From Gammaproteobacteria bacterium (GTDB lineage Bacteria; Pseudomonadota; Gammaproteobacteria; RBG-16-57-12): 64,000 nucleotides of DNA. The position numbers were made by a program, and so were the translations under genes. Each line of letters begins with the position of its first letter. The first letter of the stretch is position 1. Below the pieces are notes generated by a model, which saw only the letters and a list, made by a program, of their open reading frames with translations, ran no database searches and was not told where the DNA came from. Where the stretch lies: assembly GCA_022712945.1 (NCBI GenBank), contig JAFLJP010000104.1:144-64143 (forward strand), written 5' to 3'. Below, piece by piece: positions 1 to 64,000 of the stretch.

Positions 1-1
1 G

Positions 2-26
2 CAACCACTTTATATTGACGGATCAG
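2..26. repeat. Solo terminal-repeat remnant of MITE family G, overlapping the tilS 3' end
   Basis: CAACCACTTTATATTGACGGATCAG matches the terminal inverted repeats of the element at 26118-26380 (CAACCACTTTATATTGGCGGATCAG; reverse complement of the right end CAACCACTTTATATTGACGGGTCAG). Confidence 0.75.
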
Positions 27-1275
27 GGGTTAAACCAACAATTTCAATCAACTCCCCCTCCCGATAAAGCAACGGCAATCGATTCCGCTGCCATGGCGGT
101 ACACCATATTGCTGAAACAGTTTTTTCAGCGCGGTGTGGTGTGCTTTGTTTGGTAACCGTATCGACTCGCCACCCTGGCGAAAGCGTATCTGTAAGTCCT
201 GATCTTTGGCGGTGGTGAGTTCGCTGCGCTGTAATGTTAATCCCAAAGATTCAATCGTCAGCGATGGCTGGCTGGCTGGCCACGCTAGCACCTGACTGGC
301 ATCATGTGCAGTTAATGGCGGCATTAGGTAGAGTTTTCCTGCAAAACGCCGCAGTTCTGCCCCCGGCCATGCCACCAGCGGCATCGTATCGACTTTGGCA
401 GTCAGTAGTTGGGTTATTTGTTGTAGCTGCTGTGTGGTCGGCAGCGGTAGTTTTTGATTTGAAATCCAGTAACGCAGCAGATTATTTTGTCGTGCGCTAT
501 TCAATGTCAGTATCGCCTTCACCGGTAGTGTGGCGGGGTTATTCAGTACGATGTTTTGCAGATCTTGTGCGGCTAACTCATCACACAGTTGGGCACTTTG
601 GGCACAGTGGGAAGCACTGCGACTCAGGGTAGCATTCACACTGGGCCAACGTTGTTGCAGCTGCGGGATTATCTGGTTGCGCAGGAAGTTTCGGTCATAC
701 GCATCGTTGTTATTACTCTCATCCTCTACCCAGCGCAACTGATGGTATTCTGCATAAGCCTGTAACGCTTGACGCGAACAGGCGAGCAAGGGGCGCATCA
801 AGGTGCCGTTGGCAAAGAGGTGACTGTGGGGCATTGCCGCCAACCCTTTCACCCCACTACCCCGCAGGAGTTGTATTAGCAGGGTCTCTGCCTGATCATC
901 CTGATGATGGCCGGTTAGTAACAGGTCACCGGTGCCCATCCGTGTCGCCATGGCCTGATAACGGGCATTGCGGGCGGTGGCTTCCGGGCTTTCACCTGTT
1001 TTCGGTTGAGCGTTCACAGTAGTGGATTCAAAAATAACCCCCCAGCGTGCCGCATGCTCGGCACAGTGTGCCTGCCAAGCATCGGCATGTGGACTCAAAC
1101 CATGGTGGATATGTATGGCATGAAGGGGCTGCTTGAGCTGCCCCTGTGAGGCAAGCTCAGCCAGAGCGTGGAGTAATACAGTCGAGTCGAGGCCGCCGCT
1201 GTAGGCGACCCATAGTGTTTGCCGGGACGATAAGCTGGAGAGTGATGCCAGAAGCGATTGCAGGGGCAGGTTCAT
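10..1275 (-). CDS. tilS: tRNA(Ile)-lysidine synthetase
   Basis: PP-loop VAYSGGLDS, HIHHGL, ARNARY, HHQDDQAET, RNFLR and C-terminal VPPWQR; follows accA. Confidence 0.97.
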   Translation of the reverse strand: MNLPLQSLLASLSSLSSRQTLWVAYSGGLDSTVLLHALAELASQGQLKQPLHAIHIHHGLSPHADAWQAHCAEHAARWGVIFESTTVNAQPKTGESPEATARNARYQAMATRMGTGDLLLTGHHQDDQAETLLIQLLRGSGVKGLAAMPHSHLFANGTLMRPLLACSRQALQAYAEYHQLRWVEDESNNNDAYDRNFLRNQIIPQLQQRWPSVNATLSRSASHCAQSAQLCDELAAQDLQNIVLNNPATLPVKAILTLNSARQNNLLRYWISNQKLPLPTTQQLQQITQLLTAKVDTMPLVAWPGAELRRFAGKLYLMPPLTAHDASQVLAWPASQPSLTIESLGLTLQRSELTTAKDQDLQIRFRQGGESIRLPNKAHHTALKKLFQQYGVPPWQRNRLPLLYREGELIEIVGLTPDPSI

Positions 1276-1329
1276 TTATCCCGTGTCGTGTCTCGAGGTG
1301 GGTGTCTATTTAGCAAAAAAGAAACCAGG

Positions 1330-2289
1330 TTAAGACTCTTTGAAATTACCCACCGACATCAGGCGATCATAGCGGGTTGATAACAGCTGTTCACCAGAGA
1401 GTTCATCTAGGCTGTTCAGATTATCGATCAAGGTATTTTTCAGACTTTCGGCCACCGCATCCATATCACGATGGGCACCACCCAGTGGCTCTGGAATAAC
1501 CGCATCAATTAAGCCCAGTTCTTTCAGGCGCTCTGCGGTGATGCCCATCGCCTCTGCTGCATCAGAAGCACGCTCTGCGCTCTTCCACAGTATGGTGGCA
1601 CACCCTTCGGGAGAGATAACCGAGTAGGTTGAGTGTTGCAACATCAGGGTGCGGTCACCCACACCAATCGCCAGTGCACCGCCTGAACCCCCTTCACCAA
1701 TAACCGTACAGATAATTGGTGTTTTAAGTCGTGCCATCACTTCGAGATTTTTGGCAATTGCTTCCGATTGATTGCGCTCTTCAGCATCAATACCGGGGTA
1801 GGCTCCCGGGGTGTCGATAAAGGTGAGAATCGGCATTTTAAAACGCTCGGCCATCTCCATCAGGCGTAGTGCTTTGCGGTAACCCTCAGGACGTGGCATG
1901 CCAAAATTACGGCGGATTTTCTCTTTGGTATCACGCCCCTTCTGCTGGCCAAGCACCATCACCGGGCGACCATCCAGTCGGCCAATGCCACCGACCAGTG
2001 CCGGGTCATCGGCAAAGTGACGATCACCGTGCAGCTCTTCAAAGTCGGTCAGGATACGCTCAATATAGTCCAGGGTGTAAGGGCGCTGGGGGTGACGTGC
2101 CAACTGCGATACCTGCCAAGCAGTTAATTTGGAGAAAATTTCTTCGGTCAATTTGCCGCTCTTCGCCTGCATCGCGCTAATCTCTTCGGAGAGGTTAACT
2201 TCCGAGTCATTACCCACATGGCGCAACTCTTCAATTTTTGCCTCTAATTCAGCAATCGGGCGTTCAAAATCCAGGAAATTCATATTCAT
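1330..2289 (-). CDS. accA: Acetyl-CoA carboxylase carboxyltransferase subunit alpha
   Basis: [47 protein letters not shown]. Confidence 0.98.
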
Positions 2290-2379
2290 TCTTAATCACT
2301 CAAGTTTTACTTGCTCTCGAACTACTGATTGTAAGGGTTTTTGCGCTAAAAAACGACCGCAAGAGAATTCAGACACTCA

Positions 2380-5300
2380 TCAACGATAAACAATCTCTAC
2401 ATTTTCGTTGCCGATCAATTGCCGTAACGAGTCAAGCAGTTGTTCGTCGGGGCGAATACGCCAAGCATCGCCAAAACTGAGTTCAACTTTGGCCTTGCTG
2501 TTGTGGTATTCAACCACCAGCGGGCAGCGCCCTTCACGGTAGGGTGTTAATCGATGACTGAGTTCGTCCAGCAAACCATTCTCCGCACGGGTATAGTTAA
2601 AACGCAGCACCAAATATTTGGCAAACTGCTCCCGCGCCTGGGCTAGGTCATACAGCTCTTTGCAGTTCAGACGCAGGCCACCGCTGTATTCGTCGTTGCT
2701 GACATCCCCTTCGATCACTAGAATGTTATCTTTTAGCAACACATCAGTGTAGCGCTCTAGCGCTTCTGAGAAGAGGGTGAATTCGATGCGGGCACTGCGA
2801 TCATCCAGGGTGATGATGGCCATTTTTCCCCGGCGCGAGTTGATCATGCGAATATCCAGCAGCAGGCCCGCCACCACTACGCGATTTCCCCGCGCCGGTT
2901 TCAGCTCAACAATGCGTGAGGTGGTCATGTTGCGCAGCTCTACGGCGTAGGGTTGAATCGGATGACCGGTAAGAAACAGCCCCAGGGTCTCTTTTTCCAG
3001 TTTCAGGCGGTAATCTTCTTTCCATTCGGTTGTAACATCGTAGTGTCCCTGAGACTCTCCATCTTCCGAGACAGGCTCGGCAAAACCAAACATATCAACA
3101 ACGCCTGAGAGTTGATCCTTATGATGTTTGTCCGCCATGCGCAGTGCGGTTTCGATGTTTTGCATCAAAGTGGCGCGGTTGGGGCCGATGTTGTCCATGC
3201 CCCCCCCCTTCACTAGCGCCTCCAGCACCCGTTTATTGACCTTACGCAGGTCAACTCGACGACAAAAGTCGAATAGATCCTGATAGGGGCCGTTTTGCTG
3301 CCGTTCATTAATAACATTTTCAATCGCCCCTTCACCGACCCCTTTGATCGCCCCCAGTCCGTACAGAACGGTACCATCGTCCAGCACCGTGAATTGATAG
3401 GCACAGGCGTTGACATCCGGCGGTACCACTTTCAGCTTCATCTCGTGGCACTCATCCACCAGAATCACCACCTTGTCGGTGTTATCCATATCTGCCGACA
3501 TCACCGCCGCCATAAATGCAGCCGGGTAGTGCGCCTTGAGCCAGGCGGTTTGGTAGGAGACTAATGCGTAGGCGGCTGAGTGAGATTTGTTGAAGCCGTA
3601 TCCGGCAAACTTCTCGACCAGATCGAAAATCTTCATCGCCAGTTCGCCGTCGATGCCGTTATTGATGGCACCCTCTTCAAAACTTTGGCGCTGCTTGGCC
3701 ATCTCTTCAGGCTTCTTTTTGCCCATGGCGCGGCGCAGCATGTCGGCACCACCCAGGGTATAACCCGAGAGTACCTGGGCAATCTGCATCACCTGCTCTT
3801 GATAGAGGATGATGCCGTAGGTGGGTTCCAGAATCTCTTTTAATGAGTCGTGCTGCCACTGGGCATCGGGGTAGGAGACCCGCTCGCGGCCGTGTTTACG
3901 ATTGATGAAGTTATCCACCATGCCCGATTGCAGCGGGCCGGGGCGAAACAGCGCCACCAGTGCGATAATATCTTCAAAGCTATCGGGCTGTAACCGTTTG
4001 ATCAGATCTTTCATACCCCGGGATTCCAGCTGGAAAACGGCGGTAGTTTTACACCCCCGGAGCAGCTTGAATGAAGCGGGGTCATTCAGCGGAATCGAGA
4101 CAATATCGATCTCTTCGCCGGTGGCTTTTTTGATGTTTTTAATCGTCCAGTCGATGATGGTGAGGGTACGCAGCCCCAGAAAATCGAACTTTACCAAGCC
4201 GACCGATTCCACATCGTTTTTATCAAACTGGGTGACCAATGACTCGCCTCCTTCTTCGCAATAGAGTGGGGCAAAGTCGGTGAGTTTGGTGGGGCTGATC
4301 ACCACTCCACCGGCGTGTTTCCCGGCGTTGCGGGTCAGGCCTTCCAGCTTAAAGGCCATATCCAGCAGCGCTGTGACCTCTTCATTCTCTTCATACTCGC
4401 GTTTGAACTCCGGCTCCATCTCCATCGCTTTTCTCAGCGTCATGCCCGGTTCAAACGGAATCATTTTGGAGATACGATCCACAAAACCGTAGGGGTGGCC
4501 CATCACCCGCCCCACATCCCGCACCACCGCTTTGGCTGCCATGGTGCCGTAGGTGATGATCTGCGACACTTTGTCACGGCCGTAATATTGCGCCACATAG
4601 TCGATAACCCGGTCACGGCCATCCATGCAGAAGTCAATATCGAAATCGGGCATTGAGACTCGTTCCGGATTCAGGAATCGCTCAAACAGCAGGTCATATT
4701 TGAGTGGGTCCAGATCGGTAATGTCCAGCGCATAAGCGACCAGCGACCCGGCACCGGAACCACGACCCGGCCCCACTGGAACACCATTATTTTTTCCCCA
4801 GCGGATAAAGTCGGCAACGATCAGGAAATAACCGGGGAAGCCCATGTCGATGATCACCTTAAGCTCAATTTCAAGGCGTTCATCATAGGGTTTGCGTATT
4901 TCAGCAAAATCAGCCGCCTGACGATCAAACAGAAAATCGAGCCGCTTTTCCAGGCCTTCTCGGGAGAGCTGACGAAAGTACTCGTCCATGGTCAACCCTT
5001 GCGGCACCGGGAAGTCCGGCAGGTAATAGGTACCCTGCTTCACTTCAACACTACAACGCTTGGCAATCTCAACCGTATTGGCTAACGCCTCTGGAATATC
5101 CGAAAAGAGCGCCGCCATCTCCTCAGGCGTGCGCAAATACTGCTGTTCAGAGTAGTTTTTGGGGCGATGAGGATCATCGAGAACACGCCCTTCATTAATA
5201 CAGACCCGCAGTTCGTGGGCCTCGAAATCATCTTGGGTGATAAAACAGACTTCATTGGTTGCTACCACCGGCGTATCAAACTTTGTCGCCAGATCAACCG

Positions 5301-5850
5301 CCTGATGCAGGTAATCATTTTCCTGAACCCGCCCGGTGCGGCTGAGTTCCAGGTAGAAGCTATCGGGAAATATCCGCTTCCACTCATTCAAGCGACGAAC
5401 CGCTTCATCGACATTCCCGGCCAGCAGTGCCTGACCTATTTCACCCTGCCGCCCCCCCGAGAGTGCAATCAATCCTGTTGATTTTTCTGCAATCCATTCA
5501 CGACGCACAATGGCCCTGCCGTGGTGCTGTCCGTCGGTATAGCTTTGCGAGACAATCTCAATAAGGTTTCGGTACCCCTGCGGGTTTTTGCTCAACAGCA
5601 GCAAGTGGGAGGGCTGATTGGGTTCATCTTCATTATGCAGCCAGATATCACAGCCGATAATCGGCTTCACACCGGCACTCACCGCCGCATTATAAAATTT
5701 CACCAGACCAAACATATTGCTCTGGTCAGTCAACGCCACCGCAGGCATACCGGCGGCGGCCACCGCTTTAACCAGCGGTTTAAGGCGCACCATGCTATCA
5801 ACCATGGCGAATTCAGAGTGGACACGAAGATGTACAAAGGCAGGATTCAT
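2380..5850 (-). CDS. dnaE: DNA polymerase III subunit alpha
   Basis: PHP motif [44 protein letters not shown]; 1156 aa, no intein. Confidence 0.99.
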
Positions 5851-5901
5851 GCGGGCACTTTACGGTAATGGGGAGGGCGGTTCAAGCACCACTGACCAAG
5901 A

Positions 5902-6108
5902 TCACTTTTTACGATTTTTAAACAGGTTGGCCATATCGAAACCAAAATAGCGAAAACAGGAGATCAACAAAAACACTGCCGTTGCCTCATCCAGGTTACC
6001 AATACCGGGGATATTATCGGGAATCAACTCAAGCACTCCCGCTGTTGGATTTAGCAGATAAAGCACCGACAGTAACGCAACAATCACCACCAGAATATTT
6101 TTTTGCAT
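5902..6108 (-). CDS. DUF1232/YkvA-like small membrane protein
   Basis: LYLLNP...ELIPDNIPGIGNLDE motif; GGGAG ribosome-binding site upstream. Confidence 0.8.
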   Translation of the reverse strand: MQKNILVVIVALLSVLYLLNPTAGVLELIPDNIPGIGNLDEATAVFLLISCFRYFGFDMANLFKNRKK

Positions 6109-6172
6109 GATCTTCTCCCGTAAAAATACATTATGCGGGTTTGCGGTGGCTATTCAACGTATTTTTATCTCC

Positions 6173-6279
6173 TTAAGGAGCCTCTCAATAAGTCTCTTTT
6201 TCACCCAGAACAGACAGGTAGTCCATTGATAAATAAATATTTAAAAATTATTCCCGGGACTTAATCAGAGGCGCCTTAA
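6173..6279. mobile_element. MITE-like element, family A (TTAA-flanked)
   Basis: TTAA-GGAGCCTCTCAATAAGTC ... GACTTAATCAGAGGCGCC-TTAA; imperfect TIRs related to those at 11809-11974. Confidence 0.7.
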
Positions 6280-6307
6280 TGATAGATAAAATAGCTAGAA
6301 AACCGGC

Positions 6308-6353
6308 TAAAGCCTCGACCGCCAAAGCGTTTTTTCCGGCGTTCGAGGCTTTA
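6308..6353. repeat. Inverted repeat downstream of ogt (terminator or MITE remnant)
   Basis: TAAAGCCTCGAcCGCC ... GGCGtTCGAGGCTTTA. Confidence 0.45.
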
Positions 6354-6398
6354 AGCTGTCTATTACCAGAAGTAGGGCAGCCCAATTGATTATCACGG

Positions 6399-6863
6399 TT
6401 AAGTTTTAAATTTTGCTCCTTCATGGGTGAGCAGCCACGCTTTGCGGTCAACCCCACCGGCATAGCCGGTCAGGGTGCCGTTACTGCCAATCACCCGGTG
6501 ACAGGGCACGATGATTCCAATGGGGTTTTTGCCATTAGCGGCACCCACAGCACGCACCGCTTTTTTGTTATTTATTTTCTCGGCAATATTCGCATATGAG
6601 ACGACTTGACCGAAGGGTATCTGTATCAGGTTGTCCCAGACAGTGCGTTGAAACGGGGTGCCCTGTTGGTCAAGCGGCAGATCGAATAGACGGCGTTTGC
6701 CAGAAAAATACTCGTGTAGCTGTTGTTTGCAGCGATCAGTCAGTTCACTGTGGTGAACGGTGTGGTTTTCCGCTGCAGAAAAATCGACCCGGATGATCCC
6801 TTGCATGGAAGCCCGGATGGTTATCACGCCAATCGGTGTGTTCAGATAGTCGGTATAGATCAC
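6399..6863 (-). CDS. ogt: Methylated-DNA--protein-cysteine S-methyltransferase
   Basis: [28 protein letters not shown] active site; GTG start overlaps the upstream stop (GTGA). Confidence 0.95.
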
Positions 6864-8224
6864 AGTTGACTCCACAGTTGTAAGGTTAAATAGCTTCGCC
6901 ACGGCGCGGCCTGCTCGGGGGTGAATCGGGTGGTCAGTTTCTCTGCGGCTTTTTTAACCCCCAGATCACCAGCCAGATAGATGTCCGGATTGCTTAGCCC
7001 CCGCAGTTGCGCGTACTCCACCGTCCACGGCCCGATCCCTTTTAGGCTTAACCATTGATTGGGGTCGTCGGGTGAGTGGTGATCCAAATAGTGCTGCGCG
7101 AGGTTACGCAGTGTCTGCTTACGCGATGCCGGTATCTTCAGGAAACCAAGCTCACTTTTTGCAATAGACCTTGGCGATGGAAACAGCCGCTGTGCTCCGC
7201 AGGGTTGGCCAAGCTCAGCCACCAGTGTTGTGACCAAATTACGTGCGGCTACAACAGAGATCTGCTGCCCCAAAATAGCCCTGATTCCCGCTTCAAACAG
7301 ACTCCATATACCGGGCAGACGTAACCCGCTTTTGATTAAGCTGGCATCGACAAAACAGTGTTGCAGATCCTGTTCAACCGCATCAATATCAACATCCAGA
7401 TCCAGAATACGCCGAATGTTATTAACAATCGCTTTCAAATACGTGACATCGTCCAGCTCAATAGTGAGATCAAAGCGGTTTTTAGATTCAACATGCTGAG
7501 CAGTAAAGCACCCACTGCAACCGTGCCACTCAAATGTTCGGCCATAACGCTGCTCATCACACCACTCGAGCTGGGGAATGGCTCTGGTGGTAAAAAAATC
7601 ACGTAGATAAGACCACTCATAAGGGGGGCGATAACAGAGCTGAAGTGATACCGATCCGGTGGTTGTTTTTTCCGATCGTCGTATCTGCGACGGTGTTAAC
7701 CCAAGTTGCGATTGAAAACAGTCGTTAAAGCGACGAATGCTGTTAAAACCACTGGTCAGTGCAATGTCAGTGATCGGCAGTGTAGTTTGATGCAGCAGCT
7801 GTTTGGCAAACAGGCACTGTTGATAAAGGGCGTAGGCTTTGGGTGAAATGCCGAGGTGTTTTTTGAACAGCTGACGTAAATAACGCTCACCAATTCCCAA
7901 TTTTTCCGCCAGCGAAGGTAGCGAACCTTCATGTAAATCCCCCTCACCAATCAGGCGAATGGCTCGATCCAGCGTGGTATTAACCCCTCGCCATGCCGGT
8001 GACCCGGGCGCACTATCGGGCCGACAGCGCAAGCAGGGGCGATAACCCGCTAACGCCGCTTCGATGCCTGAGGCGAAATAGAGTACATTCTCTTCTTTAG
8101 GTGTGGTGGCCGGACAGATAGGACGACAGTAGATACCGGTGGTTTTAACTGCGGTGAAAAATTTACCATCAAATCGCGGGTCACGGGAGAGTCTGGCTTT
8201 TTGGCAAACGTCAGGATTTAGCAT
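6860..8224 (-). CDS. alkA: AdaA-AlkA fusion (Ada Zn domain, AraC HTH, 3-methyladenine DNA glycosylase II)
   Basis: [13 protein letters not shown] and RPCLRCRP (Ada Zn site), [10 protein letters not shown] (AraC), ILGQQIS and KGIGPWT (HhH-GPD). Confidence 0.93.
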
Positions 8225-8310
8225 CAATGTTTCAACTTCGATTAAACTGAACTGACTATAACCCGTCCTTCTGGAAATACTAGCCAGAATCGGAACTCAA
8301 CCTTTGAAGC

Positions 8311-8342
8311 AAAAAAGCCCGTTTCAAAATGAAACGGGCTTT
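8311..8342 (-). terminator. Intrinsic terminator after the ODP gene
   Basis: AAAGCCCGTTTC-AAAAT-GAAACGGGCTTT, followed by T6 on the minus strand. Confidence 0.8.
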
Positions 8343-8373
8343 CCGTGGGTTGTTCTCTTCATCGGTTGGAAGG

Positions 8374-9102
8374 CTACACTCCGGTGCCAACCTCTAACGC
8401 CTCAAACCAGTCTAGGAAGCGTTTCACATCATCCCCTTTGTAGATACGACCGTGTTGTGGTGCCAAGATCTCAATATCCAGGTGGCGCACCCGGTTGACC
8501 CAGTCGTTCTTGGCTCGATTTGATGGCATCCAGCGTTGGTGGAACATTTTCATTTTAGGGATATGTTCATCGAAGTTATCAACAAACATCGGTGCGCCAT
8601 CCGCCTCCAGAGCGGCACCTATGTCACCCGAAAATAGAATTTTCGCCTCTGAATCATAGACGTTGAAGTTGCCAGATGAGTGCAGGTAGTGGGCTGGGAT
8701 CAGCTGTAACGATAACTCTCCTAGATCGATCGTTCCACCATCGTCGGGTAGTGGAACATACTCGATATTATTCAAACCAAAGTGACGGATAAAGCTCTCC
8801 CACAACCACGGCGAATGCAACTTGGCGTTGGGCAGCACCTGATCCCACAACCCCAGTGAAGAGATAATATCGGGGTCTTGATGTGAGGCAAACAGGTCGG
8901 TAATTTGATCCACTGAGACGTGGTGTAGTACCGCAGCCAGCATGGATGAAAAAATCTCAATGCCACCAGGATCAAGCAGTAGTGTGCGATTAGGGGTCGA
9001 TATTAGGTATTGGTTGGTATCGATAATTTTTTCAGGCTTGTCCGGGTCTCGACCAAAGACAACCCATTGGTGTTTTCCATCATAAATTGTCGTGGCTTTC
9101 AT
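8374..9102 (-). CDS. MBL-fold oxygen-binding di-iron protein (ODP family; stand-alone FprA-like N-terminal domain)
   Basis: NQYLI, LLDPGG, SHQDPD, AHYLHS, LFSGDIG, FHQRWMPS, APQHG; no flavodoxin domain; adjacent chemoreceptor-like gene. Confidence 0.8.
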   Translation of the reverse strand: MKATTIYDGKHQWVVFGRDPDKPEKIIDTNQYLISTPNRTLLLDPGGIEIFSSMLAAVLHHVSVDQITDLFASHQDPDIISSLGLWDQVLPNAKLHSPWLWESFIRHFGLNNIEYVPLPDDGGTIDLGELSLQLIPAHYLHSSGNFNVYDSEAKILFSGDIGAALEADGAPMFVDNFDEHIPKMKMFHQRWMPSNRAKNDWVNRVRHLDIEILAPQHGRIYKGDDVKRFLDWFEALEVGTGV

Positions 9103-9761
9103 TTTGGTTCCTTAATTTTTTTATTAATCGCTCGCTTCAACTGCTGAGCATGTTGCAACCGTGAGGAGCACTCCTTGACATGTTTTTTGATCACTTCGAC
9201 CGCTTTTTCCAGGTTATCTGCCACCACGCTCAACCCTTCACGAAACTCTTCTGCACGTGACGCTTCAACCCGACAGCTGGATGAAATGGCGGTGGCGGCG
9301 CGCATGTCACTGTTGATGCTGCCAAGTAGCTCTGACAGGTGATCAAGGCGTCTATCAAACTGCTGATTCAGCTCCAGAAGACGAGCATCAACATCGGCAA
9401 CAATATTGACGAACGAGGAGAGTATGGATGGATGTTCAACACGTCTGACTACATCGTGCATACGACGCCGGGCATCGTTGGTGCGAATCTCTTGGGAGCT
9501 GATTCGAGAGATATTTAACGCCTCTTCATCGATTTGACGTACCATTTTCAAGGTATGGCGCGCCATGTCATCGATAAAATTGGTAATGGGCTGAAAGCCA
9601 CGAGCTTTATCACCGGCACGGGCGGCAATCGCCTTGGCATTCTTCGCCCCGATTGAGATCTCTTTGGCAATTTTCATTACCTCGCTCAGCTCGGCGGCAA
9701 TGACGGTCACTGACACCAGCACCTCTCCCTCAGCCAATCGTATATTTTTTATTCTCGCCAT
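9099..9761 (-). CDS. Small soluble chemoreceptor-like coiled-coil protein with two degenerate MCP tip motifs
   Basis: AKNAKAIAARAGDKARGFQPI and RVEASRAEEFREGLSVVAD resemble [20 protein letters not shown]; no transmembrane segment; ATGA overlap with the ODP gene. Confidence 0.7.
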   Translation of the reverse strand: MARIKNIRLAEGEVLVSVTVIAAELSEVMKIAKEISIGAKNAKAIAARAGDKARGFQPITNFIDDMARHTLKMVRQIDEEALNISRISSQEIRTNDARRRMHDVVRRVEHPSILSSFVNIVADVDARLLELNQQFDRRLDHLSELLGSINSDMRAATAISSSCRVEASRAEEFREGLSVVADNLEKAVEVIKKHVKECSSRLQHAQQLKRAINKKIKEPK

Positions 9762-9858
9762 AACAGATTATCTTCTTGGTTATGTTCCGGTATCCATCGG
9801 CATCGTCCATAAAAGGGTGACCTTTAGCCTTAACCCCGATTCCCAACCAAAAATGCAA

Positions 9859-10638
9859 CTATCTTGCCACCGGGGTCTGCTGCTGCAAGATGATTGCTCT
9901 AACGGCGGCCAGATCCCGGGGGGTATCCACTCCATGGCCTGGATGCTCGTGGGCCTCCTCCACATAGATTTTTTCCCCATTCCACAATACCCGCAACTGC
10001 TCCAGTGATTCCATCTGTTCCAGACCAGAGACCGGCCATGTGACATAGCGACGCAGAAAACCACAGCGATAGCCGTACAGACCGATGTGGCGGTAGTGTT
10101 CTGACCCTTCGGGTAGCATTTCAGTGGTAGAAGAGAAGGCATCTCGATCCCAGGGGATGACGGCGCGACTAAAATAGATCGCGTAGTTATTCATATCGCG
10201 CACCACCTTGACCAGGTGAGGGTCAAACAGCTCCCCGGCGGTGGTGATGCGTTCACACAGTGTTGAGACGCTCGCTTGGGGGTGGTCAGCCAGCCCTTGT
10301 GCCACTTGTCGAATCAGTGATGGGGGAATCAGCGGTTCGTCACCTTGCAGATTCACCACAATTTCATCATCAGCGAGTGCCTTTTTTTCAATCACTTCTG
10401 ACAGGCGATCAGTACCTGAGGTGTGTTCTGTCGATGTCATACAGCACTCGCCACCAAAGCTGGCAACAACATCGACGATACGCTGATCATCGGTGGCGAC
10501 TGTGACAGAGCTGGCTCCGGTCTCGATTGCCCGTTCGTAGACATGCTGAATCATCGGCTTTCCGGCAATATCGAGCAGCGGTTTCCCCGGTAGGCGGCTG
10601 GCAGAAAACCGGGCCGGTATCACCACATGAAAGGTCAC
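9859..10638 (-). CDS. kdsB: 3-deoxy-manno-octulosonate cytidylyltransferase
   Basis: IPARFSASRLPGKPL, SGTDR, NLQGDEP, YFSR, HIGLYGY, ESLEQLR. Confidence 0.97.
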   Translation of the reverse strand: MTFHVVIPARFSASRLPGKPLLDIAGKPMIQHVYERAIETGASSVTVATDDQRIVDVVASFGGECCMTSTEHTSGTDRLSEVIEKKALADDEIVVNLQGDEPLIPPSLIRQVAQGLADHPQASVSTLCERITTAGELFDPHLVKVVRDMNNYAIYFSRAVIPWDRDAFSSTTEMLPEGSEHYRHIGLYGYRCGFLRRYVTWPVSGLEQMESLEQLRVLWNGEKIYVEEAHEHPGHGVDTPRDLAAVRAIILQQQTPVAR

Positions 10639-10818
10639 TTATACCTCCTCGTCAGCAGGCAGTTGGCGCGCCTCATCTTCCAGCATCACCGGAATATCAT
10701 CCCGAATCGGGTAGGCGAGGCGGTCAACTTTACAGATCAGCTCTTCAGCATTTTTTTGATAAACCAAAGGCCCTTTACAGACGGGACAGGCCAGAATGTC
10801 CAATAAACGCTTATCCAT
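10639..10818 (-). CDS. ycaR: Trm112-family protein (59 aa, absent from the ORF track)
   Basis: Manual translation [59 protein letters not shown]; canonical position between lpxK and kdsB. Confidence 0.93.
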
Positions 10819-11794
10819 TATTGATCCTCTTTAACAACAGATTAAGGCGATGCACAAAGACATCGTCCAACTCGGCACTCACCGGCAGAACCCAGTGGCG
10901 CTCATTGGCAAAGTGTTGACACTTCACCGCATCTTTCTCGGTCATAATTACCAACAGGTCATCGGGAAACTGAATGTCAGATGCCTCGAAGGGGTGGTGA
11001 TCGGGCATGGGGTGTTCAATCACCTCCAGACCACTGGCACGCAGTTGATCAAAAAAACGTTTGGGGTTGCCAATTCCCGCCACCCCATGCACACGACACC
11101 CCGCCAGTGCACGCAACGGCTGAGCAATACCCGGTTTATCAAGCCGTGTCAGCCGTGTTCCGTTAAGCCGCATGGAGAACTCCCCTCCTCCCGCCTGGCC
11201 ATTGATCACCACTAGGTCAACGCTGTTTAAACGGCTAACCGGTTCTCGCAGGGGGCCAGCCGGTAGACAATACCCATTACCAAAACGTCGCACCCCATCC
11301 ACCACCACGATTTCAAGGTCACGGTGCATGTCGTAGTGCTGTAGACCATCGTCTGAAATAATAATATCGCAATCGGTATGCTTCAACAGTGCCCGTGCTG
11401 CATTGATCCGCTGTGGTGCCGCTGCCACGGGGCATTGACAACGACGAGCCAGTAGCACCGTTTCATCCCCCACCATCTCTGGGTCACTGTCACTGCGTAC
11501 TTGCTGCGGCCATTTTTTGGCTTTGCCGCCATAACCTCGGCTAATAATTGCCGGTTTGTAGCCCAAGGTGCGCAGGTGATCCACCATCCAGGCCACCAGC
11601 GGGGTTTTACCTGTGCCACCCACTGAGATATTGCCCACCACAATGATCGGTACCGATACCTGCTGGGGCTTGACCAGGCCGAACAGATAGATCCACCGTT
11701 TCAGCGTTGATAGCAGGAAAAACAGCCCGGAAAGAGGGAGTAGTATGTATTGCCACGGTGACTGACCATACCAGATGGTTTCAATTTTTTTCAT
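10811..11794 (-). CDS. lpxK: Tetraacyldisaccharide 4'-kinase
   Basis: [45 protein letters not shown]. Confidence 0.97.
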
Positions 11795-11808
11795 AACAGC
11801 TCAGTGGC

Positions 11809-11974
11809 TTAAGGAATCTCTGATTAAGTGGGGTTAGATTTAGGTTGAGCGGAAATTGTTCTCTTCTGTTTCGAAATGCGCAGTAATAGTTGTTCTATTG
11901 GTGCAATTTTCGGGACAGATGAGGGCAATTTCAGCCAGCATAAAATAATCATGACTTATTTAGAGCTTCCTTAA
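11809..11974. mobile_element. MITE-like element, family A, between msbA and lpxK
   Basis: TTAA-GGAATCTCTGATTAAGT ... ACTTATTTAGAGCTTCC-TTAA with a long internal fold-back; the right TTAA contains the msbA stop codon. Confidence 0.75.
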
Positions 11975-13734
11975 CCATCTAAATCATGAAATTGCAGCTG
12001 GTGCAATTTGGCATAGTAGCCCCGCTGGGCCAGTAGCTCTTTATGGCTGCCACTCTCAACAATATGACCACCATCCATCACCACAATTCTGTCTGCCTGC
12101 TCAATGGTTGAGAGACGGTGGGCAATCACCAGTGTGGTTCGATTACTCATCAAGCGCTCCAGCGCACGCTGTACCAGCCGCTCTGACTCGGTATCCAGCG
12201 CTGAAGTCGCTTCATCCAAAATAAGAATAGGGGCATTTTTCAGCAGTGCACGGGCGATGGCGATACGCTGACGCTGACCACCCGAGAGCAATACACCGTT
12301 TTCACCCACCATGGTATCCAGCCCCAGGGGAAGATCACGAATAAACTCCATGGCATTGGCCGCCTCTGCGGCTTGTTCAATCGCTTCACGACTGGAAGCA
12401 CGCAGTGAACCGTAGGCGATGTTATTGGCAATGGTGTCATTGAACAGGGTGATCTGTTGGGTCACCAATGCGATGTTATCCCGCAAATTCTCCAAACCGT
12501 ACTCTTCAATCGCATGGCCATCAATCAGCACATCACCCGATGAGGCGGGGTAAAAACGGGGCAACAGACTGACGATGGTTGACTTGCCCGAACCAGAGCG
12601 ACCCACAAAGGCGACCGTCTCTCCCGGCTTGGCCACAAAGGAGATATCTTTCAGCACTTGTTTGTCATGGCCCTCATAGTGAAAGCCAACACAGCGATAC
12701 TCTATACCCTGGGTTAAGGGTTCCACTTTCAGCGTCCCCTGATCCTGCTCGGCTGGTGCATCAACCACCTCAAAAACACTTTCACAAGCGGCAATACCAG
12801 CCTGGAGTGAGGCATTGATGCTGGTCAGCCGCTTGAGTGCGGGCATCATCAACATCATCGCCGCCATCAGTGACATGAAGGTACCGACACTTACCTCCTC
12901 CATCATGTCACCGGAGGTGGCAATATAGATAACCGCCGCCAGGGCAAAGGAGGCGATCAGCTGCACCAGTGGTGCATTCATCGCGTTGGCAACCGCCATT
13001 TTCATGTGTTGACGGCGGTTGTACTCCACATTTTCATAGAAACTTTGATACTCATGTTCGTGACCACCAAACACCTTGACCACCCGCTGCCCTTCCACGG
13101 ATTCCTTGGCTGAATGCAACACATCACCCATGGAGTTTTGAATGTTGCGGCTAATCACCCGAAAACGTTTGCTGATCACCGTCACCACCAGCGCAATAAT
13201 CGGCCCGATCACTAAAAATACGGTGGCAAGCTGCCAGTTGAGGTAGAACATCCAGGCCAGCAAGCCGATAACCGTTAGGCTGTCCTTCACCAGTACCGTC
13301 AATACGCCGGTTGATGCGGAATAGATCTGCTCCACATGGTTAATCAACTTTACCGTCAAATGAGATGAAGTTTGGCTATCGAAATAACTGACCGGGAGGC
13401 GCAGGATATGGGAAAACAGCAACATTCGCAGATCACGAATAACATTGCGCCCCACCCAGGTCATGCAGTAACCGGAAATAAAACCGGCGATACCACGCAA
13501 CAGAAAGACGCCGACCAGCAGGAAAGGCATCCACTTGATGATGTCGGGGTCTTTTTCAACAAAACTGCCATCCAGCAGCGGTTTCATCAGTGCCACAAAA
13601 CCGACTTCAGTCGCGGCCATCACCATCATCGTCAGAATGGCTAACAGAAACCCTTTCCAGTAGGGTTTGACATAACCTAATAGACGACGGTAAACACGAA
13701 TCGAGGAGTCTTTTTCATTCGAGCTATCTGTCAT
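11971..13734 (-). CDS. msbA: Lipid A flippase ABC transporter
   Basis: Transmembrane domain plus NBD (GRSGSGKS, LSGGQRQR, ILDEATSALD); upstream of lpxK. Confidence 0.96.
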   Translation of the reverse strand: MTDSSNEKDSSIRVYRRLLGYVKPYWKGFLLAILTMMVMAATEVGFVALMKPLLDGSFVEKDPDIIKWMPFLLVGVFLLRGIAGFISGYCMTWVGRNVIRDLRMLLFSHILRLPVSYFDSQTSSHLTVKLINHVEQIYSASTGVLTVLVKDSLTVIGLLAWMFYLNWQLATVFLVIGPIIALVVTVISKRFRVISRNIQNSMGDVLHSAKESVEGQRVVKVFGGHEHEYQSFYENVEYNRRQHMKMAVANAMNAPLVQLIASFALAAVIYIATSGDMMEEVSVGTFMSLMAAMMLMMPALKRLTSINASLQAGIAACESVFEVVDAPAEQDQGTLKVEPLTQGIEYRCVGFHYEGHDKQVLKDISFVAKPGETVAFVGRSGSGKSTIVSLLPRFYPASSGDVLIDGHAIEEYGLENLRDNIALVTQQITLFNDTIANNIAYGSLRASSREAIEQAAEAANAMEFIRDLPLGLDTMVGENGVLLSGGQRQRIAIARALLKNAPILILDEATSALDTESERLVQRALERLMSNRTTLVIAHRLSTIEQADRIVVMDGGHIVESGSHKELLAQRGYYAKLHQLQFHDLDG

Positions 13735-13735
13735 A

Positions 13736-13877
13736 GTAACTACTCAGCGTATTCATCTTTTGTCCCAACTCTTCATTATTTTTGTACTCAATCGGTCGCA
13801 TATATTCAATTATGCTCCCTCTTTCCGTGCAAAAACGCCTCGATTTGAGGCAAAATATAAACACGCTGAATAGCTAC
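13736..13877. mobile_element. MITE-like element, family B, between exbD and msbA
   Basis: TIRs GTAACTACTCAGCGT ... ACGCTGAATAGCTAC; near full-length inverted copy at 36032-36169. Confidence 0.8.
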
Positions 13878-14293
13878 TTATTTTCATCTTGAATGGTAGC
13901 AAAACCGAGCCGACCAAAACCGAGCTGACGACTGGCGTCCATTGCCATGATAACCGCCTGGTGAGGGGTCATTGCATCTGCCTTCACAATGATAAGGGGG
14001 TCTTTTTCATCACCCGCAACCTCTTTTATTGCACGTTTCAAGGTAGCCAACTGAGTATTCACCAGCGGGCGACTATTAACAAAGAACTGCCCTTCGGCAT
14101 TGATGGTGATGTCGATGCTGTCAGCCTTTAACACCCTGGGCTCTTCGGAGGCTGTCGGCAGGCGAATACTGATCTCTGACTGATCCTGAAAGGTGGTGGA
14201 GACCATGAAGAAGATCAGCAGCAAAAAAACCACATCAATCAGTGGAGTCAGATTAACATCAACCTCTTCACTTTTTTGCGGGCGAAAATTCAC
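13874..14293 (-). CDS. exbD: ExbD/TolR family biopolymer transport protein
   Basis: NLTPLIDVVFLLLIFFMV motif. Confidence 0.92.
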   Translation of the reverse strand: MNFRPQKSEEVDVNLTPLIDVVFLLLIFFMVSTTFQDQSEISIRLPTASEEPRVLKADSIDITINAEGQFFVNSRPLVNTQLATLKRAIKEVAGDEKDPLIIVKADAMTPHQAVIMAMDASRQLGFGRLGFATIQDENK

Positions 14294-14910
14294 GACTTCG
14301 AAGCCTCGCGCTCGCCATGAATCACTTCAACCAGCTTGATTGACTCCTGTTCCATCTCAACCACCAGCGCATCGATCTTGCCACGGAAATAGCGGTAAAA
14401 AATCAGTGTTGGAATCGCCACCGACAGACCTGCTGCCGTGGTGATTAGCGCCTCTGAAATACCCCCAGCCAGTACATTGGGGTCACCCACCCCCTCTTGC
14501 AGAATCGCATTGAATACCTTGATCATGCCGATAACCGTCCCCAACAGACCGAGCAGCGGTGTAATGGATGCGATGGTACCGAGAGTTGTCAGGTAGCGCT
14601 CCAGCGAATGGGCCACGTGACGCCCAGTCTCTTCAATACTCTCTTTCATCACCTCGCGGCTGTGCTCCATATTCACCAAGCCTGCCGCCAGAACAGCGCC
14701 CAGTGCCGACGATTTACGCAGTGTAGTCACTTTTTCAGCCGTCAGCTGTTTGGACTTTTTCCAGCCCCAAATCTTCGCGACCAGATGTTCCGGAATAATA
14801 CGACTCTTGCGCAGTGTCCATAAACGTTCGCCAATGAGCGACATCGCCAATACCGAGCACAGCATGATTGGCCACATCAACCAACCACCCGATTTGATAA
14901 TTTCCAGCAC
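14290..14910 (-). CDS. exbB: MotA/TolQ/ExbB proton channel protein
   Basis: PLLGLLGTVIGMI, GISEALITTAAGL; GTG start at 14910 with AGGAGA RBS. Confidence 0.9.
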   Translation of the reverse strand: MLEIIKSGGWLMWPIMLCSVLAMSLIGERLWTLRKSRIIPEHLVAKIWGWKKSKQLTAEKVTTLRKSSALGAVLAAGLVNMEHSREVMKESIEETGRHVAHSLERYLTTLGTIASITPLLGLLGTVIGMIKVFNAILQEGVGDPNVLAGGISEALITTAAGLSVAIPTLIFYRYFRGKIDALVVEMEQESIKLVEVIHGEREASKS

Positions 14911-14963
14911 GTAACACTCTCCTAACAGCGATAAGTTTAACCATTTGCAATCATTGCGATTTT

Positions 14964-17258
14964 TCAGCGGCGATGCCACAAGCGCCTCATGCGCACTCGA
15001 AACTCTTCTGGGGCAAGGATACCCTGTTGCGGCAAAATCTTAAACCGTATCGCACCACTCTCGGCACTATTTAACTGTTTTATCTGCTGGTCGGCAAAGC
15101 GCTGCACCACCTCTGAATGGGGAAACCGATAGCGGTTACGGTAACCACTGGCATAAATCACATATTGAGGTGCAACAGAGTTGATAAAATCAGCAGATGA
15201 AGAGCTGTTGCTGCCGTGGTGCCCTGCCACCAATATGTCGCTCGCCAACCCATCACCATACTGTTTGACCAATAGCGACTCAACCGGCCGTTCAATATCA
15301 CCGGGGATCAACACCGAGCCCCCTGCCGATTGAATCTGTAACAGACATGAACGGTTATTATCTGCTCGCCATTTCAATGGGTCTTCAGGGTGAAGGAGTG
15401 AGAACTGAACCTCATCCCACTGCCATTGATAACCCGCCCGACAGGTTTGATGGCGCTCCCCCTTGAAACATTCAATATCAGGTGTTAATAATTGATCCAC
15501 AGTAACGCCTCTCAACAGCGTATCGGCACCACCGGAGTGATCCCGGTCATCATGACTGATCACCAGCCGGTCAATACGAGATATTCCCCGTGAACGCAGG
15601 TAAGGCAGCAACACCATTTTGGCACTATCCATCCGCCCCCAAGCAAACCCGGTATCGTAAATCAAGGTGTGATTGGCCGTTTCAACCACCACAGATAACC
15701 CCTGCCCCACATCCAGCACCGTGACCCAAATCTCGCCAACATTGGGTCTTGGTGGCGAGATCAGCAAGATCGGTGCAATCCAGAGCAGGCCGACCCAACG
15801 CCCCGGCCAACCCCGGGGTGCTAACAGCAAAAGCACACCAATCAACGCACAAAACAGCGTCCATAACGGTGGTTGCTGCTGAATCCACTGTGCAGCGGGC
15901 CAGTTTGCAATCGCCCCTAATATCGGCCACAACCATTGAAAGAGTTGATCAACAACCAGAAGCAGCCAACCACTCAATACCATATAAAATGGCATCAACA
16001 GTGCGGCCAACAGTACCAACGGCACCACCAACAGGCCCACCACCGGCACGGCAATGAAATTGGCAATAAAGGTATAAACAGGGGCCTGTTGGAATGCAAA
16101 CAGCAACAAGGGGGCCAAGCCGATGCCGATAATCCAATGCACCCGGGCAAAACGCCAGCCTAAACTACGGGTATGGGAGCGGCCACCCATGCTGTAAAGA
16201 ATGATCGCAACCGCAGCAAAAGAGAGCCAGAAGCCCATTGAGAGGGTCGAAAAGGGGTCGATCAGCAGCACCAGCAACCACGCCAGCGCCAATACCGGCG
16301 CGGCTCTCATCTGCCGCTGTAGTAACACGCCACCCAGCGCCACCGTCAACATAATCAGCGCCCGCTGGGTTGGAATCGAAAAACCGGCCATTGCAGCATA
16401 AAACAGTGCCGCCATCAGCCCGGCCACCGCCCCCGCTTTTTTTGCAGGCAACAACAGACAGAGGGTGGCCGAAAAACGCCACAACCTGCTGACGATCAAG
16501 ATGACCATACCCGCCACCAACCCCACATGCAGCCCGGAAATCGCCATCAAATGGTTGGTGCCGGTTGCGGTGAGTACCTGCCACTGCGACTCGCTCATCT
16601 GCTGTCGAAGGCCAATTGAGAGCGCTTTTATCATGCCGGTAAATTCACTCTCAGGGAGTGCCCGGTCGATACCTTTACTCAAGCCGTGGCGATGGCGATC
16701 AACCCAATGCCCACTACTGCGGGTTAAACGTTGATTGGCACCCCGATCATTTTTTCCATTGCGCACATACCCTTTGGCGCGTATCCGCTGATGAAACAGC
16801 CACCCTTCATAATCGAAGCCACCGGGGTTCATAAAGCCGTTGGGTTTTTTCAAACGCACCTTAAGCTGCCAGCGCTCACCTATTTGTAATTCAGGCACCC
16901 GGCCATACCAATTAAGCTGAACCCGGCCCAATGGCCTGGCAATTTCTGAGTGTGGATCAACCGAAAATAGAAAACGCACTCCACGTTCACGCTGTTCAGG
17001 GATCGAAACAATTTCACCACTGAGCAGCAGATCCTGCCCCTCATACTGCTCATCAATGCCTTGTTGCAGTAACCACCAGCCGTGCCCCGCACACCACAAC
17101 ATGCCCAACATCACCCAAAGCGGCCATTGCAAGGCTCTACACCACTTTAGCGCCAACAACATCACCGCAAATAACAACAACCAATGCCACGATGGAAGCT
17201 GAGAAAAGTGCTGTAAAATTAAAATACCTAAAGAAAAACAGGCAATCCGTGCCAACAT
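14964..17258 (-). CDS. comEC: DNA internalization competence protein ComEC/Rec2
   Basis: NPGGFDY, TGTNHLMAISGLHVG, LDVGQG, SHDDRDHSGG, HHGS. Confidence 0.95.
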   Translation of the reverse strand: MLARIACFSLGILILQHFSQLPSWHWLLLFAVMLLALKWCRALQWPLWVMLGMLWCAGHGWWLLQQGIDEQYEGQDLLLSGEIVSIPEQRERGVRFLFSVDPHSEIARPLGRVQLNWYGRVPELQIGERWQLKVRLKKPNGFMNPGGFDYEGWLFHQRIRAKGYVRNGKNDRGANQRLTRSSGHWVDRHRHGLSKGIDRALPESEFTGMIKALSIGLRQQMSESQWQVLTATGTNHLMAISGLHVGLVAGMVILIVSRLWRFSATLCLLLPAKKAGAVAGLMAALFYAAMAGFSIPTQRALIMLTVALGGVLLQRQMRAAPVLALAWLLVLLIDPFSTLSMGFWLSFAAVAIILYSMGGRSHTRSLGWRFARVHWIIGIGLAPLLLFAFQQAPVYTFIANFIAVPVVGLLVVPLVLLAALLMPFYMVLSGWLLLVVDQLFQWLWPILGAIANWPAAQWIQQQPPLWTLFCALIGVLLLLAPRGWPGRWVGLLWIAPILLISPPRPNVGEIWVTVLDVGQGLSVVVETANHTLIYDTGFAWGRMDSAKMVLLPYLRSRGISRIDRLVISHDDRDHSGGADTLLRGVTVDQLLTPDIECFKGERHQTCRAGYQWQWDEVQFSLLHPEDPLKWRADNNRSCLLQIQSAGGSVLIPGDIERPVESLLVKQYGDGLASDILVAGHHGSNSSSSADFINSVAPQYVIYASGYRNRYRFPHSEVVQRFADQQIKQLNSAESGAIRFKILPQQGILAPEEFRVRMRRLWHRR

Positions 17259-17324
17259 GGTTTCGATCCATCAAAAAATATGGATAATAGGCTAGCATTA
17301 TTATCCACAAAAAACGTAAGCAGG

Positions 17325-17855
17325 ATGCCCCGGAAATTTATCAAACGGCTGTTACCCCATCATTCTGAAGTCAAGGAGCATAAGTACCTTAAGCACCTTG
17401 GCCAGCATCTACACGACCCTAACATCTGGCATTTAAACCGTCACTCAGTCTCCAAAGCGGTGGCGGTTGGTCTGTTCGTTATGTACATTCCGCTACCGTT
17501 GCAAATGCTGTTAGCAGCCGTTATCGCCATCTGGCTGCGGGTTAATCTACCAATTGCCGTAGCGGTTGTCTGGATAAGTAACCCGTTCACCATGCCGGCC
17601 ATGTTTTACGCTGCCTATCGACTGGGTGCCTGGATTATGGGAATACCGCCACAAAATCTTGAGTTTGAAATTTCATTCGAGTGGCTCGCCCAGAGCCTGA
17701 GCGGCGTGATGGAGCCCTTTTTTCTGGGCTGTTTTTTAACTGGGACGGTACTGGCTATCCTGGGTTATTTTACCACCCAGCTGTTTTGGCGAATCATGGT
17801 TATGCGCAGTATCAACAAACGAAAAGAGCGCAACGCCAACACACCAAAAAATTAA
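17325..17855 (+). CDS. DUF2062 membrane protein
   Basis: MPRKFIKR, WHLNRHSV, NLPIAV..VWISNPFT; commonly found next to comEC. Confidence 0.85.
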   Translation: MPRKFIKRLLPHHSEVKEHKYLKHLGQHLHDPNIWHLNRHSVSKAVAVGLFVMYIPLPLQMLLAAVIAIWLRVNLPIAVAVVWISNPFTMPAMFYAAYRLGAWIMGIPPQNLEFEISFEWLAQSLSGVMEPFFLGCFLTGTVLAILGYFTTQLFWRIMVMRSINKRKERNANTPKN

Positions 17856-17921
17856 CTGACATTTACCAACAACCGACCATTCGAATCTCTCACCTCAAAC
17901 AGCCGGTTTTAGGCAACTTTC

Positions 17922-18566
17922 TCACAACGCTTTACGCGCTTTATCCAATGCCAACTTAATCTCTGTTTTGCGCCCTTGATCGGCAAGTGGACGCTCTGCA
18001 CGTGCGGGGGCCTGAATCGCCTTCTCCAGCACTTTAACCGCCTCAGCATACTCACCCTCTTCAATCAGGAAATCGCCGTAAAAATAGTTGGCATCCATCC
18101 CATCAGGGTTGATAGACAGCGCTTTTTGCAGGTACTCCAGTGCCTTATCATCATCACCAAAGCCGATCGGCCATCCCGGCACTTGGTAGTAGAGGCTGCC
18201 TAACGAAGTGTAGATCGACCCCTGTAACGCCTCTGCATCTAACTGCTCTGCCTGTTCCAGAAGCATTTTAGCCTCTTTTACCAGACTCAGTGCACCCAGC
18301 CCCCCTTTTTCGCCAGCGTAGGTACTGAGAATAATTGCCCGCCAGATTAATATTTCAGCACTGTCGGGGTGCGCGTCAACCACTCGTTCTGATTCATCTG
18401 CCAGCGCTTTGAATGCCTCTTCACGCTGATCTTCAGAGGTCTGGTATTTGGCGACTGCCCACTGCTTTTGCAGGGCTTTGTACTCCCCTCCATCAGTAGC
18501 GGCAACCACTCCGTTGCTGAGTAACAATAGGCTCAGAATAAACAGGGTAAATCCAACGATATGCAT
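17922..18566 (-). CDS. Exported TPR-repeat protein
   Basis: Signal peptide; GSIYTSLGSLYYQVPGWPIGFGD, INPDGMDANYFYG; last gene of the five-gene operon. Confidence 0.8.
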   Translation of the reverse strand: MHIVGFTLFILSLLLLSNGVVAATDGGEYKALQKQWAVAKYQTSEDQREEAFKALADESERVVDAHPDSAEILIWRAIILSTYAGEKGGLGALSLVKEAKMLLEQAEQLDAEALQGSIYTSLGSLYYQVPGWPIGFGDDDKALEYLQKALSINPDGMDANYFYGDFLIEEGEYAEAVKVLEKAIQAPARAERPLADQGRKTEIKLALDKARKAL

Positions 18567-18586
18567 GATTTTTTCTCCTTTAAATA

Positions 18587-19393
18587 TTACGAATGTTTGG
18601 CGGCAAAGCGCGCCATGATCTGATTTTGTTTATGCAGTGCCGCATCGACCAAAGTAGGAAACAGGCTGTTGATGCGTACAAACAGACTTTCGGGAAAACC
18701 GAGATAAACATTGGCTTTACCTTTGATAATCGCCTTCACAATCGCCTCGGCAACTTGCTCGGGCGGGTCCATCTGCATCTTGGTCGCCTTCGCCATCTGA
18801 TAGACGGCATCGCTGTTTGCCCCGGTACGGGTGGCCCGGGGGGCGATATACTGCACCTCTACACCACTGCACTTAATTTCACGGCGCAGCGCTTCAGAAA
18901 ACCCCCTCAGTGCAAACTTGCTGCTGGAGTAGGTGGTAAAATAGGCGAAACCGATACTGCCGAAAACCGAGCCGATATTCACCACGTTCCCCGACTGCTG
19001 CTCTAACATGCCCGGCAGCAGTGCACGGGTTAACAACACCGGGGCAATCAGGTTGGTGCGGTAGATCTGCTCTACCATTGCTGGGTCCTGTTCACTAAAT
19101 TCAGTAAAATCGACTACTCCAGCATTGTTAATCAATAGATCAATCCCGCCCATGGTGCGTTGCAGCTCACTCACCAGCTCTTCCCGTGATCCGCTGTCGG
19201 TCAGATCTGCCGCATAAATTAACGGTATTATCCCCACCTCCTCACTGATCTGTTGCTGTACTTTTTGCAACGCCGCCATGCGACGACCGACCAGCATCAA
19301 TTTTGCGCCGCGTTTAGCCAACGCCAGCGCCAGACACGCGCCAATCCCACCACTGGCTCCGGTAACCAGCGTCTTGCAATGTTCAATACGCAT
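18587..19393 (-). CDS. Short-chain dehydrogenase/reductase
   Basis: TGASGGIG, NNAG, YSSSK catalytic motif. Confidence 0.92.
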   Translation of the reverse strand: MRIEHCKTLVTGASGGIGACLALALAKRGAKLMLVGRRMAALQKVQQQISEEVGIIPLIYAADLTDSGSREELVSELQRTMGGIDLLINNAGVVDFTEFSEQDPAMVEQIYRTNLIAPVLLTRALLPGMLEQQSGNVVNIGSVFGSIGFAYFTTYSSSKFALRGFSEALRREIKCSGVEVQYIAPRATRTGANSDAVYQMAKATKMQMDPPEQVAEAIVKAIIKGKANVYLGFPESLFVRINSLFPTLVDAALHKQNQIMARFAAKHS

Positions 19394-19411
19394 GAGTTAA
19401 CTCCTCTCTGT

Positions 19412-20062
19412 CTATTGGGTTGGTAGCGAACGAAAAATATCGCCATAGAGACGAAACATCACCTTCGCACAGTGAATAATCGCCTGTTGGTCCTCTTCCT
19501 GCGTCACTCGGTTCATCAACCCCTCGTAAAAATCGATATGTTCCAGATCCAGGGTGCCGTGGGAGGTCAGGTAACTGAAAGCAGCATCGGGTAGTGCTAG
19601 GCTCTCCTGAATCGCTTTGGCCGCCCCGGTCGCCAGCTGCACACTGGTTCCTTCCAGCACCAGCACCATGCCGAAGAAACTGATCGGGTTATTCCGTTGA
19701 ATGGTGTCGTAGGCATAGCTCACCATCAATTCGGTGGCTAAACGGGGTTGACCATGGCGGACCGCCTCGGCATCACCACCACACGCCTTGATATCATTGA
19801 GTATCCACTCGTCGTGACCTATCTCTTCCTCAATGTACTCTGCTACTGCATTTCGCAACCAATCCGCTTCCATCGGCAGACGTGCACCACAGGCCATCAA
19901 CAGTGGCACGGTATGTTTCACATGGTGGTAGGCCTCCTCCAAAAAGGCGATATATTGATTTAGCGAAATATCGCCCTCTGCTCCCGCTTGAAGAATCGAG
20001 GTAGAGAGTAGTTCATTGCGTGCCTCTTCTGTTGTCGCCACTAACTGCTGAAAAAATGTCAT
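19412..20062 (-). CDS. Heme-oxygenase-like di-iron enzyme (CADD/PqqC/TenA-like fold)
   Basis: EAYHHVKH, EEEIGH, VLEG, HGTLDLEH pattern of metal ligands. Confidence 0.82.
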   Translation of the reverse strand: MTFFQQLVATTEEARNELLSTSILQAGAEGDISLNQYIAFLEEAYHHVKHTVPLLMACGARLPMEADWLRNAVAEYIEEEIGHDEWILNDIKACGGDAEAVRHGQPRLATELMVSYAYDTIQRNNPISFFGMVLVLEGTSVQLATGAAKAIQESLALPDAAFSYLTSHGTLDLEHIDFYEGLMNRVTQEEDQQAIIHCAKVMFRLYGDIFRSLPTQ

Positions 20063-21543
20063 GATGCCTCCTTGGGCACAGCGCCTGCTGTTTGGTAATA
20101 AGATTCAATCGTTGTTTGATACTGTTGCCAAATGGCTTCACGTCGCAACCGGCCTGTCGCGGTCAGTTGTTGGTTGGAGAGAGAGAAGGCGATGTTGACA
20201 CAGAGCCACTCCCCTATCTGTGCATAGTCAGGCAGTCGTTGGTTGGCCCAATCCACCGCCTGCTCTATCTCGGCATGGCTCTGATCACCCCGGGGCACAA
20301 TCAGCGCCACATTAAACGGTCGCGCTTCACCAAACACGGCGGCCTGGGCAATAGCTGGGTGAATGGTCAATTCGCGTTCCACCCACTCAGGTGCCACATT
20401 GCGGCCAAAGGCGGTGATAAAAATATTCTTTTTGCGTCCGGTTAAATGGAGAAATCCCTGTTGATCCAGGTAGCCCAAATCACCACTGGCGTACCACTGC
20501 TGCGTCTGTTCTGGTTGGTTTAGGTAACCGGAAAACAGATTGCCACCAATCAATATTTCACCCTCGTCAGAAAAACGGAGCTGAATATGGGGCAGCGGCT
20601 TACCCACACTACCCAGGCATTGACTTTGAGGTGTGTTCAGCGCCACAACCGAGCCGCACTCGGAGAGACCATACCCCTCATAAACGGGCAGATTGAGTGC
20701 CGCGGCACGGGTCAATAGAGTATCGGAAACCGGTGCGCCGCCCACCGCAATAAAACGCAGTGAATCTGGTACGCGGTGGCCTATCTCCAGATAGCTCACC
20801 AGTGCCTGGAGCATTTGTGGCAATAAAATCAGACTGGTTGGCTGAGTTTGACAGATGGTTTGGTGCATTTGTGCCACATCTAGGCCTGCGGCTCCCTGCA
20901 TCCCACACGCTTTTAGTGATGGAATAGTGACCCGCCCACCCTCCAGCAGTGGTGCATACAGCCCACCAACATTTTCCAGCAATACCGCCAATGGCAACAG
21001 AGAGAGGTGGTGATCAGCACTATTTACTGCCAATGCCCCGGCAAGAGCAGTAGCCACCCGGTGCAGGTTTTTTTGTGTTAAACAGACGCCTTTAGGGTGA
21101 CCGGTGGTGCCGGAGGTGTAGGTTATTGTGCTCACTTCAGCCATTGGCTCCCCTGCAGGGCTTATTTGCACCAGAGCCAGTGTGAGGCCTACCACACTGA
21201 GTAGTTCAGTGGTCGCATCTTGCCACTTCAATAGATCACAATCATCCACCAGCAGATGATCAATCTGCGCATCTTTAAGGGTGTGTTCGATCTGTTGGCG
21301 GGAGAAAAACGGGGGAATCGGAATCAGCGTAATACCGGCTAGCTGACTGGCCAGATCAACCACTGCCCAGGCGGGGTGGTTATCCATTAGCAGACCCAGG
21401 CGAACCACACGCTGCGCTCGAAGCTGCTCTGCCAGATGTTCAACCGCCCGCACCAGAGCCGCATAGTCCAAATTAATATCCGCTGACTCCAGAGCAATCG
21501 CCTGTGGTCGAATCAGCGCCTGCTGTTGAATGAGATCAAACAT
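20059..21543 (-). CDS. AMP-binding acyl-CoA ligase-like enzyme
   Basis: YTSGTTGHPKG, YEGYGLSE, ASGDLG, GRKKN. Confidence 0.9.
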   Translation of the reverse strand: MFDLIQQQALIRPQAIALESADINLDYAALVRAVEHLAEQLRAQRVVRLGLLMDNHPAWAVVDLASQLAGITLIPIPPFFSRQQIEHTLKDAQIDHLLVDDCDLLKWQDATTELLSVVGLTLALVQISPAGEPMAEVSTITYTSGTTGHPKGVCLTQKNLHRVATALAGALAVNSADHHLSLLPLAVLLENVGGLYAPLLEGGRVTIPSLKACGMQGAAGLDVAQMHQTICQTQPTSLILLPQMLQALVSYLEIGHRVPDSLRFIAVGGAPVSDTLLTRAAALNLPVYEGYGLSECGSVVALNTPQSQCLGSVGKPLPHIQLRFSDEGEILIGGNLFSGYLNQPEQTQQWYASGDLGYLDQQGFLHLTGRKKNIFITAFGRNVAPEWVERELTIHPAIAQAAVFGEARPFNVALIVPRGDQSHAEIEQAVDWANQRLPDYAQIGEWLCVNIAFSLSNQQLTATGRLRREAIWQQYQTTIESYYQTAGAVPKEAS

Positions 21544-21552
21544 GCCAGGCTC

Positions 21553-21718
21553 CTAGGGGGCTGTCCGAGAATGAAAGTCGTAGCGAGGGAAAGCCATTTT
21601 GAGTCAAATTTTTCGTAAATTTGAGGCGAATAGTCGCTCTATTCAACAAGAATTTACGGAGAATATGGCCAAAATGGATTTTCCGCAGTAGGCTTTTCAT
21701 TCTCGGACAGCCTCCTAG
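21553..21718. mobile_element. MITE-like element, family C (CTAG-flanked)
   Basis: CTAG-GGGGCTGTCCGAGAATGAAA ... TTTCATTCTCGGACAGCCTC-CTAG; homologous copy at 47473-47639. Confidence 0.85.
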
Positions 21719-22428
21719 AGTATCGTCAACGGCTGGGCGGTGGCTTGCAGGCGTCTCTGCTCTCCGGCAAATATGGCCATATTCCACATATTTTTCAGGG
21801 CATTTCTACCGGTGTGCTGAATCAGCGCAGCAATGCGTTCAGCTCCGTAGGCCACATTGCCCACCACCACTTGTGGCTGACTCTCATAGTAACTACCCCA
21901 AATTCCTTGGGGCTCAGGCAAGCGCTCAATTGTTGCCTCAGCGATGGGTTGCAGCTGAATGCCCAATTTGGCAAAGCTGTTAATCACCCTTGGAACCGCC
22001 GTAAATACCGCCCACTCGGTACCCGCGCCTAAAAAGTAGGCATTCAGTGCCATAAAAAGATAACGTGCCGCACCAGGAGGCGCTGCGGCCAAATTGCCCA
22101 CCTCAACAATACGTTGGCGAGAGATGGGACGCTGAAACTGTTCAGCCAATATTTGTTCTAGGGGTGCATCCAGGTAACACTCTAAAAACAGTGGCGAATG
22201 ATCATCCGCATGGCAGAGACCTAATGCCGCTTCGATCTTTTCACCACGCCGCACCGCCATCAATTGAGGCAAAAAATGGTCTATTTCAGCCCCATAGGCG
22301 TATTTGAAAGCGTCATAAATAAACCCTTCGACCACCTCCCGTGAGCGGTGTTTCTGGGGGTACAACTGAATGGCAATATCAGGCAGTGTCTGCTGATATT
22401 TATCAGGTTGGGAAAGTGGTTGAGTCAT
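21715..22428 (-). CDS. 'Thermostable hemolysin' (delta-VPH) family protein, probable GNAT-like acyltransferase
   Basis: AYGAEIDHFLP, LFLECYLD, RIVEVGNLA, WAVFTA, WGSYY. Confidence 0.8.
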   Translation of the reverse strand: MTQPLSQPDKYQQTLPDIAIQLYPQKHRSREVVEGFIYDAFKYAYGAEIDHFLPQLMAVRRGEKIEAALGLCHADDHSPLFLECYLDAPLEQILAEQFQRPISRQRIVEVGNLAAAPPGAARYLFMALNAYFLGAGTEWAVFTAVPRVINSFAKLGIQLQPIAEATIERLPEPQGIWGSYYESQPQVVVGNVAYGAERIAALIQHTGRNALKNMWNMAIFAGEQRRLQATAQPLTIL

Positions 22429-22491
22429 CGCTAAGTCTCCTGCAACCCGAAGGTCTTCTCTGAACTTAGCGCCTACCGTAGCAAAACAGGA

Positions 22492-22530
22492 GTGAAGGCC
22501 CCGTCAAGGGTGTGTGAAGATTTCGTGAAG
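22492..22530 (-). promoter_or_regulatory. Four 11-bp-phased direct repeats, probable OmpR/ColR-type binding site
   Basis: GT(G/C)AAG at 22492, 22503, 22514 and 22525 (CTT(C/G)AC on the minus strand), upstream of the 22428 start. Confidence 0.7.
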
Positions 22531-22564
22531 ATTCGCCTTTTTTACCGAATTATGCGAATTATTA

Positions 22565-23839
22565 CTATTTTTGCGGGAAAGAGATCGTAACTGAAGTGCC
22601 TTTTCCTGGGGTGCTGTTCACCTTAACCATCCATTGATAGTGTTCACAAATGCGCTGCACAATCGACAGGCCAATGCCGCGCCCCTGGTGCAGGCGGGCA
22701 CGCTCACTGCGGTAGTGGCGCTGGAAAATACGCTGTTGCTCCTCTTCAGGAATACCCGGCCCACTATCAATCACCGAGACCGATTTAGCATCACCCCGAA
22801 TCCAGATATCACCCAGCTCGGTGTAGATGGCCGCGTTACGAAACAGGTTGCTCAACACAATCGACAACGGTGCCTTGGGTACCTCCAGCTGCACCGACTC
22901 AATCTCACAATGCAGCATGATCGGCTTATCCTTCAGTAGGTGCTCGTTCTGTTCAAACACCTCGTTGACCACATCCTGCAACCCACAGCTGACACCCACC
23001 TCATCCTGCGAGTGGTTACGTGCCAGCATCAGCAACACCTCAACCATCTGCGACATGCGCTGGCTGGCTCGCGCAATGCGTGCCACCTGGCTCCTGGCCT
23101 TTCCAGGCAACTCTGGGTTATCGATCAACAACTCAGCCGCACCGTGAATAATCGCCAAGGGTGTGCGTAACTCATGGCTGGCATTGTCAGTAAACTCCTG
23201 TTCACGGGAGATAACCTGCTCAATACGCTGCAAATATTGATCAAAGGTCAGCGCCAACTGCCCCACCTCATCCTTGGCATAGCCACTGGCAATTCGAGGA
23301 GAGTTGCGACTGTCGGCTGGCATATTCGCCAACTGACGAGCCAGGTTGGCCACCGGTAAAATCACCCGCCCAGAGAGCGCTTTTCCCACCCACAATCCCA
23401 GCAACGGGCCAATGATGCAGATAATAATCAGCGCCCAGTGCAGCGCAATCTCCCGCGCTTCAAAATCGGTCACATCCTTAATAATATAGACACGACCATT
23501 CTGCACATCAGAGACCTGAACATAGTAATGCTTGTTACCCAGTTCAAACTCACCCAAGCCAATAGAGAGCGACTGGAGATAGTCTGGCAACCACGATTGA
23601 TCATCCAGTGAGGCGTAATAACGGGTGATATAGGCGCTGGGCCGAGTGACACTGTCCAAGGACTGTTTGGGGTTTTGCTGAAAGTTGACTAGCTCGCTGG
23701 TGAGGCTCTCCTCAATCACGCTGGACTCCATGCTCTCGATCGCCACATACACCACCAGTGCAATAAACAGCGTCAGCACCACACTGAACAGGAAAAACGA
23801 GATCATGATGCGGTTGCTGAGGCTTTGGTTATACGGCAT
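22565..23839 (-). CDS. ColS-like sensor histidine kinase
   Basis: Two TM helices, HAMP, ASHELRTPL, NLFRNA, DSGPGI, GIGLSIV; FEARE (ExxE) motif just before TM2. Confidence 0.88.
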   Translation of the reverse strand: MPYNQSLSNRIMISFFLFSVVLTLFIALVVYVAIESMESSVIEESLTSELVNFQQNPKQSLDSVTRPSAYITRYYASLDDQSWLPDYLQSLSIGLGEFELGNKHYYVQVSDVQNGRVYIIKDVTDFEAREIALHWALIIICIIGPLLGLWVGKALSGRVILPVANLARQLANMPADSRNSPRIASGYAKDEVGQLALTFDQYLQRIEQVISREQEFTDNASHELRTPLAIIHGAAELLIDNPELPGKARSQVARIARASQRMSQMVEVLLMLARNHSQDEVGVSCGLQDVVNEVFEQNEHLLKDKPIMLHCEIESVQLEVPKAPLSIVLSNLFRNAAIYTELGDIWIRGDAKSVSVIDSGPGIPEEEQQRIFQRHYRSERARLHQGRGIGLSIVQRICEHYQWMVKVNSTPGKGTSVTISFPQK

Positions 23840-24530
23840 CACTTTTCGCCAACCGCAGACCGATACCATGCAGGGTGTGAATCAGCGGGGTTTCAAACGG
23901 CTTATCCACCGCATTGCGCAAACTATAAAGGTGGGCACGCAACACATCACTATCTGGCGGTGAATCCTGCCATAAAGAGTCTTCGATCTGCTGGCGAGTC
24001 ACTACATTCGGTGTATTACGGATTAGCAGATCCAAAATTTTCAGCGAGGTTGGTGGTAAGTTAATCAACTTTCCGGCACGTTTAACTTCGAAGGTTTTGG
24101 TGTTAAAGGTCAGATCCGCCACTTGCAACAGCCCAAGGTCATGACAAACACCGTGACGGCGGGCGAGAATACCAAGGCGCACCAGTAACTCCTCCAGTGC
24201 AAACGGCTTGACCAGATAATCGTCTGCACCACTTTCAAAACCACTCATTTTGTCATTCAAGGTATCTTTTGCTGTCAACATTAATACCGGGGTACTTTTA
24301 TTTGCCTCTTCGCGCAGCTTTTTGCACGCGGTATAGCCGTCCATTCCCGGCATCATCACATCCATAATGATCACATCATAACTGTTGGTAATGGCTAAAT
24401 GCAGACCCGTCACCCCATCCCGTGCCACATCCGGGATATGCCCCTTGGCCTCAAGATAATCAAATAGGTTCGCAGAAAGATCCGCATCATCCTCAACAAT
24501 TAAAATTCGCATCGGGCTAATCGGTTTCAT
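23829..24530 (-). CDS. ColR-like OmpR-family response regulator
   Basis: ILIVEDD, DGVTGLHLA, GADDYLVKPF, PDSDVLRAH..LRNAVDKPF..PLIHT. Confidence 0.9.
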   Translation of the reverse strand: MKPISPMRILIVEDDADLSANLFDYLEAKGHIPDVARDGVTGLHLAITNSYDVIIMDVMMPGMDGYTACKKLREEANKSTPVLMLTAKDTLNDKMSGFESGADDYLVKPFALEELLVRLGILARRHGVCHDLGLLQVADLTFNTKTFEVKRAGKLINLPPTSLKILDLLIRNTPNVVTRQQIEDSLWQDSPPDSDVLRAHLYSLRNAVDKPFETPLIHTLHGIGLRLAKSDAV

Positions 24531-24572
24531 GGCACCTCGTAAGCGGTCACAGCTACGCTGGTTTTCACAATA

Positions 24573-24887
24573 TTAGTGGCTGCTGTTAACCATATAATCA
24601 ACAGCCTCTTTCATCTGCTCTTCAGTACACTCATCACACAACCCCATTGGCGGCATCGCATTTACGCCGTAAATGGCCGCATTATAGAGCGCCTCCATCC
24701 CTTTTTCAGTGCGTGATGCCCAATGTTCAACATCACCAAACTGTGGTACATCCTGCATTCCGGTGCCGTGACAGATAAAGCAGTATTCATTATAGGTCTC
24801 TCTTCCCGGCTCAGCCGCGTGAAGTTGGGCTGCATTCAGCAACATGATTAAAACTAACATGCAAAACAAACTAAAATAGCCCCGCAC
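24573..24887 (-). CDS. Cytochrome c5-family protein
   Basis: Signal peptide, CFICH heme motif, MPPMGLCDEC. Confidence 0.88.
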   Translation of the reverse strand: MRGYFSLFCMLVLIMLLNAAQLHAAEPGRETYNEYCFICHGTGMQDVPQFGDVEHWASRTEKGMEALYNAAIYGVNAMPPMGLCDECTEEQMKEAVDYMVNSSH

Positions 24888-25031
24888 TCTAACACCCCCT
24901 AATTAAAAACATGGCCAACACCCGTATCGCTCCCCTATCATCTGACAATTCAGATCAACTTGCCACAAGTGGCTGATAAGAAAAACCACAAATCCAATAC
25001 CAAAAACATCAAATAAAGCTGACCTGTTCCA

Positions 25032-25058
25032 CTAAATTTTTCTACCACTTGCCGATAA
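25032..25058 (+). promoter_or_regulatory. Putative sigma-28 (FliA) promoter
   Basis: CTAAAT-N13-GCCGATAA upstream of the CBS gene; the -10 element is perfect. Confidence 0.5.
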
Positions 25059-25126
25059 AGCAGCATATGCTACATTAACTGGCTAGATGCTGGGCACTGC
25101 GAAATAACACTCGAGAGAATAAACCT

Positions 25127-25588
25127 ATGATGAAAATAAGCCACTTGCTCCAGAATAAATCTGGCGACTCCGTTTCCGTCAGTCCCGATGAGGGTCTGAT
25201 CCGAGCAGCTGAAGTAATGGTCAAGAATCATATCGGGTCACTTGTCGTCTATCGAGGCGATGAGCTTATCAGCATTGTATCAGAACGTGATGTGATGCGA
25301 ACCGTAGGGAAACATGGCGATAATATCAGCGATATTACAGTTGCTGATGTGATGGCAAAAGAGTTGATCACTTGCGACATTGATGACAGTATCAATGATG
25401 CAATGGATATGATGCTCAACAACGCCACCGGTTCCCGCATCCGTCATCTACCGGTATTAAATGAAGGCAAGTTTGTGGGTGTCATCTCGATGAGCGATAT
25501 TATCGAAACACTGCTTGCACAGACAAAACTGGAAAATAACCTGCTGAAAAACTACATTCAAAACTGGCCGGAAGAAGAAGAAAAATAA
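25127..25588 (+). CDS. CBS-pair domain protein
   Basis: HIGSLVV, IVSERD, VADVM, RIRHLPV, GVISMSD. Confidence 0.9.
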   Translation: MMKISHLLQNKSGDSVSVSPDEGLIRAAEVMVKNHIGSLVVYRGDELISIVSERDVMRTVGKHGDNISDITVADVMAKELITCDIDDSINDAMDMMLNNATGSRIRHLPVLNEGKFVGVISMSDIIETLLAQTKLENNLLKNYIQNWPEEEEK

Positions 25589-25618
25589 AAACCATGCCAC
25601 ACTTGCAGTGATTTTTCG

Positions 25619-25643
25619 AAACCCCTTAAATGGGGTTTTTTAT
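25619..25643 (+). terminator. Intrinsic terminator
   Basis: AAACCCC-TTAAAT-GGGGTTT followed by a T tract. Confidence 0.7.
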
Positions 25644-25889
25644 TGCCTCAACACACTGAAACGCTAACCCATCTCACTCCGATTTGAAGGGCGAAGTTTC
25701 AACTGGTTTTTTTACAATGCAATGTCACAAAACAGTTCAGATTTAATCCACCGTAAAAAGCTGTTTTTCATTGCATTATCATTTAAAGCAGCTAATCTCA
25801 TTACGCAGACTCTTAAAAATAATAATAGTAGCGGGGGTTGTTAAAACAAAAGAAGTCCCATGATTACAACGATTTATAGGAGTGATGAT

Positions 25890-26060
25890 ATGGACAACTC
25901 AGTCAATCTCGGCGGATTAACAGGGCTGCTTAATGACTACCCTGAAGATATGCACGAACTGTTAGTCGAAATGCGAAATCAGGATGAAAATAAAAACCAG
26001 CCGCAGGAGCATATAAGCTCACCACCACCGGCAAAGCAAGTGGCTCACCATCCCGAATAG
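25890..26060 (+). CDS. Small hypothetical protein (56 aa)
   Basis: AGGAG RBS 7 nt before ATG; no recognisable domain. Confidence 0.45.
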   Translation: MDNSVNLGGLTGLLNDYPEDMHELLVEMRNQDENKNQPQEHISSPPPAKQVAHHPE

Positions 26061-26117
26061 CGACACAATTTAACTCAAACAGATAACAACATAACCCAGC
26101 AAATGGGTTATGTTGTT

Positions 26118-26380
26118 AGTACATCAACCACTTTATATTGGCGGATCAGTTGTTCTGTCTGTTTTCGTGGCAAGGCGTGCTTTGCAGGGAATGGTGTTCC
26201 CTTCACAAGAAGCACGACGCCGCCACGGAAGCAGACAGAGCAACCCTTCGGGCGATCCTGTGGCATTCCGCCTCGGCGTTACAGCCCTTACCAAGGGAAT
26301 AAACCATTGTCTGCGAGCTGTGCCTTGATGCGAAATGCCACAGGGTCGCTGACCCGTCAATATAAAGTGGTTGATATACT
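26118..26380. mobile_element. MITE-like element, family G (~32-bp TIRs, two internal hairpin arms)
   Basis: AGTACATCAACCACTTTATATTGGCGGATCAG ... CTGACCCGTCAATATAAAGTGGTTGATATACT. Confidence 0.85.
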
Positions 26381-26383
26381 GGC

Positions 26384-27220
26384 ATGTTAGTTGAACTCTA
26401 CCACTACCTCACCACACCCTGCTCCCGTACCCATCGCCGCCTTGGCTATCTCACCGACCTACTGGGTCTTCAGGCACGCTACCGCCGCATAGGGGATCAT
26501 TGGCAACAACACCTCGACAACAGCCGCCGCTTAATACTGCAATCAGCACAACAGTGTACCCGACACAACAAGGTCACCATTATCGGCTCCGGGCTGTTAT
26601 TAGACACTCCTCTAACGCAACTCAGCACGCTATTCAATGAAGTCATATTGATTGATGTCATTCAATCTCGTGCCATACGTCAACACTGCAAACAACTGGG
26701 CAATGTCACCCCGGTGGAGCATGACATTACCGGTCTGGCTGAATCACTTATCGGTAATAACACCCGCAACAATACAAACAACACACTACCAACCTCTGTC
26801 GCCCGCCTACCAAAAGCCGCACTGGCAAGTGACTTAATCATCAGCTGCAACCTGCTCACTCAGCTGGCCCACACACCCAGCCACTATTTGATGAAAAAAC
26901 AGGGCTGGCATGAGGATGATCCGCAGCTTCAGCAGTGGCAACGGGCAATCATGGCCGAACACCTGTCACTACTCGCGCAGCAAGATGGTCAGTGCTGTCT
27001 GATTTGTGATACCCACCACGAATATCACGATAAATCAGGCGATGTGATAGAGCAGCAACAGCGACTACTCGGGCTGTCACTGGGAGAAGCAGACCAACAG
27101 TGGCAATGGCCAATTGCCCCATTGGGTGAATTTGACAAGCAGCACCAACTACTGGCCACTGTGCAAGGATTCTGCAACTGGTCAGCTACGACTAGCAATC
27201 CCCCTCAAGATTCGCAATAA
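26384..27220 (+). CDS. Hypothetical protein, possible class I SAM-methyltransferase-like fold
   Basis: 278-aa ORF; VTIIGSG, VILIDV, HDITG resemble Rossmann strands; function is inferred only. Confidence 0.6.
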   Translation: MLVELYHYLTTPCSRTHRRLGYLTDLLGLQARYRRIGDHWQQHLDNSRRLILQSAQQCTRHNKVTIIGSGLLLDTPLTQLSTLFNEVILIDVIQSRAIRQHCKQLGNVTPVEHDITGLAESLIGNNTRNNTNNTLPTSVARLPKAALASDLIISCNLLTQLAHTPSHYLMKKQGWHEDDPQLQQWQRAIMAEHLSLLAQQDGQCCLICDTHHEYHDKSGDVIEQQQRLLGLSLGEADQQWQWPIAPLGEFDKQHQLLATVQGFCNWSATTSNPPQDSQ

Positions 27221-27260
27221 TCCCCTCCTCCACCTCATTCAACAAGTAAAGGGTCTTCCC

Positions 27261-28187
27261 ATGTGGTTCAATAATCTACAGCTATTTCGCCTTACCAAAT
27301 CCTTTGACCTGAGCAATGAAGCACTGGAAGAGAAGCTGGCCGCCCATGCCTTCCAACCCTGTGGAAGTTTGCAACCCAGCAGCTTTGGCTGGGTATCGCC
27401 CCTTGGGCGTGATGGAAAAATGCTAAGCCACAGCGTCAACGGCTACACCATGATCTGCGCACGCAAAGAAGAAAAAATCATTCCCGCTTCGGTCATTAAA
27501 GAGATTGTTAACGACAAAGCGGCAGCCATTGAGGCAGAACAGGGACGAGCGGTACGCCGTAAAGAGCGCCAAGAGATACATGATGAGGTGGTCTTTGAAC
27601 TCATGCCCAAAGCCTTCAGCCGCTCCAGCCACACCTACGCCTATATTGCCCCCAAAGAGAACCTGATTGTTGTCAATGCTGCCAGCGCCAAAAAAGCCGA
27701 AGAGCTGGTAAGCGAGCTTCGCAATGCCCTGGAATCACTGCCGGCTGTTCATCCGGCACTGCAACAGGCACCGGCATCAATAATGACCCAATGGTTAACC
27801 AGCAAAACCGCCCCTGATGATGTGGTTATTCAAGATGAGTGTGAACTGCGTGAACCCACTGAAGAGGGTGGCATTATCCGCTGCAAGCGACAAGATCTGA
27901 TGGGTGATGAGATTCAGGTACACCTGAATGCGGGCAAAGAGGTGGTCAAACTGGCCATCGAGTGGAATGAACAACTCACCTGTATCATTGGTGATGACCT
28001 CTCTATCAAGCGCCTGCGTTTCGCAGATGAAATTCTGGAAAAGAGCGACAATATTGGTGCCGATGATGCCGCCGCCGCTTTTGATAATGACTTCACCGTG
28101 ATGACCCTGGCACTAGCACATTTCATCCCCCGTCTACTGGAGCTGTTTGGGGGTGAAGATAAAAGCGCTTACGCTGAAAAAATATAA
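27261..28187 (+). CDS. rdgC: Recombination-associated protein RdgC
   Basis: MWFNNLQLFRL, FGWVSPLG, EEKIIPASV, LMPKAF, DLSIKRLRF. Confidence 0.95.
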   Translation: MWFNNLQLFRLTKSFDLSNEALEEKLAAHAFQPCGSLQPSSFGWVSPLGRDGKMLSHSVNGYTMICARKEEKIIPASVIKEIVNDKAAAIEAEQGRAVRRKERQEIHDEVVFELMPKAFSRSSHTYAYIAPKENLIVVNAASAKKAEELVSELRNALESLPAVHPALQQAPASIMTQWLTSKTAPDDVVIQDECELREPTEEGGIIRCKRQDLMGDEIQVHLNAGKEVVKLAIEWNEQLTCIIGDDLSIKRLRFADEILEKSDNIGADDAAAAFDNDFTVMTLALAHFIPRLLELFGGEDKSAYAEKI

Positions 28188-28200
28188 AATCTTGTCACTC

Positions 28201-28361
28201 AGGGATGTAGAAGAAGTTAAAGTACCGTTATTACGCCGGATTTTTGTTCACCCTCTCTAGGCCGGTATTGGGCGCATAGTAAGCTACGCAACGAATACCG
28301 GCCTAGAGAGGGTGGGCAAAAAGACAAGTAAGAGCGGTATTTTAATAAATTCTACATCCCT
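28201..28361. mobile_element. MITE-like element, family D
   Basis: AGGGATGTAGAA ... TTCTACATCCCT; internal perfect stem CACCCTCTCTAGGCCGGTATT / AATACCGGCCTAGAGAGGGTG; half copy at 47403. Confidence 0.82.
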
Positions 28362-28423
28362 CGGGGAACTCAAGGGTACAACAAAAGACAAACCCTAAAC
28401 TGCTTATGGAAGGTTGACTGACA

Positions 28424-29383
28424 ATGCCACACAATCAAGTACAACAACTGCGGGAACATATCCAGCAACATATTGTGGGACAATCGAGTCTCATTGAACG
28501 CCTGTTGATTGCACTGCTTGCCGACGGCCATCTGTTGGTAGAAGGAGCGCCGGGATTAGCCAAAACCACCGCCATCAAAGCGCTGGCAGGAGGACTGGAG
28601 GCGGATTTCCACCGGGTACAATTTACCCCGGACCTGCTGCCTGCCGACCTAATTGGCACCGAAATCTACCGTCCACAGGAGGGGAGTTTTCACTTCCAGC
28701 AGGGGCCACTGTTCCACAATTTGGTATTAGCGGATGAGATCAACCGCTCCCCGGCCAAGGTACAATCGGCACTGCTGGAGGCGATGGCTGAGCGCCAGAT
28801 CACCGTCGGTCGTACTACCTACCCGCTACCTGAATTGTTTCTGGTGATGGCGACCCAAAACCCCATCGAGCAGGAGGGCACCTACCCGTTACCCGAGGCG
28901 CAACTGGATCGCTTCCTGATGCATGTGCGTATCGACTTCCCCAACGCGGAAGAGGAGATGGAGATTCTACGCCTCACCCGCAGCGAGGCGCTACAAAACA
29001 AGCCGTTAAAATCAGCAACACCGCTCACCCAAGAGTCGATTTTCAGTGCCCGTAAAGAGATTCTGCAACTGCACCTTACGGAGCCGCTGGAGCGTTATCT
29101 GGTGGAACTGATTATGGCCAGTCGCGAGCCGGGACGTTACGGTGATGACCTAGCCCAATGGGTGCAGTTTGGTGCCAGCCCCCGCGCTACCATGGCCCTG
29201 GATCGCTGCGCCCGCGCCCACGCTTGGCTACAAGGGCGTGACTATGTCTCGCCTGAAGATATTCACGCCATGGCTCACAATGTATTGCGCCATCGCATTC
29301 TGCTCAGTTTTGAAGCAGAGGCAGAAGGGATCACCAGCGACCAGCTGATCGACGAGCTGCTCAACCGGGTACCGGTACCGTAA
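28424..29383 (+). CDS. MoxR-family AAA+ ATPase
   Basis: EGAPGLAKT, QFTPDLLPAD, LADEINR, ATQNPIEQEGTYPLPEAQLDRF. Confidence 0.95.
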   Translation: MPHNQVQQLREHIQQHIVGQSSLIERLLIALLADGHLLVEGAPGLAKTTAIKALAGGLEADFHRVQFTPDLLPADLIGTEIYRPQEGSFHFQQGPLFHNLVLADEINRSPAKVQSALLEAMAERQITVGRTTYPLPELFLVMATQNPIEQEGTYPLPEAQLDRFLMHVRIDFPNAEEEMEILRLTRSEALQNKPLKSATPLTQESIFSARKEILQLHLTEPLERYLVELIMASREPGRYGDDLAQWVQFGASPRATMALDRCARAHAWLQGRDYVSPEDIHAMAHNVLRHRILLSFEAEAEGITSDQLIDELLNRVPVP

Positions 29384-29388
29384 CGACA

Positions 29389-30342
29389 ATGTGGGAGCTT
29401 AAAACAGAGCTGAAAAAACTGTTCAGCGGTACCGCAGCGTCAACACCTTCGACAAAAAAACCACTGCGATTGGCCAGAGAGACCCTGTTGGCGCTCCGCC
29501 ACCAAGCTAAGCTGTTAGCCAGCCAGAAACCGCGTCAGGTTCGCGCTGCCCAGTCGGGCGGTTACCTGTCACGTTTTCGTGGCCGGGGTACTGAATTTGA
29601 TGAGGTACGCCCCTATCAGCCGGGAGATGATACCCGCGATATCGACTGGCGTGTTTCGGCCCGCTCCGGGCGCACCTATACCAAGTTGTTTCGAGAAGAG
29701 CGGGAGTGCCCGCTATTAATCTCTCTGGATCTGCGCCGTCCGATGCACTTCGGCAGCCGGGTCACCTTTAAATCCTTCCAAGCGATGCAAGCGGTAGCAC
29801 TGCTGGCCTGGCTGGGTGAACACCGGGGTGATCGCATTGGCCTCTCACTATTCAATGAAAGCCAGCACCACGAGCTGCGCCCCAAACGTGGCCAAAAAGC
29901 GGTATTGCACCTCATCAACCTGATGTTGGAAAACCAGGTCGCCAGCAGCGAAAGCAAAGAGTGTTCACTGGAAAAACAACTTCTACGCCTGCAAACCATC
30001 AGCAAGGCGGGCAGTCGGCTCTATATTGTCAGCGACTTCCACGATCTGGATACTGCGGCTATTCAACGGCTGCGTAGTCTGGCCCGGCACAGTGAAGTGG
30101 TCTGCCTGTTTATCTATGATCCACTGGAATCACAACTCCCCAGCCGTGGTCACTACACCGTGAGTAATGGCCAGCAGCGCCTGACCCTGAACAGCAATGC
30201 CAAACTCGCCACCGCCTTTCACCAGCAGTTTGAACAGCGCCAGCAGACCCTGCAAGAGCTAGCACAGAGCCGGGTGATCAAGCTGGTGAGCATCGCCACC
30301 GACGAGATACTGTTTGATAAGTTAAGGGGGTTAGCGCAATGA
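29389..30342 (+). CDS. DUF58 protein
   Basis: GRGTEFDEVRPYQPGDDTRDIDWRVSAR. Confidence 0.92.
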   Translation: MWELKTELKKLFSGTAASTPSTKKPLRLARETLLALRHQAKLLASQKPRQVRAAQSGGYLSRFRGRGTEFDEVRPYQPGDDTRDIDWRVSARSGRTYTKLFREERECPLLISLDLRRPMHFGSRVTFKSFQAMQAVALLAWLGEHRGDRIGLSLFNESQHHELRPKRGQKAVLHLINLMLENQVASSESKECSLEKQLLRLQTISKAGSRLYIVSDFHDLDTAAIQRLRSLARHSEVVCLFIYDPLESQLPSRGHYTVSNGQQRLTLNSNAKLATAFHQQFEQRQQTLQELAQSRVIKLVSIATDEILFDKLRGLAQ

Positions 30343-30878
30343 ATACGCCGACGAGCAGCCCCACAACCCACTCTGTGACAGATTCTATAACAGATTCAGG
30401 CGATCCACTGGCCGCACTGCGCGACATTCACCTGCCCGAGCCGATCAGCTGGTGGCCACCGGCACCGGGCTGGTGGCTGCTGTCAGCCGCTTTGGTACTG
30501 CTTGTTTTGCTGGCCTGGTTCAGCTACCGCTGCTATCAACGTGGCGCAATCAAACGTGCAGCACTCAATGAATTGAGTCAGATAGCATCACACTACCGGG
30601 AGCACCCCCAACAACAGCTACAACTGCTCTCACAACTGCTGCGACGTGTGGCACTGGCGACCCAACCACGCAGTCGTGTCGCCGGGCTGAGCGAAGAGAC
30701 CTGGCTGGCCTTTCTCGACCACTTCACCGATCAACAGCAGTTTACTCAGGGTGTGGGGCGGGTGTTACTGCACGGCCCCTACCAGAAAGAGGTTGCCGAT
30801 TTTGATGCCGGGCCGCTGATCACCCTCTGCGGTGAGTGCATTAAAACGATGTTTAAGCGGGGGTCTCGCCATGTTTGA
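30339..30878 (+). CDS. DUF4381 membrane protein
   Basis: LRDIHLPEPISWWPPAPGWW. Confidence 0.9.
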   Translation: MNTPTSSPTTHSVTDSITDSGDPLAALRDIHLPEPISWWPPAPGWWLLSAALVLLVLLAWFSYRCYQRGAIKRAALNELSQIASHYREHPQQQLQLLSQLLRRVALATQPRSRVAGLSEETWLAFLDHFTDQQQFTQGVGRVLLHGPYQKEVADFDAGPLITLCGECIKTMFKRGSRHV

Positions 30879-31860
30879 ACTAGCCTGGCCAATGCTCGCA
30901 CTGCTACTGCCACTACCCTGGCTGCTGCGGTTACTGCTGCCCGCAGCCAAAGAACAACAACGGGCGGCGCTGAGAGTCCCCTTTTTCAACCAGCTACAAC
31001 AACTCAGTGCACAACAGCCTTACCATGCAGCTCCGCAACTGAGCCGTTCACCGTGGCTCGCCATACTCATCTGGCTCTGTTTGATTATGGCAGTGGTACG
31101 CCCACAGTGGCTGGGAGAGCCGGTAGCGACACCACTCACCGGGCGTGATCTACTGATGGCGGTGGATGTCTCCGGCAGTATGGAAGTGCCCGATCTCAGC
31201 CTAGGCGGTGAACAGGTGGATCGCCTGACAGTGGTCAAAGTGATTGGTGGTGAATTTATTCAACAACGTTTGGGGGATCGTGTCGGGTTGATACTATTTG
31301 GCACCCAAGCCTACCTGCAGACACCACTGACCCATGATCGCCATACCGTCACCCAGATGCTCTATGAAGCGCAGATCGGCATTGCCGGTAAAGCGACTGC
31401 CATCGGCGATGCCATCGGGCTCGCCATCAAACGACTACAGGATCGACCAGAGCAGAGCCGGGTGCTGATTCTGCTCACCGATGGTGACAATACCGCCGGT
31501 GAGGTCGACCCCCGGGAGGCGGCACAGCTGGCGGCGGAGAACGACATCAAAATCTACACCATCGGCCTCGGTGCCGACAGCATGCGAGTGCCCGGTTTTT
31601 TTGGCAGCCGCACGGTTAACCCATCCGCAGACCTTGATGAGCAGCTACTCAATGAGATTGCCGAATTAACCGGTGGACGCTACTTCCGTGCCAAGGAGAG
31701 CACACAGTTGAGTGAAATCTATCAACTGCTAGATCAACTGGAACCCTCAGAAGGTGAAAGTGAATACTATCGCCCCCGCGAAGAGCTCTACTCCTGGCCA
31801 CTGGGTTTGGCTCTACTCTTGTCACTGTTAATGGCCTGGCGTCGAGGAGTTGCACAATGA
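30871..31860 (+). CDS. VWA-domain protein (BatA-like)
   Basis: MIDAS DVSGSM, TAIGDAIG, LLTDG; ATG at 30871. Confidence 0.9.
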   Translation: MFELAWPMLALLLPLPWLLRLLLPAAKEQQRAALRVPFFNQLQQLSAQQPYHAAPQLSRSPWLAILIWLCLIMAVVRPQWLGEPVATPLTGRDLLMAVDVSGSMEVPDLSLGGEQVDRLTVVKVIGGEFIQQRLGDRVGLILFGTQAYLQTPLTHDRHTVTQMLYEAQIGIAGKATAIGDAIGLAIKRLQDRPEQSRVLILLTDGDNTAGEVDPREAAQLAAENDIKIYTIGLGADSMRVPGFFGSRTVNPSADLDEQLLNEIAELTGGRYFRAKESTQLSEIYQLLDQLEPSEGESEYYRPREELYSWPLGLALLLSLLMAWRRGVAQ

Positions 31861-33710
31861 CCTTCGCTATCGATTGGCAAAGCCTACATCTGCTACGCCC
31901 CTGGTGGTTGCTGGCACTGCTACCCGCATTCTGGCTGGCCTGGCGCAGCTGGCGCGCGCAAAACCGCAGCAGTGACTGGTCAAAGGTAGTTGATGCGGAA
32001 CTACTGCCCCACCTGCTGGAAGGCGAACAGAGCACCCGCCGCCGCTTCTGGCCCCTGCTTATGCTCTGCGGCTGGGTTATCGCCACACTGGCGATCAGCG
32101 GCCCGGCGTGGCAGAAACTGCCCCAATCACTCTATATGCAGGAGTCGGCGCTGGTGATCCTGCTCGACCTGTCACGCTCGATGGATGCCAACGATCTCAC
32201 CCCCTCGCGCCTCACCCACGCCCGGCTCAAAATACTGGATATTCTGGCGCAACGTCACGAGGGACAGACCGGGTTGGTAGTCTATACCGATGAAGCCTAT
32301 GTGGTCTCCCCGCTCACCGATGATAACCGCACCATTGCCAATCTGGTGCCCGCACTCAGTAGCGAAGTGATGCCCTCCCAAGGCAGTCGACTCAGTGTGG
32401 CAATTGAACGGGCCAACAGACTACTTGATGATGCTGGCTTTCAAAAGGCACAGATGTTGGTGGTCAGTGATGGCGTCAGCGACCAGCAAGCCTTCACCCT
32501 TGCTCAACAGCTCGCCAGCCAAAACCGTACCCTCTCAGCACTGGCTATTGGTAGCCAACAGGGCAGCCCGATCCCTCTGAGCAGTGGCGGTTTCCTGAAA
32601 AATGGTGACGGAGCCATTGTGATCAGTAAAGCCGACCACGCTTCGCTCCAGCACCTCGCGGTACTTGGTGGCGGACGCTACACCCCCCTGCGCCACGACG
32701 GCAGTGATTTGACCACCCTGTTCCCAACCCAACAGCAATCACTTGATAAGGGAGTCGAAAGTGAACGTCAGCAGAGCCAACAGCAGTGGCGTGACGAAGG
32801 GGTCTGGCTACTGCTACCCCTGCTGATTTTTGCCGCCTTCGCCTTTCGCCGTGGCTGGCTCTTCTCAGTTGTTTTCTGCGCGCTGTTGATACAACCTCAG
32901 ACCAGCTATGCGCTGACGTGGGATCACCTATGGCAGAGCCGTGATCAGCAGGCTGCCAGCACAATGCAGCAGCAACAGTTCCAACAAGCGGCAGAGCAGT
33001 TTGAAGATCCACTCTGGCGAGCCACCGCACTCTACAGAGCCGGCGACTACCAACAGGCAGCCGAGCTGCTCAGCCAATACAATACTGCTGATAGCCACTA
33101 CAATCGTGGCAACGCCTTGGCCAAAGCGGGCCAATTACCGGAAGCGATTGCGGCATATCAAGCGGCGCTGGAGATTGACCCGGCACACCAGGATAGTCAG
33201 TTTAATCTGGAGTTACTGCAATCACTGATGGCGCAACAGGATCAACAATCCAACAGTGATCAACAGGGTGATGAGGGTGAACAGCAACCAGGAGAGAGCC
33301 AGCAACAGGGGGAAGATGGCGAGCACCAATCGCAACCTGGTGAACAGTCAGGAGAGCAGTCGGGCGAGCAACAGCCCGCCTCCTCTCAATCATCTCGTTC
33401 AGAGGAGAGCCAGAACTCATCAGAGTCAGAGCAGGATGAGTCGGCTGAAGAAGGTGAAAATACAGCACAAACCGCCCAACAAGCGGAAGATCAAACCGGT
33501 GATGAGAGCGATACCGAACAGGCTCAACAGGCAGAGCTGCAGGAGAACCCCCAAAGTGAATCCGATGCCGCAGCAGAGGAGCAGGCGCAATATTTACAGC
33601 AGTGGCTGCGCCGTATTCCCGACGACCCCGGCGGCCTGTTACGTCGCAAATTTGAACAACAACATCAGCAACAACAACCTCAACAGCGTGAGGAACACCA
33701 GCCATGGTAA
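31857..33710 (+). CDS. VWA plus TPR protein (BatB/BatC-like fusion) with a Q/E-rich linker
   Basis: DLSRSM, YNRGNALAKAG TPR, WLRRIPDDPGGLLRRKF terminus. Confidence 0.88.
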   Translation: MTFAIDWQSLHLLRPWWLLALLPAFWLAWRSWRAQNRSSDWSKVVDAELLPHLLEGEQSTRRRFWPLLMLCGWVIATLAISGPAWQKLPQSLYMQESALVILLDLSRSMDANDLTPSRLTHARLKILDILAQRHEGQTGLVVYTDEAYVVSPLTDDNRTIANLVPALSSEVMPSQGSRLSVAIERANRLLDDAGFQKAQMLVVSDGVSDQQAFTLAQQLASQNRTLSALAIGSQQGSPIPLSSGGFLKNGDGAIVISKADHASLQHLAVLGGGRYTPLRHDGSDLTTLFPTQQQSLDKGVESERQQSQQQWRDEGVWLLLPLLIFAAFAFRRGWLFSVVFCALLIQPQTSYALTWDHLWQSRDQQAASTMQQQQFQQAAEQFEDPLWRATALYRAGDYQQAAELLSQYNTADSHYNRGNALAKAGQLPEAIAAYQAALEIDPAHQDSQFNLELLQSLMAQQDQQSNSDQQGDEGEQQPGESQQQGEDGEHQSQPGEQSGEQSGEQQPASSQSSRSEESQNSSESEQDESAEEGENTAQTAQQAEDQTGDESDTEQAQQAELQENPQSESDAAAEEQAQYLQQWLRRIPDDPGGLLRRKFEQQHQQQQPQQREEHQPW

Positions 33711-35389
33711 AACCACATCAGCTCTGTTTACTGGTGATGCTACTCATCACCAGCCTGTCGCTACAAGCCGCCACTTTGCAGGCCACCGTCGATCGCAATC
33801 CGATCAGCGAAAACGACACCGTACAACTCATTTTGACGCTACGGGATTACGACGGCCCCATCACCCCCGATCTGACCGCACTGGAAGGGTTGTTCGATAT
33901 TCTGGGCAGCCAGCAGAGCAGTCAAGTCAGCATCATCAACGGCCGCATGGACTCCACCAAACAACTGCATATCACCCTCGCCCCCAAACAGACAGGCAGA
34001 CTGGTGATTCCCAGCATCGACATCGGCACGCTACAAAGTCAGCCGATCACCCTGCAAGTGGTTAAATCTGCTAGCCAACAGGCGAGACAGATCAGTGACA
34101 TCGCACTTGAAGTTGAGGTAGATAACACCACCCCCTACCGACAACAACAGGTGATTCTCACGGTACGCCTGATTCACACCATCAACCTGGCGGAAGGGGT
34201 ACTTCCCGACCCGGAAATTTCCGGCGTTGAGATCTATAAACTGGGTGATGACAACGGCTATCAAACCGTAAAAGATGGCCGCCGCCTCGGAGTCATTGAA
34301 CGCCGTTATGCGCTATTACCACAACAGAGCGGCGAGGTGACAATCCCCAGCATTCTATTCCGTGGCCGCGCACAGGAGCGGAGCATGGGCAGCTTTGGTG
34401 GCCTGTTCAACCAGGGGCGGCAGCTACAGGCACGCTCCAAGCCCATCACCCTCAAGATCAAACCGCAGCCCCAACGCAACAGTGGCATCCCCTGGCTACC
34501 GGCCAAAAACCTCACCTTGCAGGCGGAGTGGTCACCCAAACACCCACAATTCAGAGTGGGTGAACCGATCACCCGCACCCTGACCCTGCAAGCGCTCGGC
34601 CTCAGCGCCAACCAACTACCCGAGCTTTCACTCACGCCCCAGGAGGGGTTTAAGGTCTATCCAGATCAACCCCAACTGGAGACCGACACCCACCAACAGG
34701 GTGTCATCGGCACCCGTATTGAGAAGTATGCCATTGTCCCCACCAGGGTAGGGGAAATTACTCTTCCGCCGATCAACCTTACCTGGTGGAATAGTGAGCA
34801 GAACAGGCTCAGCGTGATCAAGCTACCGGCAGAAACTATTCAGGTGCTCGCCGCCACAGCAGAGAGTAACCCCACAGCACTCCCCCTCCCAGCGGTCAAC
34901 AACACCGAAAGTGCCACCACCATCATTGATAACAGTACCCTGTGGCCCTGGCAGCTCGCCAGTGCCCTGCTCGCTCTGGCATGGCTGATCACCCTGTGGT
35001 TATGGTGGAAAAAATCCCCACAACCCGCACCGCTAGATCGCCGACAAACAGCCGGCAGTAGCAGCGCGCTCCGGGTCAACCTGAACGACATTGCCAACAC
35101 CTGTCGCCATAACCAGCCCGAAAAAGCGCGGGATGCACTACTCGCCTGGGGAGAAGCCCGCAACCCGCAACAACCACCCCACACTCTGATCGAATTGGCC
35201 AAACAGCTTGATCAACCACAAGCCCAACAAGCACTAAAGCAACTGGATGAAATCCTCTACAAAGAGCAGAAAAATTGGGATGGAAATGCATGCTGGCAGG
35301 CAATTGAAGAGGCGTTGAAAAAGGCCAAGAGTGAACACAAGAACACAGACAGCAGCAAACTACCGGGACTGTATAGTGCACCACGGTAA
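33704..35389 (+). CDS. BatD-family protein
   Basis: Signal peptide, ATVDRN, ERRYALLPQQSG, WLPA, VGEPITRTL; last gene of the MoxR/Bat operon. Confidence 0.85.
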   Translation: MVKPHQLCLLVMLLITSLSLQAATLQATVDRNPISENDTVQLILTLRDYDGPITPDLTALEGLFDILGSQQSSQVSIINGRMDSTKQLHITLAPKQTGRLVIPSIDIGTLQSQPITLQVVKSASQQARQISDIALEVEVDNTTPYRQQQVILTVRLIHTINLAEGVLPDPEISGVEIYKLGDDNGYQTVKDGRRLGVIERRYALLPQQSGEVTIPSILFRGRAQERSMGSFGGLFNQGRQLQARSKPITLKIKPQPQRNSGIPWLPAKNLTLQAEWSPKHPQFRVGEPITRTLTLQALGLSANQLPELSLTPQEGFKVYPDQPQLETDTHQQGVIGTRIEKYAIVPTRVGEITLPPINLTWWNSEQNRLSVIKLPAETIQVLAATAESNPTALPLPAVNNTESATTIIDNSTLWPWQLASALLALAWLITLWLWWKKSPQPAPLDRRQTAGSSSALRVNLNDIANTCRHNQPEKARDALLAWGEARNPQQPPHTLIELAKQLDQPQAQQALKQLDEILYKEQKNWDGNACWQAIEEALKKAKSEHKNTDSSKLPGLYSAPR

Positions 35390-35533
35390 TCAGACACCCA
35401 GCCGAACGATTATTGCGTTAGTAATCAAAACCTTTTCGTGGTAAGCTCGAAAACTGGTCATGACAGATTTTGATAAGTTCTTGGGGGAGAATGAATCTGT
35501 CATCAAATGGAATGGAGAAAAGGTGGGTAAACT

Positions 35534-35824
35534 ATGCAACAAACCAATGAAGTCGTAAACAAACCCTTTCAACGTGGACGCCACTATGCGGTTTTGGAAG
35601 TGGAAAAGACCGATAGTCCAATAGAAGATAATCCTGAAACGTGGTACCGCTACGTTGTCAACGATGGTAACTCTACCATTACCGGCCTACGCTGTGGCAC
35701 CAAGAAGCAGGTAACTGATTATGCAAAGAAATTTGCCAAAGATCTAAATGAACGGGGTACCAGCAGCAGCTCGGTTTGGGCAACACGCAGTGCGGCCAAA
35801 CCAGCTCAAGCTAAGTCATCTTAA
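35534..35824 (+). CDS. Hypothetical protein (96 aa)
   Basis: Clean ORF with RBS-like AGGTGG and a downstream terminator; no recognised domain. Confidence 0.7.
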   Translation: MQQTNEVVNKPFQRGRHYAVLEVEKTDSPIEDNPETWYRYVVNDGNSTITGLRCGTKKQVTDYAKKFAKDLNERGTSSSSVWATRSAAKPAQAKSS

Positions 35825-35830
35825 AGTAGT

Positions 35831-35984
35831 TAAGGGGCGAGCACGGAATAACTTATGCAATTATGACGCAGAAATTTTTCTCCAGTTCAAAGGCGCATAG
35901 CTGGCCTACGTAACGATTGAGATCGTTTGAACTGGGGTAAAAGATCAAGTCAGAATGTAGACGTTATTTCGTGATCGCTCCTAA
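35831..35984. mobile_element. MITE-like element, family E (TAA-flanked)
   Basis: TAA-GGGGCGAGCACGGAATAAC ... GTTATTTCGTGATCGCTCC-TAA; lies between a stop codon and its terminator. Confidence 0.72.
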
Positions 35985-36009
35985 GGGGGAGCTAACCGCT
36001 CCCCTTTTT
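35985..36009 (+). terminator. Intrinsic terminator
   Basis: GGGGAGC-TAACC-GCTCCCC-TTTTT. Confidence 0.78.
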
Positions 36010-36031
36010 CTTGCCAAAACCTTCCTGATAG

Positions 36032-36169
36032 GTAACTACTCAGCGTGTTTAGATTTTGCCTCAAATCGAGGCATTTTCGCACGGAAAGAGGGAGCATATA
36101 GGACATATGTGACCGATTGAGTACGAAAATAACGAAGAGTTGAGGTAAAAGATGAATAGTGACCCTTAC
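36032..36169. mobile_element. MITE-like element, family B, inverted copy with a decayed right end
   Basis: Aligns along its length with the reverse complement of 13736-13877. Confidence 0.8.
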
Positions 36170-37539
36170 TATTTGATAATTTTATAACACGGCTCATAAA
36201 CCTTTCCAGGCAGCTTCATGCGGTGCCTTTCAACAAATGATGTGAGCAGTACATCCATTGCCTCCATTATCTCCGGCTCTCCACGAAGCTCAAAGTGACC
36301 AAACTCATCAATCGCCCTGATCCCCTCATCCTTAACGTTACCCGCCACAATCCCCGAAAAGGCACAGCGCAGATTAGCCGCTAACAGGTGATTGGGTTGA
36401 TCACGATGCAGTGCCAGATTCAGCATATTTTCATGCGTCGGCTCAAATGGCTTCTGAAACACATGCTCAATTTTAAGCAGCCAGTTAAAATAGTAAGCAT
36501 CACTGGTGGCCCGGCGGAACTGACGCACCTCTTCGATACCTGCCTTAATCTCCTGAGCAACCCGTTCGGGATCACCAACGATAATTTTATAACGCTGCTG
36601 CGCCTCCGGACCCAGGGTCAAGCCAATGAAGTTATCAATTTCATTAAAGTAATACTCCGAATTTTTTGGCCCTGTTAATATAAAGGGAAATGGCATGTCG
36701 GCATTGTCAGGGTGAAGTAAGATCCCTAATAGATAAAGGATTTCTTCTGCGGTTCCAGCACCGCCGGGAAAGACTACAATGCCGTGTCCGCTTCTGACAA
36801 AGGCTTCGAGTCTCTTTTCAATATCGGGCAAAATAACCAGATTATTGACAATTGGGTTAGGTGACTCTGCGGCAATAATGCCTGGCTCAGACATACCAAT
36901 ATAACGCCCACCGGCAATACGTTGTTTGGCATGGGCGATAGTGGCCCCTTTCATCGGCCCTTTCATCGCCCCTGGGCCACAACCGGTACAGACATCGAGA
37001 TGCCTCAAACCCATCTGATGCCCCACCTCTTTGGTGTATTCATACTCCTCACGAAGAATCGAGTGCCCCCCCCAACAGACCACCAGATTGGGATTGGGAT
37101 CAGGCTGTAATACCGAGGCGTTACGCAGAATATGAAACACTGCGTTGGTGATCCCCTCTGAGCTATCAAGATCAAACTTGGGGTTTTCATCTATCTCGTT
37201 GCTGACATAAATAATATCCCTTAAGACAGCAAACAGATGTTCATTAATCCCTTTGATCATCTTGCCATCGACAAAGGCACTTGCTGGCGCACAGTTCACA
37301 TCCAACTTCACTCCACGCTCCTGCTGAATAATCTGCACATCAAAACAGGGGTAACGCTCAAGCAGCTCTTTTCCATCATCCAGTGTGCTGCCACAGTTAA
37401 GTACCGCCAACGAACAGCTTCTAAAGATGTTGTACAGTCCACCCTGGCTAGTATCGAGCAGTTTTTCAACCTCAGCCTGGGAGAGTATATTCAGATGGGT
37501 TTCAGGTGTAATACGTGCGTCAATCAATTCATGTGTCAT
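36169..37539 (-). CDS. ppnN: Pyrimidine/purine nucleotide 5'-monophosphate nucleosidase (LOG family)
   Basis: VVCWGGHSI, TGCGPGAMKGPMKGA, PDIEKRLEAFVR, FPGGAGTAEE, MKLPG. Confidence 0.93.
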   Translation of the reverse strand: MTHELIDARITPETHLNILSQAEVEKLLDTSQGGLYNIFRSCSLAVLNCGSTLDDGKELLERYPCFDVQIIQQERGVKLDVNCAPASAFVDGKMIKGINEHLFAVLRDIIYVSNEIDENPKFDLDSSEGITNAVFHILRNASVLQPDPNPNLVVCWGGHSILREEYEYTKEVGHQMGLRHLDVCTGCGPGAMKGPMKGATIAHAKQRIAGGRYIGMSEPGIIAAESPNPIVNNLVILPDIEKRLEAFVRSGHGIVVFPGGAGTAEEILYLLGILLHPDNADMPFPFILTGPKNSEYYFNEIDNFIGLTLGPEAQQRYKIIVGDPERVAQEIKAGIEEVRQFRRATSDAYYFNWLLKIEHVFQKPFEPTHENMLNLALHRDQPNHLLAANLRCAFSGIVAGNVKDEGIRAIDEFGHFELRGEPEIMEAMDVLLTSFVERHRMKLPGKVYEPCYKIIK

Positions 37540-37589
37540 ATAACAACCTTTACGTTTTCAGGATAAAAAATAGGGTTTTCTAGTTTTTA

Positions 37590-37653
37590 GAGGTCTTTGC
37601 ACGAAAAACAGCCTTTATTCCAACAAGGAAAATACGCACCGTGAAAAGGTCTC
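37590..37653. mobile_element. Mini element, family F (IS5-family, IS1106-like ends)
   Basis: GAGGTCTTTGCACGAAA ... GTGAAAAGGTCTC with TTTA flanks; interior similar to 60511-60572. Confidence 0.65.
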
Positions 37654-38171
37654 TTTATGGTGTAATAAACGTAGGTATTTACAAATACTCTCTGTCCGTT
37701 ATCGGGGAACTTAATTAAACCTTAAACCGCTATTTTTATCGGGCTTGGAATAAATTCATTGTAAAATCAATACTCAGCTATTCAGCAACACACCCGGGGG
37801 ATTTTTCTCCAACAAAGCAAAGATGGTCGAAAAGCTGGAGTTTACTGGAGTTAATGGAGCCGTCTCAAAAAACCAAAATCAATTTTCAATCAATCTCGCA
37901 AAATAGCGACCCCGAGTAATCACACTAATTACAAGGCATCCGACCGCTTCGTTTTATATAGCCGAAGGGCATCAATATATTCAACGTTGCGACTGACTAA
38001 AGCTGACTGATGGGGTTCATAACGGTGGTGTGGCAAGATGAAAAGTTGGCGCTGTAAAATCCGTAGCGATCAAATGGCTGCATTTTCTGGGTAATCGATT
38101 AAATCACTTTCTGATTAAAACAACCCAAGAGACTTGGGTATTCCAATGGAACGTCTATTCAACAAAGCAGA

Positions 38172-38645
38172 TTAAACAACCACCTCACAGCATGGATGAA
38201 TACTCATTGCTTGATGATCACGAATAAGTAACTCTTTTGAAGCCTGTGTAGGAAAATCAATGACCTTCATTTGTAATTCAGCCGAAGAAATCAAGCTTCC
38301 ATCACGTCTAATTTCGATTTTATTGGTAGTCATGCTGCCACATGATGCCGTTATTTTTACTTGGCAGTTCAATTGATCACCCGGTAAAACTGGCCGTAAA
38401 AACTTACAGTTAACCACCTTGGTTAAAATAGCCATCTCACTAAACCCAGAGATAGCCATTGCTAGATGCCCTGCCGATTGGGCCATCACTTCAATAAGCA
38501 GTACTCCGGGCACAATAGGATGCCCTGGGAAATGTGCATCCAATACTGGGGATGACTCTGATATACAAGTCTGGCTCAAAATAATACCTCGTTCAGTATC
38601 AATTTCTAATATCTGATCAAGCATCTTAAACTTTTCTATATTCAC
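38172..38645 (-). CDS. FabZ/FabA-like hot-dog dehydratase (cluster-specific paralogue)
   Basis: HFPGHPIVPGVLLIEVMAQ, KFLRPVLPGD; distinct from housekeeping fabZ at 51914. Confidence 0.85.
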   Translation of the reverse strand: MNIEKFKMLDQILEIDTERGIILSQTCISESSPVLDAHFPGHPIVPGVLLIEVMAQSAGHLAMAISGFSEMAILTKVVNCKFLRPVLPGDQLNCQVKITASCGSMTTNKIEIRRDGSLISSAELQMKVIDFPTQASKELLIRDHQAMSIHPCCEVVV

Positions 38646-38775
38646 TCTAAATCCCTTTGTTGGAAGTAAAAATGGTGATCAAAATTGCCATTAATATTTA
38701 CAATTAAACCTGTGTTAGATTTGTATTTACCCTCACCTAAAACACCGATGGTTGGTACAGGAAGAAAAACCCGCA

Positions 38776-41112
38776 CTATATCGACTCATCCGCCATCGTC
38801 ATTTGGCCCGGCTTCTCCCCCGGTAAACGCCTTAAGAAGGTGAGTACCAATGCCGGTAACAGCAGCAAATCAAACAGCAGTGCAAATACAATAGTCATAC
38901 TGGTTAAGATACCCATCATCGCGTTTTTCTCGAAGGATGATGTTGCTAGCAACAAAAAACCAATCACTAAGAGCACTGAGCTGATAATGATCGCCTTAAC
39001 TGTTTTATCAAAGGTCTCTTGAACACTCTGTTCTGGTGTTAACCCTCGTTTGAGCCCATCCACATAGTGGTAGAGAAAATGCACCGTATCATCCACAATA
39101 ATACCAATCACCATGGCCGATACTCCGGCCAAACCCATGGAGATTTCACCTTGCAGAAAATACCAAACACCGAATGCTGCGCCGACAGGTAATAGGTTAG
39201 GAATTAAGCTCAGTGCTCCGATATATAACGAGCGAAAAACGAATGCCAGTGCAATTGATATAACCAAAAAGGCCAATGAGGCTCCCTGCAACAAACTAAT
39301 GATACTTGTTTCCCCAATGTGAGAAAAAATCACAGCAGGGCTGGAGTGAATAATTGAAATGCCATTAACTTGGTTTTTTTGTAACCAGACTTCTACCGAC
39401 TCTTCAAATCGGATAACTTGCTGTGAACTCATGTTATTAAGCCGTGCCGTTATCTTAAGTGATGATTTATCAAAACTCACTTGATTACCAAAATCCTTAC
39501 CAAAAGGGAGCGACATCTCATAGAGTAGGAAGTGTTGCGCGGCTAAATTGGGGTTATCTGGCAAACGATAAAAAGCGTCATCATCACCATTCATTAAACG
39601 ATTAATCAGCTTTATACGGTGCAGTGGACTGTCTGTAATGACAACCTCATCACGACTTAAAAGATAGCGATCAAAGGCTTCTAAAAATTCAAGAAAATCG
39701 GATTGGAATATTCCACTTTCCTTGCCGGATGAAAGTGAATAATCGATATTGTAGATCCCTGAAAAATGCCGATCAATCTCTTCGGTATCGGCACGAAAAT
39801 CCACTGATTCGCTAAAATACTTAATCAGGTTATCATTCAGTTCATTATGAAAACTCATTGATGCAAGTAATAGTGAAAAGGGCACCATAACGAACAGAAT
39901 CCATTTTCTTGAGTTGATAATCCAACTCGATACAGAGGTAATATGATCAATTCGTTGATATGCCATACCCTTGGCACGGTCTAGCGTTATCTTCATCAAC
40001 AGTTGAGGTAAAACAGTCAGTGAAAGTAACAGAGAAAATGCCACACCTAACGCAACAATATTACCCAAATCTCTGAAGGGTGGTGAGTCACTACTGTTCA
40101 TGGCAATAAAACCAATGATAGTGGTGAGATGGCTAATGATCACTGGCTTGATATTACGTTGGTAGGAGTGTTCGACCGCTTGTTTCTGCGTCATCCCTAA
40201 ATTAACTTGTCGCTTTATATAACTAATAATATGAATCGATGAAGCGACAATAACAGTGAACATAATAATAGGTGCCGACACCGATGGTGCGGAAAGCTTG
40301 ATACCTAACCATCCCGCTAAACCCAACGAACCCAGTGCAGATAGCAGCATCAGTAAAAGAATAGCACCTGCCGCAGGCAATGAGCCTAAAATGATGCCCG
40401 CTGCCAGTAATACAAACAGCATCATTAATGGAATGAGTGTGACAAAGTCCTGCTTGGCGGCCTTAAAAAAGGCACCGTTCATCTCGATAATACCGGTGAC
40501 ATAAAAGTGATGTTCAGGATAACGCTGTGTTAGTTGGGCAATCAGCTCATCTACTTCATGAGTGATGCTTAATATTTCTGCTTTATGGTTAATGCCCGGT
40601 AGCATTACGGTGGCATTAATCGCACTGTAACGACCATCTTCCGTAATCAAACTGCCAAGTAGCTCTCGCTCTTTGGGTGCATGCTGCTTTATAAAATTGA
40701 TACGTTGCGGATCTAGATCATCTCGATCAAATAGAAATTCCTCGATAACGATATCATCGCCATCAGCACTGCTATGGGGATAATTTGTCAATGAATCGAC
40801 ACGAGTCACATGAGGGACCAGCCACAGCTGCTCCGTCATTTCATGTAATAGCGAGAGACTTTTTTGATTATAAATATCGGAAGGTGACTCCACCATAATG
40901 AAAACATTTTCAGTGGTGGTATAGGTATTCTGCATCTGCTCTAGTAATTGAAGACCGGTATCATCTTCATCAAAAAAGACTTTATAATCACTCGCCAGGC
41001 TCATGTTTTTTAAGCCAACAGCGGCAATAATGGTTGCCACTACAGCCCATAACCACAGCCACTTCCCCCAGCGTGAGAAAAGCAGTTGAGTCACCCATTT
41101 TTCATTATGCAT
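38776..41112 (-). CDS. MMPL/RND-family lipid transporter
   Basis: Two repeats of TM, periplasmic loop and TM bundle; SHLTTIIGF, LIPNLLP, GIIVDDTVH. Confidence 0.9.
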   Translation of the reverse strand: MHNEKWVTQLLFSRWGKWLWLWAVVATIIAAVGLKNMSLASDYKVFFDEDDTGLQLLEQMQNTYTTTENVFIMVESPSDIYNQKSLSLLHEMTEQLWLVPHVTRVDSLTNYPHSSADGDDIVIEEFLFDRDDLDPQRINFIKQHAPKERELLGSLITEDGRYSAINATVMLPGINHKAEILSITHEVDELIAQLTQRYPEHHFYVTGIIEMNGAFFKAAKQDFVTLIPLMMLFVLLAAGIILGSLPAAGAILLLMLLSALGSLGLAGWLGIKLSAPSVSAPIIMFTVIVASSIHIISYIKRQVNLGMTQKQAVEHSYQRNIKPVIISHLTTIIGFIAMNSSDSPPFRDLGNIVALGVAFSLLLSLTVLPQLLMKITLDRAKGMAYQRIDHITSVSSWIINSRKWILFVMVPFSLLLASMSFHNELNDNLIKYFSESVDFRADTEEIDRHFSGIYNIDYSLSSGKESGIFQSDFLEFLEAFDRYLLSRDEVVITDSPLHRIKLINRLMNGDDDAFYRLPDNPNLAAQHFLLYEMSLPFGKDFGNQVSFDKSSLKITARLNNMSSQQVIRFEESVEVWLQKNQVNGISIIHSSPAVIFSHIGETSIISLLQGASLAFLVISIALAFVFRSLYIGALSLIPNLLPVGAAFGVWYFLQGEISMGLAGVSAMVIGIIVDDTVHFLYHYVDGLKRGLTPEQSVQETFDKTVKAIIISSVLLVIGFLLLATSSFEKNAMMGILTSMTIVFALLFDLLLLPALVLTFLRRLPGEKPGQMTMADESI

Positions 41113-42175
41113 CTGCCACGCACTCCGTGGAGAGATAATGGTCTAATTCAGTCATGATATGGTCTACATCCTTCTCCACACCCATGACTAATTCAGATGC
41201 ACGACAACTCAGCCATTTTCTACCGACAATAAAAAAACCTGACTGCGGAGTAACGCCATACTCATGCATATAACCGTTGTCATTTACACAATCGGGCAAG
41301 GCAATCCATTGCACATTGTCGCGATAACCACTACACCAGATAACCACATCAACTTGTTGCTTACCCCCATTCTTGAAATAGAGTTTATTACCATCACATT
41401 TGACGGTTCGCTCTACGATGTTGACACCCATCTCACGCAAACGTTTGTTATTAAAGTCAGCACAAGGCACTGGGTTACGCTTTTGTAACACGCGTGCCAC
41501 CGCACTCTCTTTATCCGCAAAGAGAATACCGAGTTTTTTAAGCCACCAAAACAGATCCTTTCCGAGTACCTTATTGGGTGGTAAACCACGCTTACTTCCA
41601 GTCGAGAGTGTGACATGAGACGTTTGACTCAGTGCGCCTGCAATTTGCCTTCCCGTGGCACCACTCCCGACCACGACCACTTGACTACCCGCTGGCACAT
41701 CAGCAATAGAGGGCAGCATTGCATCCAACTGCAATACCTCTTCTGATAGGTTTTGGCTTATCTCAGGAATCTTCGGTACTTGGTTGGAACCCGTTGAATC
41801 AACAATCGATTTGGCCCATAAGGTTTGACCATCACTCAGTGATACTTTAAACAGCGCCCCTTCTCGCGAAAGCTGCTCAACATTGCACTGTTCAAGTATG
41901 TTCAGCTGCATTGCTTTTGCATACGCCTGCAAATAGTCAGCCATCTCTATAGCACTGGGGAACCCTTGCGGGTCACCCGGAAAAGTTAAACCCGGCAGCG
42001 AACAAAACTGCCTAGAGGTAAAAAGAACCATTCCTTTCAGACGTTTACGCCATACATCGCCCACGCAATCACGGTCAAGCAACCGATAATCCAGCCCTTT
42101 CTGCTGTAATTTCCTTGCGGTATACAGCCCGTTTTGTCCCGCACCAATTACGATACACGCCAATATGTTCATCAC
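41105..42175 (-). CDS. Flavin-containing monooxygenase (class B, CzcO/ArsO-like)
   Basis: VIGAGQNG (FAD), GDVW..R...LFT, VVGSGATG (NADPH), IWCSGY. Confidence 0.82.
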   Translation of the reverse strand: MMNILACIVIGAGQNGLYTARKLQQKGLDYRLLDRDCVGDVWRKRLKGMVLFTSRQFCSLPGLTFPGDPQGFPSAIEMADYLQAYAKAMQLNILEQCNVEQLSREGALFKVSLSDGQTLWAKSIVDSTGSNQVPKIPEISQNLSEEVLQLDAMLPSIADVPAGSQVVVVGSGATGRQIAGALSQTSHVTLSTGSKRGLPPNKVLGKDLFWWLKKLGILFADKESAVARVLQKRNPVPCADFNNKRLREMGVNIVERTVKCDGNKLYFKNGGKQQVDVVIWCSGYRDNVQWIALPDCVNDNGYMHEYGVTPQSGFFIVGRKWLSCRASELVMGVEKDVDHIMTELDHYLSTECVADA

Positions 42176-42453
42176 ACCACCTCATCTAGTTCGGGTGCGT
42201 GAGTCATCCGTAAGCTTTCTATGTGGCTAAAGAGTGAATTCATAGTGGGGTAGTTAAATGCCAAGGCAGGGTCTACCTCTATTTGTAGATGATCCTCAAT
42301 AATTGTAGAGAGGTGAACATGATCAGCCGAGTCCAAGCCCAAACGAGAGAATGAGGCATCGCAATCACTCTCTAGAGAGAAGCTGGGCAAGCGCGATACG
42401 ATGTACTCCACAATCTCGCTCTTCAACGTTTCCTTACAATAATTTGCAGTCAT
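42172..42453 (-). CDS. Acyl carrier protein
   Basis: FSRLGLDS phosphopantetheine site and FNYPT tail; ATG at 42453 with AAGGA RBS. Confidence 0.88.
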   Translation of the reverse strand: MTANYCKETLKSEIVEYIVSRLPSFSLESDCDASFSRLGLDSADHVHLSTIIEDHLQIEVDPALAFNYPTMNSLFSHIESLRMTHAPELDEVV

Positions 42454-42472
42454 GATTTCATCCTTTTGAATA

Positions 42473-44152
42473 CTAGAGTTGATGTACAAGATCGCGACAA
42501 GCAATGCGCTTCACTTTGCCACTGGTGGTTTTTGGAATAATGCCGGGTTTCACAAGGTGCAGTTGATCAATAGCGATACCATGCTGTTCAACGATTGCCT
42601 CACGCAAATCACGTTTAAGTTGTTCATGATTTTCATGAAGTAGTGCACGTTTATTAATTTCAACAATGGCAACTAATTTTGTTAATTCCCGCTCTTGGTA
42701 AGTGAATACGGATGCACCATTATTTCCCGAGGCAAAGTGATGGCTGTTACAGGTTCGTTCAATATCATAGGGGTAGAGATTACGCCCACGAATAATCAAC
42801 ATTTCCTTAATGCGCCCTGTTACATACAGATGGCCATTTAATAGGAACCCCATATCCCCGGTACGCAAATAGTGTTGCTGACTACCAATAATCTTAGCTT
42901 GGAAAGTTTCAATGCTTTTTTGCCTATCATTCCAATAACCTTGCGCTAACGCATCGCCACTTAACCAGATTTCGCCTATTTCATGTTCAGTGCATGCCAA
43001 GCAACTATCAGGATTCACAATTTTGATATTGATAGCCGGTGCGGCAATACCACAGTCCACAATATCCTGACCATCAACAGACGGTACGACCTGCCCTTGT
43101 GCCAAATCAGACTTAGATAAATTAACCGTTTGCATGCCGCTGGCCGCAGGGCCACCAGAAATAAAGAGTGTGCATTCCGCCATTCCATAACAGGGGAAAA
43201 AGGCTTTTGAATCGAACTGACACGATTGAAAACGCTCACTAAAAGCTCGCATGGTATTAGCATCAACAGGTTCCGAACCATTGAGTGCAACCTTCCAGCA
43301 GCTCAAATCAATTTTAGAGAGATCCTCTCTCTCTTTGATCATTTTCAAACAGTGTTGGTAACCAAAGTTAGGGGCTGCCGAGCTATGAATTTTATAATGG
43401 GATATCAGCTCTAACCAACGACGGGGTCGCTGAATAAAGTTGAGTGGTGGCATAAATACATACGTTCCACCCAAAAACAGCGGTTGTAACATGTGGCCTA
43501 TCAATCCCATATCATGAAACTGGGGCAACCACCCTCCGGCAATCAAACCCGGCTGGTGCCCACATGCCTGCATAATCATGTACTGATTTGATACAATATT
43601 TCCATGACTAATTAAGACACCTTTCGGACGACCGGTTGAACCAGAGGTATATTGAATAAAAGCCAGTTGTTCCGGCTTAACCCTCGGCAGTTCAACCGGT
43701 TGATCTGATTGGTCAGTTTCATCTATCCAATGCCACTGGCGCTCCGCCAATGATGGAAGGCTCTGTAACTGAGATAACAGCTGTTGCTTAACTTCTGATA
43801 TCGTTAAAATAGCCGCAATATTCGCATCATCAAGAATATCTACCGTTCGCTGTAATTGTTGTGCATTTCGTGTCAAGTTCAAGGGTACTGCGGTTACACC
43901 CGCAGCTAGGCAGGCTAAGAAGTTAACTACGAAATCCAGGCCAGCAGGATAGAGTAACGCTATATTCTTTTGATGATAACCTTGGGCTATCAACCATTGT
44001 GCTCGCTGCTGGACCCGTTGATTTAGCTGTTCATAGTTGAGTCTTTGCGCACTTTCAACATTATGAGGCTGGAAAATAGCGGCTACTTTCAAGCCGTCCT
44101 TATGCACCTGTTCTGATACCGCATCCATAAAAAGTGAGTGTTTTATTGCCAT
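42473..44152 (-). CDS. Fatty acyl-AMP ligase (FAAL)
   Basis: AFIQYTSGSTGRPKGV, WLPQFHDMGLIG, PCYGMAE followed by an FAAL-type insertion, RTGDMGF, IIRGRNLYPYDIE, PKTTSGK. Confidence 0.9.
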   Translation of the reverse strand: MAIKHSLFMDAVSEQVHKDGLKVAAIFQPHNVESAQRLNYEQLNQRVQQRAQWLIAQGYHQKNIALLYPAGLDFVVNFLACLAAGVTAVPLNLTRNAQQLQRTVDILDDANIAAILTISEVKQQLLSQLQSLPSLAERQWHWIDETDQSDQPVELPRVKPEQLAFIQYTSGSTGRPKGVLISHGNIVSNQYMIMQACGHQPGLIAGGWLPQFHDMGLIGHMLQPLFLGGTYVFMPPLNFIQRPRRWLELISHYKIHSSAAPNFGYQHCLKMIKEREDLSKIDLSCWKVALNGSEPVDANTMRAFSERFQSCQFDSKAFFPCYGMAECTLFISGGPAASGMQTVNLSKSDLAQGQVVPSVDGQDIVDCGIAAPAINIKIVNPDSCLACTEHEIGEIWLSGDALAQGYWNDRQKSIETFQAKIIGSQQHYLRTGDMGFLLNGHLYVTGRIKEMLIIRGRNLYPYDIERTCNSHHFASGNNGASVFTYQERELTKLVAIVEINKRALLHENHEQLKRDLREAIVEQHGIAIDQLHLVKPGIIPKTTSGKVKRIACRDLVHQL

Positions 44153-44162
44153 TTTATCTCTC

Positions 44163-45341
44163 CTAACTGGCAAAGCTCATTGCACTTAGTTGTTTCACAC
44201 ATTGGTTTAAGGCGGTCACAAAATTTTCTATATCTGCAGTGGTTGTATATTGACCAAAGCTGACACGAATTGAACTCTGTATGCGCTCCTCATCCAAGCC
44301 CATTGCCAGTAAAACAGCAGAGAGTGTTTTTTGTTTATTATTACTACATGCAGAACCAATGGAGATAATAAAACCATGTTTTTTATCCATCAATACGGCA
44401 AGTGCTTCACCTCGAACACCCTTTATGGCCATGTTCAACGTATTACTCAATGCATTTGCATAAGTCGTATCACCATTAAACTCAACACTGATATCAGCCT
44501 GTTGTATTAGATCAACCATGAGATGTTTACACGCCTGTGCATGTTGATCCCATTGTGCGATAGCACACTTAGCCTCTTCTGCTGCTTTGGCCAAGCCACT
44601 AATAGCCAATAAGTTTTCAGTACCAGAGCGCAAGCCTAACTCCTGACCACCACCATGAATGAGCGGTGAAAGTGAGTTGTTCTCTTTAATGTAAAGCCCT
44701 CCAACCCCTTTGGGGCCATAAAACTTATGTGCAGAGAAAGAGAGGTAATCAATATCACACGCTTCTACATCAATGGCGCGTTTTCCTACCAGTTGAACAC
44801 CATCCACGTGGAGTTTTATTCCCCTAGCTGAGGTGATTTTTGCAACCTCAGAAATGGGCTGAATAACGCCCGTTTCGTTATTGGCATACATCATTGAAAC
44901 CAGTTGTGTATCTTCTTGCAGTGCGGCCATAAAGTCACTGATGGAGATAGCACCATTGGACTGTGGTTTAAGGTAACTGACCTTAAAACCAAACTGTTTC
45001 TCGAAGTAACGTACCGTTTCGAGTACCGAGGGATGCTCAATAGCCGTAGTAATAATATGACCCGGTTTATTCAGATGATTAAACAAGCGCCCTTTTATTG
45101 CCCAATTGTTAGCCTCTGAGCCACCCGAGGTGAAAAATACTTTATCTGCTGAGGTTCCGAGCATTTCAGCTACCGATACTCGGGCCTGCTGCATTGCATT
45201 ACGGTTACGTATTGCCTCAGCATGGTTACTTGACGCATTCGCAAACTGCCCCAGTGTTGCGGTCATGGCTTCTGCAACAGCAGGAGAAACTGGCGTTGTT
45301 GCGTTGTAATCAAAATAGCCTGCCAACTGCTGCCTATCCAT
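44163..45341 (-). CDS. Cysteine desulfurase (IscS/NifS type)
   Basis: DYNATTP, FTSGGSEANN, NNETG, SAHKFYGPKG (PLP lysine), RSGTEN, GSACS (catalytic Cys); ATG at 45341 overlaps the upstream stop. Confidence 0.92.
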   Translation of the reverse strand: MDRQQLAGYFDYNATTPVSPAVAEAMTATLGQFANASSNHAEAIRNRNAMQQARVSVAEMLGTSADKVFFTSGGSEANNWAIKGRLFNHLNKPGHIITTAIEHPSVLETVRYFEKQFGFKVSYLKPQSNGAISISDFMAALQEDTQLVSMMYANNETGVIQPISEVAKITSARGIKLHVDGVQLVGKRAIDVEACDIDYLSFSAHKFYGPKGVGGLYIKENNSLSPLIHGGGQELGLRSGTENLLAISGLAKAAEEAKCAIAQWDQHAQACKHLMVDLIQQADISVEFNGDTTYANALSNTLNMAIKGVRGEALAVLMDKKHGFIISIGSACSNNKQKTLSAVLLAMGLDEERIQSSIRVSFGQYTTTADIENFVTALNQCVKQLSAMSFAS

Positions 45342-45711
45342 TAGCAACATCCTCTGCAACGCGTTGCTCAGATAACAGCTGGTGCAGTTCATTAAGAATA
45401 TCCATGCAGTGATGCTGTGATGGGCTTAATTCACCCAGCATCTGCTGCTTATACTCAACATCTCGTTGGCACACAGAATCTAATGACTGGTTTAGCAGTG
45501 AATCACAAAAGATATTGGCCGTGGCGACTGATGTAGCACACCCCCAAGCACGAAAAAGAGCGTTAGAAATCTTATTGTCATCGAGAAGAATCTGTACACG
45601 GATACGATCACCACACACCGAGTTACCTACTTCCAGTTCGATATCTGCTGACTCAAGATCACCCACGTGTTGTGGATCGGAAAAGTTTTCAATAATAATA
45701 TCGTTATACAT
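45334..45711 (-). CDS. IscU/NifU-N-like scaffold or sulfur-carrier protein
   Basis: GNSVCGD, AWGC and HHC keep three cysteines; LPPVK chaperone motif replaced by LSPSQ. Confidence 0.87.
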   Translation of the reverse strand: MYNDIIIENFSDPQHVGDLESADIELEVGNSVCGDRIRVQILLDDNKISNALFRAWGCATSVATANIFCDSLLNQSLDSVCQRDVEYKQQMLGELSPSQHHCMDILNELHQLLSEQRVAEDVANG

Positions 45712-45730
45712 TGTTTCTTACTCCCTGAAC

Positions 45731-45751
45731 GAGTGCCACAAAGTGGCACTC
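45731..45751. repeat. Perfect intergenic hairpin between the luxE-like and iscU-like genes
   Basis: GAGTGCCAC-AAA-GTGGCACTC, no T tract. Confidence 0.6.
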
Positions 45752-45759
45752 TCTATTCC

Positions 45760-46935
45760 CTAAGCGACTACCGGACAGTTCTGCTCTGCCTCGACATCAT
45801 CCAGACGCTTATCTAAATTGACCGCACAGCAACCAAATTCAGTAGATTCTGGTAAACGCATAATGTATTGCATACGCTGACCACTACGCCCCGATGGGCT
45901 TTGTTCAGGAAGCAAGCGCACCAAATCCTCAGTTAGAATAAAGCCCGGTGTAGAGCGTGCCAGTGGATCTAAAATAGCCAGTTGTCCCACCTCACCATCA
46001 GCGACCTCTTCGTCAAGCTTTTTGGGATTTCGGATTGAAAAGTGAATAAAAGGTGATACATGCTTCACACCATGCTCATCATCAATAGCCACTACGTTAG
46101 ATTCTACCAGCGCATAAATATCACGAATCTGTGATGGCTCAACGCCTAAGTACTCCATGCACTCTTGGTTGAACTCTTCTCGCGAGAGCATCTCACCACT
46201 AAAGCGCTTCCAACCACCTAGGGTGATAATAAAACTGCCTTTATCCAGTTTAATACGCGTATTAGTTGCCTTAAGGTAGCGAATAAAGCGGTTGATTAAG
46301 AAGGGCGGGCCAATAATGTGGCGATCAAATTTATTCTTCCACTCATCTAATTGAGAGAGTGCATCCTCAACCACAAGACTCTCATTTTTAACCATAAATT
46401 GGTGAGTGTCTAATAGGCCAGCCAGCATATTTAATGCCTTAATCATGCCCATTTCTGGAATCTCTTCAGTTGAAGGGCAAAGATACAGGCCCGCACCTTT
46501 AGATATTTTCAGGAACTCACGGTACATCGAGTAGATACCTAAAATGGCATTATCAACCGTATCGGAGCAACGACGCGACACACTGGGAATCCCGGAAGTG
46601 CCTGTACTGCGCATTTCAAGCTCAATATCCTTTAGGTTGACTGATAACAACTTATGACTGTCATTTGATTTGAATAAGCTAATGGGTATCAATGGCAGTT
46701 TTAGTAAATCCTCAGGTGTGCTTACACTGTTGGGTGTTACCCCTTTTTGATCACAAGATGCTCGGTAAAACGCATTATTTTCATAATGAAAGCGATATGC
46801 TTGAAGAATTAGTTCTGTTTTAAAGGCCAGCAACTGGCTATCAGGCATTGCGTACAGCTCACTTACCGAAGACAACGCAACTTTCACGGGATCTAAACCC
46901 AGTTTTTCTAGTTGCTCAAAGCACTCGTTAATCAT
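45760..46935 (-). CDS. LuxE-family acyl-protein synthetase
   Basis: LPLIPISLFK, STGTSG, GPPF, TLGGWK, IRDIY, ILTEDL and C-terminal GCC (acyl-accepting Cys position). Confidence 0.85.
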   Translation of the reverse strand: MINECFEQLEKLGLDPVKVALSSVSELYAMPDSQLLAFKTELILQAYRFHYENNAFYRASCDQKGVTPNSVSTPEDLLKLPLIPISLFKSNDSHKLLSVNLKDIELEMRSTGTSGIPSVSRRCSDTVDNAILGIYSMYREFLKISKGAGLYLCPSTEEIPEMGMIKALNMLAGLLDTHQFMVKNESLVVEDALSQLDEWKNKFDRHIIGPPFLINRFIRYLKATNTRIKLDKGSFIITLGGWKRFSGEMLSREEFNQECMEYLGVEPSQIRDIYALVESNVVAIDDEHGVKHVSPFIHFSIRNPKKLDEEVADGEVGQLAILDPLARSTPGFILTEDLVRLLPEQSPSGRSGQRMQYIMRLPESTEFGCCAVNLDKRLDDVEAEQNCPVVA

Positions 46936-47107
46936 AGTGACACTCCTTGTTTATATTTTAAAAATACTACGTACAACACACCTAAAAATGGGGATAAGTT
47001 ATCCGTATTCTGTGGTTATAAAACAATCAAAAACGACAGATATTCATGCGTGCCGTAGCACCGATTATCACTATCGAATAAAAATTGAGGAATTAGTAAC
47101 TCAACCA

Positions 47108-47128
47108 CTATGCACTAAAAGTGCATAG
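47108..47128. promoter_or_regulatory. Perfect palindrome upstream of the luxE-like operon, candidate operator
   Basis: CTATGCACT-AAA-AGTGCATAG. Confidence 0.4.
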
Positions 47129-47402
47129 AGTTGCTCATGGACTGCAAGTCGCTCACCCCACTATGAGAACTGACAAATATTGAACTAATTTCATTTTGTA
47201 ACAGACCGGCTGAAGCCTCGGCCTCCAAAACCCTCTGGTTGACTAGCGAACTAAGACCAATAAATATGGCTATGCCCTATTTTGGGCTTACACATAAGTA
47301 ATCGCGAGGGATCGTACTGGAATGCTATCAAACTTAACCTCGACTGCCTCACTATTTTGAAACAAAGTTTTTCGACAACGGGGAATCGATGATAGTCCAC
47401 TT

Positions 47403-47456
47403 AGGGATGTAGAATTTATTAAAATACCGCGCTTACTTGTCTTTTTGCCCACCCCC
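47403..47456. mobile_element. Truncated MITE family D (one arm)
   Basis: AGGGATGTAGAATTTATTAAAATACCGCGCTTACTTGTCTTTTTGCCCACC is the reverse complement of the right arm of 28201-28361. Confidence 0.8.
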
Positions 47457-47472
47457 TGAAAATCGCTACCTG

Positions 47473-47639
47473 CTAGGAGCTTGTCCGAGAATAGAGGTCG
47501 TAGCGAGAGAGTGTGATTTTTAGTTCATTTTTTCGACAATTTGAGGCGGATGGTTGTTCCCTTTAACGAAAATTGGCGGGAAAATGAGCAACAAACACGC
47601 TTTCGCAGTAGACCTATCTATTCTCGGACAGGCTCCTAG
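47473..47639. mobile_element. MITE-like element, family C
   Basis: CTAG-GAGCTTGTCCGAGAATAGA ... TCTATTCTCGGACAGGCTC-CTAG; collinear with 21553-21718. Confidence 0.85.
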
Positions 47640-47712
47640 ACATCAAATAACTCTGATAAGAATGAATATGTCACATACAATAGCAAGGTTAAAAACAACC
47701 ACCGAGAAATCG

Positions 47713-48489
47713 ATGCTAATTGTCATATCCCCAGCCAAAACTCTTGATTATGAGACACCGAGCATAACCAACAGCTATAGCCAAAGTGATTATCTTCAGG
47801 AGGCTCAGCAGCTGGTTAAACAGGTGCGGCATTTCAGTGCTGCAGATCTATCAACTATCATGAGGGTCAGTGACAAAATCGCCCAGTTAAATGTCAGCCG
47901 CTTTAAGCAGTGGCACACCCCGTTTACCCCGGATAATGCGAAGCAGGCGATACTGGCCTTCAAAGGGGATGTTTACAGCAGTTTGGATGCTAGCAGTTTT
48001 AGCGATGGTGATTTTCAGTTTGCCCAGCAGCACCTGCGCATCCTCTCCGGGCTTTACGGCCTGTTACGCCCTTTAGACTTGATGCAGCCTTATCGTTTGG
48101 AGATGGGGCGTAAAATCGAAACGGCGCGGGGGAAAAATCTCTATCAATTCTGGGACGACATAATAACGGCCGGTATCAACCAACAGATGTTGCAGAGCCA
48201 TTCAGATTACCTGATCAACCTCGCTTCAAATGAATATTTCAAAGCGGTCAAGCCAGCATTGATCAATGGCGAGATTATCACCCCGCTGTTTAAAGATTAT
48301 AAAAGTGGCAGCTATAAAGTAGTGGGTATTTACGCCAAGAGAGCACGGGGAAAGCTAAGCCGCTACATCATTAAAAATAGACTGAATTCACCTGAAGAGT
48401 TGAAAAGCTTTACCGACGACGGCTACCGCTTTAATTCACAGCTCACTCAGGGCAATGAGTGGGTCTTCAGCCGCAATCAAGAATCATAA
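47713..48489 (+). CDS. yaaA: Peroxide stress protein YaaA
   Basis: MLIVISPAKTLDY, AFKGDVY, ILSGLYGLLRPLD, INLASNEYF, YAKRARG. Confidence 0.95.
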   Translation: MLIVISPAKTLDYETPSITNSYSQSDYLQEAQQLVKQVRHFSAADLSTIMRVSDKIAQLNVSRFKQWHTPFTPDNAKQAILAFKGDVYSSLDASSFSDGDFQFAQQHLRILSGLYGLLRPLDLMQPYRLEMGRKIETARGKNLYQFWDDIITAGINQQMLQSHSDYLINLASNEYFKAVKPALINGEIITPLFKDYKSGSYKVVGIYAKRARGKLSRYIIKNRLNSPEELKSFTDDGYRFNSQLTQGNEWVFSRNQES

Positions 48490-48500
48490 AATTCCCTGTT

Positions 48501-49100
48501 TTATCTTTCAAGCTGTCGCCTCACCGGGCCAAAGCTGCGACGGTGGATTGGTGTAACACCCAGCTCTTGCAGTGCCTGCAAGTGTATTTTGGTTGGATAA
48601 CCGCTGTGCTTGGAAAAACCGTAACCAGGATACTCAATATCCATCTCATCCATTTCACGGTCCCGTGCCACCTTGGCGATAATGGAAGCAGCACTGATTG
48701 CCGGTATCTTCTCATCACCCTTAATAATCGCTTCAGCACTACAGTTAATTTCAGGCAGTTTATTGCCATCCACCAGTACATGCTCAGGTGATATTGGTAG
48801 TGCCGCTACCGCACGTGACATCGCCACTAATGATGCCTGCAAAATATTAAGCTCATCAATCTCCGTTGCTTCAGCCCGTGCAATCGACCACGCCAATGCT
48901 TTGCTTTTTATCTCATCGTACAGCTTTTCCCGCTGTTTTTTGCTCAGTTTTTTGGAATCAGCCAGCCCGTCAATGGGGTTCTTCGGGTCAAGAATAACCG
49001 CCGCTGCCACTACCGGGCCAGCCAACGGGCCACGCCCAACCTCATCAACCCCAGCAATTAAACGTTTGTCAGTGACAAAATTGAATTCACCTTGCATCAA
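48501..49100 (-). CDS. rnhB: Ribonuclease HII
   Basis: [36 protein letters not shown]. Confidence 0.97.
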
Positions 49101-50223
49101 TCATCTCCAGTAACACCTCAGCCGCCTTGCTATCTGCCCCTTTTCGCAACTCACGGTGAATATCTTCAAAAATATGGGTAACCGCCTCCGTCTGATGAGG
49201 GTGCTGTAAATATTGCAGCACCGCAGGGGCTAACAGCTCGGCTATCGCCCGCTCTTGAAGATACTCTTCAACCACTTTGCGACCCGCCAGATTATTAGGT
49301 AGTGAAACACTGTCGACCTTGAGCAGTCTACGTGCCAGAAAGGCGGTCAACCAGTTCACTTTGTAGGCAATCACCATCGGTTTTTTCAGTAGCAGCGCCT
49401 CCAGTGTTGCGGTGCCGGAAGCCAGCAGCACCACATCCGCAGCCGCCATCACCTCCCGGGAGCGACCATCAACAATCGTGATCGGAAGATCAGGCGCACA
49501 CTGTGACAAGATAGTTTCAAACTGAGTACGTGTATTTTGGTTAATCAGCGGGGTCACAAAGTGCAAATCTGCCACTTCAGTCAAACACCGCTGTGCGGTA
49601 CGAATAAAGGGCTCAGCCAGACGTGAGACCTCACTACTGCGACTGCCCGGCAGCAGGGCAACAATACGTTTATTGTCTGGAAGTGAGAGTGCTTGGCGGG
49701 CGGCAGAGACATCCGGCACCATCGGAATCTGGTCGGCCAGAGTATGGCCCACGAAGGTCACCGGCACATTATGCTGCTGGTAAAACTTTGCTTCGAAGGG
49801 GAACAGTGTCAATATCTGGTCAACACTCTCAGCGATTTTTTTCACCCGCCCCTGACGCCAGGCCCAGACCGAGGGGCTGACATAGTGCACGGTGGGAATA
49901 CCCTGCTCTTTTAATCGTTTCTCCAGCCCCAAGTTAAAATCGGGTGCATCAACGCCGACGAAAAGATCAGGCGGGTTATCGATAAAGTGCTGTGCTACGT
50001 GACGACGAATGCCCAGCAATTCACGATAGCGGCCCAACACTTCAACAATCCCCATTACCGAGAGACGCTCCATATCGAACAGCGCCACACACCCCTGTTC
50101 GATCATCAGCGGCCCGGCAATTCCTTCAAATTGCGCCTCGGGGTGCTGTTTTTTGATTGCCTGAATCAGGCCAGCGGCAAGAATATCTCCCGATGCCTCA
50201 CCGGCGACAATACCTATACGCAT
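49087..50223 (-). CDS. lpxB: Lipid-A-disaccharide synthase
   Basis: [37 protein letters not shown]. Confidence 0.97.
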
Positions 50224-50242
50224 GGTTTACTCTGGATTGGGT

Positions 50243-50686
50243 TCACTTTGTCAGGTAATTTTTGAATTCATTTATACCAATAACCTGGTTACTCTCTTTA
50301 ATCGCTTTGCTTAGCCCATCAAAAACAATAATTTTAAAAGTCGTTCCTTCGAGGATGTTCGCTGAATCTTCTCTTGTCATATAGTAACCCTGACTCTGCT
50401 CCTCTTCACTATTGGCTATAACGTACAGGTACTCCATCTCTTCAGCATTCACCTTACTTATAACATCAATCTGCTCCTTATATTCTGGATTAGAACTGGA
50501 TGATGTTGCCACAATTACCATTTTCGGCTGAGCATCAAGATTAAACTCTTTTTTAAAATTCGACGGAGCCGTCAGTGAGTTATACTCTTCGCCATGTGCA
50601 TCATAAAATCTGAATTCTGCTGACTCACTGGTACTAACACAACCAGAAAGTACAATTAGTAATACAATCCACATCGAAGTTTTCAT
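50243..50686 (-). CDS. Putative lipoprotein, candidate immunity protein
   Basis: MKTSMWIVLLIVLSGC lipobox; AT-rich; directly downstream of the toxin-like gene. Confidence 0.65.
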   Translation of the reverse strand: MKTSMWIVLLIVLSGCVSTSESAEFRFYDAHGEEYNSLTAPSNFKKEFNLDAQPKMVIVATSSSSNPEYKEQIDVISKVNAEEMEYLYVIANSEEEQSQGYYMTREDSANILEGTTFKIIVFDGLSKAIKESNQVIGINEFKNYLTK

Positions 50687-50697
50687 GGCACACATCC

Positions 50698-51087
50698 TTA
50701 CTTGACATGCAAAGTCAGTTTCACATTTGGTGCCGTTACCCTTACTGCATCATGGAACCCCTTTGCATTGGCATCGGTTATACCAATACAGCCCAGCGTT
50801 CCCGGTTTGTTTCCATCAGGGTGAATACCCAGCCTTCCGCCAGTCTTCCCTCTATTTGTATTGAATTTAGGATATATTGGGACAAAAAATCCCATGCCTG
50901 TTTTATCCCGATATGGCACATCAACTTTGTTTGTATAGCCGGTAATCTCTCTTCGAGAGATATCATATAAACCAGGAGGCAATGCACCCGCACCAAATGG
51001 CCCACTAATGGCGTTCCAACTTAAGTTTTTTGATGGCCAAGTGAGTTTTTTTTGTTTTATATCAAAAATTAAATCAGCCACAATCAT
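50698..51087 (-). CDS. Tlde1/DUF2778-like L,D-transpeptidase-fold protein
   Basis: AISG..G.GALPPGLYDI and GRLGIHPDGNKPGTLGCI (His...T/S-x-G-C-I catalytic motif); no signal peptide. Confidence 0.65.
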   Translation of the reverse strand: MIVADLIFDIKQKKLTWPSKNLSWNAISGPFGAGALPPGLYDISRREITGYTNKVDVPYRDKTGMGFFVPIYPKFNTNRGKTGGRLGIHPDGNKPGTLGCIGITDANAKGFHDAVRVTAPNVKLTLHVK

Positions 51088-51140
51088 TCTCCTCACTTTA
51101 TTTTTTACAATGCGATCTCGGGTCTACCCAAAAACTAGAG

Positions 51141-51911
51141 CTAACGAACAATTCCCCGACTGCTCTTAGCTAAAAAGTCACTCATAATCACCACCTCTGA
51201 GTGCTCTTTAGCCAATAGTAAAAGTTTCTCCTTAGCTTCATCCAGCTTAAGCCCGGAACGAAAAATCAGGCGATAAGCCTGTTTCAATGCAGCCCGACTT
51301 TCGACGCTATATCCCCGGCGCTTTAACCCTTCGCTATTAAGGCCGTGTGCCTTGGCCATATGTCCGCCAATCATCAAGAAGGGCAGCACATCTTTAGAGA
51401 CCACGCTATTCATCTGACTAAAGCTGTGCTCACCTACATTGCAAAACTGGTGCACCAGGGTGAAACCACCAAGAATCGCATGGTCACCCACATCCACATG
51501 CCCGGCGAGGGTGACATTATTTGCAAGAATGGTGTGATCACCCACCAGGCAATCATGAGCAATATGAACATATGACATGATCCAGTTGTCACTACCAACA
51601 GTGGTTACACCACGATCCTGAGCAGTGCCCCGGCTAATGGTGACATATTCAAAAATAGTATTATTATCGCCAATCACTAAGCGGGTCAGTTCACCGCTGT
51701 ATTTTTTATCCTGTGGATCACAACCGATCGAGCAGAAGGAGTGAATTTTATTGCCCGCACCGATAACTGTCGGCCCATTGATCACCACATGAGGGCCAAT
51801 TTCACAATCGGGGCCAATGTCGACATCGGGGCCGATAACGGTGAAGGGGCCAATAGAGACACTATCAGCAATTTTTGCGGAGGGGTCGATAACAGCATGT
51901 TGGTCAATCAA
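51141..51911 (-). CDS. lpxA: UDP-N-acetylglucosamine acyltransferase
   Basis: Hexapeptide repeats, PQDKKY, HIAHDC, LAGHV, GLNSEGLKRRG. Confidence 0.97.
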   Translation of the reverse strand: MIDQHAVIDPSAKIADSVSIGPFTVIGPDVDIGPDCEIGPHVVINGPTVIGAGNKIHSFCSIGCDPQDKKYSGELTRLVIGDNNTIFEYVTISRGTAQDRGVTTVGSDNWIMSYVHIAHDCLVGDHTILANNVTLAGHVDVGDHAILGGFTLVHQFCNVGEHSFSQMNSVVSKDVLPFLMIGGHMAKAHGLNSEGLKRRGYSVESRAALKQAYRLIFRSGLKLDEAKEKLLLLAKEHSEVVIMSDFLAKSSRGIVR

Positions 51912-51913
51912 GG

Positions 51914-52357
51914 CTAAAGCTCTCTCTCAGCACACATTAACTGGGCAGAAGCGACCACCTTGCCATCAACTTTTGCCACCGCATCAAACTTCCAGATGTT
52001 ACGAATACAACGCGTTAATTCCACTTCCAGATACAGCTGATCACCGGGAATTACCTGGCGTTTAAAACGCGCATTGTCGATACCGACAAACAGGTACAGT
52101 GAACCATCATCATTGGTTTTATCTGTTGTTTTAAACGCCAGGATGCCGGTTGCCTGTGCCAGCGCCTCCATAATGAGAACACCGGGCATGACCGGCTTTT
52201 CAGCGAAGTGCCCCGGAAAATAGGGCTCGTTAACCGAGACATTTTTAATCGCCACCAAGCGTTTACCCGGCTCACACTCAATCACACGGTCAACCATCAG
52301 AAAGGGGTAACGGTGAGGAAGGTGTTTTAACACCTCATAAATATCCATGGTTTCCAA
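51914..52357 (-). CDS. fabZ: 3-hydroxyacyl-ACP dehydratase
   Basis: [31 protein letters not shown]. Confidence 0.97.
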
Positions 52358-52372
52358 CAGATTATACCTTAA

Positions 52373-53386
52373 TTAACGCTTCAATTTTTCCAATTGACGC
52401 AGCCGATTGTTCAGTTTTCCCAACTGACCAAGGCGCGCAACTCGCTTATTCCACTCTCTATTCTCCTCAACAGGCAGACCTGAAGAGTAAACCCCTGGTT
52501 CTGAAATTGACTTGCTGACCAGGCTCATGGCGGTGATCGTGACATTATCGCAAATTTCCAGGTGCCCAACGATCCCCACGGCACCACCAATGGCACAATG
52601 CTTACCAATCACACTGCTCCCCGCAACAGCGCTATGTCCTGCTATTGCCGTGTGGGCACCAATGCGGACATTATGAGCAATTTGAATCAGATTATCTAAT
52701 TTAACACCCTCTTCAATAATCGTGTCGCCTATGGCCCCCGAGTCGATGGCGCAGTTAGCACCAATTTCAACATCATCACCCACAATGACCCGGCCTATTT
52801 GCTGAATTTTGAGCCAGTGCCCATTCTCATTTGCAAAACCAAAGCCGTCACTGCCGATGACAGCACCACTATGCAATAGACAGCGTTCACCAATCTTAAC
52901 CTCGGCATATAAACTGACATTAGCGTATAGCCGTGTATCAACACCAATTTCCACATTACGCCCAATCACACAACCTGGGGATATCTGCACACCGCGACCA
53001 ATCCGAGCCCCCGCCTCCACAACAACATTTGCACCAACCCAAGCGGAAGGGTCGATTGAAGCACTCTCATCAACAGTGGCTCGAGGATGAATAGCCCCCG
53101 ATTCACGATGTTCCGGGTAAAGATAAGCAACCGCTTTGGCATAACTCAGGTACGGATCATTCACAATAATAGCGGTTACCGGGCAGCTAGCCGCCTCGGA
53201 TTCACGCACCAGCACCGCACCTGCTCTGGTCTCAGCCAATTGGTGCTGGTATTTAGCATTTGCCAGGAATGAGAGCTGTCCAGGAAGCGCATGGGCGAGC
53301 GTTGCGACGCCATCAATCAAGCTGTCAGCCTCACCTACGACCTGCCCACCGAGTTGCTGGGCGAGTTGTGCAACTGTAATCGCCAT
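52373..53386 (-). CDS. lpxD: UDP-3-O-(3-hydroxyacyl)glucosamine N-acyltransferase
   Basis: GSDGFGFA, VEIGAN..ID, KLDNLIQIAHNV. Confidence 0.97.
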   Translation of the reverse strand: MAITVAQLAQQLGGQVVGEADSLIDGVATLAHALPGQLSFLANAKYQHQLAETRAGAVLVRESEAASCPVTAIIVNDPYLSYAKAVAYLYPEHRESGAIHPRATVDESASIDPSAWVGANVVVEAGARIGRGVQISPGCVIGRNVEIGVDTRLYANVSLYAEVKIGERCLLHSGAVIGSDGFGFANENGHWLKIQQIGRVIVGDDVEIGANCAIDSGAIGDTIIEEGVKLDNLIQIAHNVRIGAHTAIAGHSAVAGSSVIGKHCAIGGAVGIVGHLEICDNVTITAMSLVSKSISEPGVYSSGLPVEENREWNKRVARLGQLGKLNNRLRQLEKLKR

Positions 53387-53393
53387 ATCGCTC

Positions 53394-53909
53394 CTATGGA
53401 GTTGCGGTTGATTGGCTGTACCGTTGCTTCAATTGTTTAATCAACTGATCAGAAAGGTCAACCTTGTCGCTGGCATAAATAACACCTTCACTCAGAATAA
53501 GATCATAACCATCACGTTCAGCCAACCTGATAATCGCCTCGTAAATTTCGCGTTGTAATTTACCAAACTCCTCGTTGCGACGGATATTCAGGTCATCGCG
53601 GAAGGCCTCTTGAGTACGCCGCACATCACGCTCCATGTTGCGTAGCTCCCGCTCTTTGCCATCGCGTTGTTCCAGGCTCATCATCAAGCCGTCCCGGGCG
53701 AGTGTCTCTTCCAGCGTGCGGTATTTTTGTTGCAGTTCAACCAGCTCACGGTCACGCTCTGCAAACTCTTTTTCGAGTAGTGCTCTTGCCACCTCGGCCT
53801 GGGGCGCTTGCTCCAGCACTTTAGCGGGGTCTACCGCACCAATTTTCATATCAGCAGCAATGGCACTGCCGCTGCACAAAAGAGCCAAACAAAATAAAAT
53901 ATTACGCAT
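53394..53909 (-). CDS. skp: Periplasmic chaperone Skp/OmpH
   Basis: Signal peptide, KIGAVD, coiled coil, GYDLIL; between bamA and lpxD. Confidence 0.93.
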   Translation of the reverse strand: MRNILFCLALLCSGSAIAADMKIGAVDPAKVLEQAPQAEVARALLEKEFAERDRELVELQQKYRTLEETLARDGLMMSLEQRDGKERELRNMERDVRRTQEAFRDDLNIRRNEEFGKLQREIYEAIIRLAERDGYDLILSEGVIYASDKVDLSDQLIKQLKQRYSQSTATP

Positions 53910-53962
53910 GTTAGATCCTATCTATTATAGTGAGGCCTTTTCACAGCCCTTACTTTTACGCT

Positions 53963-54002
53963 GAGACCTTTGCACGAAAGATAGTTTTCGTGCAAAGGTC
54001 TC
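53963..54002. mobile_element. Minimal family F element (two abutted TIRs) with a 5-bp target duplication
   Basis: ACGCT-GAGACCTTTGCACGAAA-GATAGT-TTTCGTGCAAAGGTCTC-ACGCT. Confidence 0.8.
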
Positions 54003-54019
54003 ACGCTAACGGTATTAAA

Positions 54020-56368
54020 TCAGAAAGGCGCTCCAATCGTAAACTGGAAACGCTCAAGTTCATCTGATGATTCACTTCGAATCGGATAACCCAAACTGAA
54101 AGTTAACATACCAACCGGGGTGACCCACTGCATAGCAACACCGTGTGAAACCCGTAATTCATCCAGAATACTGTCACGGGTAAAGGGTATGTTATACCCA
54201 AAAACATAACCCGCATCGATAAAATAGCTCCAGCGAAAGCTGTGTTTATACTCTTCAAAGGGTGAGGGGAAAATCCACTCAAAGCTGCTGCGCAGCTTTT
54301 TATTGCCACCAATCACCTTTTTACGGGTAAAGGAAATCGGATTGCCTGAATCATCTTCTCCATCCGTCCAGTTCACCGTGCTCCAGGGGCCCAGGGAGTT
54401 ACTGGCAAAACCCCGCATTGAGGTGACACCACCCAGATAGAAGCTTTCGAAGAAGGGTAGCCCCTTGGTATCACCAATACCACGACCATAACCCACGTCA
54501 GTGGAGAATGACAATGAGGTATCAAAGATTGTCGGCCACAGGAAGGTCTGCTTGTGGCGAATTTTCAAGTATTCCAGTTCACTGCCTGGGAAAGAGTAAT
54601 CCAGGGTCAGGCGTTGTAAATAACCCTCCCTTGCAAACAGGGTACGATCACGGGAGTCGTGACTCCAGCTGGCGCTCACCATGGCACTGCCAAATTCATC
54701 ACCGTTATCCTGAACCCAGCCATGTATCTGGGGGCCAACACGGTCTAGCGGTGCATCAATCTTGATTTTTTCATATTCAAACGACAATCGAACGCGATTG
54801 TATTCACTCATGGGGAAACCAAAATTCAAACTGGCACCCAACACATCGGTATTAAAATCCGCGACGCTGGCACCGCCACCATCAGTTGTTGTGGAGTAGA
54901 GACTAAAGCCTCGGCTGATACCATCCAATGTGTAATACGGGTTTGTGAAGGAGAGGTTGTAAGTCGTCACCGCCCGACTGTTATCAAACGCCAAACGCAC
55001 ATTCTCCCCACTGCCCAAAAAGTTTTGTTCCGTCACCGACGTGTTAAAAATCATACCATTGGTGCCGTAACCAGCACCCGCCTGTAAATTACCGGAACGT
55101 CCCTCGGTAACCTGAAAGTTAACATCCACCTGATCAGAGCTACCCGGCACAGCGGGTGTTTCAACACCCACCTCTTGAATGTAACCCAAGCGCTGCATAC
55201 GGGTACGTGAGCGATTTACTTTTTGTGTAGAGAACCAACCGCCTTCCATTTGCCGTATTTCACGACGCAACACCTCATCAAAGGTTTTTGTATTGCCCGA
55301 AATATTGATACGCCGCACATACACCCGTTTGCCCGGGTCGACATAGATTGTCAGTGCAACCGTTCTCTGCTCTTTATCCACATCAGGAACCGCATTAATA
55401 TTGGCGAAAGCATAACCTTCATAGCCCAAACGCTCATTCAGCGCATTGGTCGTTTCGGTTAACGCCTTGCGTGAAAAAACATCACCCGCCGAGAGGCGTA
55501 ACAGCGCGGTGAGTTCCGTTTCATCAACAATCAAATTACCCACCAACTTGATGGAAGAGACATTGTACTGCTCCCCCTCGGCAAGATTAGCGGTGATGTA
55601 GACCCCCTGTTTATCGGGTGTGACCGAAACCTGGGTTGATTCAATGGCAAACTCCAGATAGCCACGATCCATGTAATAAGAGCGCAGAGTTTCGATATCT
55701 CCCAGCAGCTTCTGTTTTGAATATTTATCCCTGGAGCTGAACAGCGAAATAAGTGGCGCTTCACCCAGCTCCAAGCGCGACAACAGTTTTTCATCACTGA
55801 ACGCACGGTTACCCACCAGGTTGACTTGATGAATACGAGCCACATCGCCCTCATCAATCTGTACTTTTATTTCAACCAGATTATCACTGTTTTCGACCAA
55901 CTCACTGGTAATAGAGACCCCGTATTTACCTTCGCTGTAATATTGACGACGCAGCTCCTGGGTTATTTTTTCCAGTTGAGAGGGGTTGAATATGCGCCCC
56001 TCAACCAAGCCGAGATTTTTCAACACCATCTCTAACTGATCATCGCTGATCTCTTCATTGCCATCAAATTCGATCTTGGCAATGGATGGGCGCTCTTTAA
56101 ACTCAAGCACCAGAACATCACCACTGTGACCCAGCCGAATATCGAGAAAAAACCCGGTTGCGTAGAGTGTTTTTATTATTTCAGCACGGCGTTCATCATC
56201 CAGCGTCTCACCCACCCTGAAAGGGAGATAGGTAAAAACCGTACCCGCCGCAATACGCTTTAAGCCATCAAGACGAATATCCTGCACTTCAAAAGCATGT
56301 ACCGATAACGGCAACAGCAGAACTAACAAGCTCTGACACAAAAAATTAGTTAACTTATTTTTGAACAC
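54020..56368 (-). CDS. bamA: Outer membrane protein assembly factor
   Basis: POTRA repeats (DEVLRRE), FYLGG..SMRGF, C-terminal FQFTIGAPF. Confidence 0.97.
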   Translation of the reverse strand: MFKNKLTNFLCQSLLVLLLPLSVHAFEVQDIRLDGLKRIAAGTVFTYLPFRVGETLDDERRAEIIKTLYATGFFLDIRLGHSGDVLVLEFKERPSIAKIEFDGNEEISDDQLEMVLKNLGLVEGRIFNPSQLEKITQELRRQYYSEGKYGVSITSELVENSDNLVEIKVQIDEGDVARIHQVNLVGNRAFSDEKLLSRLELGEAPLISLFSSRDKYSKQKLLGDIETLRSYYMDRGYLEFAIESTQVSVTPDKQGVYITANLAEGEQYNVSSIKLVGNLIVDETELTALLRLSAGDVFSRKALTETTNALNERLGYEGYAFANINAVPDVDKEQRTVALTIYVDPGKRVYVRRINISGNTKTFDEVLRREIRQMEGGWFSTQKVNRSRTRMQRLGYIQEVGVETPAVPGSSDQVDVNFQVTEGRSGNLQAGAGYGTNGMIFNTSVTEQNFLGSGENVRLAFDNSRAVTTYNLSFTNPYYTLDGISRGFSLYSTTTDGGGASVADFNTDVLGASLNFGFPMSEYNRVRLSFEYEKIKIDAPLDRVGPQIHGWVQDNGDEFGSAMVSASWSHDSRDRTLFAREGYLQRLTLDYSFPGSELEYLKIRHKQTFLWPTIFDTSLSFSTDVGYGRGIGDTKGLPFFESFYLGGVTSMRGFASNSLGPWSTVNWTDGEDDSGNPISFTRKKVIGGNKKLRSSFEWIFPSPFEEYKHSFRWSYFIDAGYVFGYNIPFTRDSILDELRVSHGVAMQWVTPVGMLTFSLGYPIRSESSDELERFQFTIGAPF

Positions 56369-56371
56369 ACA

Positions 56372-57742
56372 CTATCCAAACAGTCGTATTAGGTCGTTAT
56401 ACAGCGCGACACTCATCAGCATTAGAAGACAGAACATGCCGATACGCAGTCCCAGTGCCTGCAATTCATCCGAAAGAGGAGAACCCTTGATAAACTCGAT
56501 TAAATAATAGAGTAGATGCCCCCCATCCAGCATTGGAATCGGCAGCAGATTCAGCACTCCAAGGCTCAGGCTGATCACCGCCAAAAAAGCCAGAAAAGTG
56601 GGCAACCCACTCTGTGCTGAATAACCTGCATACTGAGCAATGGTCAGTGGGCCGCTCAGATTATCCAGTGAAACTTGGCCCGTTAACATCTTGCCCATTA
56701 TTTGAAGGCTCATCAGGCTCATATCCCAGGTTTTGTTAAATGATGCCAAAACAGCTTCAAACGGCCCATACTGTTGCACCGCAAGTAGCTCATCAGGGAT
56801 AGTGTGTCGCTGTAACGTGACACCGGCACCGATTCTACCAAAACTAACACCACTCTCTTCAACTTTTTCCGGGGTAATGGTCAGCGTCCGTTCTGCTCCT
56901 TCACGTAAAACGTGTAATGAAATCGACTGCTCCGGGCGATCACGAACGTAGGTGACCCAGGCAATCCAACCCGTGATGGGCTGACCATCCGCAGCAAGAA
57001 GCTTATCCCCAACCAGCAGGCCCGACCTGGCCGCCGGGCTGTTATCCAACACCTTACCGATAACCGCCTCAACATGGGGACGGCGCGGCGTCAGGCCAAG
57101 ACGCTGCAGCCCCCCCTGTTTTCCAAACTCATCCCCTACCTCTGGCAGCGTTAACTCAACCTCTCGCGTCTGCTGCCACTCATCAGCAACGGTTATGCGA
57201 AGCCGCTCTTGATTCAGACTCTTAGCAAGTACTTCAAGACTGGCAGCACCCCAGGTGGCCGTTGCCTGACCATCCACCGCGACAATCTGGTCTCCAATAC
57301 GAATATCAACTTCTGCGGCGATCGAGTTGGCCTCAATAGCACCCACCACCGGCTTTATACCTGGCAGGCCCACCACAAACATCATCCAGTAAAGAAAAAT
57401 GGCGAAAATAAAGTTAAACACCGGTCCGGCAAGCACGATGGCGACACGGTGGTGAATTTTCTGTCGGTTGAATGCTTTGTCACGTAGCGACTCAGGCACA
57501 TTGCCCTCACGCTCATCCAGCATACTGACGTAACCACCGAGGGGGATTGCTGCAATAACAAATTCGGTATCATCTTCACTGCGCTGGTAGCGCCAGAGCG
57601 GTTTGCCAAAACCGATCGAAAAGCGCAGTACCTTCACACCCACTTTGCGGGCAACCCAGTAATGACCAAACTCATGAATCGTAATCAGCAGACCAAGGGC
57701 CACAATAAAAGCGGGTACCGCTATCAGTAAATTATCTACCAT
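56372..57742 (-). CDS. rseP: RIP metalloprotease RseP
   Basis: HEFGH, IPLGGYV, two PDZ domains, NLLPIPMLDGG. Confidence 0.97.
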   Translation of the reverse strand: MVDNLLIAVPAFIVALGLLITIHEFGHYWVARKVGVKVLRFSIGFGKPLWRYQRSEDDTEFVIAAIPLGGYVSMLDEREGNVPESLRDKAFNRQKIHHRVAIVLAGPVFNFIFAIFLYWMMFVVGLPGIKPVVGAIEANSIAAEVDIRIGDQIVAVDGQATATWGAASLEVLAKSLNQERLRITVADEWQQTREVELTLPEVGDEFGKQGGLQRLGLTPRRPHVEAVIGKVLDNSPAARSGLLVGDKLLAADGQPITGWIAWVTYVRDRPEQSISLHVLREGAERTLTITPEKVEESGVSFGRIGAGVTLQRHTIPDELLAVQQYGPFEAVLASFNKTWDMSLMSLQIMGKMLTGQVSLDNLSGPLTIAQYAGYSAQSGLPTFLAFLAVISLSLGVLNLLPIPMLDGGHLLYYLIEFIKGSPLSDELQALGLRIGMFCLLMLMSVALYNDLIRLFG

Positions 57743-57746
57743 CAGC

Positions 57747-58925
57747 TTAACTCAACTGGCTGACAAGCTGCGCGGCCAATACCCGAGCCTGTTTATCTTC
57801 ATCAAAGATCACATCCAGAGAATCAGCTACCCGGTTGGTGCGCTGTTCAAGTGTCTGTTCAATCACCTTGGGAATCGCTAAGAATGGCAGGCGGTTATCC
57901 AGAAAAGCATCAACCGCAACTTCATTGGCTGCATTAAGCGCTGCTGGCGAGGTTCCACCCGCCTCAATCGCTTCACGGGCAAGGCGCAGGCAGGGAAAAC
58001 GCTGTTCATCCGGCTTTTCGAAGTTGAGTTGAGCCACCTCAAAAATATTCATCCCCTTGTCGCCAGAGTCCATACGTTGCGGCCACGCCATGGCGTGGGC
58101 GATTGGAATGCGCATATCGGGATTGCCCATCTGGGAAATCACCGAACCATCCACATATTCAACCATGGAGTGAATTATGCTTTCGGGGTGTACCACCACT
58201 TGCACTTGGTCTGGCTTTGCATCAAACAACCAGCACGCTTCAATCAGCTCAAGGCCCTTATTCATCATTGAGGCAGAATCGACCGAGATCTTGCGCCCCA
58301 TCACCCAGTTGGGATGAGCAATCGCCTGTTCGGGTGTCACATTTTGTAGCTGATCAAGGGTTTTGGTGCGAAAAGGGCCGCCTGAGGCGGTTAACAAAAT
58401 ACGGCGTACACCCGTCTCAGCCAGGCCACGGGAGAAATCCACTGGCATACTTTGAAAAATCGCATTATGCTCGCTATCAATCGGCAGTAGCTCAGCACCA
58501 CTGTGATGCACTTCATCCATGAACAACTTACCTGACATCACCAGTGCCTCTTTATTAGCCAAAAGCACACGTTTACCCGCACGGGCGGCGGCAAGTGTGG
58601 GGACTAAACCCGCTGCACCCACAATAGCGGCCATTACGTAATCAACCTCAGGTAATGCTGCAACATACTCCAACCCATCAACACCGGAAATAACCTTGGT
58701 CGCTATTGCTGATTCTTTCAACTGTTGTTCAAGCAACTCGGCGGCCTGAGTTGATGCCATCACCGCGTAGTCGGGTTTAAAGCGCTGGCAGAGCTTGAGC
58801 ATTTTATCGACTTGGGTATTAGCGGTCAGTGCAACCACACGGTAATCATCAAGGTGGCGGGCAACCACATCCAGCGTGCTGTCACCAATAGAGCCCGTCG
58901 CACCCAGGATACAAACACCAATCAT
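57747..58925 (-). CDS. dxr: 1-deoxy-D-xylulose-5-phosphate reductoisomerase
   Basis: [31 protein letters not shown]. Confidence 0.98.
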
Positions 58926-59731
58926 AAGCCACTCTCAAGCAGTAACAGACCAAAGGCAAACACCGGTGCCGCCGCCGTTACACTGTCAATGCGGTCTAAC
59001 ACACCACCGTGCCCTGGCAACAGACGACCGCTATCTTTCACACCCGCATTTCGCTTAAACATGCTTTCAGCCAGATCCCCAAGAATTGAAAAAAGTACCG
59101 TCACCATGCACAACACGATAAAACCCATGCTCAGCACCGGTTGCAACCACAGAACCCCAACTACTGACCAAACAGCACCACCCATCACCGCGCCCCACAA
59201 ACCAGCCATGGTTTTCCCCGGACTAACATTGGGTGCCATTTTTTTATTGCCCCATTGGCGACCGGAAAAATAAGCGGCGCTGTCAGCCACCCAAATGAGC
59301 GTGAGCAAAAAGAGAACATAGAATGGGCCATCATCAGGTCGGTTGTGCAAGGTAACCAGCGCAAGCCAACACGGCGTCAGCAATAACAGACCGGCTAGCA
59401 TCTTAAACGTTCTATTTTTAAGCAGATTGCCTTTTGGGTAATTGAGCACCATCCCCAGCACCACACACCACCACATCACCGCAGCACCCAGCAAAAACAG
59501 CAGCAGGTCAGTCGGTGCTACCCACATCAAACCGAGCAACACAACAATAACGGCACTGAAACCACCACTGGCAAAACCGGCGGGAATGCTAGCCAGCCGA
59601 CACCATTCAGTGGCACCAATTGTCGCAATCAGCGCGAATAAGATAGCAAAATAGGAATTTGGCAGAGAGAGAATTGCCCAGACAAAGAGGGGAATTAAGA
59701 TAACAGCCGTCATTAAACGCTGTTTCAGCAC
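58922..59731 (-). CDS. cdsA: Phosphatidate cytidylyltransferase
   Basis: [33 protein letters not shown]. Confidence 0.96.
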
Positions 59732-60483
59732 TATTTTCTCCCCTGTTCTATCTGATCACCGGTCTTGCCAAAACGACGTTGACGCTGTGAAAAAGAGAGC
59801 ATCGCCTCTTCAAAAGCCTCTCCTTTAAAATCGGGCCAGAGGGTATCGGTAAAGTAGAGTTCAGTATAAGCCAGTTGCCACAACAAGAAGTTGCTGATGC
59901 GTTTTTCACCGCCGGTACGGATGAACAGGTCAGGCTCTGGCAATTCTGCAAGAGACATCGCACCATCCATCATCTCCGGACTAATATCAGCCGCGCTCAG
60001 CTCACCTTGCTCTACTTGGCGCGCAAGCTTGGCTGCTGCCTGTGTGACATCCCAACGGCCACCATAATTGGCGGCAATAACCAATATTAAACCGCTATTT
60101 CCAGCGGTCAGTCTCTCGGCTTTTTCAATCAATTTTTGCATTTTCGGCGTAAAGGCACTCAGCTCGCCGATGATACGAAGACGCACATTGCTTTTATGAA
60201 GTTTTTTCACCTCAAGATCAAGCACGGTGGCAAAAAGGGACATTAAGGCACCCACCTCTTCCTCCGGTCGACGCCAGTTTTCGCTACTGAAAGCAAATAG
60301 CGTTAAAACCTCCACCCCATAATCCACACAGCTGTTAACAATGGCACGAACTGACTCAACACCGGCCTTGTGTCCCATGAAGCGTGGCCGCCTGCGTGCC
60401 TTAGCCCAACGGCCATTGCCATCCATAATAACAGCCACATGTTTGGGAGGCGCTGCTAATGGCTTGATTTTGGATTCAGACAT
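59731..60483 (-). CDS. uppS: Undecaprenyl diphosphate synthase
   Basis: [38 protein letters not shown]. Confidence 0.97.
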
Positions 60484-60510
60484 CGCTACTCGTACTTAAA
60501 GTTATACAAT

Positions 60511-60572
60511 GAGACCTTTGCATGAAAAACAACTTCCGTTCCAGCGAGGCAAATGAATTGTGCAAAGATCTC
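60511..60572. mobile_element. Mini element, family F, between frr and uppS
   Basis: GAGACCTTTGCATGA ... TTGTGCAAAGATCTC. Confidence 0.7.
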
Positions 60573-60620
60573 ATAACCGACCATGGAGCCGCTACGATGA
60601 TCTCTATTTTCGCACGACCT

Positions 60621-61178
60621 TTAGATCTCCATCAGATCCTTCTCTTTGGTATCCAGCAACTTTTCAATGTCAGCAATATTTTTATCGGTTATTTTCTGAA
60701 TATCATCTTCCGCCTTACGGGATTCATCTTCTGTAATATCTTTATCTTTCAGCAGTGACTTAACATCGCCAATCGCATCGCGGCGGATATTACGTACCGC
60801 GATACGTCCCTGCTCACCCTCACCGCGCATCACTTTAATCAAATCACGGCGACGCTCTTCCGTTAATGGTGGCAATGGGACACGAATATTGCTACCCGAG
60901 GTCACCGGATTCAAACCTAAATTAGCCGTCAAAATTGCTTTATCAATAACCGGCACCAATGGTTTTTCCCATGGGGTGACAGTCAGAGTACGCGCATCCG
61001 TTACTGACACGGAAGCAACCTGATTAAGCGGGGTGGGCGTACCATAATAATCAACCACAACCTGGTCAAGGATTGAAGGGTGTGCACGACCGGTACGCAG
61101 TTTTCCCAGCTCTTTAGTGAGTGATTCGATGCTTTTTTTCATGCGAACATCGGCATCATTTTTAATGTCATTAATCAT
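60621..61178 (-). CDS. frr: Ribosome recycling factor
   Basis: [24 protein letters not shown]; ATG at 61178. Confidence 0.97.
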
Positions 61179-61914
61179 TGTTTTCTCCCTGATAAACCAA
61201 GGTACCTTCATCTTCACCTGCGATAACTCGCATCAACGCCCCCGGCTTATTCATATCAAAAATACGCAATGGCATATTGTAATCACGGCACAGAGCGATT
61301 GCCGTTGCATCCATTACTTTCAAGTTTTTACTCAGCACTTCACTATAACTCAATCGGTCATAACGCGTTGCACTCGGGTCTTTCATTGGGTCGCTGCTAT
61401 AAACACCATCAACCTTGGTCGCTTTCAGTACCACATCCGCACCGATTTCAATCCCCCGCAGACTAGCCGCCGAATCGGTGGTAAAAAACGGGTTACCGGT
61501 GCCCGCAGCAAAGATTACCACCCGGCCTTTCTCCATATGACGAACGGCGCGGCGGCGAATGTACTCTTCGCAGATCTGGTTAATTGGCAGAGCCGACATC
61601 ACTCGACAACAGAGCCCGGCACGTTCAACTGCATCTTGCAGAGAGAGGGCGTTCATAACCGTTGCCAACATTCCCATGTAATCGGCTGTTGAACGGTCCA
61701 TGCCACTGGCAGACAAACTGATGCCGCGAAAAATATTACCCCCACCCACAACCAGGCCGATTTCGACACCGGTTTTGTGAAGTTCGGCAACCTCTTCCGC
61801 CACACGTTTCATGACAACAGGATCAATACCAAACTCTTGATCCCCCATCAACGCCTCACCACTCAATTTGAGTAATATGCGCTTATAAACGCTTTTGCCT
61901 GCTTGCTCTGCCAT
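61171..61914 (-). CDS. pyrH: UMP kinase
   Basis: [26 protein letters not shown]. Confidence 0.98.
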
Positions 61915-61919
61915 AATAA

Positions 61920-62792
61920 CTAAGCTCCTTTGGCTTGGGCCATTACTTCTGCTGCAAAATCCATCTCTTCTTTTTCGATCCCCTCACCCACTTCAAAGCG
62001 AGTGAAACTGCTCACGGTTGCACCAGCCTCTTTTAACAACTGGGCAACAGTTTGATCAGGGTTCTTAACAAAAGGCTGTCCCACCAGAGTAATCTCTTTT
62101 AGGAACTTATTGATACGACCACCAATCATTTTCTCGATAATTTCAGCCGGCTTGCCCGACTCTTGTGCTTGCGCCGTGAATATCGCCTTCTCTTTTTCGA
62201 TCACAGAGGCATCAACACCGCTTTCGTCGATACAGACCGGTTTGCTAGCCGCAATGTGCATGGCAATATCACGCGCCAGTTCTGTGCTACCGCCCGACAG
62301 GCCAACCAAGACCGCAATACGGGTGCCGTGCTGGTATGCACCAACAACAGGGGCTGATACTTTTGCAACACGGCGCACTGAAATATTTTCACCAATGGTG
62401 GCAATCAATGCCCGGCGAACATTATCAACGGTGCTATCGCCCATGGTTGCCGCTAACAGCGCTTCGGCATCCGCAAAATCACGATTCAACGTCAACTCTG
62501 CAACGTCGCGGGTAAAGGCCAGAAAATCTTCATTTTTAGCGACAAAATCGGTTTCAGAGTTCACTTCAACCATAGCCACAACACTGTTATCTGCATTGGT
62601 CTGAACACCAATCAGACCTTCTGCCGCCACACGACCGGCCTTTTTATCTGCCTTGGCCATGCCGCTTTTGCGCATGTTTTCAATTGCTTGTTCAATATCA
62701 CCACTGGTTTCAACCAAGGCTTTTTTACACTCCATCATGCCTGAGCCCGTGCGCTCACGCAGTTCCTTAACCATTACAGCAGTAATGCTCAT
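61920..62792 (-). CDS. tsf: Elongation factor Ts
   Basis: [33 protein letters not shown]. Confidence 0.98.
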
Positions 62793-62851
62793 TTGAAAAC
62801 CCTCTATAATCGATTACTCTCATCTGCTATTGCAGATGTAGAAAAAACTTT

Positions 62852-62876
62852 AAAAAAAGGGGGCTATGCCCCCTTT
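62852..62876 (-). terminator. rpsB-tsf intergenic terminator/attenuator
   Basis: AAAGGGGGC-ATA-GCCCCCTTTTTTT on the minus strand. Confidence 0.7.
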
Positions 62877-62901
62877 CTGTCAGTGGATAATTACCACTTG
62901 T

Positions 62902-63756
62902 TTAGGCTGACTTGGCGTCTTCTACCTTCTCAGACTTCTCGACCTTCTCAGCCTGCTCGACCTGTTCAGCCTGTTCAGCCTGCTCGACCTGTTCAGCCTT
63001 TTCGACCTTTTCGACCTTTTCGACCTTTTCGACTTCTTCGGTCACTTCCACAAAATCACCGGCAGCAACAGTCGAGGCGGTACGTGCGTTAGAGACCGCA
63101 TCGGCAACACCATCCACATATAGTTTGATCGCACGCATGGCGTCATCATTACCAGGAATGATGTAATCGATTCCTCTGGGGTCGGTATTGGTATCAACCA
63201 CACTGATCACCGGAATACCCAGTTTCATCGCTTCACAAATCGCAATTTTCTCATGGCCGGCATCAATAACGAAGATAGCCGCAGGCAAACCGCCCATATC
63301 CTTGATACCACCCAGACTACGATCCAGCTTTTCAAGCTCGCGAGTCCGCATCAGCGCCTCTTTTTTGGTCAGGCGCTCGAAAGTACCGTCCTGGCGCTGT
63401 CCTTCCAGATCTTTCAAACGTTTGATTGATTGTTTGACTGTCTGGAAGTTAGTCAACATGCCACCCAACCAACGCTGGTTAACATAGGGCATGCCGCAAG
63501 CGTCTGCCTTCTCTTTAATAACATCACGTGCTGCACGCTTGGTGCCCACCAACAGAACCTTACCGCCTTTCGCTGCAACGCTACCGATGTAGTTCATCGC
63601 ATCGTTATACAGTGGCAGGGTTTTTTCCAGGTTGATGATATGAATTTTGTTACGTGCGCCGAAGATGAACTCATCCATCTTTGGGTTCCAATAACGGGTC
63701 TGGTGACCAAAGTGTACACCGGCCTCCAACATTTGACGCATTGTGGTATTGCTCAC
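62902..63756 (-). CDS. rpsB: 30S ribosomal protein S2
   Basis: [32 protein letters not shown]. Confidence 0.99.
62917..63033 (-). repeat. 9-bp tandem repeat in the rpsB 3' end (13 units of x-E-K/Q)
   Basis: [39 protein letters not shown]. Confidence 0.85.
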
Positions 63757-63774
63757 GAAAATCTCCTTAAATAG

Positions 63775-63853
63775 TGGGTTGGACCTCCATAAACCCCATC
63801 TTCAAACCTTGGCATGACCAGGCACCCAGGAAGATGTGACGGTTTATGTGAGT
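63775..63853 (-). ncRNA. rpsB leader (t44/S2 autoregulatory RNA)
   Basis: CACATAAACC..CACATCTTCCTGGGTGCC..GGTTTGAAGATGGGGTTTATGGAGGTCCAACCC has the t44 stem layout upstream of rpsB. Confidence 0.82.
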
Positions 63854-63915
63854 ATTTTTAAAAATTCCAGTGAAATTTAAAGTAAAATTCGACTGGAAAA
63901 CAGGTTGCGCTATTT

Positions 63916-63933
63916 GCGGCGCCATTTATACCA
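63916..63933 (-). promoter_or_regulatory. rpsB extended -10 promoter with GC-rich discriminator
   Basis: TGGTATAAA-TGGCGCCGC, like the conserved gammaproteobacterial rpsB promoter. Confidence 0.7.
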
Positions 63934-64000
63934 TAAACGTCGGCTAACAACAACGAGTGAGCGCAGTTCCTTATTTTAAGGAACAGTGCTGTACACGTTG

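Follow-up and report, generated by a model that had tools for sequence, protein, structure and literature searches.

A horizontally acquired operon combining LuxE-like, IscU-IscS and FAAL-ACP genes as a candidate route to an oxidised, sulfur-containing fatty-acyl product

Introduction

Lipid natural products that depend on a fatty acyl-AMP ligase (FAAL) and an acyl carrier protein (ACP), with MMPL/LolA-like export, are known from the mycobacterial FadD-MmpL and aryl-polyene clusters. In these systems, the FAAL loads the carrier and the MMPL/RND pump exports the lipid, as we propose for the operon described here; unlike in this operon, the chain is extended by a PKS or KS, and sulfur-mobilising genes are absent. 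Sulfur chemistry on acyl groups has been described elsewhere. The thiocarboxylates of thioplatensimycin (PMC6006322) and sulfenicin (bioRxiv 10.1101/2024.10.16.618611) are reported to arise from an activated carboxyl group and a sulfur donor, and the sulfenicin thioacid is then S-hydroxylated by a group-B flavoprotein monooxygenase. In the thiolactomycin study, a carrier-bound thioester is described as being converted to a thiocarboxylate (bioRxiv 10.1101/2024.12.18.629141), and LarE is described as making thiocarboxylates with IscS-delivered sulfur and a tri-Cys [4Fe-4S] cluster (PMC9283937).

Here we analysed a window of 64,000 nt from the genome of a Gammaproteobacteria bacterium, and we tentatively read an operon within it as a horizontally acquired route to an oxidised, sulfur-containing fatty-acyl product. 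The proposed logic, in which carboxyl activation is followed by sulfur transfer to yield a thiocarboxylic acid, is the same as that reported for PtmA3/PtmU4 (thioplatensimycin, PMC6006322) and TaaJ/TaaI/TaaH (sulfenicin, bioRxiv 10.1101/2024.10.16.618611); a final S-hydroxylation by a group-B monooxygenase, as assigned to TaaH, would also be common, and cysteine would be the ultimate sulfur source in both cases. However, the Ptm and Taa cassettes, as their reports describe them, combine an acyl-CoA synthetase and a CoA-transferase-like enzyme with ThiS/MoaD-type carriers from primary metabolism, whereas the candidates here are a LuxE-like protein and the operon's own IscS and IscU, and the substrate would be a simple fatty acyl chain on ACP. 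If true, our reading describes a parallel to sulfenicin chemistry with different enzymes. LarE and TtuA-type thiolases (PMC9283937) also use ATP to activate a carboxylate or carbonyl, which then receives sulfur from either an IscS-derived persulfide or an Fe-S-bound sulfide and becomes a thiocarboxylate, as we propose here. In contrast to the operon enzyme with its PaaK/LuxE fold and proposed lipid substrates, they are PP-loop ATP pyrophosphatases acting on a nucleotide cofactor precursor or tRNA. Searches of an open-access library turned up nothing published about these genes as a set, in line with the initial annotation, which knew of no characterised pathway with it.

Organisation of the operon

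An ORF check of the window placed eight genes, all on the minus strand, at 38172-46935, and the family calls, made by Pfam and NCBIfam profile searches, agreed with the families first named for them. The features are listed below.

45760..46935, minus strand: LuxE-like acyl-protein synthetase, PaaK fold, Cys369-Cys370 at the acylation site (PF04443, 1.4e-40)
45334..45711, minus strand: IscU/NifU_N-type scaffold or sulfur carrier (NifU_N PF01592, 7.9e-20)
44163..45392, minus strand: NifS/IscS-type cysteine desulfurase (Aminotran_5, 7.7e-72; NifS, DndA and IscS models)
42473..44173, minus strand: FAAL (AMP-binding and DIP2-like C-terminal domain; FAAL subfamily models top)
42172..42504, minus strand: acyl carrier protein (PP-binding, 8.9e-09)
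41105..42175, minus strand: short group-B flavin monooxygenase (FMO), SMFMO/ArsO-like (Pyr_redox_3, 5.4e-20)
38776..41112, minus strand: MMPL/HAE3-type RND lipid exporter (PF03176, 3e-33; TIGR00921 HAE3)
38172..38645, minus strand: FabZ-like hot-dog dehydratase (FabA/FabZ PF07977, 7.9e-20)
38123..38139, minus strand: terminator-like hairpin directly past the FabZ-like stop codon (consensus scan; weak evidence)
37540..47553, no strand: extent of the island inserted between ppnN and yaaA (same-genus genome comparison)

All NCBIfam scores fell below the equivalog cut-offs (for LuxE, 151 against 550 bits), and the operon proteins are therefore divergent paralogues. Gene spacing was measured from probable starts bearing Shine-Dalgarno-like sequences, which for the IscS-like, FAAL and ACP genes are the ATG codons at 45341, 44152 and 42453, respectively. 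On this basis, the LuxE and IscU genes are 48 nt apart, IscU and IscS overlap by 8 nt, gaps of 10 and 19 nt separate IscS from FAAL and FAAL from ACP, the ACP and FMO genes abut, FMO and MMPL overlap by 8 nt, and 130 nt lie between the MMPL and FabZ-like genes, so that the tight spacing claimed from iscU to the MMPL gene was confirmed. Shuffled sequences gave a mean of 8.6 terminator-like sites in the consensus scan, more than the 5 found in the region itself. Domain searches agreed that the operon lacks a ketosynthase, an NRPS module, LuxC and any radical SAM enzyme; luxAB and luxD are also absent from it, and LuxC (PF05893) was not found in the whole genome, for which marker genes indicate 100% completeness. 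The catalytic motifs, initially described as intact throughout, were so in the six proteins examined residue by residue (LuxE-like, IscU-like, IscS-like, FMO, FabZ-like and ACP).

Conservation in other species

The core gene set was found in more than 100 species. Synteny elsewhere had been set beforehand as a test, and the LuxE-IscU-IscS triad was present in 71 of 80 loci surveyed in other species, spread over Proteobacteria, Cyanobacteria, Bacillota (including Priestia plasmids), Bacteroidota and Chloroflexota. Alongside the triad, a monooxygenase occurs in 58 of the 71 loci, a FAAL in 46 and an MMPL exporter gene in 31, and most have some kind of exporter. All seven genes (without the FabZ-like gene) are found in 22 of the 80 loci. 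By tblastn, FAAL-ACP-FMO is the commonest type and makes up 42 of the 71 loci with the triad (ACP also detected in 34), and a minimal six-gene cassette (FAAL, FMO, ACP, LuxE, IscU and IscS) is carried by Priestia plasmids.

Acyl-supply and export genes differ between loci. For example, the acyl supply is ACP-KS-MaoC-KR in Photorhabdus and Gilliamella and a FAAL-ACP-C-A-PCP megasynthase in Grimontia, and the Bizionia locus has no acyl-supply genes nearby. The acyl-supply part is interchangeable, so that the triad would be a module acting on acyl substrates. No chain-release thioesterase or reductase was found in the FAAL-type clusters. When 1481 ORFs were clustered, the recurrent neighbours of the FAAL-type loci were an AraC regulator, LolA-like and outer-membrane proteins, SRPBCC, HlyD and MFS. 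The initial annotation had asked whether relatives always carry LuxC or an Fe-S enzyme: no LuxC-sized or Fe-S family recurs in the FAAL-type loci, but in one cluster type, made up of nine Bacillota loci, a U32-family protein stands beside the triad. U32-family enzymes bind Fe-S clusters.

The LuxE-like enzyme and proposed sulfur transfer

The LuxE-like protein shares its Pfam family and PaaK-like fold with LuxE, a component of the luciferase fatty-acid reductase (PDB 7XC6, PMC9157457), to which it aligns across residues 37-370; the catalytic Lys/Arg and the acyl-accepting C-terminal Cys on a flexible loop are also common to both, with K243/R360/C369 corresponding to LuxE K238/R355/C364. The closest structures to its AlphaFold model are PaaK1/2. 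Unlike LuxE, it is encoded with IscU and IscS genes, not with a reductase, and has an extra adjacent cysteine. Its clade as a whole retains the catalytic Lys, Arg and Cys and gains this second Cys, the Cys369-Cys370 pair being present in 74-75 of 76 members; of 150 representatives taken from the LuxE family at large, 5 have the pair and 127 a single Cys.

The sulfur-handling residues of the IscU-like and IscS-like proteins are likewise all kept, which favours incorporation of sulfur into the product. The IscU-like protein could be aligned with the IscU chain in 4EB5, and 19 homologues linked to the cluster all share its C33, D35, C58, H101 and C102; the IscS-like protein has the PLP lysine and loop cysteine (alignment to 1ECX) and is 37-38% identical to two further desulfurase genes on another contig (C141) of the same genome. 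That the sulfur ends up in the product is plausible because of the clade-specific Cys-Cys at the predicted acylation site and the thioacid and acylsulfenic-acid precedents.

IscU-type proteins are classically Fe-S scaffolds. The retention of all Fe-S ligand residues in the IscU-like protein therefore counts against the thioacid reading, and four cysteines of the LuxE-like protein in Proteobacteria and Cyanobacteria (C123, C153, C369 and C370, each in 55-56 of 56 proteins, C153 being Ser in one) could ligate a cluster. In that alternative, IscS and IscU would build an Fe-S cluster for an enzyme encoded in the gene cluster, either one that sits on the LuxE-like protein and carries the transferable sulfide, in the manner of [4Fe-4S] LarE or TtuA, or a redox cofactor, in which case the product would be free of sulfur. 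The U32-family proteins at the Bacillota loci and the described use of a tri-Cys cluster by LarE (PMC9283937) would suit it. However, all 18 members from Bacillota and Chloroflexota have Asp in place of C123 and Met or Phe in place of C153, and the only universal cysteines of the four are the vicinal pair, in a loop whose low pLDDT (<50) predicts flexibility. Moreover, no recognisable Fe-S client was found in the six-gene Priestia cassette or the FAAL-type loci, and general Fe-S assembly has the other desulfurase genes on contig C141. We consider this alternative unlikely.

Proposed acyl loading, oxidation and export

The closest solved structures of the FAAL are all FAALs (7R7E-G, 3KXW, 3PBK and FadD23/32/28), and the Asp-Ser attachment motif of the ACP was seen by eye in the sequence. 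Two GxGxxG motifs are present in the FMO (residues 11 and 170). Judged by the published positions, it lacks the His and Tyr reported at TaaH 150 and 154 (bioRxiv 10.1101/2024.10.16.618611), a point against the thioacid reading. Among solved structures, it is closest to those of small bacterial flavin monooxygenases (4USR, 4A9W/4C5O and 4USQ). SMFMO, the protein of 4A9W, oxidises thioethers. Of the 71 loci with the triad, 13 have no FMO, among them the seven U32/ACAD-type Bacillota loci, which also counts against that reading.

The FabZ-like protein has a His/Glu motif that aligns to 3D6X, and its gene falls within the ppnN-yaaA insertion. It was found in none of the 80 loci elsewhere, and no orthologue was present among 40 relatives (best match 38% identical). 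The dehydratase is thus outside the conserved pathway, and the suggestion that it supplies an enoyl acceptor does not hold as a general step. This bears on the possibility that sulfur is added to the carbon chain, where a persulfide and a 2-enoyl-ACP would give a 3-mercapto or thioether lipid and the monooxygenase a sulfoxide. Three cluster types do have an enzyme able to form 2-enoyl thioesters (FabZ-like here, KS-KR-MaoC in Photorhabdus and Gilliamella, and acyl-CoA-dehydrogenase-like in Bacillota), and the thioether oxidation by SMFMO-type enzymes would agree with it. Nevertheless, the commonest FAAL-ACP-FMO type has neither dehydratase nor dehydrogenase, and an ATP-dependent LuxE-like enzyme with a conserved acyl-accepting Cys would be left without a role, which makes this route improbable.

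We likewise give little credence to a stress or metal-homeostasis module, whether for the repair or modification of membrane lipids or for coping with copper, arsenic or reactive sulfur species, with an ArsO-like FMO and exporter for detoxification. Some signs do point that way: the FMO scores best against MSMEG_0569 and next against ArsO, both below cut-off; a P-type ATPase with three heavy-metal-associated domains precedes the LuxE-like gene in two Chloroflexota loci; PCYCGC-motif, DinB and AhpD-like (carboxymuconolactone decarboxylase family) proteins neighbour the Priestia plasmid locus; and sulfenicin is reported to have crystallised with Cu(II) (bioRxiv 10.1101/2024.10.16.618611). However, a FAAL-ACP pair, or elsewhere a KS/KR/DH set or NRPS module, is a hallmark of building a molecule rather than of repair, dedicated exporters and an AraC regulator accompany the cluster, and a metal-binding product would suit a thioacid route equally well.

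Proposed pathway

Our preferred reading, which we hold as a serious yet still doubtful possibility, is a dedicated pathway that uses ATP and persulfide to make a fatty thiocarboxylate, followed by S-oxygenation and export. First, a fatty acid would be adenylated by the FAAL and loaded on ACP. Second, the acyl group would be held as a thioester on one Cys of the flexible C-terminal Cys-Cys pair of the LuxE-like protein, either by its own adenylation activity or by transfer from acyl-ACP. Third, the IscS-like protein would take sulfur from cysteine and pass it via the IscU-like protein as a persulfide to the neighbouring Cys, where it would attack the thioester, and reduction would then release a fatty thiocarboxylic acid. 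Finally, S-oxygenation by the group-B FMO would give, for instance, an acylsulfenic acid, and the MMPL pump would move the lipid out of the cytoplasmic membrane. The gene families, intact catalytic residues, synteny, clade-specific Cys-Cys pair and insertion are observed; all of the chemistry, the sequence in which FAAL/ACP and LuxE act and the nature of the product are inferred. If FAAL-ACP already gives a thioester, it is unexplained why another activating enzyme that consumes ATP should be required, which weighs against this route.

Insertion and origin

In three same-genus genomes, ppnN and yaaA are adjacent, with yaaA 80-278 nt from ppnN, and here the operon occupies a 10-kb insertion between them. 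The LuxE-like gene was found in none of 40 relatives' genomes, and the operon has been acquired horizontally. As initially noted, the cluster is AT-richer than its surroundings, to a modest extent (43.3% GC against 48.7% for the genome); equally low GC is found in 2% of 1092 genome windows of the same length. MITE remnants had been described on both sides. Short repeats dispersed through the genome in dozens of copies do lie at ~47400-47553 and ~35830-36158, but ~37590-37660 gave only weak repeat matches of 50-70 nt, and no terminal inverted repeats bounding the island were found.

The clusters of the nearest relatives are followed by an AraC regulator, a LolA-like protein and an outer-membrane partner, the latter two joining the MMPL/RND pump as in the FadD-MmpL and aryl-polyene systems. 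In the surveyed loci, the AraC regulator occurs in 32, the LolA-like protein in 18 and the 396-aa partner in 19, and none of the three is in the window, so that the present copy may be poorly expressed or incomplete. The island could then be a decaying or silent remnant, gained without these partners and making no product, and decay is seen in related loci of Marinobacterium aestuariivivens (L035; partial LuxE, FAAL and MMPL matches) and Calothrix (L005; interrupted IscS). We regard this as quite unlikely here, since the eight reading frames are intact with the examined catalytic residues present, Shine-Dalgarno-like sequences are found at the starts, the overlaps are typical of translational coupling, and a paralogous MMPL, LolA-like and partner set on contig C81 might substitute for the missing genes.

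Gene content of the inserted cluster

The eight minus-strand genes at 38172-46935 were assigned to families using Pfam and NCBIfam models, as follows (positions from start to stop).

46935-45760, minus strand: LuxE-like acyl-protein synthetase (PF04443, 1.4e-40)
45711-45334, minus strand: NifU_N/IscU-like protein (Pfam and NCBIfam)
45392-44163, minus strand: NifS/IscS-type cysteine desulfurase (Pfam and NCBIfam)
44173-42473, minus strand: fatty acyl-AMP ligase, FAAL (Pfam and NCBIfam)
42504-42172, minus strand: carrier protein, ACP (Pfam and NCBIfam)
42175-41105, minus strand: group-B flavin monooxygenase, FMO (Pyr_redox_3; top models MSMEG_0569 and ArsO)
41112-38776, minus strand: MMPL/HAE3 RND transporter (Pfam and NCBIfam)
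38645-38172, minus strand: FabZ-like hot-dog dehydratase (Pfam and NCBIfam)

None of the eight proteins reached the NCBIfam equivalog cut-offs, and they are therefore regarded as divergent paralogues and not as housekeeping genes. When probable starts with Shine-Dalgarno-like sequences were used, the IscU/IscS and FMO/MMPL pairs overlapped by 8 nt each, the MMPL and FabZ-like genes were 130 nt apart, and the remaining junctions were abutting (ACP/FMO) or had gaps of 10-48 nt. The FabZ-like stop codon is followed by a terminator-like hairpin, a kind of structure which is no commoner here than in shuffled sequence, and no Rfam family was matched over 35000-49000 (E up to 0.1). Two further desulfurase genes of this genome are located on another contig (C141).

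The cluster is an insertion between ppnN and yaaA. The flanks consist of ordinary gammaproteobacterial genes, with BatD and ppnN on one side and yaaA, rnhB, lpxB, lpxA, lpxD and bamA on the other, and the ppnN-yaaA distance is 80-278 nt in three genomes of the same genus versus 10,014 nt here (37540-47553). In an alignment-based search, the LuxE-like gene was found in none of 40 relatives (same genus, three; same family, three; same class, 34). The AT-richness pointed out in the initial annotation is borne out by a GC content of 43.3% compared with 48.7% genome-wide, and equally low values occur in 2% of 1092 equal-sized genome windows. The same annotation placed MITE remnants on both sides of the genes. 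Short repeats do occur at about 47400-47553 and 35830-36158, and the stretch around 37590-37660 gives weak matches, but they have dozens of copies across the genome, and no inverted repeats bounding the island were found, so they stand as genome-wide intergenic repeats and not as demonstrated island boundaries. The four repeat elements (47400-47454, 47473-47553, 35830-35985 and 36032-36158; about 55, 81, 165 and 127 nt) recur with 85-100% identity on dozens of contigs, often at contig ends, and have a REP/MITE-type intergenic look; such repeats probably contribute to the fragmented assembly. Six sequencing runs were found, all of them DNA metagenomes and none of RNA, and two of the six may be where this DNA came from. 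Outside the island, a plus-strand run at 28424-35389, ending with a VWA/TPR protein (31857-33710) and BatD (33704-35389), resembles a Bat-type aerotolerance operon and has a GC content of 55-58%, well above the genome mean, and a minus-strand ORF of 150 aa without a Pfam match lies between lpxB and lpxA (50243-50695).

Conservation and architectures of the cluster

Homologous clusters are widespread. A search of a 5.8-billion-protein index gave 354 matches to the LuxE-like protein, and the best 120 of these 354 are 58-96% identical and are named from Microbulbifer, Shewanella, Colwellia, Alteromonas, Rheinheimera, Moritella, Pseudomonas, Rubrivivax, Cognatishimia, Calothrix and other Nostocales. 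A genome scan with one genome per species gave 128 loci, and the best 80 of the 128 were kept and searched by tblastn with the eight window proteins (up to 10 kb on each side, E up to 1e-5, at least half of the query covered). The triad of LuxE-, IscU- and IscS-like genes was present in 71 of the 80 loci, which confirms for other species the conserved synteny on which the initial annotation had made its proposal depend. Within these 71 loci, the triad was accompanied by FMO in 58 and by FAAL in 46; FAAL, ACP and FMO together joined it in 34 loci, MMPL in 31, and all seven genes were found in 22, although tblastn counts underestimate small, divergent ACPs. Of the nine loci lacking the triad, eight are Chloroflexota contigs, several of which are very short, and the ninth is a MAG locus at a contig end. 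Overall, the module occurs in well over a hundred species of five phyla. Among its carriers are all sampled Photorhabdus species, many Xenorhabdus, Pseudomonas, marine Gammaproteobacteria, filamentous cyanobacteria and Priestia plasmids. Of the 34 records of a plasmid collection that match the LuxE-like protein, fifteen are Priestia plasmids (about 49% identity). In a quick FastTree tree of 76 LuxE-like sequences, the window copy falls together with Marinobacterium, Microbulbifer and a clade of cyanobacteria, and this grouping, together with 75-77% identity to Calothrix, points to transfer between phyla.

By clustering the 1481 ORFs of the 80 loci and the window, with Pfam scans on representatives, the following recurrent architectures were obtained.

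Recurrent architectures of the loci
Marine Gamma- and Alphaproteobacteria: AraC regulator, LuxE, IscU, IscS, FAAL, ACP, FMO, MMPL, LolA-like protein (PF17131), 396-aa protein without Pfam match
Pseudomonas, Cellvibrio, Betaproteobacteria: DUF1302-like protein in place of the 396-aa protein
Cyanobacteria: marine-type genes through FMO, then SRPBCC protein
Xenorhabdus: HlyD and MFS transporters, AraC regulator, LuxE through FMO
Photorhabdus (14 species) and Gilliamella: LuxE, IscU, IscS, ACP, ketosynthase, MaoC dehydratase, ketoreductase; in Photorhabdus also a divergently transcribed FMO, plus HlyD and MFS genes (FMO not found in the Gilliamella locus)
Bacillota type a (Bacillus manliponensis; Priestia plasmids): FAAL, FMO, ACP, LuxE, IscU, IscS
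Bacillota type b: LuxE, IscU, IscS, U32-family protein, 291-303-aa protein, acyl-CoA-dehydrogenase-like protein, MFS transporter
Bizionia: AraC, LuxE, IscU, IscS, TolC/HlyD/AcrB pump, FMO; no FAAL or ACP nearby
Grimontia: MMPL, LolA-like protein, 396-aa-type partner, LuxE, IscU, IscS, type II thioesterase, FAAL-ACP-C-A-PCP megasynthase
Chloroflexota: methyltransferase directly upstream of LuxE, preceded in two loci by Lgt and a P-type ATPase with three heavy-metal-associated domains

From these architectures, the triad is therefore the invariant part and the FMO its usual companion, and the genes for acyl supply and export are interchangeable. In the window, tblastn (E below 1e-4) detected no remnants of the AraC regulator, the LolA-like protein or the 396-aa partner that follows it in the nearest relatives; the one match was to an AraC-type gene near 7.7-7.9 kb, which is unrelated. 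On contig C81 of the source genome, a paralogous MMPL (36% identical), a LolA-like protein (about 40%) and a 396-aa-type partner (about 31%) lie together at about 2612-6864. That the copy in the source genome is silent or incomplete is considered quite unlikely.

The LuxE-like protein and its cysteine pair

The LuxE-like protein scores 139.8 bits against PF04443 (gathering cut-off 24.9) and 151.1 bits against the NCBIfam LuxE equivalog, below its cut-off of 550. In LuxE, Lys238 and Arg355 are reported as essential for adenylation and thioesterification, and the acylation site is Cys364 in a flexible C-terminal motif (PMC9157457). An alignment with LuxE of the solved LuxC-LuxE complex spans residues 37-370 of our protein and places K243, R360 and C369 at these three positions. 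Among 76 members of the clade, the P-loop and K243 (76/76) are invariant, and C369 is followed by a second cysteine, the pair 369-370 being kept in 74-75 of the 76. We also searched the wider family (1.84 billion representatives), where 817 proteins matched with E no higher than 1e-3. In the best 150 of these 817, the pair was present in five, which are 39-65% identical to the query; a single cysteine, mostly in an Arg/Lys-Gly-Cys context, was found in 127, 15 are fragments lacking this region and three have no cysteine there. Because it is so rare among representatives of the wider family, the doubled cysteine marks out a discrete clade, the one with the IscS and IscU link.

As for structure, the adenylate-forming enzymes PaaK1 and PaaK2 come closest to the AlphaFold model (TM-scores 0.65-0.68), whose mean pLDDT is 76. 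The P-loop and the C-terminal 26 residues, which include the Cys-Cys loop, are modelled at pLDDT below 50, and for the C-terminal residues such a value would be expected of a mobile loop. A predicted complex of the LuxE-like and IscU-like proteins scored 0.02, which is neutral on their partnership. In agreement with the absence of luxC noted at the outset, LuxC was found neither in the eight genes and their flanks nor genome-wide (PF05893), and the 80 loci hold no recurrent family of LuxC size. One 415-aa predicted protein of the representative library (P0187) has LuxE-like segments running into an IscU-like N-terminus; its sequence looks frame-shifted, and the fusion may be a gene-calling artefact.

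The sulfur-mobilising pair and the Fe-S alternative

In 19 cluster-linked IscU-like sequences, C33, D35, C58, H101 and C102 are invariant, and when aligned with IscU in 4EB5, a complex of IscS and IscU, they prove to be the classical cluster ligands. The desulfurase retains the PLP lysine and the mobile-loop cysteine (alignment to 1ECX). Neither protein reached its equivalog score (IscU 47.5 versus 192.4; IscS 313 versus 643). A housekeeping ISC context comprises iscR, hscBA and fdx, and IscU carries the chaperone-binding motif LPPVK. Here, the gene neighbours are the LuxE-like and FAAL genes and not isc genes, and the consensus before His-Cys in the 19 sequences is LEPSQ where canonical IscU has LPPVK.

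IscU-type proteins normally build Fe-S clusters, and an Fe-S-mediated mechanism or an Fe-S client of the pair was therefore weighed. Four fixed cysteines in the proteobacterial LuxE-like proteins and a U32-family protein in nine Bacillota loci speak in its favour. In the proteobacterial and cyanobacterial members, C123 is fixed in 56 of 56 and C153 in 55 of 56, but in all 18 members from Bacillota and Chloroflexota C123 is replaced by Asp and C153 by Met or Phe, and C259 is variable. Accordingly, a universal three- or four-Cys Fe-S site on the LuxE-like protein was rejected, the vicinal Cys-Cys pair alone being universal. We consider the Fe-S reading as a whole unlikely.

Acyl supply and the monooxygenase

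The best matches of the FAAL are FAAL models and structures and not acyl-CoA synthetases. Its top model is the NRPS/PKS subfamily PRK05691 (441 bits), followed by PRK05850, PRK09192, PRK12476 and FadD28/32/21, all below cut-off, and its nearest solved structures are the FAALs 7R7E-G, 3KXW, 3PBK and FadD23/32/28. The FabZ-like protein scores 84.4 bits against an equivalog cut-off of 113, lies outside an lpx/fab context, and is 28% identical to the housekeeping fabZ product encoded in the lpx cluster of the window (about 51938-52303). It has no close counterpart in the 40 relatives, where its best match reaches 38% identity and the others resemble housekeeping FabZ, and tblastn found it in none of the 80 loci. 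Sulfur could also enter by chain thiolation at an enoyl intermediate supplied by a dehydratase; since a dehydratase is missing from the commonest type of cluster and only this island has the FabZ-like gene, this route is less likely, and we give it little credence.

The 356-residue FMO has GxGxxG motifs at residues 11-16 and 170-175. Among solved structures, the closest to it are small flavin monooxygenases of bacteria (4USR, 4A9W/4C5O and 4USQ), a group in which the Stenotrophomonas enzyme oxidises thioethers. A role in stress or metal handling is suggested by the ArsO-like model match of the FMO and by copper-type neighbours in Chloroflexota and Priestia; such a role would be compatible with a metal-binding product too, and we judge it improbable. 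TaaH, a flavoprotein monooxygenase of group B with glycines at 16, 169 and 171 and a His150/Tyr154 linker motif, hydroxylates a thioacid sulfur to give an acylsulfenic acid (bioRxiv 10.1101/2024.10.16.618611). Compared by these published positions, the matching stretch of our FMO (residues 146-160) has no His or Tyr.

Proposed thioacid route

Four precedents are relevant to the chemistry. In thioplatensimycin, an acyl-CoA synthetase and a sulfur-transfer enzyme yield a thiocarboxylic acid (PMC6006322); in sulfenicin, the same pair of activities draws sulfur from sulfur-carrier proteins and a cysteine desulfurase, after which TaaH acts on the thioacid (bioRxiv 10.1101/2024.10.16.618611); in thiolactomycin, a thioester bound to a carrier becomes a thiocarboxylate (bioRxiv 10.1101/2024.12.18.629141); and LarE forms a thiocarboxylate in an ATP-dependent manner with sulfur from IscS (PMC9283937). 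Because the three functions of sulfenicin-type systems (activation, sulfur donation and group-B monooxygenation) are all represented in our cluster, although by different proteins, we propose a thioacid route. In it, the acyl group would be held on one cysteine of the LuxE-like pair, and the second cysteine would receive a persulfide from IscS and IscU. The resulting acyl-disulfide would then be resolved to a fatty thioacid, the sulfur of which the FMO would oxygenate before the pump exports the product. A sulfur-dependent release step fits the FAAL-type clusters, since these have no thioesterase or reductase.

These claims differ in strength. We lean slightly towards the view that the sulfur mobilised by the private IscS is incorporated into an acyl-derived product. 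The complete scheme, drawn by analogy, is tentative and somewhat short of an even chance: a second activating enzyme beside FAAL-ACP has no explained role, the FMO was not found in 13 of the 71 triad loci, and the FMO lacks the His/Tyr pair of TaaH at the published positions. More speculative still, and rather doubtful at present, is that the Cys-Cys LuxE-like protein with its private IscS/IscU constitutes an unrecognised thiocarboxylate synthase module, a third independent thioacid route, which with the FMO would yield fatty acylsulfenic acids or related S-oxygenated thio-lipids. Such compounds could act on membranes, or serve after export in metal binding or signalling.

Natural products seldom contain thiocarboxylic or acylsulfenic acid groups, and to our knowledge only a few routes to these are known. 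The gene families are all known; the combination and the proposed route would be new. No description of the gene set was found in open-access full-text papers and bioRxiv, the scope of the search, and an earlier characterisation may exist elsewhere. The conserved synteny is strong, spans several phyla and includes well-studied producers, and the chemistry is our hypothesis. If it is true, a compact mobile cassette of six to eight genes, found in genera intensively mined for natural products, gives thioacid-type chemistry on plain fatty acids, LuxE-family enzymes gain a role outside bioluminescence, and an IscS/IscU pair serves as sulfur donor to a metabolite, beyond Fe-S proteins alone. Its small size brings direct heterologous expression and isotope labelling of the cassette within reach.

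Variant loci

The Photorhabdus locus comprises eleven genes and an AraC regulator between ilvC/ilvY and ilvA. The clumping-factor operon pcfABCDEF was considered as its identity and set aside, as pcf is described as six genes next to pluR (PMC4683029, PMC5407808); this is not a strict exclusion, as the pcf gene products are listed in neither paper.

In the nine U32-type Bacillota loci (for example, 12733-14576 of locus L065), the U32-family protein and an unannotated 291-303-aa protein always follow the triad; the FMO was not found in seven of the nine, and the other two carry both the pair and an FMO. The pair may stand in for the FMO in an oxygen-independent way. In two Chloroflexota MAG contigs (L072, 5375-11143; L078, 4357-10491), a Cys-Cys LuxE-like gene with no IscS nearby lies directly behind a UbiE-type methyltransferase, and the methyltransferase and heavy-metal ATPase context hints at a metal link or an S-methylated product.

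Some copies show signs of decay: in Calothrix sp. PCC 7716 (L005, 11649-14943), only 56% of the IscS query is matched and the cluster contains three unrelated ORFs, and in Marinobacterium aestuariivivens (L035) the LuxE, FAAL and MMPL matches cover only 55-74%. On a Priestia megaterium plasmid (NZ_CP058264.1; L082, 2081-12248), the six-gene cassette is flanked by genes for carboxymuconolactone-decarboxylase-family and DinB-family proteins, a PCYCGC-motif lipoprotein, a YhgE/Pip membrane protein and a TetR regulator.
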